Of a stretch of DNA of 64,000 bases, positions 1 through 64,000 are shown in pieces; position 1 is the first letter of the stretch; every line of letters starts with the position of its first letter. The notes under the pieces are model-generated. The model worked only from the letters and a program-made list of their open reading frames with translations. It did not search any database and was not told where the DNA came from. The stretch lies in NCBI GenBank assembly GCA_050273025.1, contig CP158635.1:19344001-19408000 (forward strand), written 5' to 3'. The stretch comes from Cenococcum geophilum (lineage: Eukaryota). A program made the position numbers and the translations under genes.

Positions 1-2667
1 AATAGGAAACTTAGGTTATATATTAACTATAAATAGTTAAATAGTATTACTTAAAAGAATAGGTATTCTTTACCCTTAATTAGTAAAATCTAAGACTAGA
101 TAGGTAATACGTAAATCTTTATAAAGATAGATCTAAGATAGGCGTATTATTAGATTAAAATTAAAAAAGGTAATAAATAGAAGGCAGCCTTTAGGTTAAG
201 AGAAGGACTATATAAACTATTAGTTATATAATTTAGATTAATAAATACACCTATAATATTTTAGAAAAGAATTAATAGTATATTAGAAGAACACCTTAAT
301 AAGTTTATTATAGTATACCTTAATAATATTATTATTTACTTAATAACTAAGGAAGAATACGGGGAATATATTAAATGGGTTTTAAAGAGACTATAGGAAG
401 AATAGATGCTAGTAGTAATTAAAAAATACAAGTTCTTTATAAGGAAGACTAATTTTATTAAATTTATTATTAAACTAGATTATATTAGTATAAACCTAAA
501 GAAGATTAAAGCTATATTAAGTTAGCAAGAACTAGAAAATATAATACAGTTAAGGTTATTTTTAGGGTTTTATAATTACTATTAAAGGTTTATAGTATAA
601 TAGTTAAAGAATATTAAACCTTTTACTAGACTTATAAAGAAAGAGAAACTATAGGTATAGGGAGATAAATAAAGGAAGTTGTTAAAGGAACTTAAGGAGT
701 TGTTTACCTAGGAGCTAATCCTTAAGATTTATTAACTAGAATTAGATATAGTTATAAAAATAAACGTATTAAACTATATACTAAGAGTATACTTACTATA
801 AAAGTATAAGGACGTATAGCACCTAGTAGTATACTATAGTAGGAAAATAACACTACTAGAGTTAAACTATAACGTCTATAATAAGAAGTTATTAGGTATA
901 GTTATAGTACTTAAGGAATAGAAAGCATTTTTATAAAGCGTAAAAAAATTATTTATAATTAAAATAGATTATAAGAACCTAATAGGGTTTCTAATAATAA
1001 AAGAACTTAATTATAGATAGGTTAGATAGGTAGAGATACTTATAGAATACTATTTTAAAATTTAGTATATTAAAGGAACTAAGAATATAAAAGTAGACGC
1101 ACTTAGTAAAAAAGCTAAACTATAAAATAATAAAAAAAACTATTAGGAGTAATACTACGTAAAGATAATAATAGGTTAATTAAATATAATTACCCTAAGC
1201 TAGTAGTAACTTAAGAGGATAATAAACTAGAAAAAGTCTATAAGACACTAAAAAGCTTTTAGGTATAAAGAATTTTTAAAATATAGCTAGAAGAATAGTT
1301 AGAGTATCTAGAGAAAGAAATATTATATAAATATAGAGAAGTAAAGTATATCCTAAAGAGCATAGTAGAGCATTTTATAGAAGATTTCTATAAGGGAATA
1401 ACTTAAAGACATAATAGAGTAATAGGCTTAGTATTAAGACTTTAAGAAGAATATATTATTAATAGAATTTAAAATATCGCGAGAAAAGTAATAAAGGAGT
1501 ATCTAGATTGCTAAAGAAATAAATTAATAAGATATAAGTTATATAGAGGACTATAACCTATTAAAATACTAGAGAGACTATAGGAGGTTATATTATAGGA
1601 CTTTATTACTAAGTTACTAAAGTTAAGAGATCCTATTACTAGATAAGATTATAATATAATCTTAGTAATAGTAGACAAGTTAATTAAGTAGGGCTACTTT
1701 ATAGCATATACAGAAGAAATATTAGCAGAGGATATTGCTAGAATCTATATTAAAGAAGTATTTATAAGATATAGAGTACTAAGTAAGATTATATTAGATA
1801 GGGATTTAAGATTTATAGCAGCATTTTAGGAGGTATTTTTGGCAGAATAAGGGGTTTAAGTAGTAACTTCTATTATATACCACTTATAGACAGACGGTTA
1901 GATAGAAAGATTAAATTAGATATTAGAGCAGTATCTAAAATATTATATTAATTATATACAGAATAATTAGGTATTGCTATTACTAGTTATACAGTTTATA
2001 TATAATGTAATACTATAGGAAGAAATAGGCATATTACTATTAAGGTAAATTATGGATATAAGCTAAGAATATTGTTATTATTATAGTAAGTAAAAAAAAA
2101 ATAAGTAGTATAGCTAAAGAAAGAATAAAGACGTTAATAAATCTTTATATAAACCTTATAGAATTAGTAAAGAAAGTATAAGAAAGGATAAAAAAGTACT
2201 ATAATACTAAGAGATCTAAGGGACTAGATCTTAAGGAGGGAAATAAAGTATGGCTACTATACAAAATTTTTAAGAGTTAACAACTAAGTAAGAAGTTAGA
2301 CTATATTAAACTAGAACCTTTTAAAATTATATAAAGGATTTTACTAGTTATATTTAAGTTAAACCTACTAGCTAAAATAAAAATTTACCCTATATAGTAT
2401 ATTATAATACTAAAACTAGTATATAGAAATATTAAGCTATTAGTTTATAAGGCAGATATATATAGAGGGTAAGAAGAAGATAAATAGTAAGTTTTAAAGA
2501 TTATTAATTATAAGGATATTAACAATAAAATATAGTATAAGGTTAAGTAGATAGGCTATACTAAGACTACTTAGGAACTACTAGAGAATTTAAAAAACGC
2601 TATAAGAAAAGTAGAGGAGTATTAGAAGAGATTAGGTTAAGTAGTATTAATAAAGAAGAATTACTAA
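1..2667 (+). pseudogene. Gypsy pol remnant (RT-RNaseH-integrase-chromodomain)
   Basis: Translates to RKLRLYINYK*LNSIT*KNRYSLPLI, VYLNNIIIY (YLDD), NYNVYNKKLLGIV (RNase H), YH L*TDG*IERLN (integrase) and a C-terminal chromodomain-like W*VLKII...YKVK*IGY. Many stops, consistent with RIP. Confidence 0.92.
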
Positions 2668-2669
2668 AG

Positions 2670-3272
2670 AATAAGTCACCTAAGGGGGACCTAGGAAGAG
2701 TCGTTACTAAACTACTTAGATTTATTTTCTTTCTAGCCTAAGGAAAATCCGTTTTTTTATTGCTAAGTTTTTATAAACCTTATTTTATAAGTTTCTACTC
2801 TTTAAAATAGACCTTTTTATAACCCTTTTTAAGATAGATTAACTAAGCGGACGCCATAAGATAAGACTTAAGGGCCCGTTACTAAGTATTAGTAGCCTCC
2901 TATTTAGCATTATAAGAATAATATAACTCCGCTAGGGTAACTAATAGTTTATTATCTAGCCGCGCAGCAGTAGATTAAATACAAAACTCTAAGATAAATT
3001 AGTTAAGAAATTAGATAACTATTAAGAGTAATAGATTGTATATATTTAGTATTAGAGATAGAGTAAATATTATAAGATAAATAAATATTCGCTTTAGTGC
3101 ACTCTAAGTAAGAGGACGGTTATTGTGAAGATAGGTTTATTAATATAATATAAACTAACCCCTCTTTTAAATAGCGAGAATATAAAAACGGTATAATCTT
3201 ACTAAGAGATAATATCGTAGTAATAGTACGAGCGCGACGAGCAGTTAAAGAAGAAGAAGAAGCTTTAGGTAT
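2670..3272 (-). pseudogene. Antisense accessory ORF in Gypsy 3' region with Zn2Cys6-like cysteine spacing (RIP-mutated)
   Basis: Minus strand from 3272 reads (M)PKASSSLTARRARTITILSLSKIIPFLYSRYLKEGLVYIILINLSSQ*PSSYLECTKANIYLSYN. Reverting TAT/TAC to TGT/TGC gives C-x2-C-x6-C-x13-C-x2-C-x8-C. 3' extent is approximate. Confidence 0.6.
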
Positions 3273-3380
3273 AATAAGTAATAATATTAACCAAATTAAT
3301 TAAATGGGTATTATACCTCTGGTAAGCAACTTAAAGATATTTAAAATCTTTAAGGACGAAGATAAAGAGGAGGGAGATAG

Positions 3381-3801
3381 TGTTATAAACGCTTTAAGTA
3401 TAATATTATAACTACTTAGAGAAGAGTTAGAAGAAGCTAGTTAATTAATATAGGTACGGTTTAGAATAGAGCTGATAGAACTATATAATAAGGAATAGTA
3501 GCTAAGGTTATATAACGTAATCTATATAATTTATAGGATCTATATAATCTAAAATAGAGTAAATAGAGTATACATACCTTACGTATAAAGGGGATTTCTT
3601 AGAAGTATAGTTATATATTTAAAGGACCATAGTCCCTACCTAAATAGTTCTCTCCTTTATAGTAAATCTTAGAATACAATTAGAGTTAATCTATTAGGCA
3701 ACCACTCTACTAAGTTATTATTACGTTGTTAACTATTCTATACCTATATACCTAGCCCATTAATAAGTCTACCGTAGTTCCTACTATAAGACTTTATTAC
3801 A
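3381..3801 (+). repeat. 3' LTR of Gypsy element A
   Basis: Starts TG directly after the PPT and ends CA at the junction with captain coding sequence. The partner LTR is not in the window. Confidence 0.75.
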
Positions 3802-5089
3802 AAATGGTTTAGCTATTTAGAGTCCTTACTAACTGGTAGAATATAGAAATATCGTCTAGTTTCCAATTTAGCTATAATAGTAGCTTATTATAACCTGGCT
3901 TAATATAGAGCTTACTTAGCTCCTTAGGAGATATAAGATTATATACTATAAACGCCTAATTAGTAAAAAGGAGACTAAGAAGGAAGATATAGGGGCTAAA
4001 GGTAAGGGATAGGGAAGGTATTTCTAGTTAGTAGGTAAGTATTAGTACTTATTTTATAACGTTATAAATAGTAGAAACTAAAAGGAAAGGATAGAACTTT
4101 AAAAACCTATATATCTTTTACACTAAGGTACTCCCTTATAAATTTAAATATAAATTTTAGTAAAATATAGTGGAGCCCACCCTCTAGGTCCTAGAGTAGC
4201 GTAACCCTAATATACTAATAGTAGAGATTAAGGAGGGCTTAAGGCCGATTTATAATAAAACTACCCAGTTATAAATATAGCTAGAGTAGTATCCTATAGC
4301 GTCTATAGGAGTACCTCTTTTTAGTCGTTATTAGGTTTATCTACAGCACTTTTATAAGGTCCTCTATATATATATAGGGCTTCTCTAGCCCTATCTTCTT
4401 TAAGCTATACTTTTTAGCTAGCTTTTTAAGCACCTAACCCCTAAAATTAGTTATATCTAAAGCCTGGGGTATATAATATCTAAAAGCAGTTAAAATACGC
4501 TCACCTTATATATATTCCTATTTAACCGACTATTAAGCTTTATACTAGTCGCTCTTTTATATATAAGGCGGTAGACCTTCTAGTATATCTTAAGGGAGCT
4601 TAATACCTTAGTTCTACAGCGCCTCCTTCTTTCTTTCCCTTAGTATTAATTAAGTAGCTAGTTAAAAAAAAGCTATAAAGATTGCAAAAAGAGATAGTTA
4701 TATAGGCCTTTTAAGGGTTCTTTCCTAAATACGCCCAGAACCTATACTATATATTAGCGCTATTAGGGTAGTATAACACGGTAGGGAAATGGAAAGAGAT
4801 AGGCTGCTTACTAATACCACTACTTTTTAATGCGGTTAAGTAGACGGGTACTACTAGGTTTATAATCCTTCTTTATATATTCTGCTTTATTAAACGTGTT
4901 AAGCTATTTAAGGTAGTACTTAGGCGAGTAGCCTTTATTAGCAAGAAGCTATACCCAATTATTATTGTTTTTATTACTATAGGTATTAATATTAGTTAAG
5001 TCTATACTAGAACTAGCTTTATTAGTTTTTAAATTTATATATTTACTCTCCTTAGACAAAGAGTATTTATTTAATAGGTATTATCGCAT
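3802..5089 (-). pseudogene. DUF3435 tyrosine recombinase (Starship 'captain'), 5' half, RIP-inactivated and interrupted by Gypsy A
   Basis: Spliced minus-strand translation gives DYKPSSTRLLNRIKK*W, intron 4742-4811, FWAYLGKNP...SSLKIY*KVYRLIYKRATSIKLNSRLNRNIYK, intron 4434-4504, VLKKLAKKYSL...EKPYIYIEDL...TTKKRYSYRRYRILL*LYL*LGSFIINRP*ALLNLYY*YIRVTLL*DLEGGLHYILLKFIFKFIREYLSVKD, then NTFPIP...SPYIFLLSLLFTN*AF. This matches the DUF3435 consensus as I know it (NRPxALL, RVTLLRDPEGGPH, NTFPIP). Start codon is approximate. Confidence 0.88.
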
Positions 5090-5349
5090 ATTACGTTATT
5101 ATTAGCAAATATATTAAAGAAAGGAGGGTTAGTATAATACTGCTATTAATAAATGCTTAAAGATAAGTAAGGTAGATAGTAAGTAGAATAGGTAGGTCTA
5201 ATAAAAGAAGAGAAGATAGATAGCTACTTATAGTTAATAAGTAAGGGTAAAGCTATTTTAAATATACTAGCCAGCCAAATTTAGAGGGGCCTATTTTAGC
5301 GCCTAATGGTAATAGAAGTAAAGACAGTTTGCTGAAGTCTAAAGGTATA

Positions 5350-5596
5350 TATTAGTATAACTTTTACAACGTGCAGAATATATATATCACAATGATATAT
5401 ACTATGCGGTGTTATAAATAGATGATTTTATTCTCTAAGATCTACGCGTCGCGAGAGGTAAGGCTTATCGCGTGTTCTCCTATGACCTCTGTCAACCAAT
5501 TACGATTTTCTATGCCCGGCATGGAAAATCGCCATTGGCTCGCTTACCACTAGCGCCTTAGCCGCCCTTACGATGTGTCTAACACTTTTAGCTACA
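5350..5596 (-). repeat. Copia 3' LTR
   Basis: Near-identical to 11114-11360, differing by transitions; T(G>A)TTAG...GCTACA ends. Confidence 0.93.
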
Positions 5597-5722
5597 CTAG
5601 GAATACTTTAGAAAATGTAAAGATCTGGTATCCTACAACTGTGCAATTTAAAAATCCATATACGCACTTCTCCTTCCTTCCTTCCTTGCTATTATAGTAT
5701 AGGTTATAATAGTACCAGGTAG

Positions 5723-5846
5723 TGTTATAGGTGCAGGTAGATTGCTATAGGTTGCCACAGATTGCCGTAGATTGCGGTTACGTGACACAGAGATTATATA
5801 CACCCTCTTTATTATATTCACACATTAATTAACTAAGTTACTAACA
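5723..5846 (+). repeat. Short LTR derivative related to the Gypsy D LTR, lying inside the Copia 3' end
   Basis: TGTTATAG...CTAACA. GTTGCCACAGATTGCCG-A-ATTGCGGT-ACGTGA and the terminal ~21 bp match the reverse complement of LTR 56071-56287. No TSD seen; left end uncertain. Confidence 0.55.
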
Positions 5847-5849
5847 TAG

Positions 5850-8800
5850 TGCGTTTTACCCATTCCACTATCTTTAACTTAATTCGGTTTATGTCGATAA
5901 GTCGCTTAAGGGCTAATAATGGTTTGCTTTTAGTTATAGCGTCCATAGGGTTACTGTCTCCGTTAATCCATTTAACTTCCGCTATTTCGCATCTTTTATA
6001 TAACTAGCGTAGGCATATAACATTAATTATAAGTCTCTTCTCTTATATAGTTCCTAGTTTAATAAGGCATTTATAAATTAACTTAGAATTAGTGCAAAGA
6101 ATAAGCAAGAGGTTGATATTAAGTTATAATTTAATTGTGGCCTTAATTGCAGCGCCAATATTAAAACTATAGGCCATAGCATATAATTTGGAGGCTAGTA
6201 CGCTTTTAGTGATTCTCTTACACTTAACTAAGGACTAGTGGACAATATTCGCCTTGTTTAATAAGTCTGCTAGTACTAGGATATATCCAATCTATAATAA
6301 GAGGTCTTTATTATTTATAAATGAGGAATCAGTAAATATAAGTAGTTAAAGTGTCTTTATATCAAGCTTAATAAAGCTTAAGCCTCTTATTGAGTTCTTA
6401 ATTTGCTACTAAATTCTCTTATTAAGTAGTTTTACGTCTTTCTCGTTAGGGTTAATTACCTAGGCAGCGTAGGATAAATTAAAAGAAGCTTTAGGCTGGC
6501 ATACGGACGCAATATAAGCTCCTCTTACTCGTTGGGCGATATATTAGTCCTTAGGTATAAGTGCTATACAAATAGTGCCTCTGGAACTGGTTATTATAGT
6601 AGCTTCCTTAATATTAATAAGGGTCAAGTTCTGGCATTAGCGCTTTTATATGAGCGTAATTATATAATCCTATTGTTGGATAATGCCTCCGTTAAACTTA
6701 ATTGGGTATTCCAGTATAAGTTGCTCGCGTTCTTTAGTTAAAAACTTAGCTTTTTTAATTTTCTCCTATTCCAAAGCTACAAAAACTAAGTTAGCTAGTA
6801 GGAGGGTATTATTAGTCTATAAACCAACTATTCCGAAACTTATAGTATTATTAAGGTAAAGTAGGTAGGGGTTATAAGTAGATTGGTTCATGTTTAGTTC
6901 TTTAATATAGTGGTTATAGTAAGTCTTAAACTAATAATTGCCTGCCTTAGGAATGCCGTATAAAGGTCTAACGACCTTTAGAATTGTGTCTTATAAGACT
7001 CTAAGCGCTGTACTAAGTTTAAGAGGTGCTTTAATATAAAAGTCTCGGTTTAGTTTTATAGTTAATTATATATAGGCCTATAAAATGTCTTATAAGTAGA
7101 GATATATACCATTGTTTTAAGTTATAGCTATAATGCAAAGAATAAGGCGTTAGCTAACTCGTTAAATTATAGGTAATTGGGTTAGTACGAGGTCTTTCTC
7201 TAGGTCGTTGTAGGCCTATATAACTAGTCTTAACTTCTTAAAGGCTTTATCAGTGCCGGGGTTCTTAATCTCGTTAACAAATCTAGAGTTAAATACTCTA
7301 TTGCCTTGTGGTATATCCTTAGGGTTAACTAATTTAAAAACTCCTTTCTTAAGCAATCCCTTAATCTCCTTCTGGCGTAATACTGTAAACTAATTAGGAT
7401 TTATAAGTTAATTATTATCCTCATCCTGCAGATAAATTAAGATATTTATAGTATTTGCTTTAATAGGGTACTTACATGGTCTACCTTTTCCATATTTAAC
7501 GGGTTAAGGTCTAGGCTTAGTTTAAGGTTAAGGTTTAGGCTTGGTTTAAGGTAAAAGTAGTTTAATATCGTCATCTTCTAGTTGCGTATCTTCTGTGATT
7601 TCGGGGTCTACTATATATAGTTTAACAACTATGCTGCGGAAGTTAGTAGGTCTATAGGGAAGTTGTATAGTATAGGTCTTATTTTTAATGCTAAGTAGGT
7701 TATACGGACCAGACCAGTAGCTAGGTTAGCCTATAGGTCCTTCTCTCTATACTAATATAGGTAAGTTAAGCGGTAGGTTATAAATCGCGGTTATCTTGGG
7801 TCTGTTACGCATATTAAGGGCATCTACTACTTAGCGCTTAGCTCTAAGCTTCTTAACTTCTTCTATAGCCTTTTTAAGAGCTACTACTTGTTTTATAACC
7901 GTAGGATTGGGTGCGTCGGATTCTACTATATATAGGTAAGCTCCGAATACTAACAAGGTAGGTATAAGACCATTAGGGCCTGCGGAGTTGTTGATTGCTT
8001 TAAAAGCCATTTATAAAGCCATGTCTTTGTTAATATCCGGTAGTTCCGCAATAATAATATGGTATATGCGACGGAGGGGGCTATAGTAACGTTCTACTAT
8101 TCTAACTAAATTATAGGCTTCGATAGGTACGCCTTTTGTAACTATTCCAAGTATTATAGCGTATTGTTTAAATTCTTTGCTTATGAAGTTCTTGCCTGCG
8201 TTGTATATAATAATATTAGGGGGTCCTAGGTATATGTTAATCCAGCACATTTGTAGTATATCCCATATATGCTTGGCGCTAATGCTTTATAGCCATCTGC
8301 TGGCTTAAAATCGTGTTCCTTTATTAATAATATATAGTAGAGGTGTGCCATTAATATACATAATATTAACCACGATTAAGTAGTTAAAATTAATATTATT
8401 ATATAAGGTAAATCTAAATCTACTAGGCGACTTTTTATATTTTTAATAATGGTGGCAGTAATATGTAAGATAGTCTAAAGTCTTACTATTAATATCGTGC
8501 CCTAAGCGTTCAAGTATTCATACAAGACGCTTAACTAAAGGGTAGCCGAAGCAACGATGTAGTCGTCTTAATTCAATGTTAGTTAAGTAGTAAGGGTTTT
8601 AATTAAATAATATAGTTAAGTAGTTACATAGGGATGTGTTTTAAAGGAGGAATAGATAGCTAAAGCGACGTATAACTAGTACTTCGCTCTAAGGGGTAAT
8701 TAGTATATTTTTCAGGTTGTTAAAGTACACTTATAGTTAATCTATATCTGCCAGGCAGAGTAAAAATAGGGTGTTAACTTTAATAATATGAAACTTAATT

Positions 8801-10761
8801 ATGCCAATTAGGGTAGTTACTTTAGTTAATTTAATTAATGAGGTTAATCTGATGCCGAATTGTACATTAATTATACCTTATGCGGTGGTATTAAGTTATA
8901 CACTAGTATTAAGTCTTTAGAATGCTAAAAATTGGCCATATCCTACTATAGATCGTTTAGATGCTCCTATATTAATTATTATACCTATAAAGTAGTCTGC
9001 AGTATAGCGGGACGTGGATATGGTTGCATTATAGGTAAAGGGGTCCTGGTTAGTTATAAGAGGTGTTATATTATCTATGGTTATAACCAAATAGCTAAAG
9101 GCTTTATTAGCTAGGGTAGCAGCTATAAAAGTTACTTTATGCTGTTCTACTTGGCCAAAAGAGGTATAGAAGTGGTTAATATCTAGTTAAGAGTTCTTGT
9201 CGGTTGCCTTATAATTTGTGTTAATAGTTAGTGCTTAGAAAGCTTCCTTAAGCTCTTCTTCTAAGTTAATATTGTTATCTTCGTAGTCTATAATATATTA
9301 ATTAAGTCATTTATTAAATCGGTTATTAAATTTACTAAACTTATCTCTATTAGCGGTTCTAAACTTAGCTTTAGACTCTTCTTATTCTTCTTAAATATGG
9401 TTTTATAATCGGCAGCCTTCCTTATTATATATAAAGCAACGTGGTTTATAATATAGAGAGAAATAAGGGCGGGTGCGGTTGCGGTTATAGTTTCGGTCGT
9501 AAGTTCGGTTTTAATATTAGTTATAGTTTTGATACTAATTATAGTTATTCTCCCTTCCAAAGTACCAACAATCTATGTAGTAAGCTTAAGTTTAAGCTTA
9601 CTCTAGGTTCTGTTTTTTATAAGCCATAATTAAGGACTATAGTTTATTAATAAGGGGGCCTAGTTCTTAAGGTGGGTCTAATACAGCGAATTAGTATACA
9701 TGAATTCCCTAGTAAGATGTAACAAGTTTATTAGTTAGGAATAGTATTATTTATAGTTCTAGGGTAAGGCCATGCTATAGTTGGGAGAGTGTATTAATTA
9801 ATATTTGGAGGCAATCGCTAGTTAATTTGTCTATATTCTTATCTATTATCGTCCTTAATAAGATTGCATTCTATTTACTAAGGTTCTTACGCTCTAAGCC
9901 AGGGCCTTTAAAGAAATTACGAAGGTGCCTATAAGCGTCTTTAAATAAGAGATTACTAAGTCCGCTGTTAAAGTACTAGTTTAAGGCTAGACCTATTAAT
10001 ATAATTAGTAAAGCTTTATTATAAGCCTCTTATAGAATATTAAATTGGTTACAGATGTTATAGAAGATAGTAAGTTTATAATTAAAGCTGCTATTTATAC
10101 CATTATATTTAAGTTCCTCTATATATATCTTTACTGCGTTAGAAATCTCTTTACCCTATCCTAATATAGTTAGCATCTATAGAAGGGGAGCGGTTTGGGG
10201 TTATAGGGTTACATACGGTAAAGGTCCTACTAGTATTCCTTTAGATAGTGGTAGGGTTATAATCTAGACACTTAATGGTTATTATAGTTGAAATAGGGTT
10301 ATGCGAACTATTAGGTCTTGTAATACTTTATAGTTAAGACCGCGCTTAAGTATATTGTTTATTTTATTTAACTAAAACCTATTTCTATTTAGCTCATCAT
10401 ATACCTTATCTAAGTTCTCTTAAGTCTAGGAATATTAGCGTTCTTCCTAGGTTAATTTAAATAAGAGTTGCGTATATATTATACGTTTCTCCTTTATATG
10501 TACGTATACTCCTCTATATCGTAGGAAGGTATACATGCTTTAAAGGTACTATATATTTACTTTTAAAAATATATTAATACTAAATGTTTTAAAATCGTCT
10601 TAGAAGGAGGACCAAAGTCTATTATCTATTAACTTGTACTTATTGTATTCCTATAACTTAAATAGTATAAAGTCTATAAGGTCTTTACTAGTTGCCGTTT
10701 ATATATTAATCCCGTTCCTCTATTATTCTATTTCTACCTTCTAGTCTATAGGTATAGCCAT
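5850..10761 (-). pseudogene. Copia gag-pol remnant
   Basis: Probable ATG at 10761; stop-riddled integrase, RT and RNase H motifs, ending ...KIVEWVKR near 5850. Confidence 0.85.
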
Positions 10762-11113
10762 CTTAAAAGAAATAAGGAAGATGCGTAGAATAGTTTAGGG
10801 GATAGTTTAAGTGGTTATTTAAGGGATAGTTTAAGTGGTGGTTAGGGTGGTCGCGTTTTTAGTATGGTCGCGTTCTTAACGTGGTTACGTTAACTACTGG
10901 TATAGTGGTCTGTCTCTAGTTAAGGTGGAGCATTAGACGTCTTCTAAATCCAGGGTAGATTTAAGGTATTTCTGGGTAAGGTGGAGCGTTAGACGTCTTC
11001 CAAATCCAAAGTACTTTAATTCTCTTTAACTGAAATAGGGCCTTTATAAGGTGGAGCGTAAACGTCTTTTAAGCAAGTGCGTATCTCCTAATCTATGCGC
11101 GCTCACTAATTAG

Positions 11114-11360
11114 TGTTAGTATAACTTTTATAACGTGCAGAATATATATATTATAATAATATGTACTATACGGTGTTATAGATAGATGATTTTATTCTCT
11201 AAGATCTACGCGTCGCAAGAGGTAAGGCTTATCGCGTGTTCTCCTGTGACCTCTGTTAACCAATCACGATTTTCTATGCCCGGCATGGAAAATCGCCATT
11301 AGCTCGCTTACCACTAGCGCCTTGGCCGCCCTCATGATGTGTCTAACACTTCTAGCTATA
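11114..11360 (-). repeat. Copia 5' LTR
   Basis: Pair of 5350-5596, followed by TSD GTATA. Confidence 0.93.
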
Positions 11361-11965
11361 GTATATAAGTATACGGCGTATCTAGGCGTACCTTAGCGTT
11401 AAAAAAGGCCAAGGGTGCCTTGCTCTATTGCTAACATTATTTGCGCCTGGGCTAGGCTAATACAGGCAATCCGGACAGCCTTAGCGCTTAGGCCACTAGC
11501 CGCAGGTTTTGGGGTTTTTTCGGGCAAATCGGCCTCAGAAAACGGCGTCACAAACCGCCAAAAACGGCGGCCAAGTCGCCGTCTAATTGTTTAAGGTAGG
11601 AAGCAAAATCCGTAAAATAGATATTGCGGATATCTAATTTATTTATTTATATAACGCGTTATTATTACCAAAAGTTAATACAATATTTTTAAGACTTAGG
11701 GCTTCTAAATGGTATAAATTTTATAATATAGCTATTGCTTAGTCCTAATATTAATTTCGTTAAAGTTAAAAAACGCGTTATTAAAAGCGTAAGCACATAT
11801 TATATCTTATTAAATGGTTTACTAATATAGACAAAACTATATAGATACATAGATATCTACTACTTAAAGCTATTACAACACCTAGTAGGTGCTGTAGTTA
11901 GGTCCTTCCTTAAAAATATCCTCCCTTAGCCCGGAGTGCTTCTGCTACTACTAGGTAAGCTTTAG

Positions 11966-12540
11966 GCAGAGCCTCGTGTAGAGCCTTAGTAGAGCTTCGT
12001 GTAGAGCTTCGTGCAGAGCTTCGTGCAGAGCTTTGTGTAGAGCCACGTGCAGCCGTGTAGACGTATAGATGTGCAGACGTGCAGACGTGTAGACGTGCGG
12101 ACGTGCAGACGTTTGTACAGGCGATTAATTGCAGAGATGTTTATAGAGACGATTGTATGGGCAATTGATTAATTGATTGTATGGGCGTTCGTACGGGCAT
12201 TCGTACGGGCGTTCGTACGGGTGATTATAGAACCTTCCTAGTATATTAGTGCTGTGTGTTAGTAGAGCTTTAGAGCTCTATATAGGGCTTTAAGTAGAGC
12301 TTTAAGCAGAGCTTTAAGTAGAGCTTCGAGCAGAGCTTTGTGTAGGGCTTCGAGCAGAGCTTCGAGCAGAGCTTCGAGCAGAGCTTCAAGCAGAGCTTTT
12401 ACGGAGCTTCGTGCGGAGCTTCGTGCAGAGGTTTTGTAGAGGTTTGGTAGAGCTCCGTGCAGAGCTCTGTGCAGGTCTCCCCCTAAGCTTCGTTCCGCAG
12501 AGCTCTCATAAAGCTCTACGGTTCTACGCAGACGCAGAGC
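11966..12540. repeat. Compound minisatellite (12-bp GCAGAGCTTCG(T/A), 8-bp GTGCAGAC and 12-bp TTCGTACGGGC(A/G) units)
   Basis: Directly visible tandem arrays at ~11966-12050, 12055-12112, 12180-12222 and 12285-12470. Confidence 0.85.
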
Positions 12541-12920
12541 CTATAACTCTATTAGGGTCTACACTATAACCTATAAAGGGCTATAAAGTAAATAAATTAA
12601 ATAGGTATATACCAGATGAAATACCTACTAGTTACGAAGAGGGCTTGTAACGTGGGCGTAAGCGTTTAGCATTAGTGTTTACTACGCGGCTTAGCGGTGC
12701 AGAGAGGTAGAATTGGGGCCTCTACGGTAACGAATTCCTCTTAATGTTGCGCGCGTATAAGGAGCTAAAGATCTCATAACTTATAGAGTAGGCTTTTCTC
12801 TATAATTTAGTGTAATTTTTATGTCGACAGGTATTGTGGGAGGGTAGATTAATTTTGTTAAAGTTAATAAGGTCTTCTTATAAACTGTGTTTAGGTTTTC
12901 TACAAATCTCGCCAAAGGGC

Positions 12921-13009
12921 CTCAGACTAAGAAAAACGATTACCGTCCTAAATCAGCTTAGCGGACGGTGCGGATATTCCTATATCCGCAATCGATTTCT
13001 TAGTCTGAG
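12921..13009. mobile_element. 89-bp foldback / MITE-like element
   Basis: Terminal inverted repeat CTCAGACTAAGAAA...TTTCTTAGTCTGAG, extendable through CGATT/AATCG, enclosing two internal hairpins (ACCGTCC/GGACGGT and GCGGATAT-TCCT-ATATCCGC). No TSD recognised. Confidence 0.55.
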
Positions 13010-13034
13010 CTTCTGAGGTAAGATTGTTACGTGA

Positions 13035-15958
13035 TTACAGCAGCTTAACCACCGCCCCGTACCCTCCCCCTGCAGCCGACGACAGCGCCGTCAGACCGTG
13101 CTTGTCCTTAGAGTTCACGTCGATGCCGTCCGCGCCGAGCAGCAGCTTAACCACCGCCTCGTTCCCACTCCCTGCCGCCCACGACAGCGCCGGCCAACCC
13201 TCGCCGTCCTTGGAGTTCACGTCGATGCCGTCCGCGCCGAGCAGCAGCTTAACCACCGCCTCGTTCCCAGTCCCTGCCGCCCACGACAGCGCCGGCCGAC
13301 CCTCACCGTCCTTGTAGTTCACGTCGATGCCGCCCGCGCCGAGCAGCAGCTTAACCATCGCCTCGTCCCCAATCATTGCGGCCCACGACAGCGCCGTCCA
13401 ACCCTCGCCGTCCTTGGAGTTCACGTCGATGCTGCCCGCGCCGAGCAGCAGCTTAACCATCGCCTCGTTCCCAGTCCCTGCCGCCCACCATAGCGCCGTC
13501 CGACCCTCGCCGTCCTTGGAGTTCACGTCGATGCCGTCCGCGCCGAGCAGCAGCTTAACCATCGCCTCTTTCCTAGTCGCTACGGCCCACCACAGCGTTG
13601 TCCGACCCTTGCCGTCCTTGGAGTTCACGTCGATGCCGTCCGCGCCGAGCAGCAGCTTAACCACCGCCTTGTGCCCATTCCCTGCGGCCCACGACAGCGC
13701 CGTCCGACCCTTGCCATCCTTGGAGTTCACGTCGATGCCGTCCGCGCCGAGCAGCAGCTTGACCGTGGCCTCTTGCCCATTCCCTGCGGCCCACGACAGC
13801 GCTGTCCGACCATACTCGCCCTCAGAATTCACGTTGACGCCGGCTATCGAAAGTGCCATCCGGCCAACATTTTCCTTGGAATTGGGATTATATCCAGGAT
13901 TAAAGAGAGCTATTATCGCTTCCCTTAGTCCGAAGTAGGCCGCAACGTGTAATCCTCGCATTTCCGCTGGCGTTGTCAGCATAAAGTAATCGTCAGCCAA
14001 CATCGCCTGACAAGAGGCGGACAGCTTAACTTCGCTCTTAAGAAAACTTAGAACTACCTCTTCTACCTCCAGTGAAGATGCACGAGTGTGGTATCCCCAA
14101 TTTCGGGCAGCGTAGTCGTAAAGGGTATACTGCTGCAATCGGGCCTTAAAATCTTCTTCGGTTGAATAGAAACCAGCAGCGAAAATATTAAACGACAGAT
14201 ACGTCAGGCAAATAGTTGCTATATCTACTTGCGCATTGGGGATTGAGAGTGTCCAGGTTCGCTCGAAGTATTCTTGTGTTGTGTAATGAATCCAGCGAAT
14301 AATTTGACTATTTTCATCGACGGTAACTAGGCCAGCGCAGGCAGAAACTATATCTTCAACCTCAGGAATAAAGTCTGTGTCTAGCTCTGCTGTGCCGATC
14401 TCAATAGTGCAGGCGTGTTGGAGCTCTGCAGTAGTAAGGGGTCTCTTTGTGTGCGTAACCCAAGACAGAACCCTTGTTGCAAGAGTTTGATATTCTTCCT
14501 CCTGGCCATTGATTCTTTTCATGGCTTGATCATACATGGCGTCCACTCCTTTAATTCCACGAGGCAGGTTCCGCAGAGCGCGTTTGATATCCCCAGGTGT
14601 TGGCTTGCTTATAAGGGAGTCCATATGCAGCTGTGCAAGGAGAAACCTAGCAAATATATTAATCTGGTTAATGTTATGTAATTGTGGGATAGTGCACCTA
14701 CATTCCATCTACGGCTTTTACTACCTCTTCTCCAACTGCATGCAGGAGATCTGGGTATTTTGAAATCCGTGATCGTAGGAGTTGGGGTATCCGCCCGTTG
14801 ACATATCTCAGGACGTCAGCTTCCTCAGCACGGATGGTTTTCGTTATACATGCTTCGAACTGTGACATAATTTCTGGAACAAAACGAGATGTTGCAAAGA
14901 TGTTTACTTCAGCCTGCACCTGAAGATTGAATACCTCTCCCAGAAACTTTCTACGCTCTTCGCTGGAGACGTGGCATTCGTCTAAAGCGTCAATAATTAT
15001 AAATACCTTTGAATATAACTGGGTAGTAGATTGCAACACTTTTACAACATCGTTAAACGAAGGACGGGTTCCTTTAGTCACATGGCGCTCATGGAGGTTC
15101 TTAACATCCATAGGTACCGAAGGCTGTTTCTGGGAGAGCTGTTTTAATAGACTTGAAAGTAAAGCCTCAGCACTCTGCTCTTGCTGCCGCTGGTAGTTAC
15201 AATATAGGTATGCGATTCCGACGTCGGTGTTATTGAACTCGGCCCAGAGATAATCAACCACAATGGATGTTATGATCGTCTTGCCTGCTCCTGGTATGCC
15301 TGGGCAGAACATCGTCTGCTTGCTTGGGCTGAGCCACCCCTGGAATTCGCTCGAGTTTATGAGCCATAACCCAGTCCCCTCCTGTCGCCGACCAATGAAG
15401 TCGCTTTGCTGAGTAGCGTAGTCGGTCGGTGAGAGCCAATCCATGATAGCCCGACGCTCTTGATTATCTTGGTGATGTACTAACTTATCCACACCTTCTC
15501 TGGTAAGCCGGCTATTAAACGTATTTAGAAAATTAACGTTCGAGACAATGCGACCCCGGAGCTCTCGGATGTCATCGGGCTCCCATTTGAGTTTCTTCCA
15601 CACCCTTTTCGTCCTTTTGCTAGCGTTCATAGGCCCTGAATCTAGTTCGCCATACTTACCTAGCGTTTTCTCCAATTCGTGGAGAACACTACGACATCCG
15701 TGAGCGATGCCGTCCAGCTCTATCTTTTCCTTGTTAGAAAGATCTCGTTCCGAGAGGGCGACTTCGACATCTTCAACGACAATCGAGAGACTTCTAACCC
15801 TGTTACCAGGTGGTCAGCATCGGCTAACAATCCCTTTAGAGAACTTACTCATCGGAAATAGCCTTGAATTGACTCGGAGCACCAACAAATTCCTTTCGAA
15901 TCTTGCTGGCAAGCTGGCAAACGGCGACAAAGTCGCCTACACTGAAACCAAAGCTCAT
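13035..15958 (-). CDS. Fungal NLR-like protein: HeLo-like/SesA-type N-terminal domain + NACHT + ankyrin repeats (~939 aa; exons 15958-15849, 15799-14702, 14646-13035)
   Basis: Starts MSFGFSVGDFVAVCQLASKIRKEF. Two GT-AG introns (15800-15848, 14647-14701) join the ORF-track pieces in frame. Walker A GIPGAGKT, Walker B IIIDALDE, VDGMFLLAQLH, C-terminal ankyrins. Confidence 0.92.
13038..13812 (-). repeat. Array of ~8 highly similar 102-bp (34-aa) ankyrin repeat units
   Basis: G(R/W)(T/P)AL(S/W)WAAxxGxEAxVKLLLGADGIDVNSKDG(K/E) repeated; 7 full units plus a terminal partial unit. Confidence 0.95.
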
Positions 15959-17045
15959 CGCAACCTTGAGTATGGCACCATTACCCGTAGATGAAGTAAA
16001 ATTAGTGAAAGGAGCCGTTGGGTTCAGACTCTAGTTAATGCCCTCACTAGCTCTGAGTCCAGGCGTGCATGCGGGGCTGTGAGAATCTCGCCTCAACCGC
16101 TAAGCAGACGTAGCATAGCCACAAGTTATTCTGTATTTGAGCGAAAAGGACGTACAGCAGTATTTAGAATCATTCCAATCGGTTCCTAGTCAGCGCCAGG
16201 CGTCTGCCTTGAAGAAATTGTGTATTCTCGTACTGCGACGGGGGCAGAGTTACGGGAATCGCCTAAGCAACGGGATTTTAGGCGTCCACAGCTTGGCGCC
16301 AAGCCTATGAAACATCAGTGTCAAACCCAATTAAACGAGAGCCTGTAATTGGCTAAGCCCTTATCGATATGCGTGGAAATCTATTTTCGTGTGGTCCTCC
16401 ATACCACGTGGTGTTCTTTTGAGAGGCATAATATTGACATATTATATTCTTTTAGAGAGCTAGCCTTGATGACGGGGGCGTAATATGTTTTTGTTTCTTA
16501 CCAGAACTATTGAACGAGCTTGACTCTTCCTGATTAGCGCCTCAGAATATTGGGAGCTGAAGCCGGTGGAGACTAGCTAGCATTTAAGGCCAGGGAAGTC
16601 CTATGGCCATAGACGTATCTGCAATGAAGTTCTATGAGTGCAAAGTATGAAGGGTGTCAAGGAAGTAGTGGAGCGCGGGGCAGGAACGGCCGCTGGAGAA
16701 TTAACGTGGAAATGCGCATGGAAGCGCGCGAGTCTGGAAAGGAGCGAGGAACAATCGACGTCATTGCTCAAGGATTCAGTCATTGATACCACTTAAAACA
16801 AACATATGCCCGAATCATGTCTACCCTCCGCATCTCAGACATTCTTACCTCTGAGGTCCTCGAAGCGAGTCACAGAGGTGCAATATATCCACCCGGACGG
16901 AGCAGCCCTCCAAAAAACAAAACCTTCACCATAAAAGGGTTTGTCACATAAAGCGCTGTCGCACTGGGCTTTCCTTGTAGCAACCGCGCTGCCACTACCT
17001 TCCTCCGCTAAAGCCTCTTGACCGACAGACTCTCTGATTCAGAGC

Positions 17046-18955
17046 TTGCAATGCCATGCCGCCCGCCGCGAGCGCGGCACCAGCGTAAAGAAGCCCACGC
17101 CGGTGCACGATAAGGCGCCTTGTCCCAACCCAACTCGATTTTCGCCTGCACTTGTGCACAAGGCATCGTCCGAGTCGGCGTTGGGGTTGTTGATCAAGAC
17201 GGTCGGCTTGGGCGAAGGCATTGGCATTGGAACTGGAAGCGGCGCGATGGAAAGTATCACGCAGACGATGCTACCGCGGAGCGGGCCGATGCCTATTCAC
17301 ACGCTGGGGAATGACGATACCGCTGAGAAAGAGAACGTGAATCAGCATGAGAATGAGGATGACGAGCCTAATAAGTACGAGCCTCGTCCTTTGCGCGCCT
17401 CAATCGCGCCTCTCGCGATACATCATCATCTTTCTTTGCAGTTGGTGAAACCAATGGTATCACCTTGGATATATAAACCGATCTCGCTTCGAATTGCAAC
17501 AACTCGGACGCACAGGAAGCTGCCGCGCTCTCAACTGCATCCAGTACCCCTGCGCCTACGCCTGTATTTACGACTATAATCACACCAACACCCGCATCTA
17601 CAGCCCCAGCCCCAGCCCCAGCCCCAGCCGCATGAATGCCTACACCCGCTCAAGCAGCACCGCTGGTAGCAAAATCCTCAGACAAAATAGCCGAAATCGC
17701 TATAGGCGTCAGCAGTATAGCAACCACTACCGTCGTCGGCCTCGTCAGCTACAACGGCGCCTGCCACATCTCCAACAAGCTGGAGCGCCCGCGCGAGGCG
17801 AACCGCTCTGACGAAATCCGCGCCGTTGTTGCCTTAGCCCTCAGTGAAGTGGCTAAGAGGGGTGCCCAGTGTACGCTTACAGTGCCGGCGGTCGCAGTTA
17901 AGAACACGGCCGGTGGGGTCGCGGCATCAGCTGGCGCGGCCGTCACGATAAACAGGTGGTCCGTCAACTTTTGCGACGATGTTGGTGCCGACGCTGTCGA
18001 GTGCTCCTACTAATCTCGCTGGAGCTGGTGCTGCAAGCGTGGCTGGTGCTTCTCCGCAGGCTGCGGCTCATGGTCTAGCGCCTCTAACAGGCGTCTCTGT
18101 CTTCTCGAATCCCCCCAAGAGCTCGTCCGGCGGTGGTGGTGTTCATCCTCTAGCTCCAACGCCAGCGCTGACTGATCCTCCTCCTACCACACCATCTAGA
18201 GTTGCAACTAGAGCCGCAAACTCTGCCGGCTCTTCCAACGCTGCGGGTTCGGTCTCGGCTCTCATACTTCTGGCTTTACCCCCTGTCACCGTATCTACTG
18301 CTCCCGGCTTAACGCGTACTCTGAAAGTTACAGGCCTATCCTCAACTACAGTGTTGGCAAATTTAGGCCCGACTTTGGGCCCTATCGCGAACACCGGGAT
18401 TGCAAATGCGAGTGTTGCGGGTCGAGGGACGAGTCCTACTTCGAGTCTTTCAAGCCTAAAGTCAACATCTGCAGCGTCAACTCCACCTCTACTCCTACCG
18501 CTGCTTCTTTTACTCCAAACTCAATTAGCACTAGAACACTAACCACCCAATCTACTCGAAGGGCGCCAACTGTACCTCGTGTAGCGCTTAGCTCGCCCGA
18601 CACCGAAATAGTCGTCTCGACTAGCCCGCCCGCGTCCATATTCTCTGCAGACTCAGACGCCGACTCTGTCTCTACGAGCCTCACGCGCGGCAGCCTCGTC
18701 GATCCCGATCACGACACCAATATCGTTGTGCAGCCCGCTGGCAAGGCTGATCCTAACGCCAAGGCCTCCCCATCACGACAAGCTCCTTCGGCTGACGGGG
18801 ATGACGCTGGTGCGAATGATAGAAGCCTGCCACTGCCGCTGCCACTACCGGCGGCGACGCACGCGCATACGGCTATGTGGGTGCGCCAGCAGCAAGGGCT
18901 GCTGCTGCATCGCCAGCGTCAATCGTTGGATGGGATCAGGCGCGCGGGGACCTAG
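17046..18955 (+). pseudogene. GC-rich, Ser/Thr/Ala/Pro-rich orphan ORF chain (frameshifted pseudogene or unresolved spliced gene)
   Basis: Consecutive overlapping plus-strand ORFs (17046-17579, 17636-18013, 17979-18542, to 18955) with coding-like composition. No domain recognised and no convincing introns found. Confidence 0.4.
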
Positions 18956-20242
18956 TAGCGTTGTTTGGGAAGAGGGAAGAGGAGAAGCAGACGAATGAGG
19001 AGGAAAAGAAAAGACCAGAAAGAAGAGTAGGGGGCGGATGGAGTGAGGGCGGATGGCGTACAAAATTAATTTTATGGAGTTAGGCAGTGAGCGGAGTGGG
19101 CGGAGTTTTGTACGATATGATGAGATACCCCGAAAGCGGCTAATTTCTGCTCTTTGCGACAAAAATTTTATGAACTCTGTAAACTCGTGTTAATAAAACC
19201 TCTCATAGATAATGTGAATAACCTTAAATTAAAATTAAGAAAATGGTTGAGTGACATGTCTTCTTGCCTCCCTTCTGAGGCTAATACCTCTATCTACATC
19301 CGTCCGCTACTTTGTCTAACTCGCGTGCGCTCAATCACGGATTAAACCTTTCGTGTGTTGAACCCACTTGTGTCTCTCCTCACTTGTGCGTTTACGCGCG
19401 TCCCTCTTTTTGTTTGTTGGTGGAATGGGCTTTACGGAAATGGCGGGAAGCGGTAATAGGTCTCGTCTATAAATGATCACCCCACGCCAGTGTAACCCGT
19501 AAGAGGTTGGCCCCTCACTGTGCCCGAAGTGCAGCTCTACATGAAATTGGTCAAACATGACCATCTAGTGGCTACAAAAGTCTCAAACGTACCCTAGCAT
19601 GTTAGTAAAGATGTCGAGCACGATCGGGTCTGCTTACTTTGTTTCAGTTACCTACCCCTTGACTCGGTCACCGACCCGGTCATCGACTTGGTTACTGACT
19701 TAGTACCCCTTTCTTATGGATATGTAGAGGCCCTAGTGCCATACAGAATAGATAGAGTCCTTATCCTTCATTGTCCGTTCGACAAAAGAACATACAGTAG
19801 AACATCTTCATTCACACTAAAAGATATAAAGTTACAATCTAAGAGCAACATCGAACATAATCCACTAATCCGCACTCTTGTCCTTCGTCTCAATCTCTCA
19901 AAAACAAAGGAAATGAAGAAGTCTGGTCTGGCAAGTAGAGTAGCAGGAACGGCCGGGTATATCTGCTCTCCAAACACGCCGAAAACAACAGAAACCCCAA
20001 AAAGACGCCACTATCCCATGCTAAGAACAGTCTCGTAGACGGACACCCTCTCCCTTAGAACATGCAAATGCCACATAGCGCCACTGCCTGCCCAAAATAT
20101 CCCTAATTGTGAAGTTTGATGGAGAAAAGTGTAGAGCGTGCAAACAAAACAAGACAAAACAAAATGTTCCGGATTCCCAACAGGCACCGCCGGCAAACAA
20201 CCGTCGGTCTCATCTGTCCCGACATCAAAAACCAATACCTCC

Positions 20243-23200
20243 TCAGTTCACAGCCTCCGCCATTATTTGCTCTCCTTCATCTAGCATGTTCATAATCAGT
20301 CTCAGATTGCCCACCATCTCTCGTGCCTGTCCAACTAGCAGCAGCTTCTCCGCATTCGCTGGCAGGCCTAGGTACGTCGGCGGCTCGCGTTCTGGCAGTG
20401 CGTTGACCCACTTCATAAAATCCTGCCAGCCAGTTGTGGTGGGTAGCGTCAAGCCCGCATCCTTGACAATGTGGAAGCTCTCGTCGAATGCTGCCGGCAT
20501 CATGACGCTCTCAACGAGAGCCCGCAGCGAGTTGAAATCACCCTCGTCGTCGATCTTGCCACCGTACATCTCTGTCATCAGTGTGCATAGCATGGCCCAC
20601 GGTATGTTCTTAGGCGCGATGTTGGTTCGACCATGCGCCACCGAGTCTATCCATGTGTCAATAATGAAGCTACAGCATTCATACTGTAAAACAAGTTAGC
20701 AATACTATTCGTACTGAGTAAGGGAGTATATAAGAAACTTACGTCACTGTCATTGAACTCCCAGAAACCCTTCCATCCCAAGCTTGGGGCATAGCGTAGC
20801 CGTTCCTGGACAACGGCATGGAGGAAGGATAGCAGGAGATAGACGCGTGCCTTCTCAACTGGCTGCTTAGTTGCCTTCTCCGCCAGCGATGAAAGCGAAT
20901 CCTTCATGTTAGCCCGGATGCCGGCTGGTTGCTCGTACATCAAAACACGCGAAGCCCGAAGGAGATTGACTGGAATCTTCGGGCTGGACTCCATAGACAG
21001 AAAAAGTCTGAAGTCAGGATGAGGCTTGAGCGAGTCGATTCGTTTTTCCAGGCTCTGCAACCAAGTTGGTGCAAGATGGACGTTCTTAATAAGCACCCAG
21101 GATCCCGTAGCGGCTGCATTACTGATAGCTTTATCTGCACTTGCCACCCCTTCATTCGAACCCATGGCAATATTCGTACAGCTCGCGCGCTCGCGTTCCA
21201 CTAGATTATCGACTTTGTAACTTGCGTCGAAGCCAGGGTTGGAACTTAGTGCAACCGGCGTGGTGGCGGTGACTTGTTTAACGATCTCGCCCAAATCTCC
21301 ACTGGCATCCAACAATCCTTTGCCGAAGACTTCGGTGACGAAACGCTCAACAGCAGGCACGAAACGATCCACACGGAAAATTTTGACGAGAATTAGAGCC
21401 CGAAGCTGCTGGTCAAATTTCCCCGTCTCCGCAGGCCATACTCGAGGAACACATTGCTCTGCCAGCTCTTCAGTGAAGAGCGTGTTCCATGCCGATGCGT
21501 CCAATCCTTCAAGCTCGTCCTTGAACAGTGGAAGTTTTGATGCACGCGCCATTGCCTCATCTTTCCGGTCCACTTCCGTTGACACATCAACTCCTTCAGT
21601 ATCCTTGTCGAGGATAATGTCAATAAGCCCCTTGTCCATCTTGTAGGGCGCTGCTTGTACTAAAAGCATAGCTAGTGTGACGCGGTCCTTTTGCAAAAGG
21701 GATAGTGAGGTACGGCGATAGGTGTCCGCAAAGAGTTCGCCCAAGATATGATCAATGCGCGCAGTATGGTTACTTGCTTGTCCTGATTTCTTGACACGTT
21801 GGAGAACTGCGTCGAAAATTCCCGTGAAATACTGAAGGGAGAATTGGTAGAAGTGGTTGATGTGATGAAGTTGCTCCAATACCGCGAAGATTGCAGAGCA
21901 GGACCGAGCAACAACGGTATACTGGAGCGTGATGTTCTCAACTTCGGTCATAACGCCTTCAGTTTCAGCCACCTTGGCGGTAATCTCTGCGGCTTCCTTC
22001 TTAAGGGTCTCAAGAGTTTCAATCACACGATCATCGTCAAGGATGTTGCCGCGAGACTCATTCAGCGCTTGAAGCAGTCGTTTTTCGAGTTGTCGCAGAT
22101 GGACGCTGAATTCTCCTTGCATCTTGATGAGATTTGACCGTCGCTCATCCACGTCGGGTCGTTCAGACTTCAAAACTTCATTGAGCGTCTGCGTCTGTAA
22201 GCTGCTCTGGGTGACGGTGAAATTCACAAAGGTGGTGCGACTGCAAATATCAGGTGCGAATGTGGCCGAGGGATCCCGCGTAGATAGGAAGAGCTTGAAA
22301 GAAGGCGAGAAATCGATCTCCTGCTTGCCTAATTGTATAAGCACACGGCCACCAGTCTTTTGATATTCTTTGTTGAGGACGTGGTTCAGGATAGGGTCCA
22401 AGTGCTCGGCATCCTGAATAAGAATTGGATTACCAAATCGAAGCGAGCTTTCAAGTTGCTTGGTGAAAGAATCGTCCAGGAAACTTGTGACTGTAAGTCG
22501 ACGATCCTTACATTCGTTCTGCAAGAACTCTGTGACTCGGCCCGAGGGATCGATAATCAATGGATATCGATTGAACCTCTTTAGGATGATTGCATTCTCA
22601 GTACACAAATCGTCAACTGGCAATGAATTGTCTTGCCAGCTTAGTCTTTCATCAGCTGTCGAAAGGTATTCAGTGACCGGGTTAAGAGTCTTATAGCTGA
22701 TTCCAGAGAGAGAAAGGTGATGAAGCCAATCATCCATCATGGTCTTCCGGTATTGCTGGTCATAGTAGCCTCCGTATGCGATGAATGCTGCGGCGACGAG
22801 AACATCCCCGACAATAGTGTTAATTTGAGTCTCAAATGACCGACTACTTTCCTCCCATCTAGATCTCTCGGAAGAAAGACTGTCCAGAAGGCGTACACTT
22901 CGATCGACCTTGAACTGAACTCTAGCCATCTCCGATTTGATGGCTTGTGTTTCGCTGATGAGAGCTGCGTATTCAGTCTTGTACCTTGAGATGCTGTCCT
23001 CGAGAGCCTTGATGATATCTTCGGTCTCTTGCGCTTCCTTCTTAGTCTTTTGAGCTTCCGCTTCGAGGTGGCCTACTTCTTCCCGTAGAGGCCCAACCCG
23101 ATCCAAGATTTCAGAAAAGTTGACTTGAGCATGAACCCATTGAACGAGTGGACCGCATGCCTTGCTAGCGCGGTTGACCCTGTCGAATGTGAAATCCTCC

Positions 23201-26200
23201 TTCGAGAGATATTCATTTTGCATCCTCGTACGATGATTCCGGGTCATTTGCCTCTCGTTGTCATAGTTGACTATGCTAGCAATGAAGTCGTCGCGCCTGA
23301 CAATAGCCAGTATTCCTTTCCAACTGTCGAACTTGTGGCCAAGTAAGGTGCAGACTGCCTCGAGAGCCAACTTCACGCCAGCCGGTGGGTTTTGCATTGA
23401 TCGAACTTCTGTGAGATGTTGCCTCTTAATGTTCTGGACACTCTTCTGCGCCTCAAGAACAGCAGGTTCTGCGTTTGCCAGATCGTTCATCACAACCTGT
23501 CTTCTCAACGCAATTTCCTTCTCCGATTTTTCCAGAAATGCCTGGATTCCCAAGGATGTCGTTTTGCTTTGTTCAGCTTCTCGTTGGTCGGCAATCATTC
23601 GCTGCAGTTTTTCATTGGCTTCTGCGTCCTTCTTTTCCAATTGGCCCTGCTTTTCCGCCAGGCTCTTGCGCAAATCTCGAACTTTATCCACAGTCTCTCG
23701 CAACTTCTCTAATCCTACGTTAAGATGTCTCTGTTGTTCCTCAAGATCCTCGCGCTTCTCGTTATATAGCTTGACGTACTGTGCAACAAAGTCAAGGAAA
23801 TGCCGGGGAGTGAGGTAGGTAACCTTGTTCTGTTGCTTCTGTAATCTCTTGTTGAAATAATGCAAGGAGAAATGGATGTAGACCATTGCATTCACAACTG
23901 CTTCACGGTGTGATGGTGGAAGGTTCAATCCACGATGAGCTACGGGAATAGTATCCGGAGCAACAAAGTTGGCTCTATCCAAGTCGACAGATTGTGTTAA
24001 CTCAGAGCCGACTTGGAAGAGAGCTTGATCAGACCAGTCGCCGAACCAGTTAAGAACGCATCTGTTAAACAAGGCAGGGCTCGTTGCCGCTTTCGACGAT
24101 AATCCTTCTTCTGGTGGGTTCATCGTGAAAACAACGTGTAGATTTTTCACGATCTGTTGTGTGAACCACTTATAAAGCTCCTCCTGCGAGTCCAGGAGCA
24201 AACCTTGCCTCTGGGCTCCCTCCTTGCATGATGTCATAAGTGAAGCATACTCATCTCCTTCGAACAATCCCGGAACTTCGGCGTTGGCAAGCAAAGTATT
24301 CATGCGTTCCAGGAAACCTGAGTCGAGAACGTTGGATTCGTCCATAATAAAACAAATTTTCTCACCCTTGCAACCACACCGTCGAAGCACATTTCGCAGA
24401 TCCTCATCGAAGTCTTCGGCTGAGTATTTTCCGTGAACTTTAATCTGATAAACTTTGAGTCCGTTCATCCATGCCACAAAGCGGGACAAGGTTGTCTTTC
24501 CACTTCCACTGACACCGATTAAGATAAGATGTCCTTGAGGCTGACGGAATACACGATCGATCCGTAAGACGTGCTCTAGAACATCATTGAAAAGGATCAA
24601 GGGCACATCGACCTCTTCCTCGCAGAAGGTTTTTAGTCGAGCTTTGACAAAGTCTCGAAGTTGGTCACGATCAACCGGGACGTAGTTCTTAGAAAGCCAA
24701 TTCGAGAACAGGATAGGACCGCCAAGCGCTTGTTGTTCGTCGATGGTCGGGAAATGCTCCAAAGCAACCCGGTGGACGCATTCCTCAGTCCACTTACGCT
24801 CTTCTTCAGCAATGAGGCGATCTTGGAAAAGTCGAAGAGCTTCGTGCGCCCAAATCCTGACCAGTCCTTCGAGAGTTAAGCTTTCGAGTGGTCTAATGGC
24901 TTCGTAAACGCCACGTACCCATCTAGTAAGCTCTCTAGGAGAATAGACGTAGTGTGGTTGAATCTCCGGGGTAAACCTCTTTTGTGATTCGGCGTAGAAT
25001 TGAACCATCGCCTTTGTGAACGGTTCAGAATAACCACGCAGGGCTGGAAGGATTTTGAGAACGGCGCTATTGAAGGTTCCGTAGATTTGAAGAAGCGACT
25101 GTTCACCAGGATAGTCGACCATTATCAAGGGCGAGTGACGCAAAAATCTGAGGGCCATAGGGGTACGGCCCGCGTCTGTGGGTGGATTGCAAGCACCGAC
25201 AAATTGAATGCGGTCTAGAGTAACCCAGGTCTTATCAGTAGTTCTCCAGAATCCGTTCTGTTCAACGAGCTGGCGCAGGAACGAGATAGCCCGCTGAGTC
25301 CCATATTTGTCAGGAGCTGGCAAGTTGATTTCGTCACAGAAAATTACCAGCCAGCGGCCGATCTGCGTAGGTGTAAGAACTACACCGTTCAGGGTTTTCT
25401 TGTATTCACAGTACTGCTCGAAGGTCTTGATGAGCAGATCTGGAGTTGTCGCACTTGAGAAATTCAACCCCACAACTTCCATATTGGGTAGCTTTCGCAG
25501 AGCACTGAACAGAGTCATGGTTTTACCTGATCCGGGGGGACCACATAACAGAAGTGGCTTATGCTCTGCGAGCCATGAATATAGGACATCCTCATGCCGG
25601 ACTGTGTCTAGTGTGGGAATGACTACGTCTGTTTGGGTGATTGAATGGGTATTGACCTCGATATTTGGAACTTGGGATTGCCATAAAGTCCAGTCTGTCT
25701 TTGGTAGAGACACGTCGAAATCGATGAGTGAGGTCCCTTCGTTGAGGATGGGTATATCCACTGTGGCAAGACCAGCAATAAGGTCTCCAAATGCTTTGCG
25801 GTCAACTAACGGGCAGTCTCCAACCAACGACCATACAAGGGCAAGCAATAATTTCTTTGAGAGATAAGATTCAATCTGAGAGTCTTCCAAGGGGAAATCC
25901 TGATGCTGGACATTGTATTCTAGAACGGACCTGCACGTTTTATTGAGGAGTGAGAAAAGAGTGTTGAGTGCACGGATGTCCGTGAAGTCCATAATGTGGC
26001 GAAATTTGCGAGAGACACTCAGTGCTTTCTCGATAAACCGTTCCTCGTTCAGTTGAACTTGTAGGAAATCAGCGACCTGTCCCTGGACCACAAGAGCCTT
26101 TTGCGAGAGTTGACCTGGTGCGACAGAGTCATCCTCCAGATCTTCGAATGGAACCGCGCGAAGATTTTGGATGTAGTTGGAAATCATCATTTCTGTTGCG

Positions 26201-29200
26201 ACCGTATCATCGCTGAACCAGACCATGCCACATCGGCTGACAGTAGCAAGAGTAGCATATTTTAGGGTCTCGACTTCAAACATTATCCGTATGTTAGGGG
26301 GCAGATTCAGACGCTCGCCGTTTGGTAATGTCAAAAGTTTATTGTCATCTAGGACGCTGTTCAAATTCTCGACCCATTCTGGATCAACATCGCCATCAAA
26401 GACAATCCAATGTCGTTTAGTGTCTTCTCCACGGAGGTTGTCGACAATTTTTCTCAGAATGCTTGTGAAGAGCCCGTCGGTCCATTCCCTAGTTGTGCTG
26501 TCTAAGCTGCCATAAAGGTTTTCTTTTGACATGACCTTCGGGTCAATAACGTGACAAACTCCTTCAACTCCTTCGACACGCTGTAGCGCTGAGAGCAAAG
26601 TTTTCCACGCAGTGGACTTGCCAGATCCGGATGACCCAACCATCATAACGCCGTGATGAAGAGATTGTATCTGGTAGAGCTGCAATATTTTCGTCATCCA
26701 GGCCTCGCTCACAATGAGCCTCGACTCGGCGGCAGCATCGCGGATGGCTTGCTCTAATCTATCAAGAGGCGCAGGAACGTATTCTACACCTGGGAAGGAT
26801 TCTGCTTGTATATCTTTCATGATTTCGACGTCGGAACGGATTAGCTTTGGGGCCATCGTTTCACGTAAGCTTTGAACTATGATCTGTGGTTCGATGGTCA
26901 CTTCATCAGGTAGCCCTTGGCCCTGGCTAGCGATGCGGGCGCGCTTCAGTCCGCCAGAGCTGACGAGGACACTCTTTAAGGCACGCAAACCAAAGTCGTA
27001 GTGGGCCTGGTTCGACAAGCCGACTGAGCACTTATCAAAGAATGGCACAACTTGTTTGGACAACTCCTTAGCGCGAGAGAACCCTTGAGAGTAGAGCATG
27101 ACTTCTGCAATAAGCTCTTTATCAGGTTTTGACATTGCGACGCTCCTGAAAAGCTTCTTCAAGTTGTCAGGTAGGTTGGATCTGCCAGCGTACCCAGGAT
27201 TCATAGTGATGAAGATTCCGGTATGGGCGTTGACTCGAAGTTGACGACCGATGAGCTCGATCTGAGATTTTTCTTCCCCAATGCCCTTTCTCAGACCAAG
27301 TTGGATATTCTGTACCTGTTGGGAGACGGCTGACAAGATTCGTTCCTCGAGGCGGTTAAATTCGTCGAAGCAGCCCCATGCGCCCACTTGACATATACCG
27401 AGGAAAATGCGACCCATCGCTTGGAAGTCGAAAGTGTCATCGCAACAGAACACCAGAGTGAAGCGACCAAGTTGCACACCCAAAGCCTTGACAGACTCTG
27501 TCTTCCCCGTGCCGGCCGGACCGTAGGGAGAACCTCCAAGCCGTTGACATAATGCTTGTGTCAATGTTAAGAAGCAGCGATCAGTTAAAGGTGTGCGGAC
27601 GAGACGCTCTGCTACACCAAGATACTCGAAGCCATAGTCGAGGGTTGCATTCGCCATCTTGATTTGCAGTCGCTGTAATAATTCCCTCTCTGGCTCATAT
27701 ACATAACGCATCGAGAGAAGCCACATATGATGGGTCACAGAATCAGCTCCGGCTTGTCTTAGGCTGTTGATGACATCTCGTTGATGAACAAACTCTGTGA
27801 TGAGATGTTCGCACTTCCTCCTGTGAATTGGCTCGAGATCTCCTAGAACTGATGTGGCAAGGAGCTTGAGGATGCCGACATGCTGGTTATATAAACTAGA
27901 TAGACATGCACCCCCGTCACTCAGAGATGCTTCTACAGATGCTGTCCAACACACTTGAGTTGCTAGGACCACGATCTGGGCCGGATATTTCGTGACATAG
28001 GAGTCAAAAGCCGCGGGGTCCATAGACTCAGCAATGAGGAGAGCCTTGAATTCTTCGGCTGCCTCATGAAGGAGTTCCGCGAGAGTGTTTTTCATATTGA
28101 GTTCGAGTGCGGCTAGCCACTCGTTGACTCGAGGAGTCTTGGCCAAAGAGATATCTTTTTTCAGCATGACCTGCTCTCCCTCCTTTGAGGTGAATCCAAG
28201 TATAGTTGAATTGTCATCGGTTACGAGGCCAGATATTCCAGCAAACATTTTCCTCAAATGCTTTGCAATCCGAAGAGTGTCATTATTGTTGCCAATAATC
28301 TCAAGAAGATCCTCGTCACCGACAAAGTAGAATCGCGGAAAGGACACTCTTTCTCGCTCCAGGTATTCACCGAGTGCCTTTTGGATCTTGTTGAGCAGCT
28401 CGGCCAGACGTTCTAAGGATTTCTGAACGCCAGATATGGCAAGCACATCAAGGACAAATGGTGATCGAGAAACCTTCTTCATCACAGAGAGAAATTCAGA
28501 GTTGATATTCTGGAAACGGGAGGACTCCATTGGCAGGAGGTGTTTGATGTCAGCATTTCCGGTGAAAACGCCCTCGAGGTATACCCATTGACGCTGCACG
28601 TCTATCCAGACATCGAAGAGGACATGAACGCGGTTCAGCTTCTCCTCCCATGACGATGCGTCCTCCTCGAATTCTTTGTAGTACGGTGAGTGTCTCATTG
28701 CCTGAAGAGAATTCAGGTTCTCACTGCATTTGGCGAAGAGGTCGTCCCAGCCACGAATGAGTCGGCATTTGTTTTGATAGTTAACCAGATCCAGAGAGTA
28801 GTTTTGCCAGGTTTCACGCACTTGCTTGAGAAACTCTTCAAGAGCCATCTCACCCTGAGCTTGCGCAATTACATCGCGAATAACAACTTCACTTGGGCCT
28901 AGCTGAAGATCCCAAACATCTCCAAGTGTTAAGGAGAGCTGAGAATACCTCTTGGTGGGCTTCAGCTGCTTAAAAATCTTGACCCAATGTCGCTCCCTCA
29001 CTGCCTCTGACCGCATCTCCCCTAGTAAAGGGTTTACTTTCAGCAGTTGACGTAAAACATTCTGAACATGCTCGAACGCAGCGTACTGGCGCATGCGGCT
29101 CGGCATCTCTTTTGTCATTTTGAGAAGATTGTCCAAAGATTGTCGTAACTTGCGAGGCTGTATGCTAGTCCAGAGAGTGTCTCGGAGATCATTAAGGCTG

Positions 29201-32200
29201 TTCCAGATTGTGGTTAAAGCGGCCCAGACTGACTTAAAGTCCTGCACTTCTTCAAGTAAGGCGGAGAGAACGTTTTCACCTGATGCAGGAAGATTGAGGG
29301 CTTCCTTAGCTTTTGACACCATCATGGACTCGTTTCGCAGTTGAGTAAGTTTAGTATCAAAAGATTGCAAAGTGAGCGACGCTTCCTCTGGAGGAATTGT
29401 CCCTGACACTGGCTTCTCTTCGGCCCACTGTGCTGTGATATCCGCAATTTTCTGATTGACAACCTTATCTTCTGCGACAATCTTTGCTCGAAGTGCGTCT
29501 GTTTGATCGTTGACAATCTTGCCCTTCCTCTCTAGAACTTCGTTAAGTGTTGTCCACTCATGATCGATTTGCTCCATGTGTAGCCAGTCGGCAGGAAACT
29601 GATAACGTTGACGAGTTAAAGCTGTCTGTCCTTGTCGGAAGATTTCAACTTCTGGTCCCCACGCCTGAGCTTTGCGTTTACATTGCTGAACAGTGGTAAT
29701 GAAGGTGACTGCCTGTGCAGTAGATGAAGCTTCCAGAGACTGAACCTCAAGGTCCTTGCGGGCCTTTTCGATTTCCACGAAGACCTCGGTCATACGATTT
29801 CCAAGCCTCCCAGCGAACTTGAGAAGGATCTCATGTTGCCATTGATCGTACTTAGCATTTACTTTCACTTGCACTTGCTCGTAGTCGATAGTCACATATC
29901 CAAACGAACGGCTCACTTCGGAGGTATCGAAAGTGGCTCGTGTTTTGCGAATTTCCTGCAAGAGTTGCAGCCACCTGGAAAGATCTTCGCCCAATACGTC
30001 GTAAACGTGCTCTGACTGGAGATCCCACAAAGACTGGAATTGGAGCCATTTATCGACGTACTCGGCTATACCACGAATCCTATCCTCTACAGCACCGTAG
30101 ACTAAGATCAAGGAATCGGTACAGCGACTTGGGAGGTCGGAAAATCGAGAAGATGATGCGTCATTGGCAACTTCTAGTCGCATTTCATACCGGGAAGCCT
30201 TTACTTTTTGCAGAGTACAAATGATTCCAAGCCACTGATGTAGTTGCTCTAACCAGCTCGCTCTCGCAAATTCAAGCGGTGGGTCAAGGTAGATGACTTG
30301 GTTGCGCATAGTAATCTCATGGACGAGATGAGCTAGCTTGGGTAGTTGTTTCACTTGATCTGCGACGTCCGTAGACTTCGAAGTTGTGCGACGTTCTATG
30401 GTATCGACATTGCTGAAAACGCCAATCCACTCCATGATTGCCTGGTTTAATCGCATTAAAAGAACCGATTCGATCCGGGAATTCATTTGAGAGACCCATT
30501 GGGAAAGATTGGCGTAGTTCTCCAAATTAAGTTGGTCCACAGCCCTCTGAATGGTCTCCAGGTTTTGACGAAAGGATTCCATTCCATACGGGCAGGCTTC
30601 AAGATCCCCTAAGGCTTTCTCGACCCTGGCGTTGATAGCAGCTAAGGTAGATGTTTTCGTTTGCAGCAAGGATGTAGCAGCTGCGAATTCGCGCACGAAT
30701 TGTACATGCTTGCTCTCGCCTCGCCCAGCAGCCCCTGCTTGATTTGAAGGTATGAATGGTCCCTGCCTAATATGAAGATCGTAGGCATGGACGAAAGACT
30801 CCCATTTCAGTGGAACACCTTTGGTAATGAGGCCTTGCGCATCGTTCAGATAGCCATTCAATAACATCGAAACTTGGGCCATCTCTCCGATTGTTCGGAT
30901 GGTTTGCGAATATGTCCGGACGCTCTCCATCAGACTGACTGCATAAGGGTAGACTCGTTTCGCTTCCTTGGAGATATTGTTGATGGCATGCGGAACTTGA
31001 TAATTGCGCCACGTCAGATTTCGAACTTCTTTGAACAAGGCAATAATTTGAGCGTCAAAATTCACGCTCAGCTCCAAAGTGTTACCCGCTGCCCGGTTCC
31101 GCGAAATGAGGAAGAGTCGACCAGCGATGGAGAGTTTCCGTCTTGCGACTTCCTGAAGCCATGACTCGAAAATTGGTCTCGTATCAAGCTTTTTTCGGAA
31201 CATGCTGCTTTCGCTTTGAAGTTTCTGTCCCTCGGCATGCAAGCCCCAGTCTTTCCCCAGGATATCTTCTACTTTCTTCATATAACCATCCAATTGTCGT
31301 TCAATTTGACGAGCCCAGATCACCGCACCCGAAACGGGAGCGAAGTCGCGGAGCTGTGCCATTGCATGGGCTTCAGAATTCCCATACTGTTGCTTGAATC
31401 GTTCATGAAGGGCCGATATGTCGCGCTTAACGTTGTCGATAAGCTGAGTCTGATATTCAGAAATAGCTCCCCGGATCTTCGGGCGTACGAATAGAGGGTT
31501 GAACTTCGAGAATACACGGAACATCTCATTGGCGGTCTTTGCAGTGCCAAGTCGGTCTCTCAATCGAGCAATAATCGAGTTCTCTACCCTTGAAGTGCGA
31601 TCGTTGTAGACCTGTTCGGCTTGTACCCAGATTTTAGTACCTTCCTCGGAAACATTTAATACATCAACATCCTTCAGGACAGCATAGGCTTGTGCAACTT
31701 CTTCAACCGCATCAACATCACCAATTTCTTCGACAATGACGGCTTCATAAGGTTGTGATCCGTCGGTAGGGTTTTTGGACGAAGCATTTGATCCGAGGAC
31801 ATTGACGATTGTTCGCTGAAGTTGTTCGTGATTTGTGCGAAAGGTGCTGATGTATTTCAAGCGCTCTTGGGTGTGGATATGCCGCGCCGCGATTTTAATG
31901 GGTATGAACTTCTCGTTTCTACGCCTGGTAACTTCGCGAGCAACATTTGTAAACTCCTTAACATTATCCTCCCAAGTGCGCCATATTCCATCTGCGGTCT
32001 TCATAATTGATTGGAACTCCGGATAGTCCAAGTGCATCAAAGATTTGCCATGGAGAAGGGCGTGCAGACGTGCATCGAGGTCAGCGGAAATTGCTTCCAC
32101 TAACGGAAGTGCTCGACGGACAGGATACGGACAAATGCGTAGTTTCTTGTTCATATGACTGAAGATTAACGTGATTGATTCCTGAACTTTCTGAAGCGAC

Positions 32201-33369
32201 GTGGCAGAAAGCAGTTCATCTAAGGGGAAATCGCGCATCAACTGGTTGTATTTCTGAACCATGTCTGTCGTCTCCTTCAATCCGGTGTCGGCACTGAAAC
32301 TCACAGTTGCTTGGAACCGTTTCGCATTCTTCAAGACATCCAGAGTGAGCCTTACGCCTTCACTTCGAAGCTGTGCTTCGATGGCTTCCAGCGCGGACTC
32401 CATTCCAAGCCAGAAATTAATCTCTTGCGCTGCCGTGCCACTACTTGGGTCTCGAGTCTTCTTAGTGACTTCCTGTATTGATTTAATCCAGCCATTAACT
32501 ATCGATTGCAACCCATTCAGAAAAGTACTGTCCGAGAGAACTGCAGCTAGTATCAAGTCTGTGGTTGGTTTGACAGACCGCTGTTCAGCAGCATCGAGAG
32601 CCGACTGAATAACCGGATGTAGGGGTAGTATGAGTTCCGGTATCTCAACGTTCTGTTGCAAGTGCAGCAAGCTCGTCTCAAGCTCAGCAAGCTTCTTTTT
32701 AGTTCCAGGAATACCAGTCCGCGCTTCATTATCTCCTTTACTCCAACTATTCGTTAGTTCCCGCTGGCTCTTTGTGTAAACATCAAAATAAGGCGCCAGC
32801 GCCAGGTGTACCACGGAGTGAAGGACTTCGAAGGGTGAGACAGCGGAGCCTTGAGCTGATGACGAGTTGTTCTGTGCTGCAGCTCCTGGTAGATTGATAA
32901 TTTGGACCTGGGAGCTTATGGGCAAACCTGGATCAATAGGCTGAGCTTGCTTTAGAATGGCTATGCATGCAGCGCAGGTGGGTGAGAGGGAGAGTTCGGA
33001 CGAAAGTGTATAGGTATATTGTAGAGGGGCATCTAATGAATATATTAGCTAAGGGCTAGAACTCGATTCTCACAACTTACCTTGAGAAGATTCCAAGCCA
33101 CCTATCCTGCTGGTATCAAGAATATCCTTCTGCGCATATAAAGCAACCTGCGTTTCGAGAGCAAATCGAGTACATCGCTGAAGGGTGTCTTGTAGTTTCG
33201 ATGGTGACAGTAAGCTGCCCGCCAGGCGGAGATCTTCTTCAGAGGCTCCTAATGTGACATTTAAGACTTTGACGAGATGGTCCACTATGACCTGAGGATC
33301 TATTGAGGGTGGGGCGGGATTCGAATTTTGTATGCCGTTAGGTGGCCCCTGGACCAGAGGTCCCTCCAT
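20243..33369 (-). CDS. nudA: Cytoplasmic dynein heavy chain (~4339 aa; exons 33369-33081, 33032-20743, 20683-20243)
   Basis: Four P-loops ([32 protein letters not shown]), CFDEFNR, stalk coiled coil. GT-AG introns 33033-33080 and 20684-20742 link the three ORF-track pieces in frame. Confidence 0.98.
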
Positions 33370-33673
33370 CAGTCATAAGTTTAGGGGATGATGTAGGAAG
33401 GAGACATGTGGTTCGTCGTTTCTGTAAAGTGGACAGAGGAACGGCGAGTTCAGGAAGGTCGTCTGTAATAGAGGGTCGCTAGGATCCCGGTGTTGATGAA
33501 TGTAGATGATGGCGGTTTGGGAAGCTACAAAATACCTAATCCAAGCCGGTCAACGCGACCGAGGACGCGCTACTTTACGGCAGACGACAACACGTCTAGC
33601 GCAAATCAGCCTTCACTCCGACCCTGGAATTTTTACATCTGCAGACAGAGTACTCATCAACAGCACAGCCAGA
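33370..33673. promoter_or_regulatory. Short divergent (bidirectional) promoter region between dynein heavy chain and mitochondrial S12
   Basis: Head-to-head start codons separated by only 304 bp. Confidence 0.6.
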
Positions 33674-34377
33674 ATGCCTCTACAATTCCTACGGCGGGTT
33701 TTGCGGCCACCAATTCTTTCCGTGGCTGTTCGATCACAAACTCGACCCGTTTGCGCTCCAATTGCAACATTACTAAAGGCTTCTCCCTCTGCCTTACCCG
33801 CCCGGTCCTTCTCCGCCTCGACCACACGCGACACTACATTAAATCAAATCGCCAGAGGATGCAGACACATGCAAAGAGAGCGAAAAAGGCGGTCGCCCGC
33901 ATTGATTAATCGGCCGGAGATGAAAGGAGTTTGCGTTAAAGTTGGCACAACAAAACCTAAAAAGCCCAATTCGGGGGAGAGGAAGATTGCGAGGGTTAGG
34001 TTGAGCAATGGAAAGGTCGTTACAGCATATATTCCAGGCGAAGGTGTGTGACGCATCGCTCTGAGTATGGCTTTGGGTTCGGTTAGGATAACCAATACTT
34101 GAATTTGGTATTGAAAAACGGAGATCTTTTCGGGGCTAATGATACACTAACAGGTCACAACATACAACAGCATTCCGTCGTGCTTGTCAGAGGAGGCAGA
34201 GCACAGGATTGCCCAGGTGTGAAATATCACCTAGTGAGAGGGTCATTGGATTTAGTGAGCTTGCCAAGTCACATAATCTCCGTTCTTGAAATGCTAATAC
34301 ACAATCTCCAGGGTGGTGTAGGAAATCGACTTACTTCAAGGTCAAAGTATGGAACGAAGAAGCCTAAAGCTGCATGA
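33674..34377 (+). CDS. MRPS12: Mitochondrial ribosomal protein uS12m (exons 33674-34043, 34154-34254, 34312-34377)
   Basis: [54 protein letters not shown] motifs. Arg/Ser-rich presequence [12 protein letters not shown]; two GT-AG introns. Confidence 0.96.
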
Positions 34378-35641
34378 TTGATGCTATGTGTCTCAAATGA
34401 AAATGTATATTATACCTGGCATGGACGGCGTTGGGCTCACAAAGCTCGTCGGCAGAGATGATTCTAGGGATTCACTGTATTAGCTCGAGACTATATACTC
34501 CATTTCCGCATCTCCCATACTTATTTAGAAAGCCGCAGCTAATTTCGCAGTTATCATATCCGCTTCGGTTAACCACATTTCAATCCAGTTAGGTATTCAT
34601 CCAATTCAAAGTAGCTCATGGGAGCTATCTGCTAGACAGCGCATCGAGGTTTCAACATTTCTTCTAAATGAACTCAGCACCTAAACCTATTTATAGCTCC
34701 TCATTTTTCAGTTCCCACGCTGAAACTCCCGAAGTAGTTAAATTCGCTCATACCTCAATCTTTTGTACCCCTCTAAATCACTAATACCTCTAACTCAACC
34801 TACAAGTCACTTTGACAATTCTATGAATGGTCTGACGGCCGCAGTACTAAAACGCAACACTCCTCTTACCCTACGAAGTCTTGCAAATATCCAGTCGTTT
34901 ACGGCGTTCCGATTCCATACAATTACAAAATCCCATGGGCTACGTAAACGACCCTCTTCTAAGCAATCTTCCCTAATAAATCAGTAAAATTTATTCCATG
35001 CAAACACATCGGTGTGCTTGCATTGTTTCCAGATCCATTCAATATATCTTAAAGGCTTTAGTTGAGCACTAAAGCGCAGCTATGTCCCAACTACATCCCA
35101 TGGGTTTATACCTTTTTCTTTGCATATTTGCATTGCAGAGCGTCGTATTCATAGACACGTTGGGAAGCTCGGCTATTGCTGGCTAAGCTATGAGTGATCA
35201 CAGGAGCTATCAACAACGTTTCCCATAGGTTCGTGTAACGCTTTTAATATATTTTGTATAGTATATTGATATAACCTGAAGATAGCACCGCGACTACAAC
35301 GGTATGGTGGGCTTCTTGGCCTAGTCGTATCTCGCGATCGAGTTCGATGACCCGCTAAACTAATGCAAGGGTGGTTTTAGTCCCAGTCAAAAGCGTACAG
35401 AAAAGCCATAATTGAGACCAGCCAAGGAGAGACACGAGTTTTCTATGCCAGCCAACCTCGTCCACCCGCATAATTCGATATTGCAGTGATCTCGGCATGG
35501 CTTAATGAAACTATGCGACTGGCACGTTTTACGACAAGTCAAGAAAGCAGTACGAACCCCCCAAACTAATAAATGTGAGCGACATCGCGATTGATAGAAT
35601 TTCAACAATCATCCAAAGCCCTCGGACAGTATTCAAGAGCA

Positions 35642-36192
35642 ATGCACTTCACTAAGATCATTCCTCTAAGCCTCAGGCAAGTGCTACCCAATTCATCCAA
35701 GATCTTAACTAACTCATCATCTCAAGTGCTTTTGTTTCAGCTCACCCAGCGGAGGAGTATTCACGCCCTCCAAAAAGTCCTAGAACCAGCACCCTCATTT
35801 GTCCTGCCTCAACTCCTTTTACAACGATCTACGTCACTACTATTTCAACAGTCGTAACCACTTATGCCACTATCACTTTACCTACAACCGCAACTCTTGC
35901 ACGCAGCTGTCCAACCTATTACACAGAGGTCGGTACTCCGGCTCCATGGGCGTCCTGCACATTCAATACGAAGACTTGCACAACCCTCGATTGCTTGTAT
36001 TTAAAGACGATCACGATGCCCTGTCAGATGACCATTGATCCATGTTGTACGAGAACAGCGACGGACACGCTATATCGGGACTGTCCGACCAAGTGTCCAA
36101 GTGGGTGTGGAACGAGCTGGACGATGGTGAGCGGGAGTTGTGGTACACCGACGGCAGTCCCAACGTTTACGGCAACTCCTCTGAAGCTCTAG
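35642..36192 (+). CDS. Small secreted Thr/Cys-rich protein 1 (166 aa, 12 Cys; exons 35642-35676, 35727-36192)
   Basis: MHFTKIIPLSLSAFVSA|HPAEE signal-peptide-like start, joined by a 50-bp GC-AG intron (GCAAGT...CTAAC...AAG) to an open exon ending ...CPTKCPSGCGTSWTMVSGSCGTPTAVPTFTATPLKL*. Confidence 0.8.
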
Positions 36193-37582
36193 GATTCTGT
36201 AGTGTACTTAGTTCTCATATAACTATTTCACGAACCGTTAAAGCGTACGTTCGAATTTCGACATCCTATTCATGTCCTCGTGAATAGCTTCAGATAGTTA
36301 AGGAAACCGTACAAGCTCATTTTTATGGTCAACCTAGAGCACTTTAAATGCTCATCCAAAATTTGTACATTGTGGCGGGAACTAAACAGATGGCCTCGCT
36401 GAAATAGATGCTAATTGTTCTCTTCGAATAGAATAATAAAACCTGGTTAATAAGACTGGTAAGCTAAGGCTTAGGGTTTCTAGCCATAACTATATTTTTG
36501 AATCTTTCTTGAGGTATTTTAGGAGCTCATTCGGAGGCCCTCGGACCATTTCATGCCTCGGCAAAGTATTCATGGCGTAGCATCAAATGACTGTTCGAGA
36601 CATTTTCAGTAGCCTAGCCGGCAATAAGAATAATTCCAAACGGGAACCGTATTGATATTTGTCCCTTGAAATTACCGCTAGAACTAGCTCTATATATATT
36701 AGTTGCCGAACTGAAAAGGAGAAGCGATGCCCAACCAAACGACGTTACTAGTCTGTCTGGAATTATGCATGGAGTCTGGTAAACGTCCTTTGACATGTTT
36801 CCAAAGAAATTTCTGGAGTAAGTAGTGCGTAGTTAGCAATGGCTAATTTTTTTTCACGCTTCCTTTTCCTAGGGCAAACCCTTCGTATAATCGACTCTAT
36901 GCTCATTTCGAGTTGCACCAGTTGTTTCCAACGTCCAATCAAAATTACGAGCAACAGAGTTCGGCTAGAGGACAAGCGATCAACGACGATCCAATCCTGG
37001 CAGATGTTACTATAAATACAATTTTATCTCACGCCTTGTAATTTCTGGCCTGAGAGAACCAGGAAGTTATTCAAGAGGCTTGCTGCTAAAACCCAATTCA
37101 GCTCTCCAGTGTTATGAAGGTGTCACGCTGCCATGCCTAGTGTGCCATTATCCTAATGTCGCTCATGAAGAAGATTTTGTATCTTTTGACCGAATGCGAG
37201 GAACTGTTCTGGAGGATATCCTCGTGTTTCACGACTTCGTAACCGGCATAAAAGGATCAATTGGCTTGCGGCCCGAGAAGGCTATCGGTTGCACATGATG
37301 CGTAGTGGCGCTCGCAATCTAGTAAGAAAAATCCGGAGTGCGTGTCACGGGCGCTCGCATGGGAAGCTAATGAAAGACAGTCAGTCTCCTGAGCTGAACC
37401 AAGGTTCTACACGGGTAAGACTCCTATACGGTCAATTCATGAGTGGCAGGCGAAAAGTGAATTCATTTATATATAAGCCTTGCCTGGTAGGCGCCTTAGA
37501 ATGCTCCTTCTCTTTTAGTATCAAAAATTGCGACCCTATCCACAACACTCAACCCTTTTAATTCCTTTTCATTAACGACACA

Positions 37583-38236
37583 ATGTACAAGTTTATCAAA
37601 ACTGCTCTTTTGACTGCTGCTTTATGCTTCAGGTATTGATTTTTTTTTTTATATTCTGGACCACCCTTCCTACCATACAATACTGACCATCTCTACAGCT
37701 CAATGTCTGTTGCCCACAAGGAGTGTCCTTGTTTTACAGCAACATCCTATGTCTCGAGCGAAGACTGCTCTGCTTTTACCAAGGCTTGCGTCATACCCGA
37801 ATGCATCATTGAAAGGTTCGTCTTCAATTAAGTAATCGTACCCACTCACTAATCCTCCATTAGCATAACGACCATTCCTGGTCCAGCCAAGGCTTGCCCG
37901 ACGACTCCTACCATAACATCCCTCTTACCATGCAAAACTGCCTGCCAGATAGGCTGTGCTGTTTTTACCACAACAGCGACCGCATCCACCAGCTGTCTCT
38001 CTTCGAAAACCAGCTGCTACACTGAGACCCGTACGCTGAGCGATTACTGTCCTATCGCTACGCTGCAATGCGTGGAACCTGCTTGTATTGTGCTGTCCAC
38101 AAAAACTGTCCCACCAATCAATACCGCGTGCCCTACGACTCCCACAGTCACATCGTACGTGCCGTGCCAGACAACCTGCAACGAAGCATGCAAGACAGCG
38201 TACACCACAGTCACCGCGGCAGCTTATAAGGTTTAG
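37583..38236 (+). CDS. Small secreted Thr/Cys-rich protein 2 (179 aa, two tandem Cys domains; exons 37583-37632, 37699-37815, 37864-38236)
   Basis: MYKFIKTALLTAALCFSSMSVA|HKECPC signal peptide. GT-AG introns 37633-37698 and 37816-37863 with CTGAC/CTAAT branch sites; open frame to TAG; TATATAAG upstream at ~37470. Confidence 0.88.
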
Positions 38237-38883
38237 GGTTGCTCCGGTAAACTCGTCGAAGTTGATTTGCTCTTCGAATCAAGGACTCGCGAGAATCTAT
38301 GAAATGCGCTCTTTGAAGTCTGTGGGAGTGTCAACGAGTATGTCCCTTTTGCGGGATTAAAATTCCGCCAAGATATAATATGTTCAATACAGAAAATGAG
38401 ATAATATTTTCCTATTGGCCTGTTGTCCCTGATTTGTGGCTATTTTTTGACCTTAATTTTTCTGTTCAATGGGCTTACGCTTCAACTAGAAGTCTTTTCC
38501 TAGCGGCCACAGCAGCGTCGGTGTGTTCGGGACAACAGAATGCATCGTAAATGAAACGAGTCACATTTATGGCCAATACATAACCCATTACGGAATAAGT
38601 AATCTGATCCAAACACAAAAACCTCTGAACAGCTATCATTGGATATTTTAAGACGTCTTATTTAACCCCGCAGAGTTGCTCCGAGACATGCTGAGTAAAC
38701 AAGAGTCTGCATCTGCTAAATGCAATGTCTAGCCCTACAGGCATAGGATCGGCCACAGTAGCCCACAATTAGGGCTATTAGAGCCATAATTAGAGGGTCG
38801 AGATTGGCTCTCTACAGCCGATTTTATAGTGGTGGCTCTGATAGACCTTTCTTTGGTTTATGCGGAGATTTACCCCTCTTTTC

Positions 38884-39370
38884 CAGTGATCTATTTGGAT
38901 CGGAGTGGAGCGGATTTGAAGCCAGATCCACTCCATCCACTAAATATTCAATTTGAAGCCAGGAGCGCCACGGAGCTCCAGTGTAGTTATACTCTATTTA
39001 TAGTAAGTCTTAGCACAAATTTGGTGTAGTATTCAAGAGATAGGCGGCCTTTAAACGTACCAAAAAACATCGTTAAATAGGTTTATTAGATTCCTTATCT
39101 TCCCCTATAATATTATCGTCCTTAATAACTACTACCTTACCGTTAGACGTAGCCTTACTCTCAGCCTCTACCTTAACGCCTATAATCGCATTAAACTCCT
39201 TATTAAAGCCGGAACCCTAAGTATCCTTAGAAGCAGTAGGTGGTTAAGGTAGCTCTATAGCTTTATAAGCCGTAGAGGCTTATACGGGCGATATTATAGG
39301 ACAGTAATAGCAATAACTATATGATCACTAAAGCTGGTTATAATTTAATTTTATAGTTATATTAATTATC
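38884..39370 (+). mobile_element. Probable 5' end of a hAT DNA transposon
   Basis: CAGTGATC start followed by subterminal GGAGTGGAGCGGA / TCCACTCCATCC motifs, then RIP-type DNA. The link to the transposase at 51407 is inferred. Confidence 0.5.
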
Positions 39371-39440
39371 TATTTTAGTAGTTAGATTTTTAGTGTAGTA
39401 AAAAGCTTGATAGGACTTACCTAAATCTTTCTACCTAACT

Positions 39441-40398
39441 ATAAAGATGTCCATTTAAAGCGAAGTCACGCCTCCTCTAAACAGCAATATTAATATCTAT
39501 TACAATCAGCCTTTCGGCTTTTTACTTTAAAATAAGGCTTATTTAATAAAGAATTTGTTGTTTATTCGTCTTATAGCCTTAATAATACTATGCCGTACAG
39601 CGTTATGTTATTATCGCGATAAAACGTCTTACCCCTTAGAGGATCGTGAACAAGATTCGCGTCTTTCTACAGCTGTTAATAAGTAGTCTTTCCTAGCAAT
39701 TTTTCCTATAGGGTTTTTAACAGGTATTAAATTGACGCTTTCTAGCTTCCTTTCTTCTTCCTTTCTACTACGTCGTTGTTATTAATAGCCTTTAATATTA
39801 CCTAGAGATTCTAGGTTACTTAAACGGTCTATTAACGAAACCCTACGGGCGCAAAGAGACGATATATATTCCTACTTTTATATTAGTTGTTAGGTGTAGG
39901 CCTTATACCACTAGGTTCTAACGGTATGCGTTATTTAGGGTAATAAGTATATAATTATCTACCACTGCTTAAGGTAGTAGGGAACCCACTATGGAAGTAG
40001 GCTAAGGCGAGATTACCCTCTTCTTGAGCCTATACTCCCTAATATAATATAAATACATTATTTGGAATATATCTCTGCGAGCAAGTAAATAGATAAAGAT
40101 GTCTATTTAAAGCAAAGTTACGCCTTCTCTAAATAGTACTATTAATATCTATTACAATTAACCTTTCCGCTTTTTACTTTCCCACCCTCTACCCTATAGA
40201 TGGTTTTGCAGCCTTTTAGGCTTACGGTAGGCCTAAGGGGGGTAATAAGTGTATAATTATCTACTGCTGCTTAAGATAGTAGGGAACTTACTATGTAAGT
40301 AGGCTAAGGTAAGATTACTCTCTCCTTGGGCCTATACCTTCTAATATAATATAAATATATTATTTAGAATATATCTCTACGAGCGGGTAAATAGATAA
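39441..40398. repeat. Imperfect segmental duplication (A 39441-39528 = 40093-40180; B 39938-40096 = 40240-40398)
   Basis: Two directly repeated blocks of ~88 and ~159 bp, differing mostly by transitions. Confidence 0.85.
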
Positions 40399-42665
40399 GT
40401 TTATAATAGCTTTTTAGTATTAAGAAAGGCTCTTAAGCTTCTTTATATTTCTTATCTACTACCTATTACGGAGTAAATATAAGCGACGATAATATATAGC
40501 AAAGTAAATATTATTAAGCTATATATATAAACTATATAATAAGATTAGAACGTTATATAAAGAAAAAAGGTAGGAAAAACAGGAAGAAAGGGTATATATT
40601 ATAGACTTAGTTACTTAGTTAATATATACACAGAGCAGAATAGGGTTTAGGTAGTAGTCCTAGTAGAACTTAATAGAATATAGCAAAATGCGGTAGGTTC
40701 CCGTTAAATTACCGCAGATTGCTATTAGATTGCCGTCTTATAGTTAGTCTCTAGTTACTAAGTTAGTAGAAATAGGTAAATGTGTATAAGGTGTTACGGG
40801 GGTATCCTATAACAGTACCCCCCCTTTAAACTTAAGCTTTTATAAGATGGGGCTATAGTAGTTTTAAGTAGAGTTTATAAAAGTTTTTTACGGCTTATAT
40901 AAGTCCTATAAAGTTAACGGGTTCCTATAAGGGCTTAGTAAAGCCTTTCCATTTTATAAGATATATATATTAGCGTTTCCGTTTATTATACTTAATATTA
41001 TTAATTTTTTTAATAAAATACTTATTTTTACTATCTACTTTAACTAGTAGGGGAGGGTCTTATATCTATTTAGGCAGGGTATCTAATATAGGGGTAGTAG
41101 GGTAAAGGACTAACGTATAGAATATAGGGTGGATTTTAACCGTATTAGGGAGCTTTAGTTAGTAGATGTAAGAGGAAATAACCTTCTTAACTTTATAAGG
41201 GCTAGCGTTTTTCTAATTAGGTTTTTTAATGGGTTGTTTTATATTTAGCTAAATAAAGTTACTAATTTAGTAGGCTAGTATTAGGGTTTGTTTTTTATTC
41301 GCTACAGCTTTATAAATAGATTAGGCCTATATTATTTTATTAGTAAGAAACTGTTATAGTTCCTCTATCTTTTTTATAAAATTATTTACTTTTATAACTT
41401 ATAAGGTATAATAAGTAGGGCGAGGAACGTTACTAAAAGGTTTAAAACCCATTTATAGATACTAGCGATAGTTAACTAGAAATAGGGAGACCTTTATAGT
41501 TTCTAAAACGGAATTATTTATAGTAAACTTAGTAAATATAAGTTAGTTAATCTAGTTATTTTATAAATATAACGTATATATCCGGATATACTGTTCTATT
41601 ATAGCATTTATATGTTTTATTTAACCGTCTATTTTTAGGTAATATATAGTAAATAGTAATGCTTTAATATAGAGTTAGGTAGTTAGTTTTTTCTAAAATA
41701 TAAAGATAAACTGGCTATATTTATTAGAGATAATTATTTTAGGGAGTCTATAAAGTCTCTATATATAATCTAGAAATAGTTAGGCAATAGTAGGCGTTAA
41801 TATATTAGGGCAGGCGATTAAGTACTTTATCTTAAATAGTTGGTCTATAACTACTATAATATTTATACAGCCTTTACTTACAGAAAGGTTAATAATAAAG
41901 TTAATTAAGATATCCTTTTATCCTTAGTCCGGAATAGGTAGTAGCTTTAATAGGCTATTATATGTCTTATATAAAGTTTTAGATTATTAGCAAATATAGT
42001 AGCTAGAGACGTACCTTTATATTATATTATATATATTTAGCCAGTAGTACTCCTATTAGAGTAGCTTTAGGGGTTTTTTTTAGCCTAGGTAGCTAGCTAC
42101 TAGTAGATTATATATATGTTTAAGGAGCTTAAGATTAAGTTCGTCGTGGTTAGGTATAATTAAGCGGTTTTAATAGTATAAGCAGTTTCCGCGAGCTTTA
42201 TATTTACTTAAGAAAATCTTTTTTAAGCGTCTAATGCTATCTTATATTAGCTTAAGCATCTCTTAAATAAACTTATTATTTAGGTATTCGTTAATTATAA
42301 TCTATTTAATTAATTAATTAGTTATTTTAAGGATATACACTATAAGGTTTTTAGTAGGAGGGTTAAATAGTTTAGGATAAAGTAGGGTCTAATTTTAGTA
42401 AAAGCGCACTTTTTTTTAATACTGGCGCGTCTTATAAGCGTTAGGTTGGGGTATTAGGCTTTTAACCTTAGACGCCTAGGCAGTATATAATTAAGAATTA
42501 AAAACGTAATAGATATTCTAACTAGCGGGCCTAATAATAGCTTAGCTATTTTATAGTTATAAAGTACTATAGATTCTTATAGTTACTAAGGACCTTAATT
42601 AGAAATCCGGCGCCTTTTAGTTTAGGTTACTATTATTTAAAATATTTAATAATAGCTAGTAGCTC

Positions 42666-42847
42666 TGTCACGTAGGGGCCTCTATAGGAGAGCCCCGTGC
42701 TCTCGCGTATACCTCGCGTACAGCTTATGTCAGCTACGCGTAGGTATATCACCTCCTTACGCCCTTGACCCTTACGATCGATCGCGCAACGTCTTGTAGA
42801 CTCCTCGAATACATACGCTTTGTAGCCACTGCCCACGTCCCATGACA
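42666..42847 (+). repeat. Gypsy C 5' LTR
   Basis: TGTCAC...TGACA, matches 48826-49018. Confidence 0.95.
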
Positions 42848-45800
42848 TTACGTTGCGCCTTTTTTACCACTGACGCTTAGCCTATGACCAATTCTACGTC
42901 TCTGTAATACTGCAGGCGCTGCTAAAAGCAGCGTGTTTATAAATTACCTTACTTTATACTTCTAAGGAACCTATAATAGTAAGACGATATCCCTTACTAG
43001 CTACTATATTAAACCTAAAGAATAATCCAATACCTACACCTAACCTACAACGCCAATTAATCCCAAGAGAATTTAATTTATTAGCCCTAGCCTTAACCCC
43101 TAAGGAGACGGACACCAATAATGTCTTATTTTTTATTAACCACATAACTACGGACAAGTAAACGGAAGGGCTACTACCTATTAAAATCGAAATATAAGAC
43201 GCTGAGACGTTTGTAAAAATGGTAGCACGAGACCCTAATAAATACTACCGCCTTCTATAGAACTATTACCTAAAGCTTATATAAGCCGAGATGCATACTA
43301 CCTAAGATCGCGATATTATCTAAGACCTATAAGCTTATAAGGCGCTCGCCAATAACACACGTTAAGAAACTAAAGATAACCTCCGCGTGTCTAAACGCGA
43401 CGTCCAATAGTTAAAGAAGGCTGAGATTGCACTAATTGCTATAGTTACTAAAAGAGAAGGCACAATTAAATACCTACAATCTCAGCTTAATAAGCATATT
43501 TATAATAACGCTAGACACCTCTCTACTATATATAACGCCACCTAAGTCTCTACGCCCCCGGCAACTTTACCTACTTAACGCTTAATAGAGGGCCAGCGCT
43601 AAGCAGCTTTACCTAACAGGAACCCCTACTAAAGTAGTAATAATAAAAGCCATAATAATTGGACCTAAATTGCTATTATAGGGTCTAATACACGCTACCC
43701 TAATCCCTTAGTTTTTTAAGGAGACCGCAAGGAATATAGCTACTAAAAGATATAAATCCGTAAGAAACTAACTTAGAGCGCCTGCCTTTTTCCTACGGAA
43801 GATACTAAAATTAGCTATATTATTGGGCGAATAAAGGGTATACCGTTTAACAGACTCTTCGCCTAATAGGAGACTAGTAGCCCCTAAAAGTAGCAGTCCT
43901 ATTAAGAAGTCCTTAATAATCTTAACCTAATATACCACGACCACAACCTACTGGCCACTAACTGAGCTAAACTACGTGCCCTAAAGATAAGCCCTACCGA
44001 ATTATTCGACGAATTCTATATTAAATTCCAGGAATATACTAGAGCCCTCACCCGAGACGATACTAAAGACCAAAAGGACCTCCTTAAAAAAGTTACTTAT
44101 TGCCTTAGTTATACAGCCGCTAGCCATAACTATAATAATGTTTATAATATAGTAGCAGCTCTATAGAAGATTAAATAATAATTAAATTAGATTGCTACTA
44201 CTAACCCTTACCTAAAGACCTCCCTATAAAAGCCCCCCGGGCCTACTAAACCTATATATACTAAGCCACCGACGCCTACTACCTTAAGTACTACCGGAAC
44301 TAATATTAATTTCTCTATACTAACCTTTCTACAGAAACTCCTAAATAGAGAGTGTAAGCTACTCTAAAAACTAGGACGCTGCTATAGATGCTATTAAGAA
44401 GGCTGTTATTACGATAACCTAAACTGCCTAATAGCTAGGTTTAGTAGCCGCCGCCTAATACCTAACCTAATACCCCAAACACTAAATATGTTGCTATACG
44501 CTACTACTATATAAGACGAAGACGTAGTAATAGCGGTAGAGTTGGATACGGAAACGGAAAATGCTAAGTTCTAGCCCTAAGTTGCGGGTTAGGACGCCCT
44601 AACAACAGAGGGATCTATATATTGGCTTACTTAATAGATAACTCTATAAAGATAAATAGACGGAAATAGATAGTTTTACCTATAATAGGAACTACTGCTA
44701 AAAAATAATATAAAAGCCGTTCTATAATTAATTGCGGAGCTACTAATAAATTTATAGATACCTAATTTGTGCGTACTTATAACCTACTTACCTTACCCCT
44801 TACTAAAGCCCGCGCCCTATAACTCGCTAACGGTAATTATACCGCATAGAAGATTACCTATATAGCACAACTCCACCTAGACATAAATAGGCACTAGGAA
44901 GAACTCTAGGCCTATATAATACCACTTGCCAACTACCCTATTATCTTTAGAATAAACTAGCTTAAATAATATAACCCCGCCATTAACTAGAAGAAGAAAG
45001 AAGTAACCTTTAACTCTAAATACTATAGAGAGACTTGCCTAGGGCATGGCCTAGCCACCTCTATTTACTCCCCAGGATATTAACCTAAGGAACCCCTTAT
45101 TACCCTACCTACAACTAACTGCTACTATATAAGTGCCCCGGCCTTCTACCACATAGCATATAAAAAAGGCTAGACTGTTACTGCAGCTTTCTAATCACAA
45201 CTATATAAGCTTAATAAAGAACAGGACCACGTCCTTTATAGTAATAGGATAGATATAGTCGACCTTCTAGAAGACGAGGCCCCTACGGAACTCTACGGAC
45301 TTTTACCTTTAGACTTTAAGAAGTTTATAAAGCTTAAAAAAGGACTTACCAACGAAGAACTTTGTAAGCTCCTCCCTAAGAGGTACCATAACTTTACTAA
45401 TATGTGCTTATAAAAGAGCGTAGATATACTCCCCCTATATTAACCTAATAACTATACCATTAATATTAAATAAGGAAAAATGCTACCTTATAAGAGACCC
45501 TACCTAATATCAAAAAACGAGCTTCTAGTTGTAAAAAAGTATATCGACGAGCACCTTAATAAAGGATTTATTCGTCCTAGTATATCACTAGCAGCCGCCC
45601 CTATCCTTCTCGCTAAGAAGCTAGGAGGAGGTATTTGATTCTGCGTTGACTATAAAGGATTTAACGCTATTACGATTAAAAACCGATACCCAGTACCGCT
45701 TATACGTGAGACCCTTAAGCGGCTTAGTTAAGCTAAAATCTATACTAAGCTTGATATTATCGCCGCCTTTAACTATCTCTAAATACGGGAAGGTAATAAA

Positions 45801-48800
45801 TGGAAAACCGCATTCGCATTACGCTTTGGCTAATTTAAATATACTGTTATACCCTTTAGCATATATAACGGCCTAGGTACCTTCTAAAGCTATATTAATA
45901 ACGCCTTACGGGACTACCTTAATGACTTCTACTCTGCGTACCTAGACGACATACTTATTTATAGTAATAACTCCTCTAAGTATACTAAACACGTTTAAAA
46001 GGTCCTATAGCGCCTTAGGGACGTAGGACTTTATATTAATTTAAAGAAATGTAAATTCTTAGTTATAGAAGTAAAATACCTTAGACTAATTATTACCACT
46101 AAGGGTGTCTGTATGGACCCTAAAAAGGTACACATAATTACTAAATAGTAAGCCCCTAACTGCATTAAGGACGTACAAGCCTTCCTTAGTTTCGCTAAAT
46201 TCTATCGGAAATTCATATATAACTTCTCAGGCGTAGTAGCACCACTTATAGTAATAATGCGAACGAAGGGCCTTTCTGCAAAAGGAAGAAAAACGCACCT
46301 ACGCTTTACCTAGACGCCTAAATACGAGAAGGCGTTCCAAGACCTTAAAAATGCCTTTACTAAAGCACCTATCTTAGCTTACTTTATACTAGGATAATAA
46401 CTCTACCTTAAAACTAACTCCTCAGACCACATTAACGCAGGCGTCCTCTCCTAGATGGGCGACAACGGTCTCCTTTACCTAGTCGTATTCTACTCGTCTA
46501 AGCTTACACTATAAGAGTGTAACTATGAGATCTATAATAAAGAACTCCTTGCAATTATACAAGCGTTTAAAGAATTCTAACTAGAACTCTCCTTAGTAGA
46601 GCCCAACTAGCCAACTAAAGTCCTTATAGACCATTGCAATCTTAAGTACTTTATAACCACAAAGTAGCTAAACTAATGCTAAGCACGTTGGAATAAGTTT
46701 CTCTCTAGTTTTAACTTTAAAATTATATATAGACTAGGAGTATAAGGTACTAAACCTAATAGCCTAATACGCCGCTTATAAGACCTTCCTTAGTCTAAAG
46801 ATAACCCCTATAATTAGTTCTAACAACAGACAATCCTAAAAGCACAAAATTTGGCCCTAGGCATACTACCTACAATAAAGCCAACTGTACCCTAGCTTTA
46901 TACCACAGAACTAGAGTTACCTCCCAAAATTAACGAGCTTATTACTACGGCATATAACGCCTCTATTAACCTATTACTGCATTAACTTATTACCGCAAAG
47001 ACCGCTAGCGCCCATACGCTGCCTACTAACCTCTAAAGCTTAGGCCAGATTAATATAGCAGCCTTAGAAGTAAAAGAAAATAGGCTCTATTATAGAGGCC
47101 GCCTATTTATCCCCAACTTAGAAAATCTATAACGGCAACTAATCTAAATGGCCCACGACCTCTAATTAAGCGGCTACCTAGGTAAAGAAGGAACCTACAA
47201 GCTTCTTAGCTGATATTACTTCTAGCCAAAAATAATAGACTTAGTTAAACGCTTTATAGGTGCCTACTATAGTTATAAGCGCGCTAAGGCCTTTAATATA
47301 AAGTACTAAGGACTACTACACCCTCTACCAGTACCTATATAACGATGGGCAGATATCGCCATAGATTTCGTTATTAACCTACTACCCTACAAACGACACG
47401 GCCGTACCTATAAGAACATCCTTATAATAATATACCGACTTATAAAAGAGCGCCACTACGTCCTAACCGAAGGCGTAGCCGTTAGCGACGTTACTAACGC
47501 CTTTTTTCGCGAAGTTTACCGACTATATAGGCTACCTGACTCGATTACGTCCGACCAAGGCATATAATTTAACTCTAATATATAGAGATGAATCTACTAA
47601 CGCCTTGGCATCTCCGTTAAGATATCTATATCCTTCTACTATAAAACTGCTAGGTAACTAGAAAACGCTAATGCTAGTATAAAAGCGTACCTACGACAGG
47701 TAGTCGCCTATAGTTAAGATAACTGGGTAGATCACCTCCTACTAGGTAAATTCGCAGTAAATAACTACGTCTTAACTACTATAGGACTTACCCCGTTCTT
47801 TGCGAACAAGGGTTATTACCCCTAATCCGGCATAGAGCTACTAGAACCTATTAATAAGAAACTACTATATAGAAAACGCCTTAAGATGCTACTTACCAAC
47901 TAGCATATAAACTATATAAAAAATCTACTTAACTACTATAAGGGAGAAATGGCCTAGGCTTAAGTAAAGTAGGCCTACTTTGCTAACCGTTATAGAACGC
48001 CACTACCAGAGATGCGTGTTGGCGACTGGGTATAGCTAGATATACGCAATATCTCTACACAGAGGCCTATAAAGTCACTCGATTATAAGAACCTCGGCCC
48101 CTATCCGATTAAATAAGTTATTAATAGGGGAGCCGCATATAAGCTAGAACTCCCGCCTGCCCTAGCTACCTGTGGGATATAGCCCATATTTTACCTATGG
48201 CTACTATACCTCTATTAGCCTAACCCCTTACTAGGGCAAACACAGCCTAAACCCCTACTAGTACTAATCTAAGACGAGAACGAAGACAAAAACTATAAGG
48301 AGTGGACCGTTAAACGAATTATTAACTCTAAATACTTTAGCAAAGGTAGAGGACGACGGCTCTACTACAGAGCTATATACACAGGATTCGATATAGATTA
48401 GCCAGAATGGCAACTATAGGAAGACTTTAAAAATGTAAAGGATCTAATTAGCGACTTTTACTACGCGAACTTATAGAAACTAGGCTTAAGCAGAGACTTT
48501 ATACCTAATCCTTTATAGGAGCCCTTATAGAGTTAAACCGTTGTATATTACCACGTAAGGGTAAATTACCGTTAGATTGCCGTTAGATTGCGGTAAAGTG
48601 CGATTACGTAACTGGAATATCGTTAAGATGTCTAGGAACTTCGACCGGCGGTTAAAGTTATCTAATTAGTTAGATTTTTAGATACCAAGCCCTATTACAT
48701 AATATTGTTTTAAGCCTTCAGCGATACCCCCCTTTTTCTTCTTTTCTATACCTTAAGTGTCTCTTCTATATATATATAGTAACCACAGCGTCGCCGGAGC

Positions 48801-48825
48801 TCCGCCTCTATAAGAGGGGGGGTAG

Positions 48826-49018
48826 TGTTACGGAACCCTACCGCAGGGGCCTCTATAGGAGAGCCCCGTGCTCTTACGTATACCTCGCGTACAGCTTATA
48901 TCAGCTACGCGTAGGTATATCACCTCCTTACGCCCTCGACCCTTACGATCGATCGCGCAACGTCTTATAGACTCCTCGAATACATACGCTTTGTAGCCAC
49001 TACCTACGTCCCGTAACA
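48826..49018 (+). repeat. Gypsy C 3' LTR
   Basis: TGTTAC...TAACA following the PPT. Confidence 0.95.
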
Positions 49019-51119
49019 AGCTCCTTATCGTAGATCTTATAGTTATATTTAGCTAGGATTGGTTATTTTAAGAAGTATACTATAGGGTAAAATACTCCGT
49101 CCTTATTATATTAAGATAATATATCTCTAGTAACGTAGTTAGATAAATTAGCTTCTGTAATACTTATTTAGTTTAGGTTAAAGTATTAGAGTATAGGCGC
49201 GGTAGTAAATATAACCTTTAGGTAAGTAAAGGCCTTTTTATATTCCTTATTAAAGATAAAAGCTTAATTTTTTTATATATTAGAGCTATAAGGAGTAAAA
49301 CTAGGGCGGAGAAGTTATTAATAAACCATTAGTAAAAGTTGGCAAATCCTATAAAGGCTCTTATATCCTTAACGTTTTTAGGTTTTTACTAGTTTATAAT
49401 TACTTCGACTTTCTTTAGATCTATTTATATACTATTTATAGAAATAAGGAGTTTAAGGTATAGGACTTCTGTTTTATAAAACCTATATTTATCTATATCT
49501 AATTATAGACTAGCTTTATATAGGGCTTATAAATTAAAGTAAACATATTTCCGACATTTAGTTAGGTTATTACTATATATTAGGATATCGTTAATATAAG
49601 TAGTATAGAAGATGTCTAGGTAGGGATATAAGTTATTATTTATATAATATTAAAATAAGCTTAGGGTATTTACGAGGCCGAATAGCGTTATTAAGTATTT
49701 AAATAATCTATAATAAGTACAAAATGCAGTAAGCTATTTATCTTCTTTTATAATATAGAGGCGGTTAAACGTAAAGATAATATTAAGCTTTATATAGTAG
49801 CGAGCCTTACTTAGTTAGTTTAGCGTTTTCTATATTAACGGGATTGGATATTAGTTCTTAACAGTAACGGTGTTAAGAGCTTAGTAGTTTATATAGAAGT
49901 GTAGACCGCCACTAGGTTTCTTAATAAAAATTACTAGTACGGCTATAAGCGGTAAGCTTGATCTAATAAATCCTTTACTTAGGTTCTTGTCTAAATACTT
50001 TTATAGTACTTAGAGTTTATTTTAAAATATCCTATATAAGGGTCTAAATCTAGGCTGCTTTCCTTCTTTAAGTATAATCTTATAGTTATACGGTCGGTAT
50101 TCTAGTAGCTTATTAGCTTCCTTTTATAAGAATATATCTAGGCGGTAATAATATTCTACGAGTACCTTCGTGGTAGGGTTAGTGTGCTTCTTTAATGCTA
50201 AGGCCTTTTTAATATTGGCTATCGTAATAGTAAAAATCGTATATTTGGGTTTTTTTAGTAAGTTACGCTAGCGGGGTAGCTATAATTATGCGGATATCTA
50301 GGGTGTTAAGCTTTTTTAGGTCGTTTATAGTTTTTTATATAGATTCTTGTTTGGCTTTAGGTTTAGTATTAAGTACGAAGTTAGTGTTAGATTTAGGTTT
50401 AAGTTATTTAAGTATACTTTTTATAGTAGAGTACTAGTCCTTCTAGTATTTTTATGTGGTAAGCTTAAGCTTTTACTTAGGATGGGGTAGTGTAGTACTT
50501 AGAGTTCATTTGTGAGGTTTAGTAGAATTTTTAGATCCTTAATAGATATTGGTAAAAGTCTTATATTAGTGGAATTTAGTAAAATTCTTAGGCTAGTGGA
50601 ATTGGGTAGACTTCTTAGATATAGGGTAAACGTTAGTAAAATTTTTAGATTTTAGTTTAGGGTCTAGGCAGCGAGTTATAAGGCACTTCTACTTATAATG
50701 GGAGGCGGTAAATAGAAGCTTAAGGTTGTTCTAATTAATAGTTACCTTATATAGCTTTATTTAGGGTTGTTTAAGAATTACTAAGTAACTTAGAGTAGTA
50801 ATAAAAAGCCTAATTAGTTCTTTATGGTTTAGGTATTAGAGTCTTAGGTATACTATATATATAATTTAGCCTAAGACTATACGTTTACTATTAAATTTAA
50901 ATATATTAATATACTAGTTAAGGGGGGTTAAGGTAAAATTATTATCTTACGCGAAGATCTTATTAATAAATCCTATACCACTAGCTCCTATATTAATTAG
51001 AACTTAAGTATTAGCCTATTAATTATTCTACTAAAGATAATAGTTATCGGTTATACTATAATTTTAAGAGCTAGAGTTAATGATATTTAAAGCATTTAAT
51101 AAAAATTTAAGGTGAGAGC

Positions 51120-51406
51120 TATTACAGCGCTAGTGGAAACCAATGGATATTAGTAGATTATAGTAGATTATAGCTAATAGATATTGGTGGATTATAGCGG
51201 ATAGTTATAGATAGTCGCAGACAGTTTTATATAGTTTTAAATAATTGCCGTTACGTAACTAGGGGATTATATATAACGTTAAGCGGTACTACCCTCTATC
51301 TTCTTTTCTTTCTCTAGCTTTAGATTCTTATTTATAGACTACTAATCGTATAGGCTTACGCGTCCCTCTTGCCGTGCTTATGCCTTAATTAACTAAGTTG
51401 CTAATA
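51120..51406 (+). repeat. Isolated LTR related to the Gypsy D LTR
   Basis: Its 3' ~165 bp align to the reverse complement of 56071-56235. Flanks AGAGC / TTATC do not match, so it is probably a recombination or deletion junction. Confidence 0.8.
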
Positions 51407-53145
51407 TTATCTAAAGCTTAACTACCCTTTCTTGTCCTTAATCCGTTAAACCAACTAAGACCTATTTCTTACGTTACGTCCTTAATAAGGCTACTAGGAT
51501 AAGCTGTCGGAGTCTAATATAGGGCCAATAGCTAGAGTTCTATATTCTTCTATGGTTAATTAATCCTAAAGTAGACGGCTATATAACTATAGCCCATTTA
51601 GTGGTTAGTAAAAAGATTTATAACTTATAGCTATTATAAAAGAGGCTATAGTCTGCACTAATAAGTATTTATCTCTCCATTAATATCTAGTCCTCTCTAA
51701 ATAATTACCTTCTTCTTGCGATTTACGGCCATTTTATTAATATCCAGGAAAAGCTTGTAAATGCTCTTCTTGGCCTTTATACAGTGGCCTCTTATAGTAG
51801 GAATAAGCAATAAAATACTCTTCTTTTAGTGCTTAAGGACTATAGGATTATATAAAAGCTAAGTGCCATTATATCTAATAATTATACTATAAATAATAAG
51901 CTCTGTTATATAATAAGCGATTAACTTCTCTAGGAAAAAGAAATTAAATAGAATCCTATCTACTAACGGATTTACTATTAGGGCTATATTCTTAACCTTA
52001 CTATATAGGCTTCCCTCTTTAAAAACTTAATTAGTCTTAATAACATTAAGTTATATAAAGAAGATAAGGTAAAAGGAAAAAAGTTAAATCTAAAAGAGGA
52101 CAAAGAGATAAGTAATATATTTTAAAAATTTGGCGCACTTAGAAAGCTTTATAATATTACCATATATACCTATAGCTTAGCTAATTATATAAGGGAGTTT
52201 AAAGGTCTTATAAGGAGAAGAATTCCGCTTAATAATTATATAAGATAGAATAGCCAGTATTTTATACTTAGCGTAGCAATTTAGAAAAAGTCTGCCCTTA
52301 ATATGTATACTAAGCGTAACCTTAATACGCTTAAAAAGGACTAGGAGGCGCTTTATACAATAAAAGGTTTTCTTTAGATATTCTACTAAGTAACCCTAAA
52401 ATGCTAGGGACATAAAGCAACACTTAAGAATATACTCTTTATAATAGATATTATAATTAAGCACCTTGATAAATTCTAGGTTAGTTTATCTCCCCTTTTT
52501 ATTTTCTAATTTAGATAATATTTATATAATAAAAAGAGTATATATCTAATAAAGAGTTCTCTAAACGTATTAAAAATGCTTAGAATACCTTTAATAGATA
52601 TTACTATAAAACAGATAACTCGCCCCTTTACGCCGCTGCACTTATTCTTTATCTAGCCTATTATATAAGATATATTAAGCAGGTTTAGAAAAAGAAGTGG
52701 CGTAAGCTTGCACTTAATAGCGTTAAAGAGCTTTAGAAAAAATATTAGAATAGAAGTTCTACCCCTAAAAGTATATTGTTGTATAAAAAGCTAGCTCTAG
52801 CTTAAGACCTTAATAAGTTTAATAAGATTGCCGAGGATTTTAATAGTATAATGTTTTGACTAAAAAGTTAAGATAAGTATAAGGACTTTATCTCTAAGAC
52901 GCCGTATAAGATTTTAATAACTATACTTTAGTAGTAGTCTTAAGAACAGTAGCAAAAGCGCTGGCTATAGCTCTTGCTTATAGCACTTAAAATTCTCTTA
53001 ATTCTAGCAATAAGCGATAAGCTAGAAAGAGTCTTTTTAGGAGGACGTTATACGGTATTATAGGAGAGAATGTATATAGATTTTAAAACTCTTAAGAAAA
53101 CAAAGTGTTTGAAGAATTGGTATTAAAGAACTATAAGAGAAATAG
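51407..53145 (+). pseudogene. hAT transposase remnant
   Basis: IYLSINI*SSLNNYLLLAIYGHFIN (first catalytic Asp region) at ~51665 and KRWL*LLLIALKILLILAISDKLERVFLGGRYTVL*ER (hAT dimerisation domain) at ~52955. Confidence 0.85.
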
Positions 53146-53706
53146 GTAATTTTTCTTTAAGTATTTAGCTATTATATAGTTAGGGGGGAAGGGTAGATAG
53201 GGACCTCCTACGATAATATCGGCAATATCTACTAAATTCTGCTAGAAGCGAGTCCTATTCTACCTAGCTGGGGTAGAAAAGCTCCGCATGGGCACTTTTA
53301 TCCTTATCGGTTGCGATATTTTATGCATTTTCTATTGAATAAAGGATATTTTATGCTCGCTTATTTGCATTATCCAAAACCACCCTGAGTAACTTAGGCG
53401 GTTACTAAGATAGGGTCATTAGTGGGGCGCGGGGTAGACCGGGTGATTCAATTAGACATCAACAGTAAGCCTTCTACGGGACTTTTATTAAGCCATTCAA
53501 CGACTACAATGTCTTAACGTACTTACAAATATAGAAACCGGAGGTGGAAAATTTATTAATAGGCTAGCGTAATTTCAGCTAAGAATTACACCAAGTTGTA
53601 TGTCAATACCAACGTATATATAAGCACTCCGACTGCCATTGTTCCCTTACGCCAACCACAAGACATATCGATATATAGGTAGCAATACGAATAAGGTTCA
53701 GTAAGC

Positions 53707-54774
53707 ATGCGTCTTCCCGCTCTTATCTCCCTAATCGTTGGTCCTATTATCTCCGCGGTCTCCTCCGCCCAAGCAACACTTTCATCGGCATCTACTTCTT
53801 CTCCCGTCATTAAGACGACGAAGATCACCCCGTCCTACTGGCGCGCGACATTCTCGGACCCCCCGCTAAACATCCAGGGCGACGCCTTCTTTCGGGACTT
53901 CTACGCGCTCGTCGACCAGATCACCGGCGACCCGGACGTCAAGGTTGTCGTCTTCGACTCGAGTTCCGAGATTTTCTTCTCCACCCACGTCGACCTCCTC
54001 AAACCGCTGGACCCCAACCTGTGGCCTGGGAGCCCCCAGTACTGGGACAGTATCACTCGTCTCGCAAAGGCCCCCGTGCTCACCGTCGCTGCGATTAGGG
54101 GCATCGCTTACAACGCCGGCGCGGAGATCGCGGCGGTCTTGGATGTCAGATTTGGTAGTAAAGAGAAGGCTGTTCTTGCACAGCTCGAGGTCGGCTTCGG
54201 TAAGTGCTATTCTCATGATTTTGACCTATAGTGTTAATGGTGGGTTTTAAAGGAGCTAATCCAGGCGGTGGTGGAATCGAGCTGCTGTGCCGTCTAGCCG
54301 GCCGAAGTCGAGCACTTGAGGTTGTACTCGGGGCTAACCGTATCGATGCTGATACAGCTGCTCTTTATGGATGTATGTCATTCCCCTTTTTGTGGACTCG
54401 CGTTGTTGTCTAGCCTCTGGGTGTGCCGTTCGTAAAACGTTAGGGAAATTTTTTGACTAAAAAAAGGGATCAATCGCGCAATTCCGGATGCTCAATTCGA
54501 AGAGTTTGTCGACAACTTTGCCCGCCGGGTTGCTGGCTGGGACCACTACGCCATAGCCGCAGCCAAGAAGCTCATCAATGAGCGCACCGATTTTCCCACG
54601 GCGAACCAGCAGCAGGAGAGCTTCAACTCGTTCTTAGCGGCTGTTGCCCAGGGAGCGGTTTCCGCGCGCCTGAAGGCCATGGGTGCCGCCGGGCTGCAGA
54701 CCAACCTGAACTTCGAGATCAACTTAGACGAAGAAGAGCTGAAGTTTGTTGGCGACGGGCCATGGAACGTTTAG
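53707..54774 (+). CDS. Crotonase / enoyl-CoA hydratase-isomerase family protein with N-terminal signal peptide (306 aa; exons 53707-54199, 54253-54372, 54467-54774)
   Basis: FSDPPLNI, DPDVKVVVFDS, APVLTVAAIRGIAYNAGAEI, QLEVGFGANPGGGG, GRSRALEVVLG, AALYGWINRA; two GT-AG introns. Confidence 0.92.
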
Positions 54775-55120
54775 GCTTGCCTCGGCTTGTCTATAATCCG
54801 CGATACACTTTTCTAGAGCTTATTAAGATCTGCACTAAGATAGTGCGAGCCATATTAAAAGAAAAGAGGCAGAGTTAACGATAAAGCTGATGGGGTTGGA
54901 AAAGTAGGCTAAAAAGTAAGTTGAAAAAGTAGAGTAAATAAAAACAAGTCCGAGCACACGGGTTAGTGCATTCCACCATCAAGAACTACATCTGATGACC
55001 TCCCGCTATGTCAAATCCCTTGTCATAAACTCAGGCACGTACAACGCCTTTCTCCTGTTCGAAGCCCCGGTGGCCGGAGGTCTTTACTTGTCCGAGCGAG
55101 GTCTAGATATAAACTCTGGG

Positions 55121-55210
55121 CATTAAGGCCGGTGGGAAGCAGCGGAAGAGCTGGAGGTGCAAGTGCTAGAGACTCGCAAGGAGAAGCTAGGCTCGGACCA
55201 TCCTTCCACT
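55121..55210 (+). pseudogene. Isolated TPR repeat relic (fungal NLR, kinesin-light-chain-like type)
   Basis: H*GRWEAAEELEVQVLETRKEKLGSDHPST; no flanking ORF. Confidence 0.75.
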
Positions 55211-55623
55211 TCCCAGCATCTTGGTTGGATTATAAGGCCCGGGTTAGATTCTTTTATAAGTTTTAGAAGTAATAAGAGATCGATAATAGTGCCATGATGA
55301 AGAATTTCTCTGGCGCTATGCAGCTGCACTGTGCCAAAAGCAGGCGACAGACGGCCGTACTGGGACAAATTTCTACTAAAACGGGTGTCAGATGCCAAGT
55401 AGTGGCTATAGAGCACATTTAAGATAAAGTTATAAAAATATTAACGCGTGTGCAGATTCGGGATCGCTATAAAGTAAAAGTACCTCGCATTTGGCTCGGC
55501 ATATAGGGGTGCTCGGCAAGCAGGGGGGAGGTTATATATGCTTTGCAGTATATGGGAATTGGCCAAGCGACTTGATTGTAAATCTATGGAAATCAAGTAG
55601 AATATATACATGAAAGTAGACCC

Positions 55624-56070
55624 CTAACTCCGGAGTCTATGACTCAATCTTTGACCATATCCAAGACATATAAGGGTAGTGTTGATCCTATCTCGGAGCC
55701 CTCCAGGCGGCGATCTTGTGTCTCGGCATAGTGCCAGTAGTCGGTTACAGGTTAGTTGCCTCATTATCCTCGCTGGAGCATTGAGAAATCTACGGTCTTT
55801 AAAGAGGCTGTATAACAATAATATCAGTCTCTTTACCTTTTGAAAATTATTCCAGATATTTTTTCGATAGCGTTAGTCCTCTATCCTAGGAAAGAGTCTT
55901 CCTGTTTCAAAAAGAGGTTTAAGTATATCTAGATCTTCTTAAGAATACCCTGGACATTTAAGTTATAATATTTCCACAGTCCCTCGACCTAGACTCCGCA
56001 TCAGCGCTTTATTTCCTTTAAGGATTGCGGACTAAACCTGCCAAATGTAATCGAGATAATGCCAGGTCTC
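55624..56070 (-). pseudogene. DUF3723 gene remnant, 3' fragment (Starship-associated family)
   Basis: ETWHYLDYIWQV*SAILKGNKALMRSLGRGTVEII*LKCPGYS*EDLDILKPLFETGRLFPRIED*RYRKNIWNNFQKVKRLI..YSLFKDRRFLNAPARIMRQL. Resembles the DUF3723 consensus (EILHYLxHI, TVxxLELRAPG, IPSLYTFFEDxKYL). Confidence 0.75.
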
Positions 56071-56287
56071 TGTTAGCGACTCAGTCAATCGAGACATAAG
56101 CACGGCAAAAGGGTCGCGCAAGCCTGTACGATTGGATTATCTATAAACGAGAATCTAAAGCTAAAGAAAGGAAAGGAGAAGAAGGGGAGCGCCGCTTAAA
56201 GCTATATACAATCTTTATATCACGTGACCGCAATATGCGGCAATCTGTGGCAACTTACCGGTGCGTAGTTCTACCAGTGCCGTAATA
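56071..56287 (-). repeat. Gypsy D 3' LTR
   Basis: Pair of 61812-62028. Confidence 0.95.
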
Positions 56288-59200
56288 TTACCCCCCCCTC
56301 CAAAAAAGCCTGCCCTTAGGCTTTGCCGCTAAAAGTCTTGGTAAGAGAATCTAACTAATTAGACAACTTCGACCGCTGGTTAAAGTTCCTAGATATCTTA
56401 ACACCTTACGTGACTAAGAAATTTCTGGGGCGTTTTTGTCCTTATATTCTTCTGGTAGCTTATTATCTTTGTTATACCAGCATTCTATCTACTTATCTAG
56501 GTACTTTAGCGGTTTAGGTTTATTAGGGTAACGGCTATAGAACTTCTAAAGCTTATAGGGGCTACCTATAAAGTTCTATATAGGGTACTAAGTAGGGTCT
56601 GGGTTATATCCTTTCTAACTAATACGATACTTTAACGTTCCCTTTATAAGTTTATAGGCTAGTATTTCTTTAATTTCCTATTTATTATCGTCGTTAACTT
56701 AAATTGGCAGGGGAGGTTTATTCTTTTGTCCGGGTAGTAGGTTATTTGCAGCTTTCCGTAGCTTATCCAGTAAAAAGATAGGGTAGACTTTAATTAAGTT
56801 TAGGAGCTTAACCTTGTATAAGTTGCCTATTTTATTAAGAATCTTATATGGTCCTGCTATCTTATAGTCTAGCTTATGGCTAGGCCGTTCTATCTTCTAG
56901 TTCTTTATTATAACCTAGACTATGTCGCCTATAGTAAAGTTAGGCTTGCGCCTATGCTTATTTGCCTGCTGTTCCATTAATTTCTGGGCCTTTTTTAGGT
57001 TTGTATAGGCTACTTTCTAGGCTTCTTCTAAGCGCTTAGCGTACTGCTGGGCTTCCTTATAAGATAGTTTTTTGTATACAGTCTGGGGCCCTTCTGGTTT
57101 TTCCTAGTCAAAGCTTATACGGGGTAGGTAACCTATTTCTAGTTAAATAGGGGCAAATCCGGTAGAGTTATGGGGTAAGGTTGCTTAGGCGTAGTCTATT
57201 AAGGGTAATAGTTTAGCCTAGTTATTTTGGAAGTAGTTAATAAAAGGCCGGAGTCTCTAGTCTAAGTATTAATTTATAATCTCTGTTTAACCGTCTGTCT
57301 AGGGGTAATATGCCGTAGAAAGCTTTAGCTTAATGCCTAGGATCTGGGTGAACTTATTCTAAAAGGCTGATATAAACTGCGGCCTATAGTCGGATATAAT
57401 AGTGTCTAGTAGTTTGTAAATTTGGTAGACGTAGTAGATATATAGTTGGGCTGCCTCTTTAGCATTAATATTCTTATAATAGGGAATTAAGAATAGGCGC
57501 TTGCTGAAGCGGTTAACTAGGATTATAACTATATTATATCCGTTACGGTCTAGAGGTAGCTTATAAAAGTCTATAGAGATATATTACTAGGGGCGGTTGG
57601 GTATTAGGAGGGGTTTTAATAGTCCTAGGGTCTTATCTTGCGGAATTGTAGACCTGCGGTAGTTGTTGCAGTTCTATATATAATGGTTGATATCCGTAAC
57701 TATTCCGGGCCAGTAGTAGCGGTTACTAATAATCCTGCGGGTCTTATTCTTTCTGGGGTAGGCCGTAGAGACTTAGGTATGTACTTTAGCAATAAGCCGA
57801 GTCTATAAGTTCTATTTCTTTGCCACTACCAGCCGTTCCTGATGCTTAAGTAATCCATTTTTAAGGGACTATGGGCTAGTAACGTTCTTTGCCTTTTTAC
57901 GGTACTTCTGTAGAGAAGGGGCCGTACGGTTTATCTGCAGTAATTTGTCGATTAAGTTAAGTCCTAAAGGGTTAATAGGATATATCTCGGCGCCTAAGGG
58001 GTCTATACTTAGTTCTGCCTATATCTAGGGGTTAAAGTACTCTAGTTGTAGTAGCGTCTAGGTCTATAATAAGATCTTCGCAGCTATATGGTCACCTAGG
58101 TCTTATTCGCGCCTAGTAAGAGTATTTGTACGGTTTGTAGCGCCTAGTCTATATATAATTAAGAAGTTAAATTGAGATAGGATATCCGCCTAGCGTGCCT
58201 ACTAGGCCGTAAGGGCCTTAGTTATTATAAAGTATTCTAGGGCCTTATAATCTAACACTACTTTAATGGGTTTAGGGGTCCCCTCTAGCTATATACGCTA
58301 GTGCTAAAAGCTAGAGATAATAGCCAGCATTTCTTTATTATAGATGTAGTAGTTTAGTTTAGCATCTATTATAGTCTTTAAATAGTATATAATAGGGTGC
58401 TATTCTCCGTCTGGTTGCTTTTGGGAAAAAATACCGGCTATTGCGCCGTCTAAGGCATTAGTTTCTAGCATTAAGGGCCGTTTTGGGTTAAAGTGGGTAA
58501 GTAGGGGGACCGACACTAGCCGTTTTTTAAGCTTATTAAAGGCCTGTATATATATAGCGTTAAAGTAAAAGGGCTGGTCTTTTCTAGTAAGGCGGTTAAG
58601 AGGCCAGATAATCCTGCTATAGTTCTTAATAAAGTATTAGTAGAAGTTATAGAAACCTAAAAATAATTACACCCCCTTTATAGTCCGTGGGGGCGTCTAC
58701 TGGTTAATTATAGTCGTTTTCTCTAGGTTGGCCTTAACTCCGTCTATGCTAATAATAAAACCTAGGTACTTTGTACGCTTAATACTAAATTCTAACTTCT
58801 TAATATTGGCCTAGAGGCCAGCTTTATAGAGCCGTTATAGGACTTTATAGACGTGCTCTTTATATTCTAGTTCGTTTTCTAAGTAGATTATAATATTATC
58901 TAGATAGGCTGTATAGAAGTTATTAAGGTAGTTAAAGAGTACATTATTTATATACCGCTAGTATATAGCTAGTCCATTAGTTAGTCTAAAAGGAAGTACC
59001 TTATATTTATACATCCCGTAACGGGTCCGGAATATAGTAAGATCCTTAAACCTAGGGTCTATCCTAATTTAGTAAAAGGCCTAGCGGATATTAAGCTTTA
59101 TAAAAACCTTAGCTCTACTTATTTAGGTAAGAGTCTTATTAAGTAAGGGCAGTGGGTAGCGGTCCTTGGGTTATATTATTTAGCTTATGGTAGTTAATAT

Positions 59201-61811
59201 AGAAGCGTAGTTCTCTATTTAGCTTTTTGATAAAGAGAATAGGTAAGTTAAAAGGGGCTTAGCTAGGCTCGATAAAGCCCTTATTTAGGTTATTAATAAG
59301 GTACTGCTTTATAGCCTATAATTCGGCAATAGACTATAGGTAGAGAGGGCTAAAGCTAAGGGTGCTTCCCTTATCTTGCTTAATCTTAATCTTATAGTTA
59401 TATGGTCGGTAGGGTAGAAGTATGTTAGACGCTACCTTAAAAAATACGTCCTTGAATTTCCGGTGTTAATTGGGCAGTTTTTACTCCACTAGTTCTTTAT
59501 CTATAAGCCCGCTTTTCTATCTACTAAGCTTACTTTCCTTTTCCTTAATTATTCGGTTAATTTTATATAGGCTAGTTGTAAAGGCAACGGTATTAGGCTG
59601 GACTAGGTTCTAGTAGAATTTTACAGCGCCAATATAGCAGACATTAACTGGTGGGAGGTCCGTAGGTTTCTTTAGCGTCCGTTAGGCTGTGGTTTACGGT
59701 ATAGGGTTTATAGTCTTCCTTAGCTTACGTTCCATTTTCCGTAAATTATCCTTCTTATCTATTAGTTTAGTATAGCGTCCAATATCTCTAACTTTCCTTT
59801 ATAGCTTTATAGGGTTCTCTATAGGGAACTTAGCTAGGTCACTACCGACTTCCTAGGTCTCTGGTGCGAGTGGCGTAATATAGGTAGTTTAAGGGCGGCG
59901 TAGTATACGGATCCGTTACGGGTTAAGCTATACGTCCTTCTTAAAGGCCTAGTCTCTGCGCATAGTATTGGCCTAGTAAATAGTATTGATCTAGGGCCGT
60001 ACGAGGTTTTCTATTATAATGCTGATTTCTTTTATAAAGAAAGGGGTTAGGGGTAGAGTTTTGGGCTAGATAAGCCGTCTACTCTATACTTTAAGCTGTA
60101 AGCCTAAATAGGCTAGCTATTTTCTTTTTAAGATTATATTATAGCTTCCTAAGTCCGTAATAAGAAAGGGGATATTATACTACCTTTGTCTGTTAACGCG
60201 GAGGTAGGTCCGTAAGATAGTTATAATAGGTAGCCCTATCCGTCCGTTATAACCGCAAATAGGGATTAGTTTGGGCAGTTCTTTAAGGGGTGTATTTAAA
60301 AAGTCAGCCAGTTTTATAGCGCATTTTGTGTTAATTAAGGTAAAGGCATTTGCTTCTAAGTTAGCTAAAGTAGAGGTTAAAACTTAATATTTATTGCGAA
60401 ATAAAGTATAAGGGATAGTGTAGCTTCTTTTACTAACTAGCTAACCTAGATTAATATGTAATATATCAATCCCTTTTAACCCTAGAGAGGAGTCTTCCTC
60501 TAGGGTTCCTTTTTTTCTAGCTCCGTACTATTCTCCTAAATTAATAGGACCTTGTTTGTTCTTGCCTTTATTAGGCAGTTCCTTATAGAGTGGCCTGTTT
60601 AACCATATAAGAAGCAAGCTCCTTAATCGCTAAGGGCCTATATATAGGGGTTGCTATATATAGGCCGGGTGTACACTAGGCCCGTAGTAGGGGTAGCTGC
60701 GCGGCTAGCTATTAGGTTAGCTATAGGAGTTGCTAATTATACCGGGGCACTATAGGCCGTACTCGTAGTACTTGCGGCCTGGTTTGTAAGGTTTCTAGTT
60801 TTTAGCCAGTTGGCGCGTGCCTTAATTTAATAGAGGCCTTAGTTAATAGCTAGGCAATAGTCCGTAAGTTCCTTTAATGTTTATACCGTAGTATAAGCTA
60901 GCAATACGGCCCGCTATAGGTCTAGGGTAAGCTTGTTAAAGAGGTCTAGTAGTAGGTCTTTCTAGGGGATCTGGGCCTATCCTACTAGGTATAGAAAGCG
61001 GGTTTAGAAGGCCGAAAAGGTCTCCGTTGTTTTTATATTTAGGCTTTTATAGCTAAGGCGGGCGTTTTATACTTTAAAAGGGTCTTTATAAATAGAAGAT
61101 AAGTATTTAATTATTTCTTCTTTAGAGATAAAGGGGTCTGCTAAGTCTTTAGTATATTACGGGCGTAAATGCGTCTAGGTGTCTCTGCTAGTACGGCCAA
61201 AGATATAGGCTATTCTGGCTCGGGCGTTAGGGAAGTAGTCTGTATTAACTTTAAGCTTGTCCTGTAATTAAAGCTTCCAATTATTAAATATAGGGTCGGT
61301 TCCGTCTATAAGTAGTAGGGGGTCCACGACCTTTGCTGACCGCTTTGGTGCTATATAGGCCTTAGTAGATCTACTAAGGCGCTGGAATAGGGCCTAAAGG
61401 ACTATAGTAAGTCTTTAGTTGTCTAATAATAACTTATTATTAGATATAGGGGTATCTCTAGCTTTAAGCAGCTCTCGCAATTATTTAATTTCGGCATTAG
61501 CAGCCGCAAGCTCCGCTTAGGGGGTTAAAACGTTAATTATTTCTTTATCTAAAGTATTTAAGGGTCCTGCAGCTGCTTTACCCGCTGCTGTGGTTCGTGG
61601 CATAGTGGTAGGGGTGTTAGGTAATTCTAGGTAATTTCTTTAGGGGTTCTGGTTTGTGTGTGTCTTATAGGTCCTTTCCTTAGGGTTCTGTTCTTTTCTT
61701 TTAGGTCCTGTCCTTATAGTCCTAGTAATGTCCTTAGGGTCCTATTCTGTGTTCTCGTAGATATATTTAAGTTCCTTCTTAGGAAGAAAGAGTAGAGTGA
61801 GCTTTAGATAA

Positions 61812-62028
61812 TGTTAGCGACTTAGTCAATCGAGATATAAGTACGGCAAAAGGGTCGCGTAAGCCTATACGATTAAATTGTCTATAAACGAGAATCTAAA
61901 GCTAAAGAAAGGAAAGGAGAAGAAGGGGAGCGCCGCTCGAAGCTATATACGATCTTTGCGTCACGTGACCGCAATATACGGCAATCTATGGCAACTTGCC
62001 GGTGCGTAGTTCTGCTAGTACCGTAATA
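61812..62028 (-). repeat. Gypsy D 5' LTR
   Basis: Pair of 56071-56287. Confidence 0.95.
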
Positions 62029-62033
62029 GTCTC

Positions 62034-62412
62034 CTAGATTAACGTTAGCAGTGCTTAAGAGAAGTAAAGATATAACGCTAACCTTACTAAATACTTGTGC
62101 CTAATTTAAAAGCTACCCTAAAGACCGGGTATTACAAGGGGAGCATTAAAGCCACTAGTGAGCAGTTTGTTCTTAAAAGGCTGTTTAAGATCTCGTTACT
62201 TAGTCTTGCTAAGACGTATCTATCCCTTATATTGTTAATGTGATATAAAGTGTAGCCTGTGCGTGCGATTACGAACGGGGTACACTTTATATTATATCAA
62301 CAATGTAAGGGATAAGCATTTCTCGGCATATATAGTGTCTAAAGATGTCTTGCTAATATCTTTGTATTGGCTTATTTTCTAATATATTTCGCCATTTAAG
62401 AAGTTTATTAAA
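62034..62412 (-). pseudogene. DUF3723 gene remnant, upstream fragment
   Basis: INFLNGEIY*KISQYK...YAEKC / RLSKTK*RDLKQPFKNKLLTSGFNAPLVIPGL*GSF, then a GTTAG...CTAAC...TAG intron abutting the TSD. Matches the DUF3723 SDGEIYRKIRQY...WWARLS...IPGLW block. Confidence 0.75.
62221..62314. mobile_element. 94-bp foldback / MITE-like insertion in DUF3723
   Basis: 34-bp arms (62221-62254 and 62281-62314) with 4 transition mismatches, 26-bp loop, TA at both ends. Confidence 0.7.
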
Positions 62413-62769
62413 TCCGAATATTCCTTGGACATATTGCGATTTATACCAATACACGCCTTATTCCGGATTATTTCTGTCTTATTCCAGAACAAGTCGTTAA
62501 AGAGGAACAATTCGTGTACCGCTTTAATTAGCTCTATTCCGGAACAATTACTTCATTCCAGAAAGGATCTAATACTACTTTAAACTTTTAAGGCTATATG
62601 GACCTTTTAAATAGATTTTAGCTACTTCTACGAGTCGATTTAGGAAGTATAGGCAGCCAATTGTTGTAAATAAGGATTAATATATTCTTAATATTATATT
62701 TAACCATCTAGTAGAGTATAGTCGCGATATTTAATAATAATAATTCATTGCTTAACGTCCGATTTGGAT

Positions 62770-64000
62770 CCCTATTGGGCCCACGCGGACTACTCCTTAT
62801 ATACATGTGGGGAGAAAACTCTATTTAAGAAAACCCCGTGATCTATCTCCCCGCCTTTTAGGACTCGCCTACGAGGCGCCTACGAGGCGCCTGCGAGTCA
62901 CCTATAGTGCTCCTACTACCTTACTTTTTAACCTCCTTAGGAACCACTGCTGCCGTAATAAGCCTACGGACGCGCTAGTATCGTAAACTTTACTCTACTA
63001 CTATAGAGTTAACAGGGGGCACCCGTTGCTCGCTCCCCTGCCTTCTATTACTATTTCCTTTGCAACCCAGAACTGGTTTAGTACATTTTGGCTAATAAGC
63101 TACTGGGTAACCGCCTTAAGGCCTTTTTATATTAAGAGTAGTGTCTTATAGTTCTCTATACTAGCTACTAAAAGCATTACTTCTTAGTTAGTATATAAGG
63201 GGTATAGTAGTATTACATGCTTTAGTGTCTGTCTTAGCTAGCCATATTTGCATCTAGGGCTACCTACTAGGATACCTATCCAGTAGAGCTAGTCTTTTAG
63301 TCCTATTACTCCTGTTCTTAAGAGTGTTGCTATTATATTTTCTGCCTTTATTAGGCCTTCTTAGAGCCCTAAAGTGTTTACCCCCTATAGCGTTAACTAT
63401 GCTACGGCTTAGGTTCTTCTTGCCTTAGTTAGCCTCTATACCTTTAACTCCTATACGCCTCTCTAGCGTTGGTCTAGCTAGTATTATATTATGGTAGTTA
63501 GTTTCCTGGTATTCTTTTATACTTTACTTTAGCTCTTTTTTCTCTCTTACTATTATCCTTGCTGGCCTCTTACGCGTTTCCCTTTCTCCTCTATATAGGC
63601 CTGGGCCCTAAAGCAGTACTATTCTTCTTCTGCTTTCTTTACCTGTTTCTCTAATATATCTTCCCTACTTTGGGGTTGTTAGTTTGTTCTTCTATAAGGC
63701 GCCCTAAGGTCCCTCTATAGTTTATTTAGGCGTGTCTTAATATACTTTATAATATTAAAGTTACGTTCCTTTTACGCCCTTTATATTATAGCGGCTTTAA
63801 TATATAGTTATAGGGGGGGAATATTAGCTTCCTTCTTAAGTAGTGCTGTGGCCGTTCGCTTATATCCGCCTATTATACTTTAGAGGTAGGCTGTTTAGAC
63901 CTTTTGGAGTAGTTTAAGGAGTAATTTAGGGGGGCCTTTTTTAGATTCTCTAATGGCCTAAATACTGGACCTATATGTTATGGTTGGCTGGATAACTGCT
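62770..64000. other. Unclassified RIP-degraded repetitive DNA
   Basis: TpA-rich, no open frames, short 11-bp repeats at ~62867-62900. Family not recognised. Confidence 0.4.

What the first reader, a model, noticed from the sequence alone, without database searches (positions are those of the whole stretch)
2670..3272. Gypsy retrotransposon carrying an antisense ORF with Zn2Cys6 (Gal4-type) cysteine spacing
Seen: between pol and the PPT, the minus strand encodes YSRY-x6-Y-x13-YLEC-x8-Y. Five Tyr codons are single G->A changes from Cys codons, the RIP signature on that strand. Established: C-x2-C-x6-C-xn-C-x2-C-x6-8-C is the fungal binuclear zinc-cluster DNA-binding motif; Gypsy elements normally encode only gag and pol. 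Inferred: this family encodes its own antisense zinc-cluster-like accessory or regulatory protein, possibly transcribed from the 3' LTR.
Basis: partly seen in the sequence, partly recalled or inferred. Interest (0 to 1): 0.72.

Follow-up and report, generated by a model that had tools for sequence, protein, structure and literature searches.

The report
Spliced antisense six-cysteine retrotransposon gene
This is a mutation-killed copy of a real extra gene that a lineage of fungal jumping genes carries backwards behind its polymerase gene; relatives splice it and keep it under selection, and it codes for a six-cysteine, long-helix protein that resembles Gal4-type regulators only in rearranged form.

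Summary
The six places hold only Cys or Tyr codons in 87 of 88 genomic copies (57 were picked for Cys), and one copy, L149, has all six Cys. The gene has two coding exons. RNA contigs from 3 of 4 runs match L149 without other letters and skip a 55-nt GT..AG intron read antisense to pol. Database proteins show the same junction, and P0082 is stop-free with six Cys. Transversions favour third codon positions of the antisense frames. It is not a canonical Gal4 cluster: it scores below Pfam's cut-off, its halves resemble the canonical halves in swapped order, the basic recognition loop is weak, and the modelled dimer is antiparallel. The window copy is dead, and the transcribed copy L149 also has stops. 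Function is untested; a nuclear regulator of the element is the likeliest reading. Precedent: brtn of Boty and plant antisense ORFs; kinship to brtn untested. The scan noted this before on other DNA (112 notes, at least 10 genomes).

The parts
1..2640 (+). RIP-degraded pol of a Ty3/Gypsy element (RT, RNase H, integrase, chromodomain-like end). It continues left of the window; the true pol stop was not fixed.
   Evidence: Translation. Pfam on the matching part of sister copy L149 gives RVT_1, RT_RNaseH, Integrase_H2C2 (under cut-off) and SH3_Tf2-1 in Gypsy order. The chromodomain label is my reading of the translation; Pfam did not report it.
3044..3272 (-). Coding exon 1 of the antisense gene: start-codon site 3272-3270, N-terminal stretch and six-Cys motif. 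In this copy the start codon reads ATA and there is a stop at 3122.
   Evidence: ATG in 9 of 88 copies and a sense codon at the loop stop in 15 of 88. Codon periodicity begins here and is flat upstream. Relatives start Met-Pro at this place. Mapped from L149.
3072..3182 (-). Six-cysteine motif C-x2-C-x6-C-x13-C-x2-C-x8-C; five of six codons are Tyr in this copy
2989..3043 (-). 55-nt intron of the antisense gene; the donor GT is lost in this copy
   Evidence: Skipped, GT..AG, in RNA contigs of runs X1, X3 and X20 on L149. Spliced junction in P0053, P0063, P0082 and P0084-P0087. Length 55, 61, 127 or 130 nt in relatives.
2600..2988 (-). Coding exon 2: long helix (coiled coil), then an acidic, Ser/Pro-rich tail whose end overlaps the pol frame just behind the chromodomain-like region; 9 internal stops in this copy
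   Evidence: translation; tblastn of P0053 to 2974-2603, E 2e-9; periodicity; helix 77-151 at pLDDT 81-99 in the P0082 model
3263..3316 (-). Second, 54-nt GT..AG intron that covers the first start-codon site; skipped in some RNAs of L149 and kept in others
   Evidence: Skipped in X3 and X20, kept in X1. Donor GT present in 86 of 88 copies.
3361..3380 (+). Polypurine tract
   Evidence: Seen directly; precedes the LTR's TG
3381..3799 (+). 3' LTR. The antisense RNA of L149 reaches into its inner edge (equivalent of 3404).
   Evidence: 90.7% identical over 419 nt to a 5' LTR about 4.1 kb left of the window (L150:3918-4336); RNA contig from L149:1667
3482..3511 (.). Conserved LTR block with a short inverted repeat in L149, about 80-100 nt upstream of the antisense RNA's 5' end. 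Candidate cis-element only.
   Evidence: Transversion rate about 0.015 across 63 distant loci against up to 0.27 nearby; other LTR blocks are as conserved

Best explanation
The stretch is a RIP-killed copy of an accessory gene that a lineage of fungal chromodomain-type Gypsy elements carries head-on behind pol. Shown: (1) the gene is transcribed from the 3' LTR side, antisense to gag-pol, and spliced; (2) it codes for a protein of about 200 residues with six conserved cysteines, a long helix and an acidic tail; (3) related families keep this frame under selection. Inferred: the intron survives retrotransposition because it lies on the strand opposite to the RNA that is copied. Inferred: the six cysteines bind two zinc ions in a rearranged, half-swapped Zn2Cys6-like cluster akin to DUF3716, and the helix forms an antiparallel homodimer with one cluster at each end. 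Most likely role (inferred, about 0.5): a nuclear regulator made by the element for itself, which binds LTR DNA or chromatin proteins and tunes LTR transcription or silencing, much as antisense accessory genes of complex retroviruses do. That the gene is real: about 0.95. The confidence below is for the whole statement, role included.
For: Cys or Tyr codons only at the six places in 87 of 88 copies. 60 genome matches keep Cys3 and 135 keep Cys1 and Cys2; L149 keeps all six. In 50 of 77 database proteins that fit the motif, the three places left free by the pattern are all Cys or Tyr. Intact spliced P0082; genomic and spliced forms in one 90% cluster. RNA contigs in 3 of 4 runs, from 3 studies, skip the intron GT..AG, match L149 with 0 other letters and cover only 1667-2556, not pol 2609-5000. 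Among 102 distant loci, transversion columns by codon position are [3,22,10] in the Cys region (p 4e-4) and [29,23,57] in the helix (p 1e-4); the peak moves across the intron as the antisense frames predict, and intron and upstream DNA are flat. 74 of 80 metagenome loci have the chromodomain-like region on the opposite strand 521-659 nt downstream; 5 of the other 6 end too soon. Homodimer model: score 0.51, best control 0.02, runs agree in at least 75% of contacts, pLDDT at least 78. That mark was reached by 21 of 30 solved pairs and 0 of 23 single chains (eukaryotes 17 of 29 and 0 of 30, but only 1 of 7 without an older solved relative).
Against: No intact copy was found in this genome: all 150 scored exon-2 matches have stops. 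The transcribed L149 RNA keeps its stops, with a longest Met-started frame of 37 residues. The fourth codon of exon 2 is a stop in 88 of 88 copies and a sense codon in only 4 of 889 pattern matches, near background; relatives have Gln there (9 of 74 matched metagenome loci; P0053, P0063, P0082). The positive control on pol showed no significant periodicity ([21,31,22], p 0.3). In exon 1 the pol frame shares the wobble position, so only exon 2 discriminates. AlphaFold2 gave the Cys region low confidence (pLDDT 45-57; mean 49). The canonical basic recognition loop is missing from the first half. The one raw-read run showed no read on the gene (12% of the run read).
Confidence: 0.55

Rival explanations
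1. The gene is real, but the protein is a zinc-stabilised protein-binding scaffold rather than a transcription regulator of the LTR. It may act on host silencing or development, as a DUF3716 protein of a Zymoseptoria transposon does, or on particle assembly or integration.
For: Half-swapped motif with few basic residues. Antiparallel dimer that puts the clusters far apart. DUF3716 copies in this genome have the same half order, C-x2-C-x9-C-V then C-x2-C-x8-C. P0003 aligns over DUF3716 positions 7-59 at 16.4 bits, cut-off 22. REP9-1 (DUF3716) lowers pycnidia formation (PMC8232023, abstract and passages).
Against: The second half resembles the canonical DNA-reading half (+4.0 against -2.3). An acidic tail and a Cys-cluster-then-helix layout are typical of fungal activators (recalled). 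The best Atlas neighbour is automatically named a Zn(2)-C6 protein (0.90).
Confidence: 0.3
2. What matters is the antisense RNA (double-stranded RNA, self-restraint) or a sense-strand extension of pol; the Cys frame is a by-product of overlapping constraint.
For: The four main intron lengths (55, 61, 127, 130) are all 1 mod 3 (70 of 71 measured loci). The pol frame has few firmly closed columns down into the LTR (6 of 28 stop-majority columns). A copy that cannot make the protein is still transcribed.
Against: In exon 2 the periodicity follows the antisense frame, not the pol frame. The intron is flat. The non-coding continuation of the exon-1 frame looks similarly open (6 of 19 closed), so that test has little power. 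Stop-free spliced proteins exist.
Confidence: 0.1
3. A captured fragment of a host Zn2Cys6 transcription factor riding as a passenger, or a chance Tyr pattern in RIP-eroded DNA.
For: The pattern occurs once more by chance in 37 kb. The host has at least 83 Zn_clus matches.
Against: All 27 host motifs extracted from 30 loci have the canonical half order and 5-6 residue loops. Same position and intron phase across families with up to 18% transversions. Selection signal and splicing.
Confidence: 0.05

Closest known systems
brtn, antisense gene of Boty-like (BcGypsy1) Gypsy elements of Botrytis cinerea and Sclerotinia (Zhao et al. 2011; paper not held; seen only as cited in PMC7264820, PMC8365987 and PMC4227169, passages)
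   Same: Extra antisense gene between pol and the 3' LTR of a fungal chromodomain Gypsy element.
   Different: None of the passages I saw gives BRTN a Cys cluster, coiled coil or function. I had no BRTN sequence, so homology is untested; this may be the same family.
Plant antisense aORFs-3R (Grande gene23, RIRE2, Retand, PvRetro13; PMC7264820, passages)
   Same: Same position and orientation, own antisense promoter, conserved across copies, regulatory role proposed.
   Different: The review reports no clear similarity to known proteins for these ORFs. Here a Cys6 motif, an intron and a dimerising helix are defined.
Fungal Zn(II)2Cys6 binuclear-cluster factors (Gal4, Ppr1; Pfam PF00172)
   Same: Six Cys in two C-x2-C-xn-C units followed by a coiled coil; weak match to Ppr1 (1pyi, E 0.56).
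   Different: Below the Pfam cut-off, halves in swapped order, 13-residue loop, few K/R in the first unit. Modelled dimer antiparallel, whereas Gal4-type dimers are parallel (recalled). No middle homology region; only about 200 residues.
DUF3716 (PF12511), found in REP9-1/-2 of the Zymoseptoria REP9 DNA transposon (PMC8232023, abstract and passages)
   Same: Transposon-borne six-Cys motif with the same half order; full-length sub-threshold alignment for P0003; Atlas structural rows (under the bar for naming a family).
   Different: x9 rather than x6 between Cys2 and Cys3 and a shorter loop. 1 of 22 members matched at E<=1. L149 is not among the 31 DUF3716 matches in this genome.
HTLV-1 HBZ, and ORF3 of the Neurospora Tad LINE (details recalled; my searches gave listings only, no passage read; PMC7264820 passage states that HTLV has an antisense promoter in the 3' LTR)
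   Same: Antisense gene of a retroelement for a factor-like protein; HBZ is spliced and driven from the 3' LTR, and Tad ORF3 was likened to a C6 zinc factor (both recalled).
   Different: Different element classes and, for HBZ, a bZIP fold; no homology tested.

Membership tests
Ty3/Gypsy LTR retrotransposon (chromovirus type) | pol order RT, RNase H, integrase; two LTRs; polypurine tract | tested here: met
   Pfam order on sister copy L149; LTR pair 90.7% identical and PPT
Ty3/Gypsy LTR retrotransposon (chromovirus type) | chromodomain after the integrase | tested here: inconclusive
   Recognised by eye in the translation; Pfam gave no Chromo hit on the RIP-damaged, partly cut query
Antisense additional ORF between pol and 3' LTR (aORF-3R / brtn type) | [quoted passage not shown] | tested here: met
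   74 of 80 loci; 88 genomic copies
Antisense additional ORF between pol and 3' LTR (aORF-3R / brtn type) | own antisense transcript | tested here: met
   Spliced contigs in 3 of 4 runs, strand fixed by GT..AG polarity, no cover over pol; shown for L149, not for the window copy
brtn family proper | sequence homology to BRTN | not testable with these tools
   Paper not held; no BRTN sequence came from any call; no hit carried that name
Zn(II)2Cys6 (PF00172, Gal4 type) | six Cys as C-x2-C-x6-C-x5-16-C-x2-C-x6-8-C | tested here: met
   L149, P0003 and P0082
Zn(II)2Cys6 (PF00172, Gal4 type) | Pfam gathering score of 21 bits over the motif | tested here: not met
   15.6, 16.5 and 13.6 bits, profile positions 16/18-36/38 only
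Zn(II)2Cys6 (PF00172, Gal4 type) | basic recognition loop between Cys2 and Cys3, canonical order of halves | tested here: not met
   K/R count 1, 2, 1 against 2-5 in 27 host motifs; half 1 scores -6.9 with canonical half 1 and +3.6 with half 2; half 2 scores +4.0 and -2.3 (three family sequences only)
Zn(II)2Cys6 (PF00172, Gal4 type) | binuclear zinc fold | tested here: inconclusive
   Cys region at low pLDDT in both models; fold searches driven by the helix
Zn(II)2Cys6 (PF00172, Gal4 type) | zinc binding and CGG-triplet DNA binding | not testable with these tools
   Needs an experiment
DUF3716 (PF12511) | Pfam gathering score of 22 bits | tested here: not met
   Best 16.4 bits; none for P0082 at E<=1; L149 absent from the 31 genome matches

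The most novel reading that the evidence does not exclude
A lineage of fungal chromoviruses are 'complex' retrotransposons. From the 3' LTR they make a spliced antisense mRNA, with alternative 5' splicing that switches the N-terminus, for a half-swapped Zn2Cys6-like protein. Its antiparallel dimer bridges two distant sites, for example the conserved inverted-repeat block present in both LTRs, and so controls the element's own transcription or shields it from silencing. The swapped cluster would form, with DUF3716, a mobile-element branch of fungal zinc clusters.
Probability: 0.3. Interest if true: 0.8.

Novelty: new variant of a known kind. Interest (0 to 1): 0.58.

Why it matters
The function of antisense extra ORFs in LTR retrotransposons is an open question (PMC7264820, passages). 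This family gives it a handle: a defined gene structure confirmed in RNA, intact natural relatives (P0082, P0084-P0087), a metal-cluster motif with testable residues and a candidate LTR site. The family is large here (2,932 and 3,185 first-look candidates in a 178 Mb genome), so an element-made regulator could help explain how such elements multiplied in spite of RIP. In practice, such genes also seed fungal annotations with unnamed or 'Zn(2)-C6' hypothetical proteins that are transposon parts.

Tried and rejected
Single-frame reading 2670-3272: rejected, the gene is spliced. P0014 as a spliced form: rejected; its junction has one residue more and keeps the start of the long intron type, so it is probably a deletion or assembly product. 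The metagenome loci were found with peptide patterns from P0014 that fix Tyr at the third place, so I did not use them to count Cys3. Family copies among the PF00172 matches in the genome: none seen among the 83 listed places (L149's place is absent). Foldseek on the P0082 model gave 0 matches; VIA-align gave only generic coiled coils, Z up to 7.5. The second model (mean pLDDT 49) was not searched. Atlas feature hits of 0.83 and 0.90 are leads only. Other LTR elements in the window gave no tblastn match to P0082, P0084 or P0053 below E 0.9. No pol was found within about 1.5 kb of 8 DUF3716 loci. Literature: searches (PMC Creative Commons papers and bioRxiv only) showed no paper describing a Cys6 antisense gene in a fungal Gypsy element. 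PMC3248453 has no occurrence of 'zinc' or 'antisense' in its main text. Two supplements of PMC8365987 had no hit for brtn; figures are not held, so its Fig. S1 domain map was not seen. Subscription papers, Repbase and Zhao 2011 were not seen.

Full report
1. Observation. The motif is on the minus strand as described: codons at 3182, 3173, 3152, 3110, 3101 and 3074 read Tyr, Tyr, Tyr, Tyr, Cys, Tyr, with a stop at 3122. The region is strongly RIP-marked: GC 22-28% and a (CpA+TpG)/(ApC+GpT) index of 0.2. The bare pattern is weak evidence; it occurs once more in 37 kb of RIP-rich window DNA.

2. The element. It is a Gypsy-type LTR element of about 7.9 kb. Its 5' LTR lies about 4.1 kb left of the window (L150:3918-4336) and is 90.7% identical to the 3' LTR at 3381-3799. 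The pol order RT, RNase H, integrase comes from Pfam on sister copy L149. The genome (178 Mb, 7 contigs) gave 2,932 candidates, of which 40 were scored and 30 fetched.

3. Were the six places Cys? In those 30 copies, the window's own included, Cys stands in 3, 11, 0, 1, 21 and 2 of 30; many control Tyr codons also show Cys in some copies. Pattern searches then found 135 matches keeping Cys1 and Cys2 (5 of the 100 listed also keep Cys3) and 60 keeping Cys3. A search for all six gave 56 matches. By eye, 55 were simple repeats or unrelated and one was a lightly mutated family copy, L149. Over 88 distinct copies (30 unselected, 57 selected for Cys, plus L149; one duplicate dropped) the six places hold only TGY or TAY, bar one CAT. 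Of 166 differences between the window copy and L149 over the gene, 135 are G>A or C>T. Background: transversions 1.85%; of 142 columns with A in L149 and in most copies, 72 show no G in 87 copies and 30 show five or more. In 50 of 77 database proteins that fit the motif pattern, the three places the pattern left free are Cys or Tyr in every case, and the loop is always 13 residues. P0003 and P0082 have all six Cys.

4. Gene structure. L149 showed a second frame after the motif, and a GT donor, branch-like site and AG acceptor 55 nt apart. RNA contigs from runs X1, X3 and X20 (three studies) match L149 with no other letter and skip exactly this intron, GT..AG on the strand opposite to pol. They cover L149:1667-2556 and nothing of pol from 2609 to 5000. 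X3 and X20 also skip a 54-nt GT..AG intron over the first start-codon site, which X1 keeps. The raw-read run X21 (12% read) had no read on the gene. Contigs do not map start sites, and I laid 4 of 24 listed runs. Database proteins carry the same junction (P0053, P0063, P0082, P0084-P0087), and one 90% cluster holds both unspliced and spliced forms. In 80 metagenome loci the intron measures 55 (54 loci), 61 (5), 127 (2), 130 (9) or 131 (1) nt; 9 were not measured. 74 of the 80 have the chromodomain-like region on the opposite strand 521-659 nt downstream; five end too soon and one lacks it. In window coordinates exon 1 is 3272-3044, the intron 3043-2989 and exon 2 2988-2600.

5. Selection. RIP makes only transitions, so I counted columns with transversions against L149 in 102 distant loci (of 139 aligned; 35 near, 2 too short). 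By position mod 3 the counts were [3,22,10] in the Cys region, [4,22,14] in the N-terminal part, [7,6,6] in the intron, [29,23,57] in the helix, [11,15,16] in the tail and [14,15,14] upstream; stricter thresholds agree. The peak moves from position 1 to position 2 across the intron, as the antisense frames require; the pol frame would keep it at 1. Limits: the loci are related, so the p-values are optimistic; the tail shows no signal; and the pol control was not significant ([21,31,22], p 0.3).

6. Results against. No intact copy was seen in this genome: all 150 scored exon-2 matches have stops. The window copy has lost its start codon and donor and has 1 stop in exon 1 and 9 in exon 2. The transcribed L149 RNA cannot give the protein. 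The fourth codon of exon 2 is a stop in 88 of 88 copies and a sense codon in 4 of 889 pattern matches. Saturation is common (13 of 59 CpA/TpG sites that L149 keeps are lost in all 30 unselected copies) and relatives have Gln there, but a stop in this subfamily's founder is not excluded. The main intron lengths are all 1 mod 3; I cannot explain this, and it may point to a constraint on the pol strand.

7. The protein. Pfam Zn_clus scores stay at 13.6-16.5 bits against a cut-off of 21 and cover only the profile's second half; the Ppr1 match does the same. Against 27 canonical motifs from this genome, the family's first half scores -6.9 with canonical first halves and +3.6 with second halves; its second half scores +4.0 and -2.3. 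It has 1-2 K/R between Cys2 and Cys3 against 2-5, and a loop of 13 against 5-6 (three family sequences). So the halves look swapped. DUF3716 copies in this genome show the same order, but the family does not reach that cut-off either. AlphaFold2 models a confident 75-residue helix and an uncertain Cys region. A two-copy model of P0082 with zinc scored 0.51 against a best control of 0.02, with contact agreement of at least 75% and pLDDT of at least 78. The mark was reached by 21 of 30 solved pairs and 0 of 23 single chains; on eukaryotes by 17 of 29 pairs, but only 1 of 7 without an older relative. The contacts (83 with 143, 94 with 133) describe an antiparallel coiled coil. A long helix may pass by likeness to solved coiled coils, P0082 lacks the tail, and the alignment was not used.

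8. How it most likely works. Shown: an antisense, spliced, selected protein gene of the element. Inferred: its intron persists because the copied RNA is the other strand; the cysteines bind zinc; the protein dimerises and acts in the nucleus on the element's own LTR or chromatin (about 0.5). The main rival is a protein-binding scaffold acting on host silencing, development or particles (0.3).

9. Comparison with what is known. Antisense ORFs at this place are known from Boty (brtn) and from plants, with unknown function (PMC7264820, passages; PMC8365987, passages and two supplements; PMC4227169, passages). The brtn paper was not held, so kinship is open. A transposon-borne DUF3716 gene affects pycnidia formation in Zymoseptoria (PMC8232023, abstract and passages). 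HBZ and Tad ORF3 are recalled parallels. Nine searches of the held library showed no description of a Cys6 antisense gene in a fungal Gypsy element; most subscription papers are outside it. Earlier notes of this scan report the same kind of gene many times. I looked them up after forming my reading and count them as no support.

10. Verdict. A real feature and a new variant of a known kind; interest 0.58.

Noticed in passing
L149:1667-2556 (G000:C7): This one stop-bearing copy is found letter for letter in spliced RNA contigs of three studies, and 19 runs hold half or more of its sampled words: an old, shared, still-transcribed pseudogene copy inside repeat DNA.
   Followed up: partly
L149:5924-9025: About 3.1 kb insertion inside the element, absent from the window's copy; its translation looks like a hAT-type transposase (my recall).
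   Followed up: no
window 2989-3043 and loci L151-L230: Intron lengths 55, 61, 127 and 130 are all 1 mod 3, and the Cys1-to-chromodomain distance keeps its frame in nearly all loci; unexplained.
   Followed up: partly
window 3482-3511: Conserved LTR block with a short inverted repeat around a CGG-containing core in L149; one of several conserved LTR blocks.
   Followed up: partly
L265-L271: RIP-damaged repeat family carrying DUF3716 (31 matches in the genome); no pol within about 1.5 kb in 8 loci examined.
   Followed up: partly
window 20647-33048 (-): 4,133-residue open frame that reads like cytoplasmic dynein heavy chain (name recalled).
   Followed up: no
window 13035-15813 (-): NACHT-like NTPase followed by about eight 102-nt ankyrin-like repeats, next to the repeat block (names recalled): a fungal NLR-like gene.
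   Followed up: no
window 5352-11363, 42671-49018, 56071-62028: Three further LTR elements with LTR pairs 91-94% identical; none matched the antisense protein.
   Followed up: partly
window 11976-12464: Tandem arrays of 12-nt and 8-nt units at the edge of the repeat block.
   Followed up: no

What the first reader, a model, noticed from the sequence alone, without database searches (positions are those of the whole stretch)
3802..5089. Hidden Starship captain (DUF3435 tyrosine recombinase) fossil
Seen: a spliced, stop-riddled minus-strand frame, absent from the ORF track, carrying NRP*ALLNLYY*YIRVTLL*DLEGG and NTFPIP motifs. Established: DUF3435 captains are the first gene of Starship giant transposons, with cargo downstream. 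Inferred: a Starship begins just right of this gene and runs leftwards out of the window; it was inactivated by RIP and by the Gypsy A insertion at 3801/3802.
Basis: partly seen in the sequence, partly recalled or inferred. Interest (0 to 1): 0.75.

Follow-up and report, generated by a model that had tools for sequence, protein, structure and literature searches.

The report
Dead 161-kb Starship with flipped end
This is the mutation-wrecked recombinase gene at the head of a 161-kb dead copy of a known kind of giant fungal transposon (a Starship); unusually, its far end and that of a second copy have been flipped exactly at the recombination site, which suggests the transposon's own enzyme rearranges chromosomes.

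Summary
The captain fossil is real: DUF3435 hit (E 2.6e-12), start codon at 5089, 19 stops in 352 codons, 96% of changes RIP-type. It heads a Prometheus-family (navis010-like) Starship that starts at 11,600, not beside the gene (an LTR element splits the leader), and ends 160.7 kb away, left of the window. Both ends are fixed because the element splits a 1.55-kb TIR element whose halves and target duplication still match. Cargo: an intact HET gene in a TIR passenger, RIPped kinases and a DUF7025 gene, and nested LTR elements. The family has at least 18 left ends in this genome, and one copy keeps an open, spliced, transcribed captain. The last 13 kb are inverted by a clean crossover between the right-end repeat and a target-like site inside. 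The same event was predicted, then found, in a second copy (46.5 kb; 2 of 9 two-ended copies). Most likely the captain catalysed it (inferred, ~0.7). The scan noted multi-copy dead captains elsewhere in this genome before; I found no note of the inversions. Known kind, new member, one mechanistic surprise.

The parts
3802..5089 (-). 5' part of the RIP-killed DUF3435 captain (exons 5089-4812, 4741-4505, 4433-4111, 4023-3802). The rest lies left of the window at G000:C1:19339915-19339052 and from C1:19318981, behind two Gypsy-type insertions
5090..5349 (-). captain leader, continuous with 11361-11600 in other copies
5350..11360 (-). LTR retroelement inside the Starship leader; 243-bp LTRs (16 transitions, 0 transversions), GTATA duplication. 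Copia-like by recalled motifs only; no Pfam hit
11361..11600 (-). left (5') terminal segment of the Starship; boundary sharp, with a different flank in each of 17 copies shown
11578..11592 (-). left inverted-repeat arm (AAACAATTAGACGGC), reverse complement of the arm at the right end (G000:C1 about 19208218-19208232)
11599..11602 (-). left direct repeat, TTCC here; TTAC or WWAC in most other copies and in several empty host copies
11601..13022 (-). larger half of the multi-copy 1.55-kb TIR element that the Starship split; its last ~115 bp lie at G000:C1:19194765-19194878
13023..13029 (-). target duplication TAACAAT of the host TIR element, repeated beyond its other half 162 kb away
1..3801 (+). 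right part of Gypsy-type element A (RVT_1; LTR 3379-3801) that cuts the captain; it ends at about G000:C1:19339918
13035..15813 (-). NACHT-ankyrin gene, not RIPped; outside the element, upstream of its left end

Best explanation
A derelict Prometheus-family Starship of 160.7 kb (G000:C1:19194879-19355600, minus strand). Shown: it sits at a TTAC site inside a small TIR element between a NACHT-ankyrin gene and a GH15 gene; the captain is its first gene, about 0.5 kb from the left end once the LTR insertion is discounted; its two ends carry 15-bp inverted arms which, joined, would flank an 8-bp spacer; cargo and nested LTR elements follow; RIP and two Gypsy-type insertions killed the captain. Inferred from Starship biology: it arrived by captain-catalysed recombination, and RIP struck because the family became multi-copy. 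Shown: the last 13.35 kb are inverted by a reciprocal crossover, with no bases lost, between the right-end repeat and a TAAC site in a nested retroelement, and a second copy has the same kind of inversion. Inferred (about 0.7): a captain of the family, acting in cis before death or in trans from an intact copy such as the transcribed one on C3, recombined the right end with a target-like site. With inverted ends the element can no longer excise cleanly.
For: DUF3435 hit. Host TIR element split exactly: empty copy L090 bases 1384-1498 match the far half and 1499-2985 the near half, with the same TAACAAT duplication outside both halves. Right terminus ends in TTTAC at the same base in 22 of 28 matches. 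Homologues at 68-72% are fam05, and the published navis010 element of B. sorokiniana has the same repeats and arms. Inversion: the nested retroelement is split with halves in opposite orientation; the family's shared 2.1-kb right subterminal sequence is 385 bp in element orientation and 1.76 kb inverted. Second case: the predicted hybrid junction gave 1 match in 178 Mb, 46.5 kb beyond that copy's inverted end, control 0, and 1.5 kb on each side match the two expected repeats at 87-89%. The C3 captain splices to an open 727-aa frame, and all four introns are joined in 2 of 3 RNA runs laid. Captain action in trans is published for HhpA (PMC10104507, section read).
Against: The left direct repeat here is TTCC, not TTAC, and the target has G at the next base where 19 of 22 right flanks have T. 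The empty site comes from paralogous repeats, not from another strain. The inversions share 3-5 bp at the crossover, so repair at microhomology is not excluded, and I did not check the junctions with reads. Only 9 of 18 left ends have a right end nearby, and for the 7 same-strand pairs the joined flanks matched a continuous repeat strictly in only 1 of them (weaker support for 2 more). The third RNA run gave no reads (12% of it read; no test).
Confidence: 0.85

Rival explanations
1. A compact (3-5 kb) captain-only transposon, with the flanking DNA unrelated.
For: The captain module of 3.17 kb is the only part all copies share, and sequences diverge right after it.
Against: No terminus follows the module; arms continue and map in order along the 160-kb element; a common right end lies 66-128 kb downstream in 7 copies; the host repeat resumes only 160.7 kb away.
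Confidence: 0.02
2. The Starship is real, but the inversions came from host break repair using microhomology, after a break or nick at the right end (possibly captain-made) or at random.
For: Crossovers share 3 bp (this copy) and 5 bp (C3 copy); target-like words are common, 15-18 per kb on both strands; internal differences between this element and the C3 element show no shared AC core in the 2 of 8 junctions where both parents were in hand.
Against: In 2 of 2 cases the outer breakpoint is exactly at the right direct repeat and the inner one has an AC core in target orientation, with no loss or gain of bases. A random break could fall anywhere beyond the end.
Confidence: 0.22
3. The inversions are assembly artefacts in repeat-rich DNA.
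For: Not checked with reads; all four junctions lie in repeats.
Against: Repeats here are 84-92% alike, junctions are base-exact reciprocal hybrids at a 3-5 bp overlap, and the same pattern occurs on two contigs.
Confidence: 0.05

Closest known systems
Prometheus family (fam05), navis010 Starships, e.g. bipsor1_s03178 of Bipolaris sorokiniana (PMC11162782; passages, section 23 and supplementary tables S1, S3, S4, S7-S9 rows seen; S13 was cut from the held file)
   Same: Captain groups with the cluster of lenflu1_KAF2676861.1 (SH-aLRT 100, quick tree); DR ttacta/tttacta and arms tcttaaacaatcta/taattgtttacta match; AT-rich, repeat-borne targets; similar size (187 kb there).
   Different: At least 18 left ends in one genome, nearly all RIP-dead; two copies with an inverted right end; different cargo.
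HEPHAESTUS and PEGASUS (PMC10104507; passages, section 6, supplement legend seen)
   Same: DUF3435 captain first, TTAC core; this copy's empty site fits TTAC(N7)A; RIP destroys multi-copy elements; one PEGASUS copy has a post-insertion inversion.
   Different: Different captain family from HEPHAESTUS (fam02). The PEGASUS inversion breakpoints are in a figure I could not see, so I cannot say whether they lie at the terminus.
Sanctuary with its ToxTA passenger (PMC12506042; passages and section 9 seen)
   Same: Haplotypes share a ~3-4 kb head and a short tail with variable middle; a TA-flanked non-autonomous TIR element carries a gene inside the Starship (here a HET gene).
   Different: Different direct repeat (ATWHCT/ATACCT); no effector gene seen here; no inversion mentioned in the text searched.

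Membership tests
Starship | DUF3435 tyrosine-recombinase captain | tested here: met
   PF11917 E 2.6e-12; all exons align to a 731-aa homologue
Starship | Captain is the first gene, close to the 5' boundary | tested here: met
   ATG about 0.5 kb from the end in the C3 copy and here once the 6-kb LTR element is discounted
Starship | Short direct repeats at both boundaries | tested here: met
   TTCC left (one mismatch), TTAC right, TTAC in empty copies L090, L088, L081; WWAC left in most other copies
Starship | Short terminal inverted repeats | tested here: met
   15-bp arms, offset by the spacer at the left end
Starship | Empty site | tested here: met
   10 of 11 paralogous host repeats read through the site; halves abut and share the outer duplication. 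Empty site in another strain not tested
Starship | Giant size with cargo downstream of the captain | tested here: met
   160.7 kb; 73.6 kb not repeated within the 234 kb held; HET, Pkinase, DUF7025, FunK1-like region
Starship | Catalytic pentad R-K-H/Y-R-Y | tested here: inconclusive
   Candidate R234, K271, Y391, R394, Y428 in the C3 protein by motif position; assignment rests on recalled motifs, not on a structural alignment. In the window copy R is kept and K reads R
Starship | Captain-dependent excision and reinsertion | not testable with these tools
   Needs an assay; no joined-end sequence found in the assembly
Prometheus family (fam05), navis010 | Captain in the fam05 clade | tested here: met
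   5 of 6 top homologues looked up are listed, all fam05; same 50% cluster as navis010 captains; sister group in tree. starfish HMMs were not available
Prometheus family (fam05), navis010 | Insertion in AT-rich, repeat-derived sites | tested here: met
   Flank A+T 0.56-0.89 for 17 left ends and 0.67-0.94 for 22 right ends; flanks identified as repeats for many
Hephaestus family (fam02) | Captain in fam02 | tested here: not met
   Closest labelled homologues are fam05, although this copy's target fits TTAC(N7)A

The most novel reading that the evidence does not exclude
Captains perform one-ended recombination: the right end alone attacks a target-like site nearby and inverts the DNA between. 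One round gives the flipped, trapped ends seen here. A second round onto a site beyond the old boundary would restore orientation and pull flanking host DNA inside, a direct route by which Starships gain and shuffle cargo. One hint: three different arms leave the captain module at one base whose reverse reading is WTAC|T.
Probability: 0.2. Interest if true: 0.85.

Novelty: new member of a known kind. Interest (0 to 1): 0.55.

Why it matters
Papers report Starships as hotspots of inversions and translocations but suggest ectopic recombination and say the cause is unconfirmed (PMC9156397, PMC12289983; passages seen). Two base-exact inversions pinned to the right direct repeat point to the captain itself and give exact substrates to test. 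They also explain how elements become immobile and why boundary finders miss them. The same genome holds an open, spliced, transcribed captain in a two-ended 78.5-kb copy, a candidate active element among about twenty dead ones.

Tried and rejected
1) Compact 3.2-kb element: rejected. 2) The DNA abutting the far host half as the true right end: it is the middle of a high-copy retroelement, 24 of 24 other copies shown read on; this led to the inversion. 3) Orphan left and right ends as partners across chromosomes: of 374 flank joins (17 x 22) only the already paired C7 copy gave a continuous repeat in the ~0.9 Mb held; weak test. 4) Orphan left ends as right-end deletions close to the captain: no join supported in 16 copies over the first 4 kb. 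5) Captain origin for internal shuffling between this and the C3 element: no shared AC core in 2 of 2 junctions with both parents; 6 of 8 had one parent only. 6) Joined-end (circle or tandem) sequence in the assembly: 0 matches. 7) Pfam on the leader LTR element's pol region: no hit. 8) Whole-backbone Pfam scan was not achieved; only 5 hand-picked RIPped pieces were scanned, 2 hit, so the cargo list is incomplete. 9) RNA run X21: no reads laid, no test. 10) Paper searches for a captain-made terminal inversion or cargo-capture mechanism and word searches in six papers found none; subscription papers are not covered. 11) The careful tree did not finish; the quick tree is quoted.

Full report
Observation. 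The minus-strand frame and motifs are there. Read with X at stops, 4058-4520 matches PF11917 DUF3435 at E 2.6e-12, above the curated cut-off. The window is G000:C1:19344001-19408000 of a 178-Mb, 7-contig genome with at least 165 DUF3435 exon matches (342 candidates, 100 scored). The host species was not established; the captain's closest named homologues are from Dothideomycetes.

The gene. A search with 3802-5352 gave 52 matches, 18 of them long matches elsewhere at 78-89%. The least-mutated copy (C3:7968445-7970908) splices at four GT-AG introns into an open 727-aa frame, 72% identical to a Clohesyomyces protein. Against it the window copy starts at 5089, has introns at 4811-4742, 4504-4434 and 4110-4024, and 19 stops in 352 codons. 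Of 633 differences in 3145 bases, 610 are C>T or G>A, so the two differ by under 1% apart from RIP-type changes. The gene continues left of the window in two more pieces, behind Gypsy-type element A (duplication AAATG/AAAAG) and a second, nested copy of it. Either RIP or the insertions would have killed it; their order is not shown.

Left end. A 6-kb LTR element (5350-11360) splits the leader; the element's first 240 bp are at 11361-11600. The boundary is sharp, with 17 different flanks in 17 copies shown. A search with this end gave 21 matches, 18 of them over 150 bp.

Right end. The flank at 11601-13022 is most of a multi-copy 1.55-kb TIR element; 10 of 11 other copies fetched read straight through the insertion point. 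The missing ~115 bp lie at C1:19194765-19194878, same strand, abutting exactly, and the duplication TAACAAT stands outside both halves. The insertion is therefore 160,722 bp. My first reading, a 3.2-kb element, was wrong.

Inversion. What abuts the far half is the middle of a retroelement whose other part resumes at C1:19208226 in opposite orientation. There the plus strand ends GCCATCTGATTGTTTAC, the reverse complement of the left arm. This terminus ends at the same base in 22 of 28 matches. Reverting the 13.35 kb restores the retroelement, and gives TTAC followed by the host half; both junctions are reciprocal products of one crossover in three shared bases. Independently, the family's shared right subterminal 2.1 kb is split here into 385 bp in element orientation and 1.76 kb inverted. 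Joined, the two ends would form 15-bp arms around an 8-bp spacer, as in sites of tyrosine recombinases (comparison recalled).

Second case. Of 18 left ends, 7 have a same-strand right end 66-128 kb downstream, 2 have an inverted one, 9 have none near. For the other inverted copy (left end C3:20667130) I predicted the hybrid junction from the two repeats involved. The pattern matched once in the genome, at C3:20752096-20752128, 46.5 kb beyond the inverted end, with 0 in the reversed control; 1.5 kb either side match the expected repeats at 87-89%. Target-like words are common (15-18 per kb), so the inner breakpoint alone says little; the outer breakpoint falling on the direct repeat twice is the evidence.

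Cargo. 73.6 kb of the element is not repeated within the 234 kb held. It includes an open 624-aa HET frame (PF06985, E 1.8e-34; best relative 57%) inside a TA-flanked element with 159-bp TIRs, absent from two other copies at the same point; a RIPped protein kinase and DUF7025 gene (2 of 5 pieces scanned); and a region 72% like an open fungal kinase gene of the C3 copy. Arms of other copies map in order along this backbone, while the C3 copy holds shared modules in another order. The list is incomplete.

Family. Five of six top homologues looked up in the starfish tables are listed, all fam05 (Prometheus), in the cluster that holds the navis010 captains. The B. sorokiniana navis010 element has the same repeats and arms. 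A quick tree of 26 proteins puts the C3 captain as sister to that cluster, SH-aLRT 100. Flanks are AT-rich repeats, as described for this family.

A live relative. The C3 copy has both ends in order, 78.5 kb apart. Twenty of 24 listed runs hold most of its words. Two RNA runs from two studies show all four introns joined with no other letters; a third gave no reads; contigs cannot give expression level. Captain function in trans is published (PMC10104507).

Mechanism, graded. Shown: boundaries, repeats, decay, two reciprocal inversions at the right repeat, an open transcribed captain. From established Starship biology: insertion by the captain, RIP of multi-copy elements. Inferred: captain-catalysed inversion (about 0.7), loss of mobility after it. 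Speculative: cargo capture by two successive inversions (0.2); against it, other internal junctions show no such core and no copy with captured host DNA was shown.

Literature seen. PMC11162782: passages, section 23, supplement rows (table S13 cut off; it may hold more fam05 repeats). PMC10104507: passages, section 6, supplement legends (Fig. S3 on the PEGASUS inversion not visible; it may show a similar event). PMC12506042: passages, section 9. PMC9156397, PMC12289983, PMC11848846, PMC12910237, 10.1101/2024.06.28.601215 and 10.64898/2026.01.28.702382: passages only. These describe low copy number as usual (Voyager 0-4 per isolate), and rearrangements near Starships with cause unconfirmed. Searches found no report of captain-made terminal inversions; the library lacks most subscription papers.

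Earlier notes of this scan report multi-copy RIP-dead captains elsewhere on this contig; one calls a fam05 copy compact and cargo-free, which my results contradict for this family. Look-ups for the inversion and for this place returned nothing.

Verdict. A new, fully delimited but dead member of a known family; ordinary as a fossil, interesting for the repeated, base-exact right-end inversion and the live sister copy. Interest 0.55.

Noticed in passing
G000:C3:7967949-8046467 (L001, L026-L028, L186-L190, L144): Two-ended 78.5-kb copy with an open, spliced, transcribed captain and open cargo frames (two protein kinases, fungal kinases, DUF7025 plus AAA, BIR); candidate active Starship that escaped RIP. 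About 4 kb of it was not fetched.
   Followed up: partly
G000:C1:19254110-19317938 (L095, L023): TA-flanked element with 159-bp TIRs carrying an un-RIPped HET gene, swollen to 63.8 kb by nested LTR elements; its TIR has only one weak match elsewhere (C7:8778889).
   Followed up: partly
genome-wide: Other DUF3435 families: dozens of copies matching profile positions 86-211 and 212-418, an intronless group (L002, L004, L008), and a stop-free exon at C6:8404499-8405095.
   Followed up: no
window 11601-13022 and C1:19194765-19194878: Non-autonomous 1.55-kb TIR element with internal 12- and 8-bp tandem arrays and a 7-8 bp duplication; 228 exact matches of a 20-bp subterminal word in the genome. It sits 12 bp past the stop codon of the NACHT-ankyrin gene.
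   Followed up: partly
G000:C1:19318474-19318265 (L023): Tail of a second captain-like zinc-finger domain just behind the captain; three different arms leave the captain module at the base before it.
   Followed up: partly
G000:C1:19245322-19246837 (L096): Small un-RIPped element with 194-bp direct repeats 98% alike inside the Starship; likely young.
   Followed up: no
G000:C1:19268335-19269138 (L094): Open 268-aa frame in an un-RIPped island inside the element; no Pfam hit.
   Followed up: partly
window 20647-33048: Dynein heavy chain, 4133-aa open frame on the minus strand.
   Followed up: partly
window 39000-64000: Second RIPped block with LTR pairs at 42671/48842 and 56071/61812, and an enoyl-CoA hydratase frame at 53695-54231 in a small un-RIPped island.
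   Followed up: no
genome-wide: Nine left ends and about a dozen right ends of this family have no partner nearby; unexplained.
   Followed up: partly
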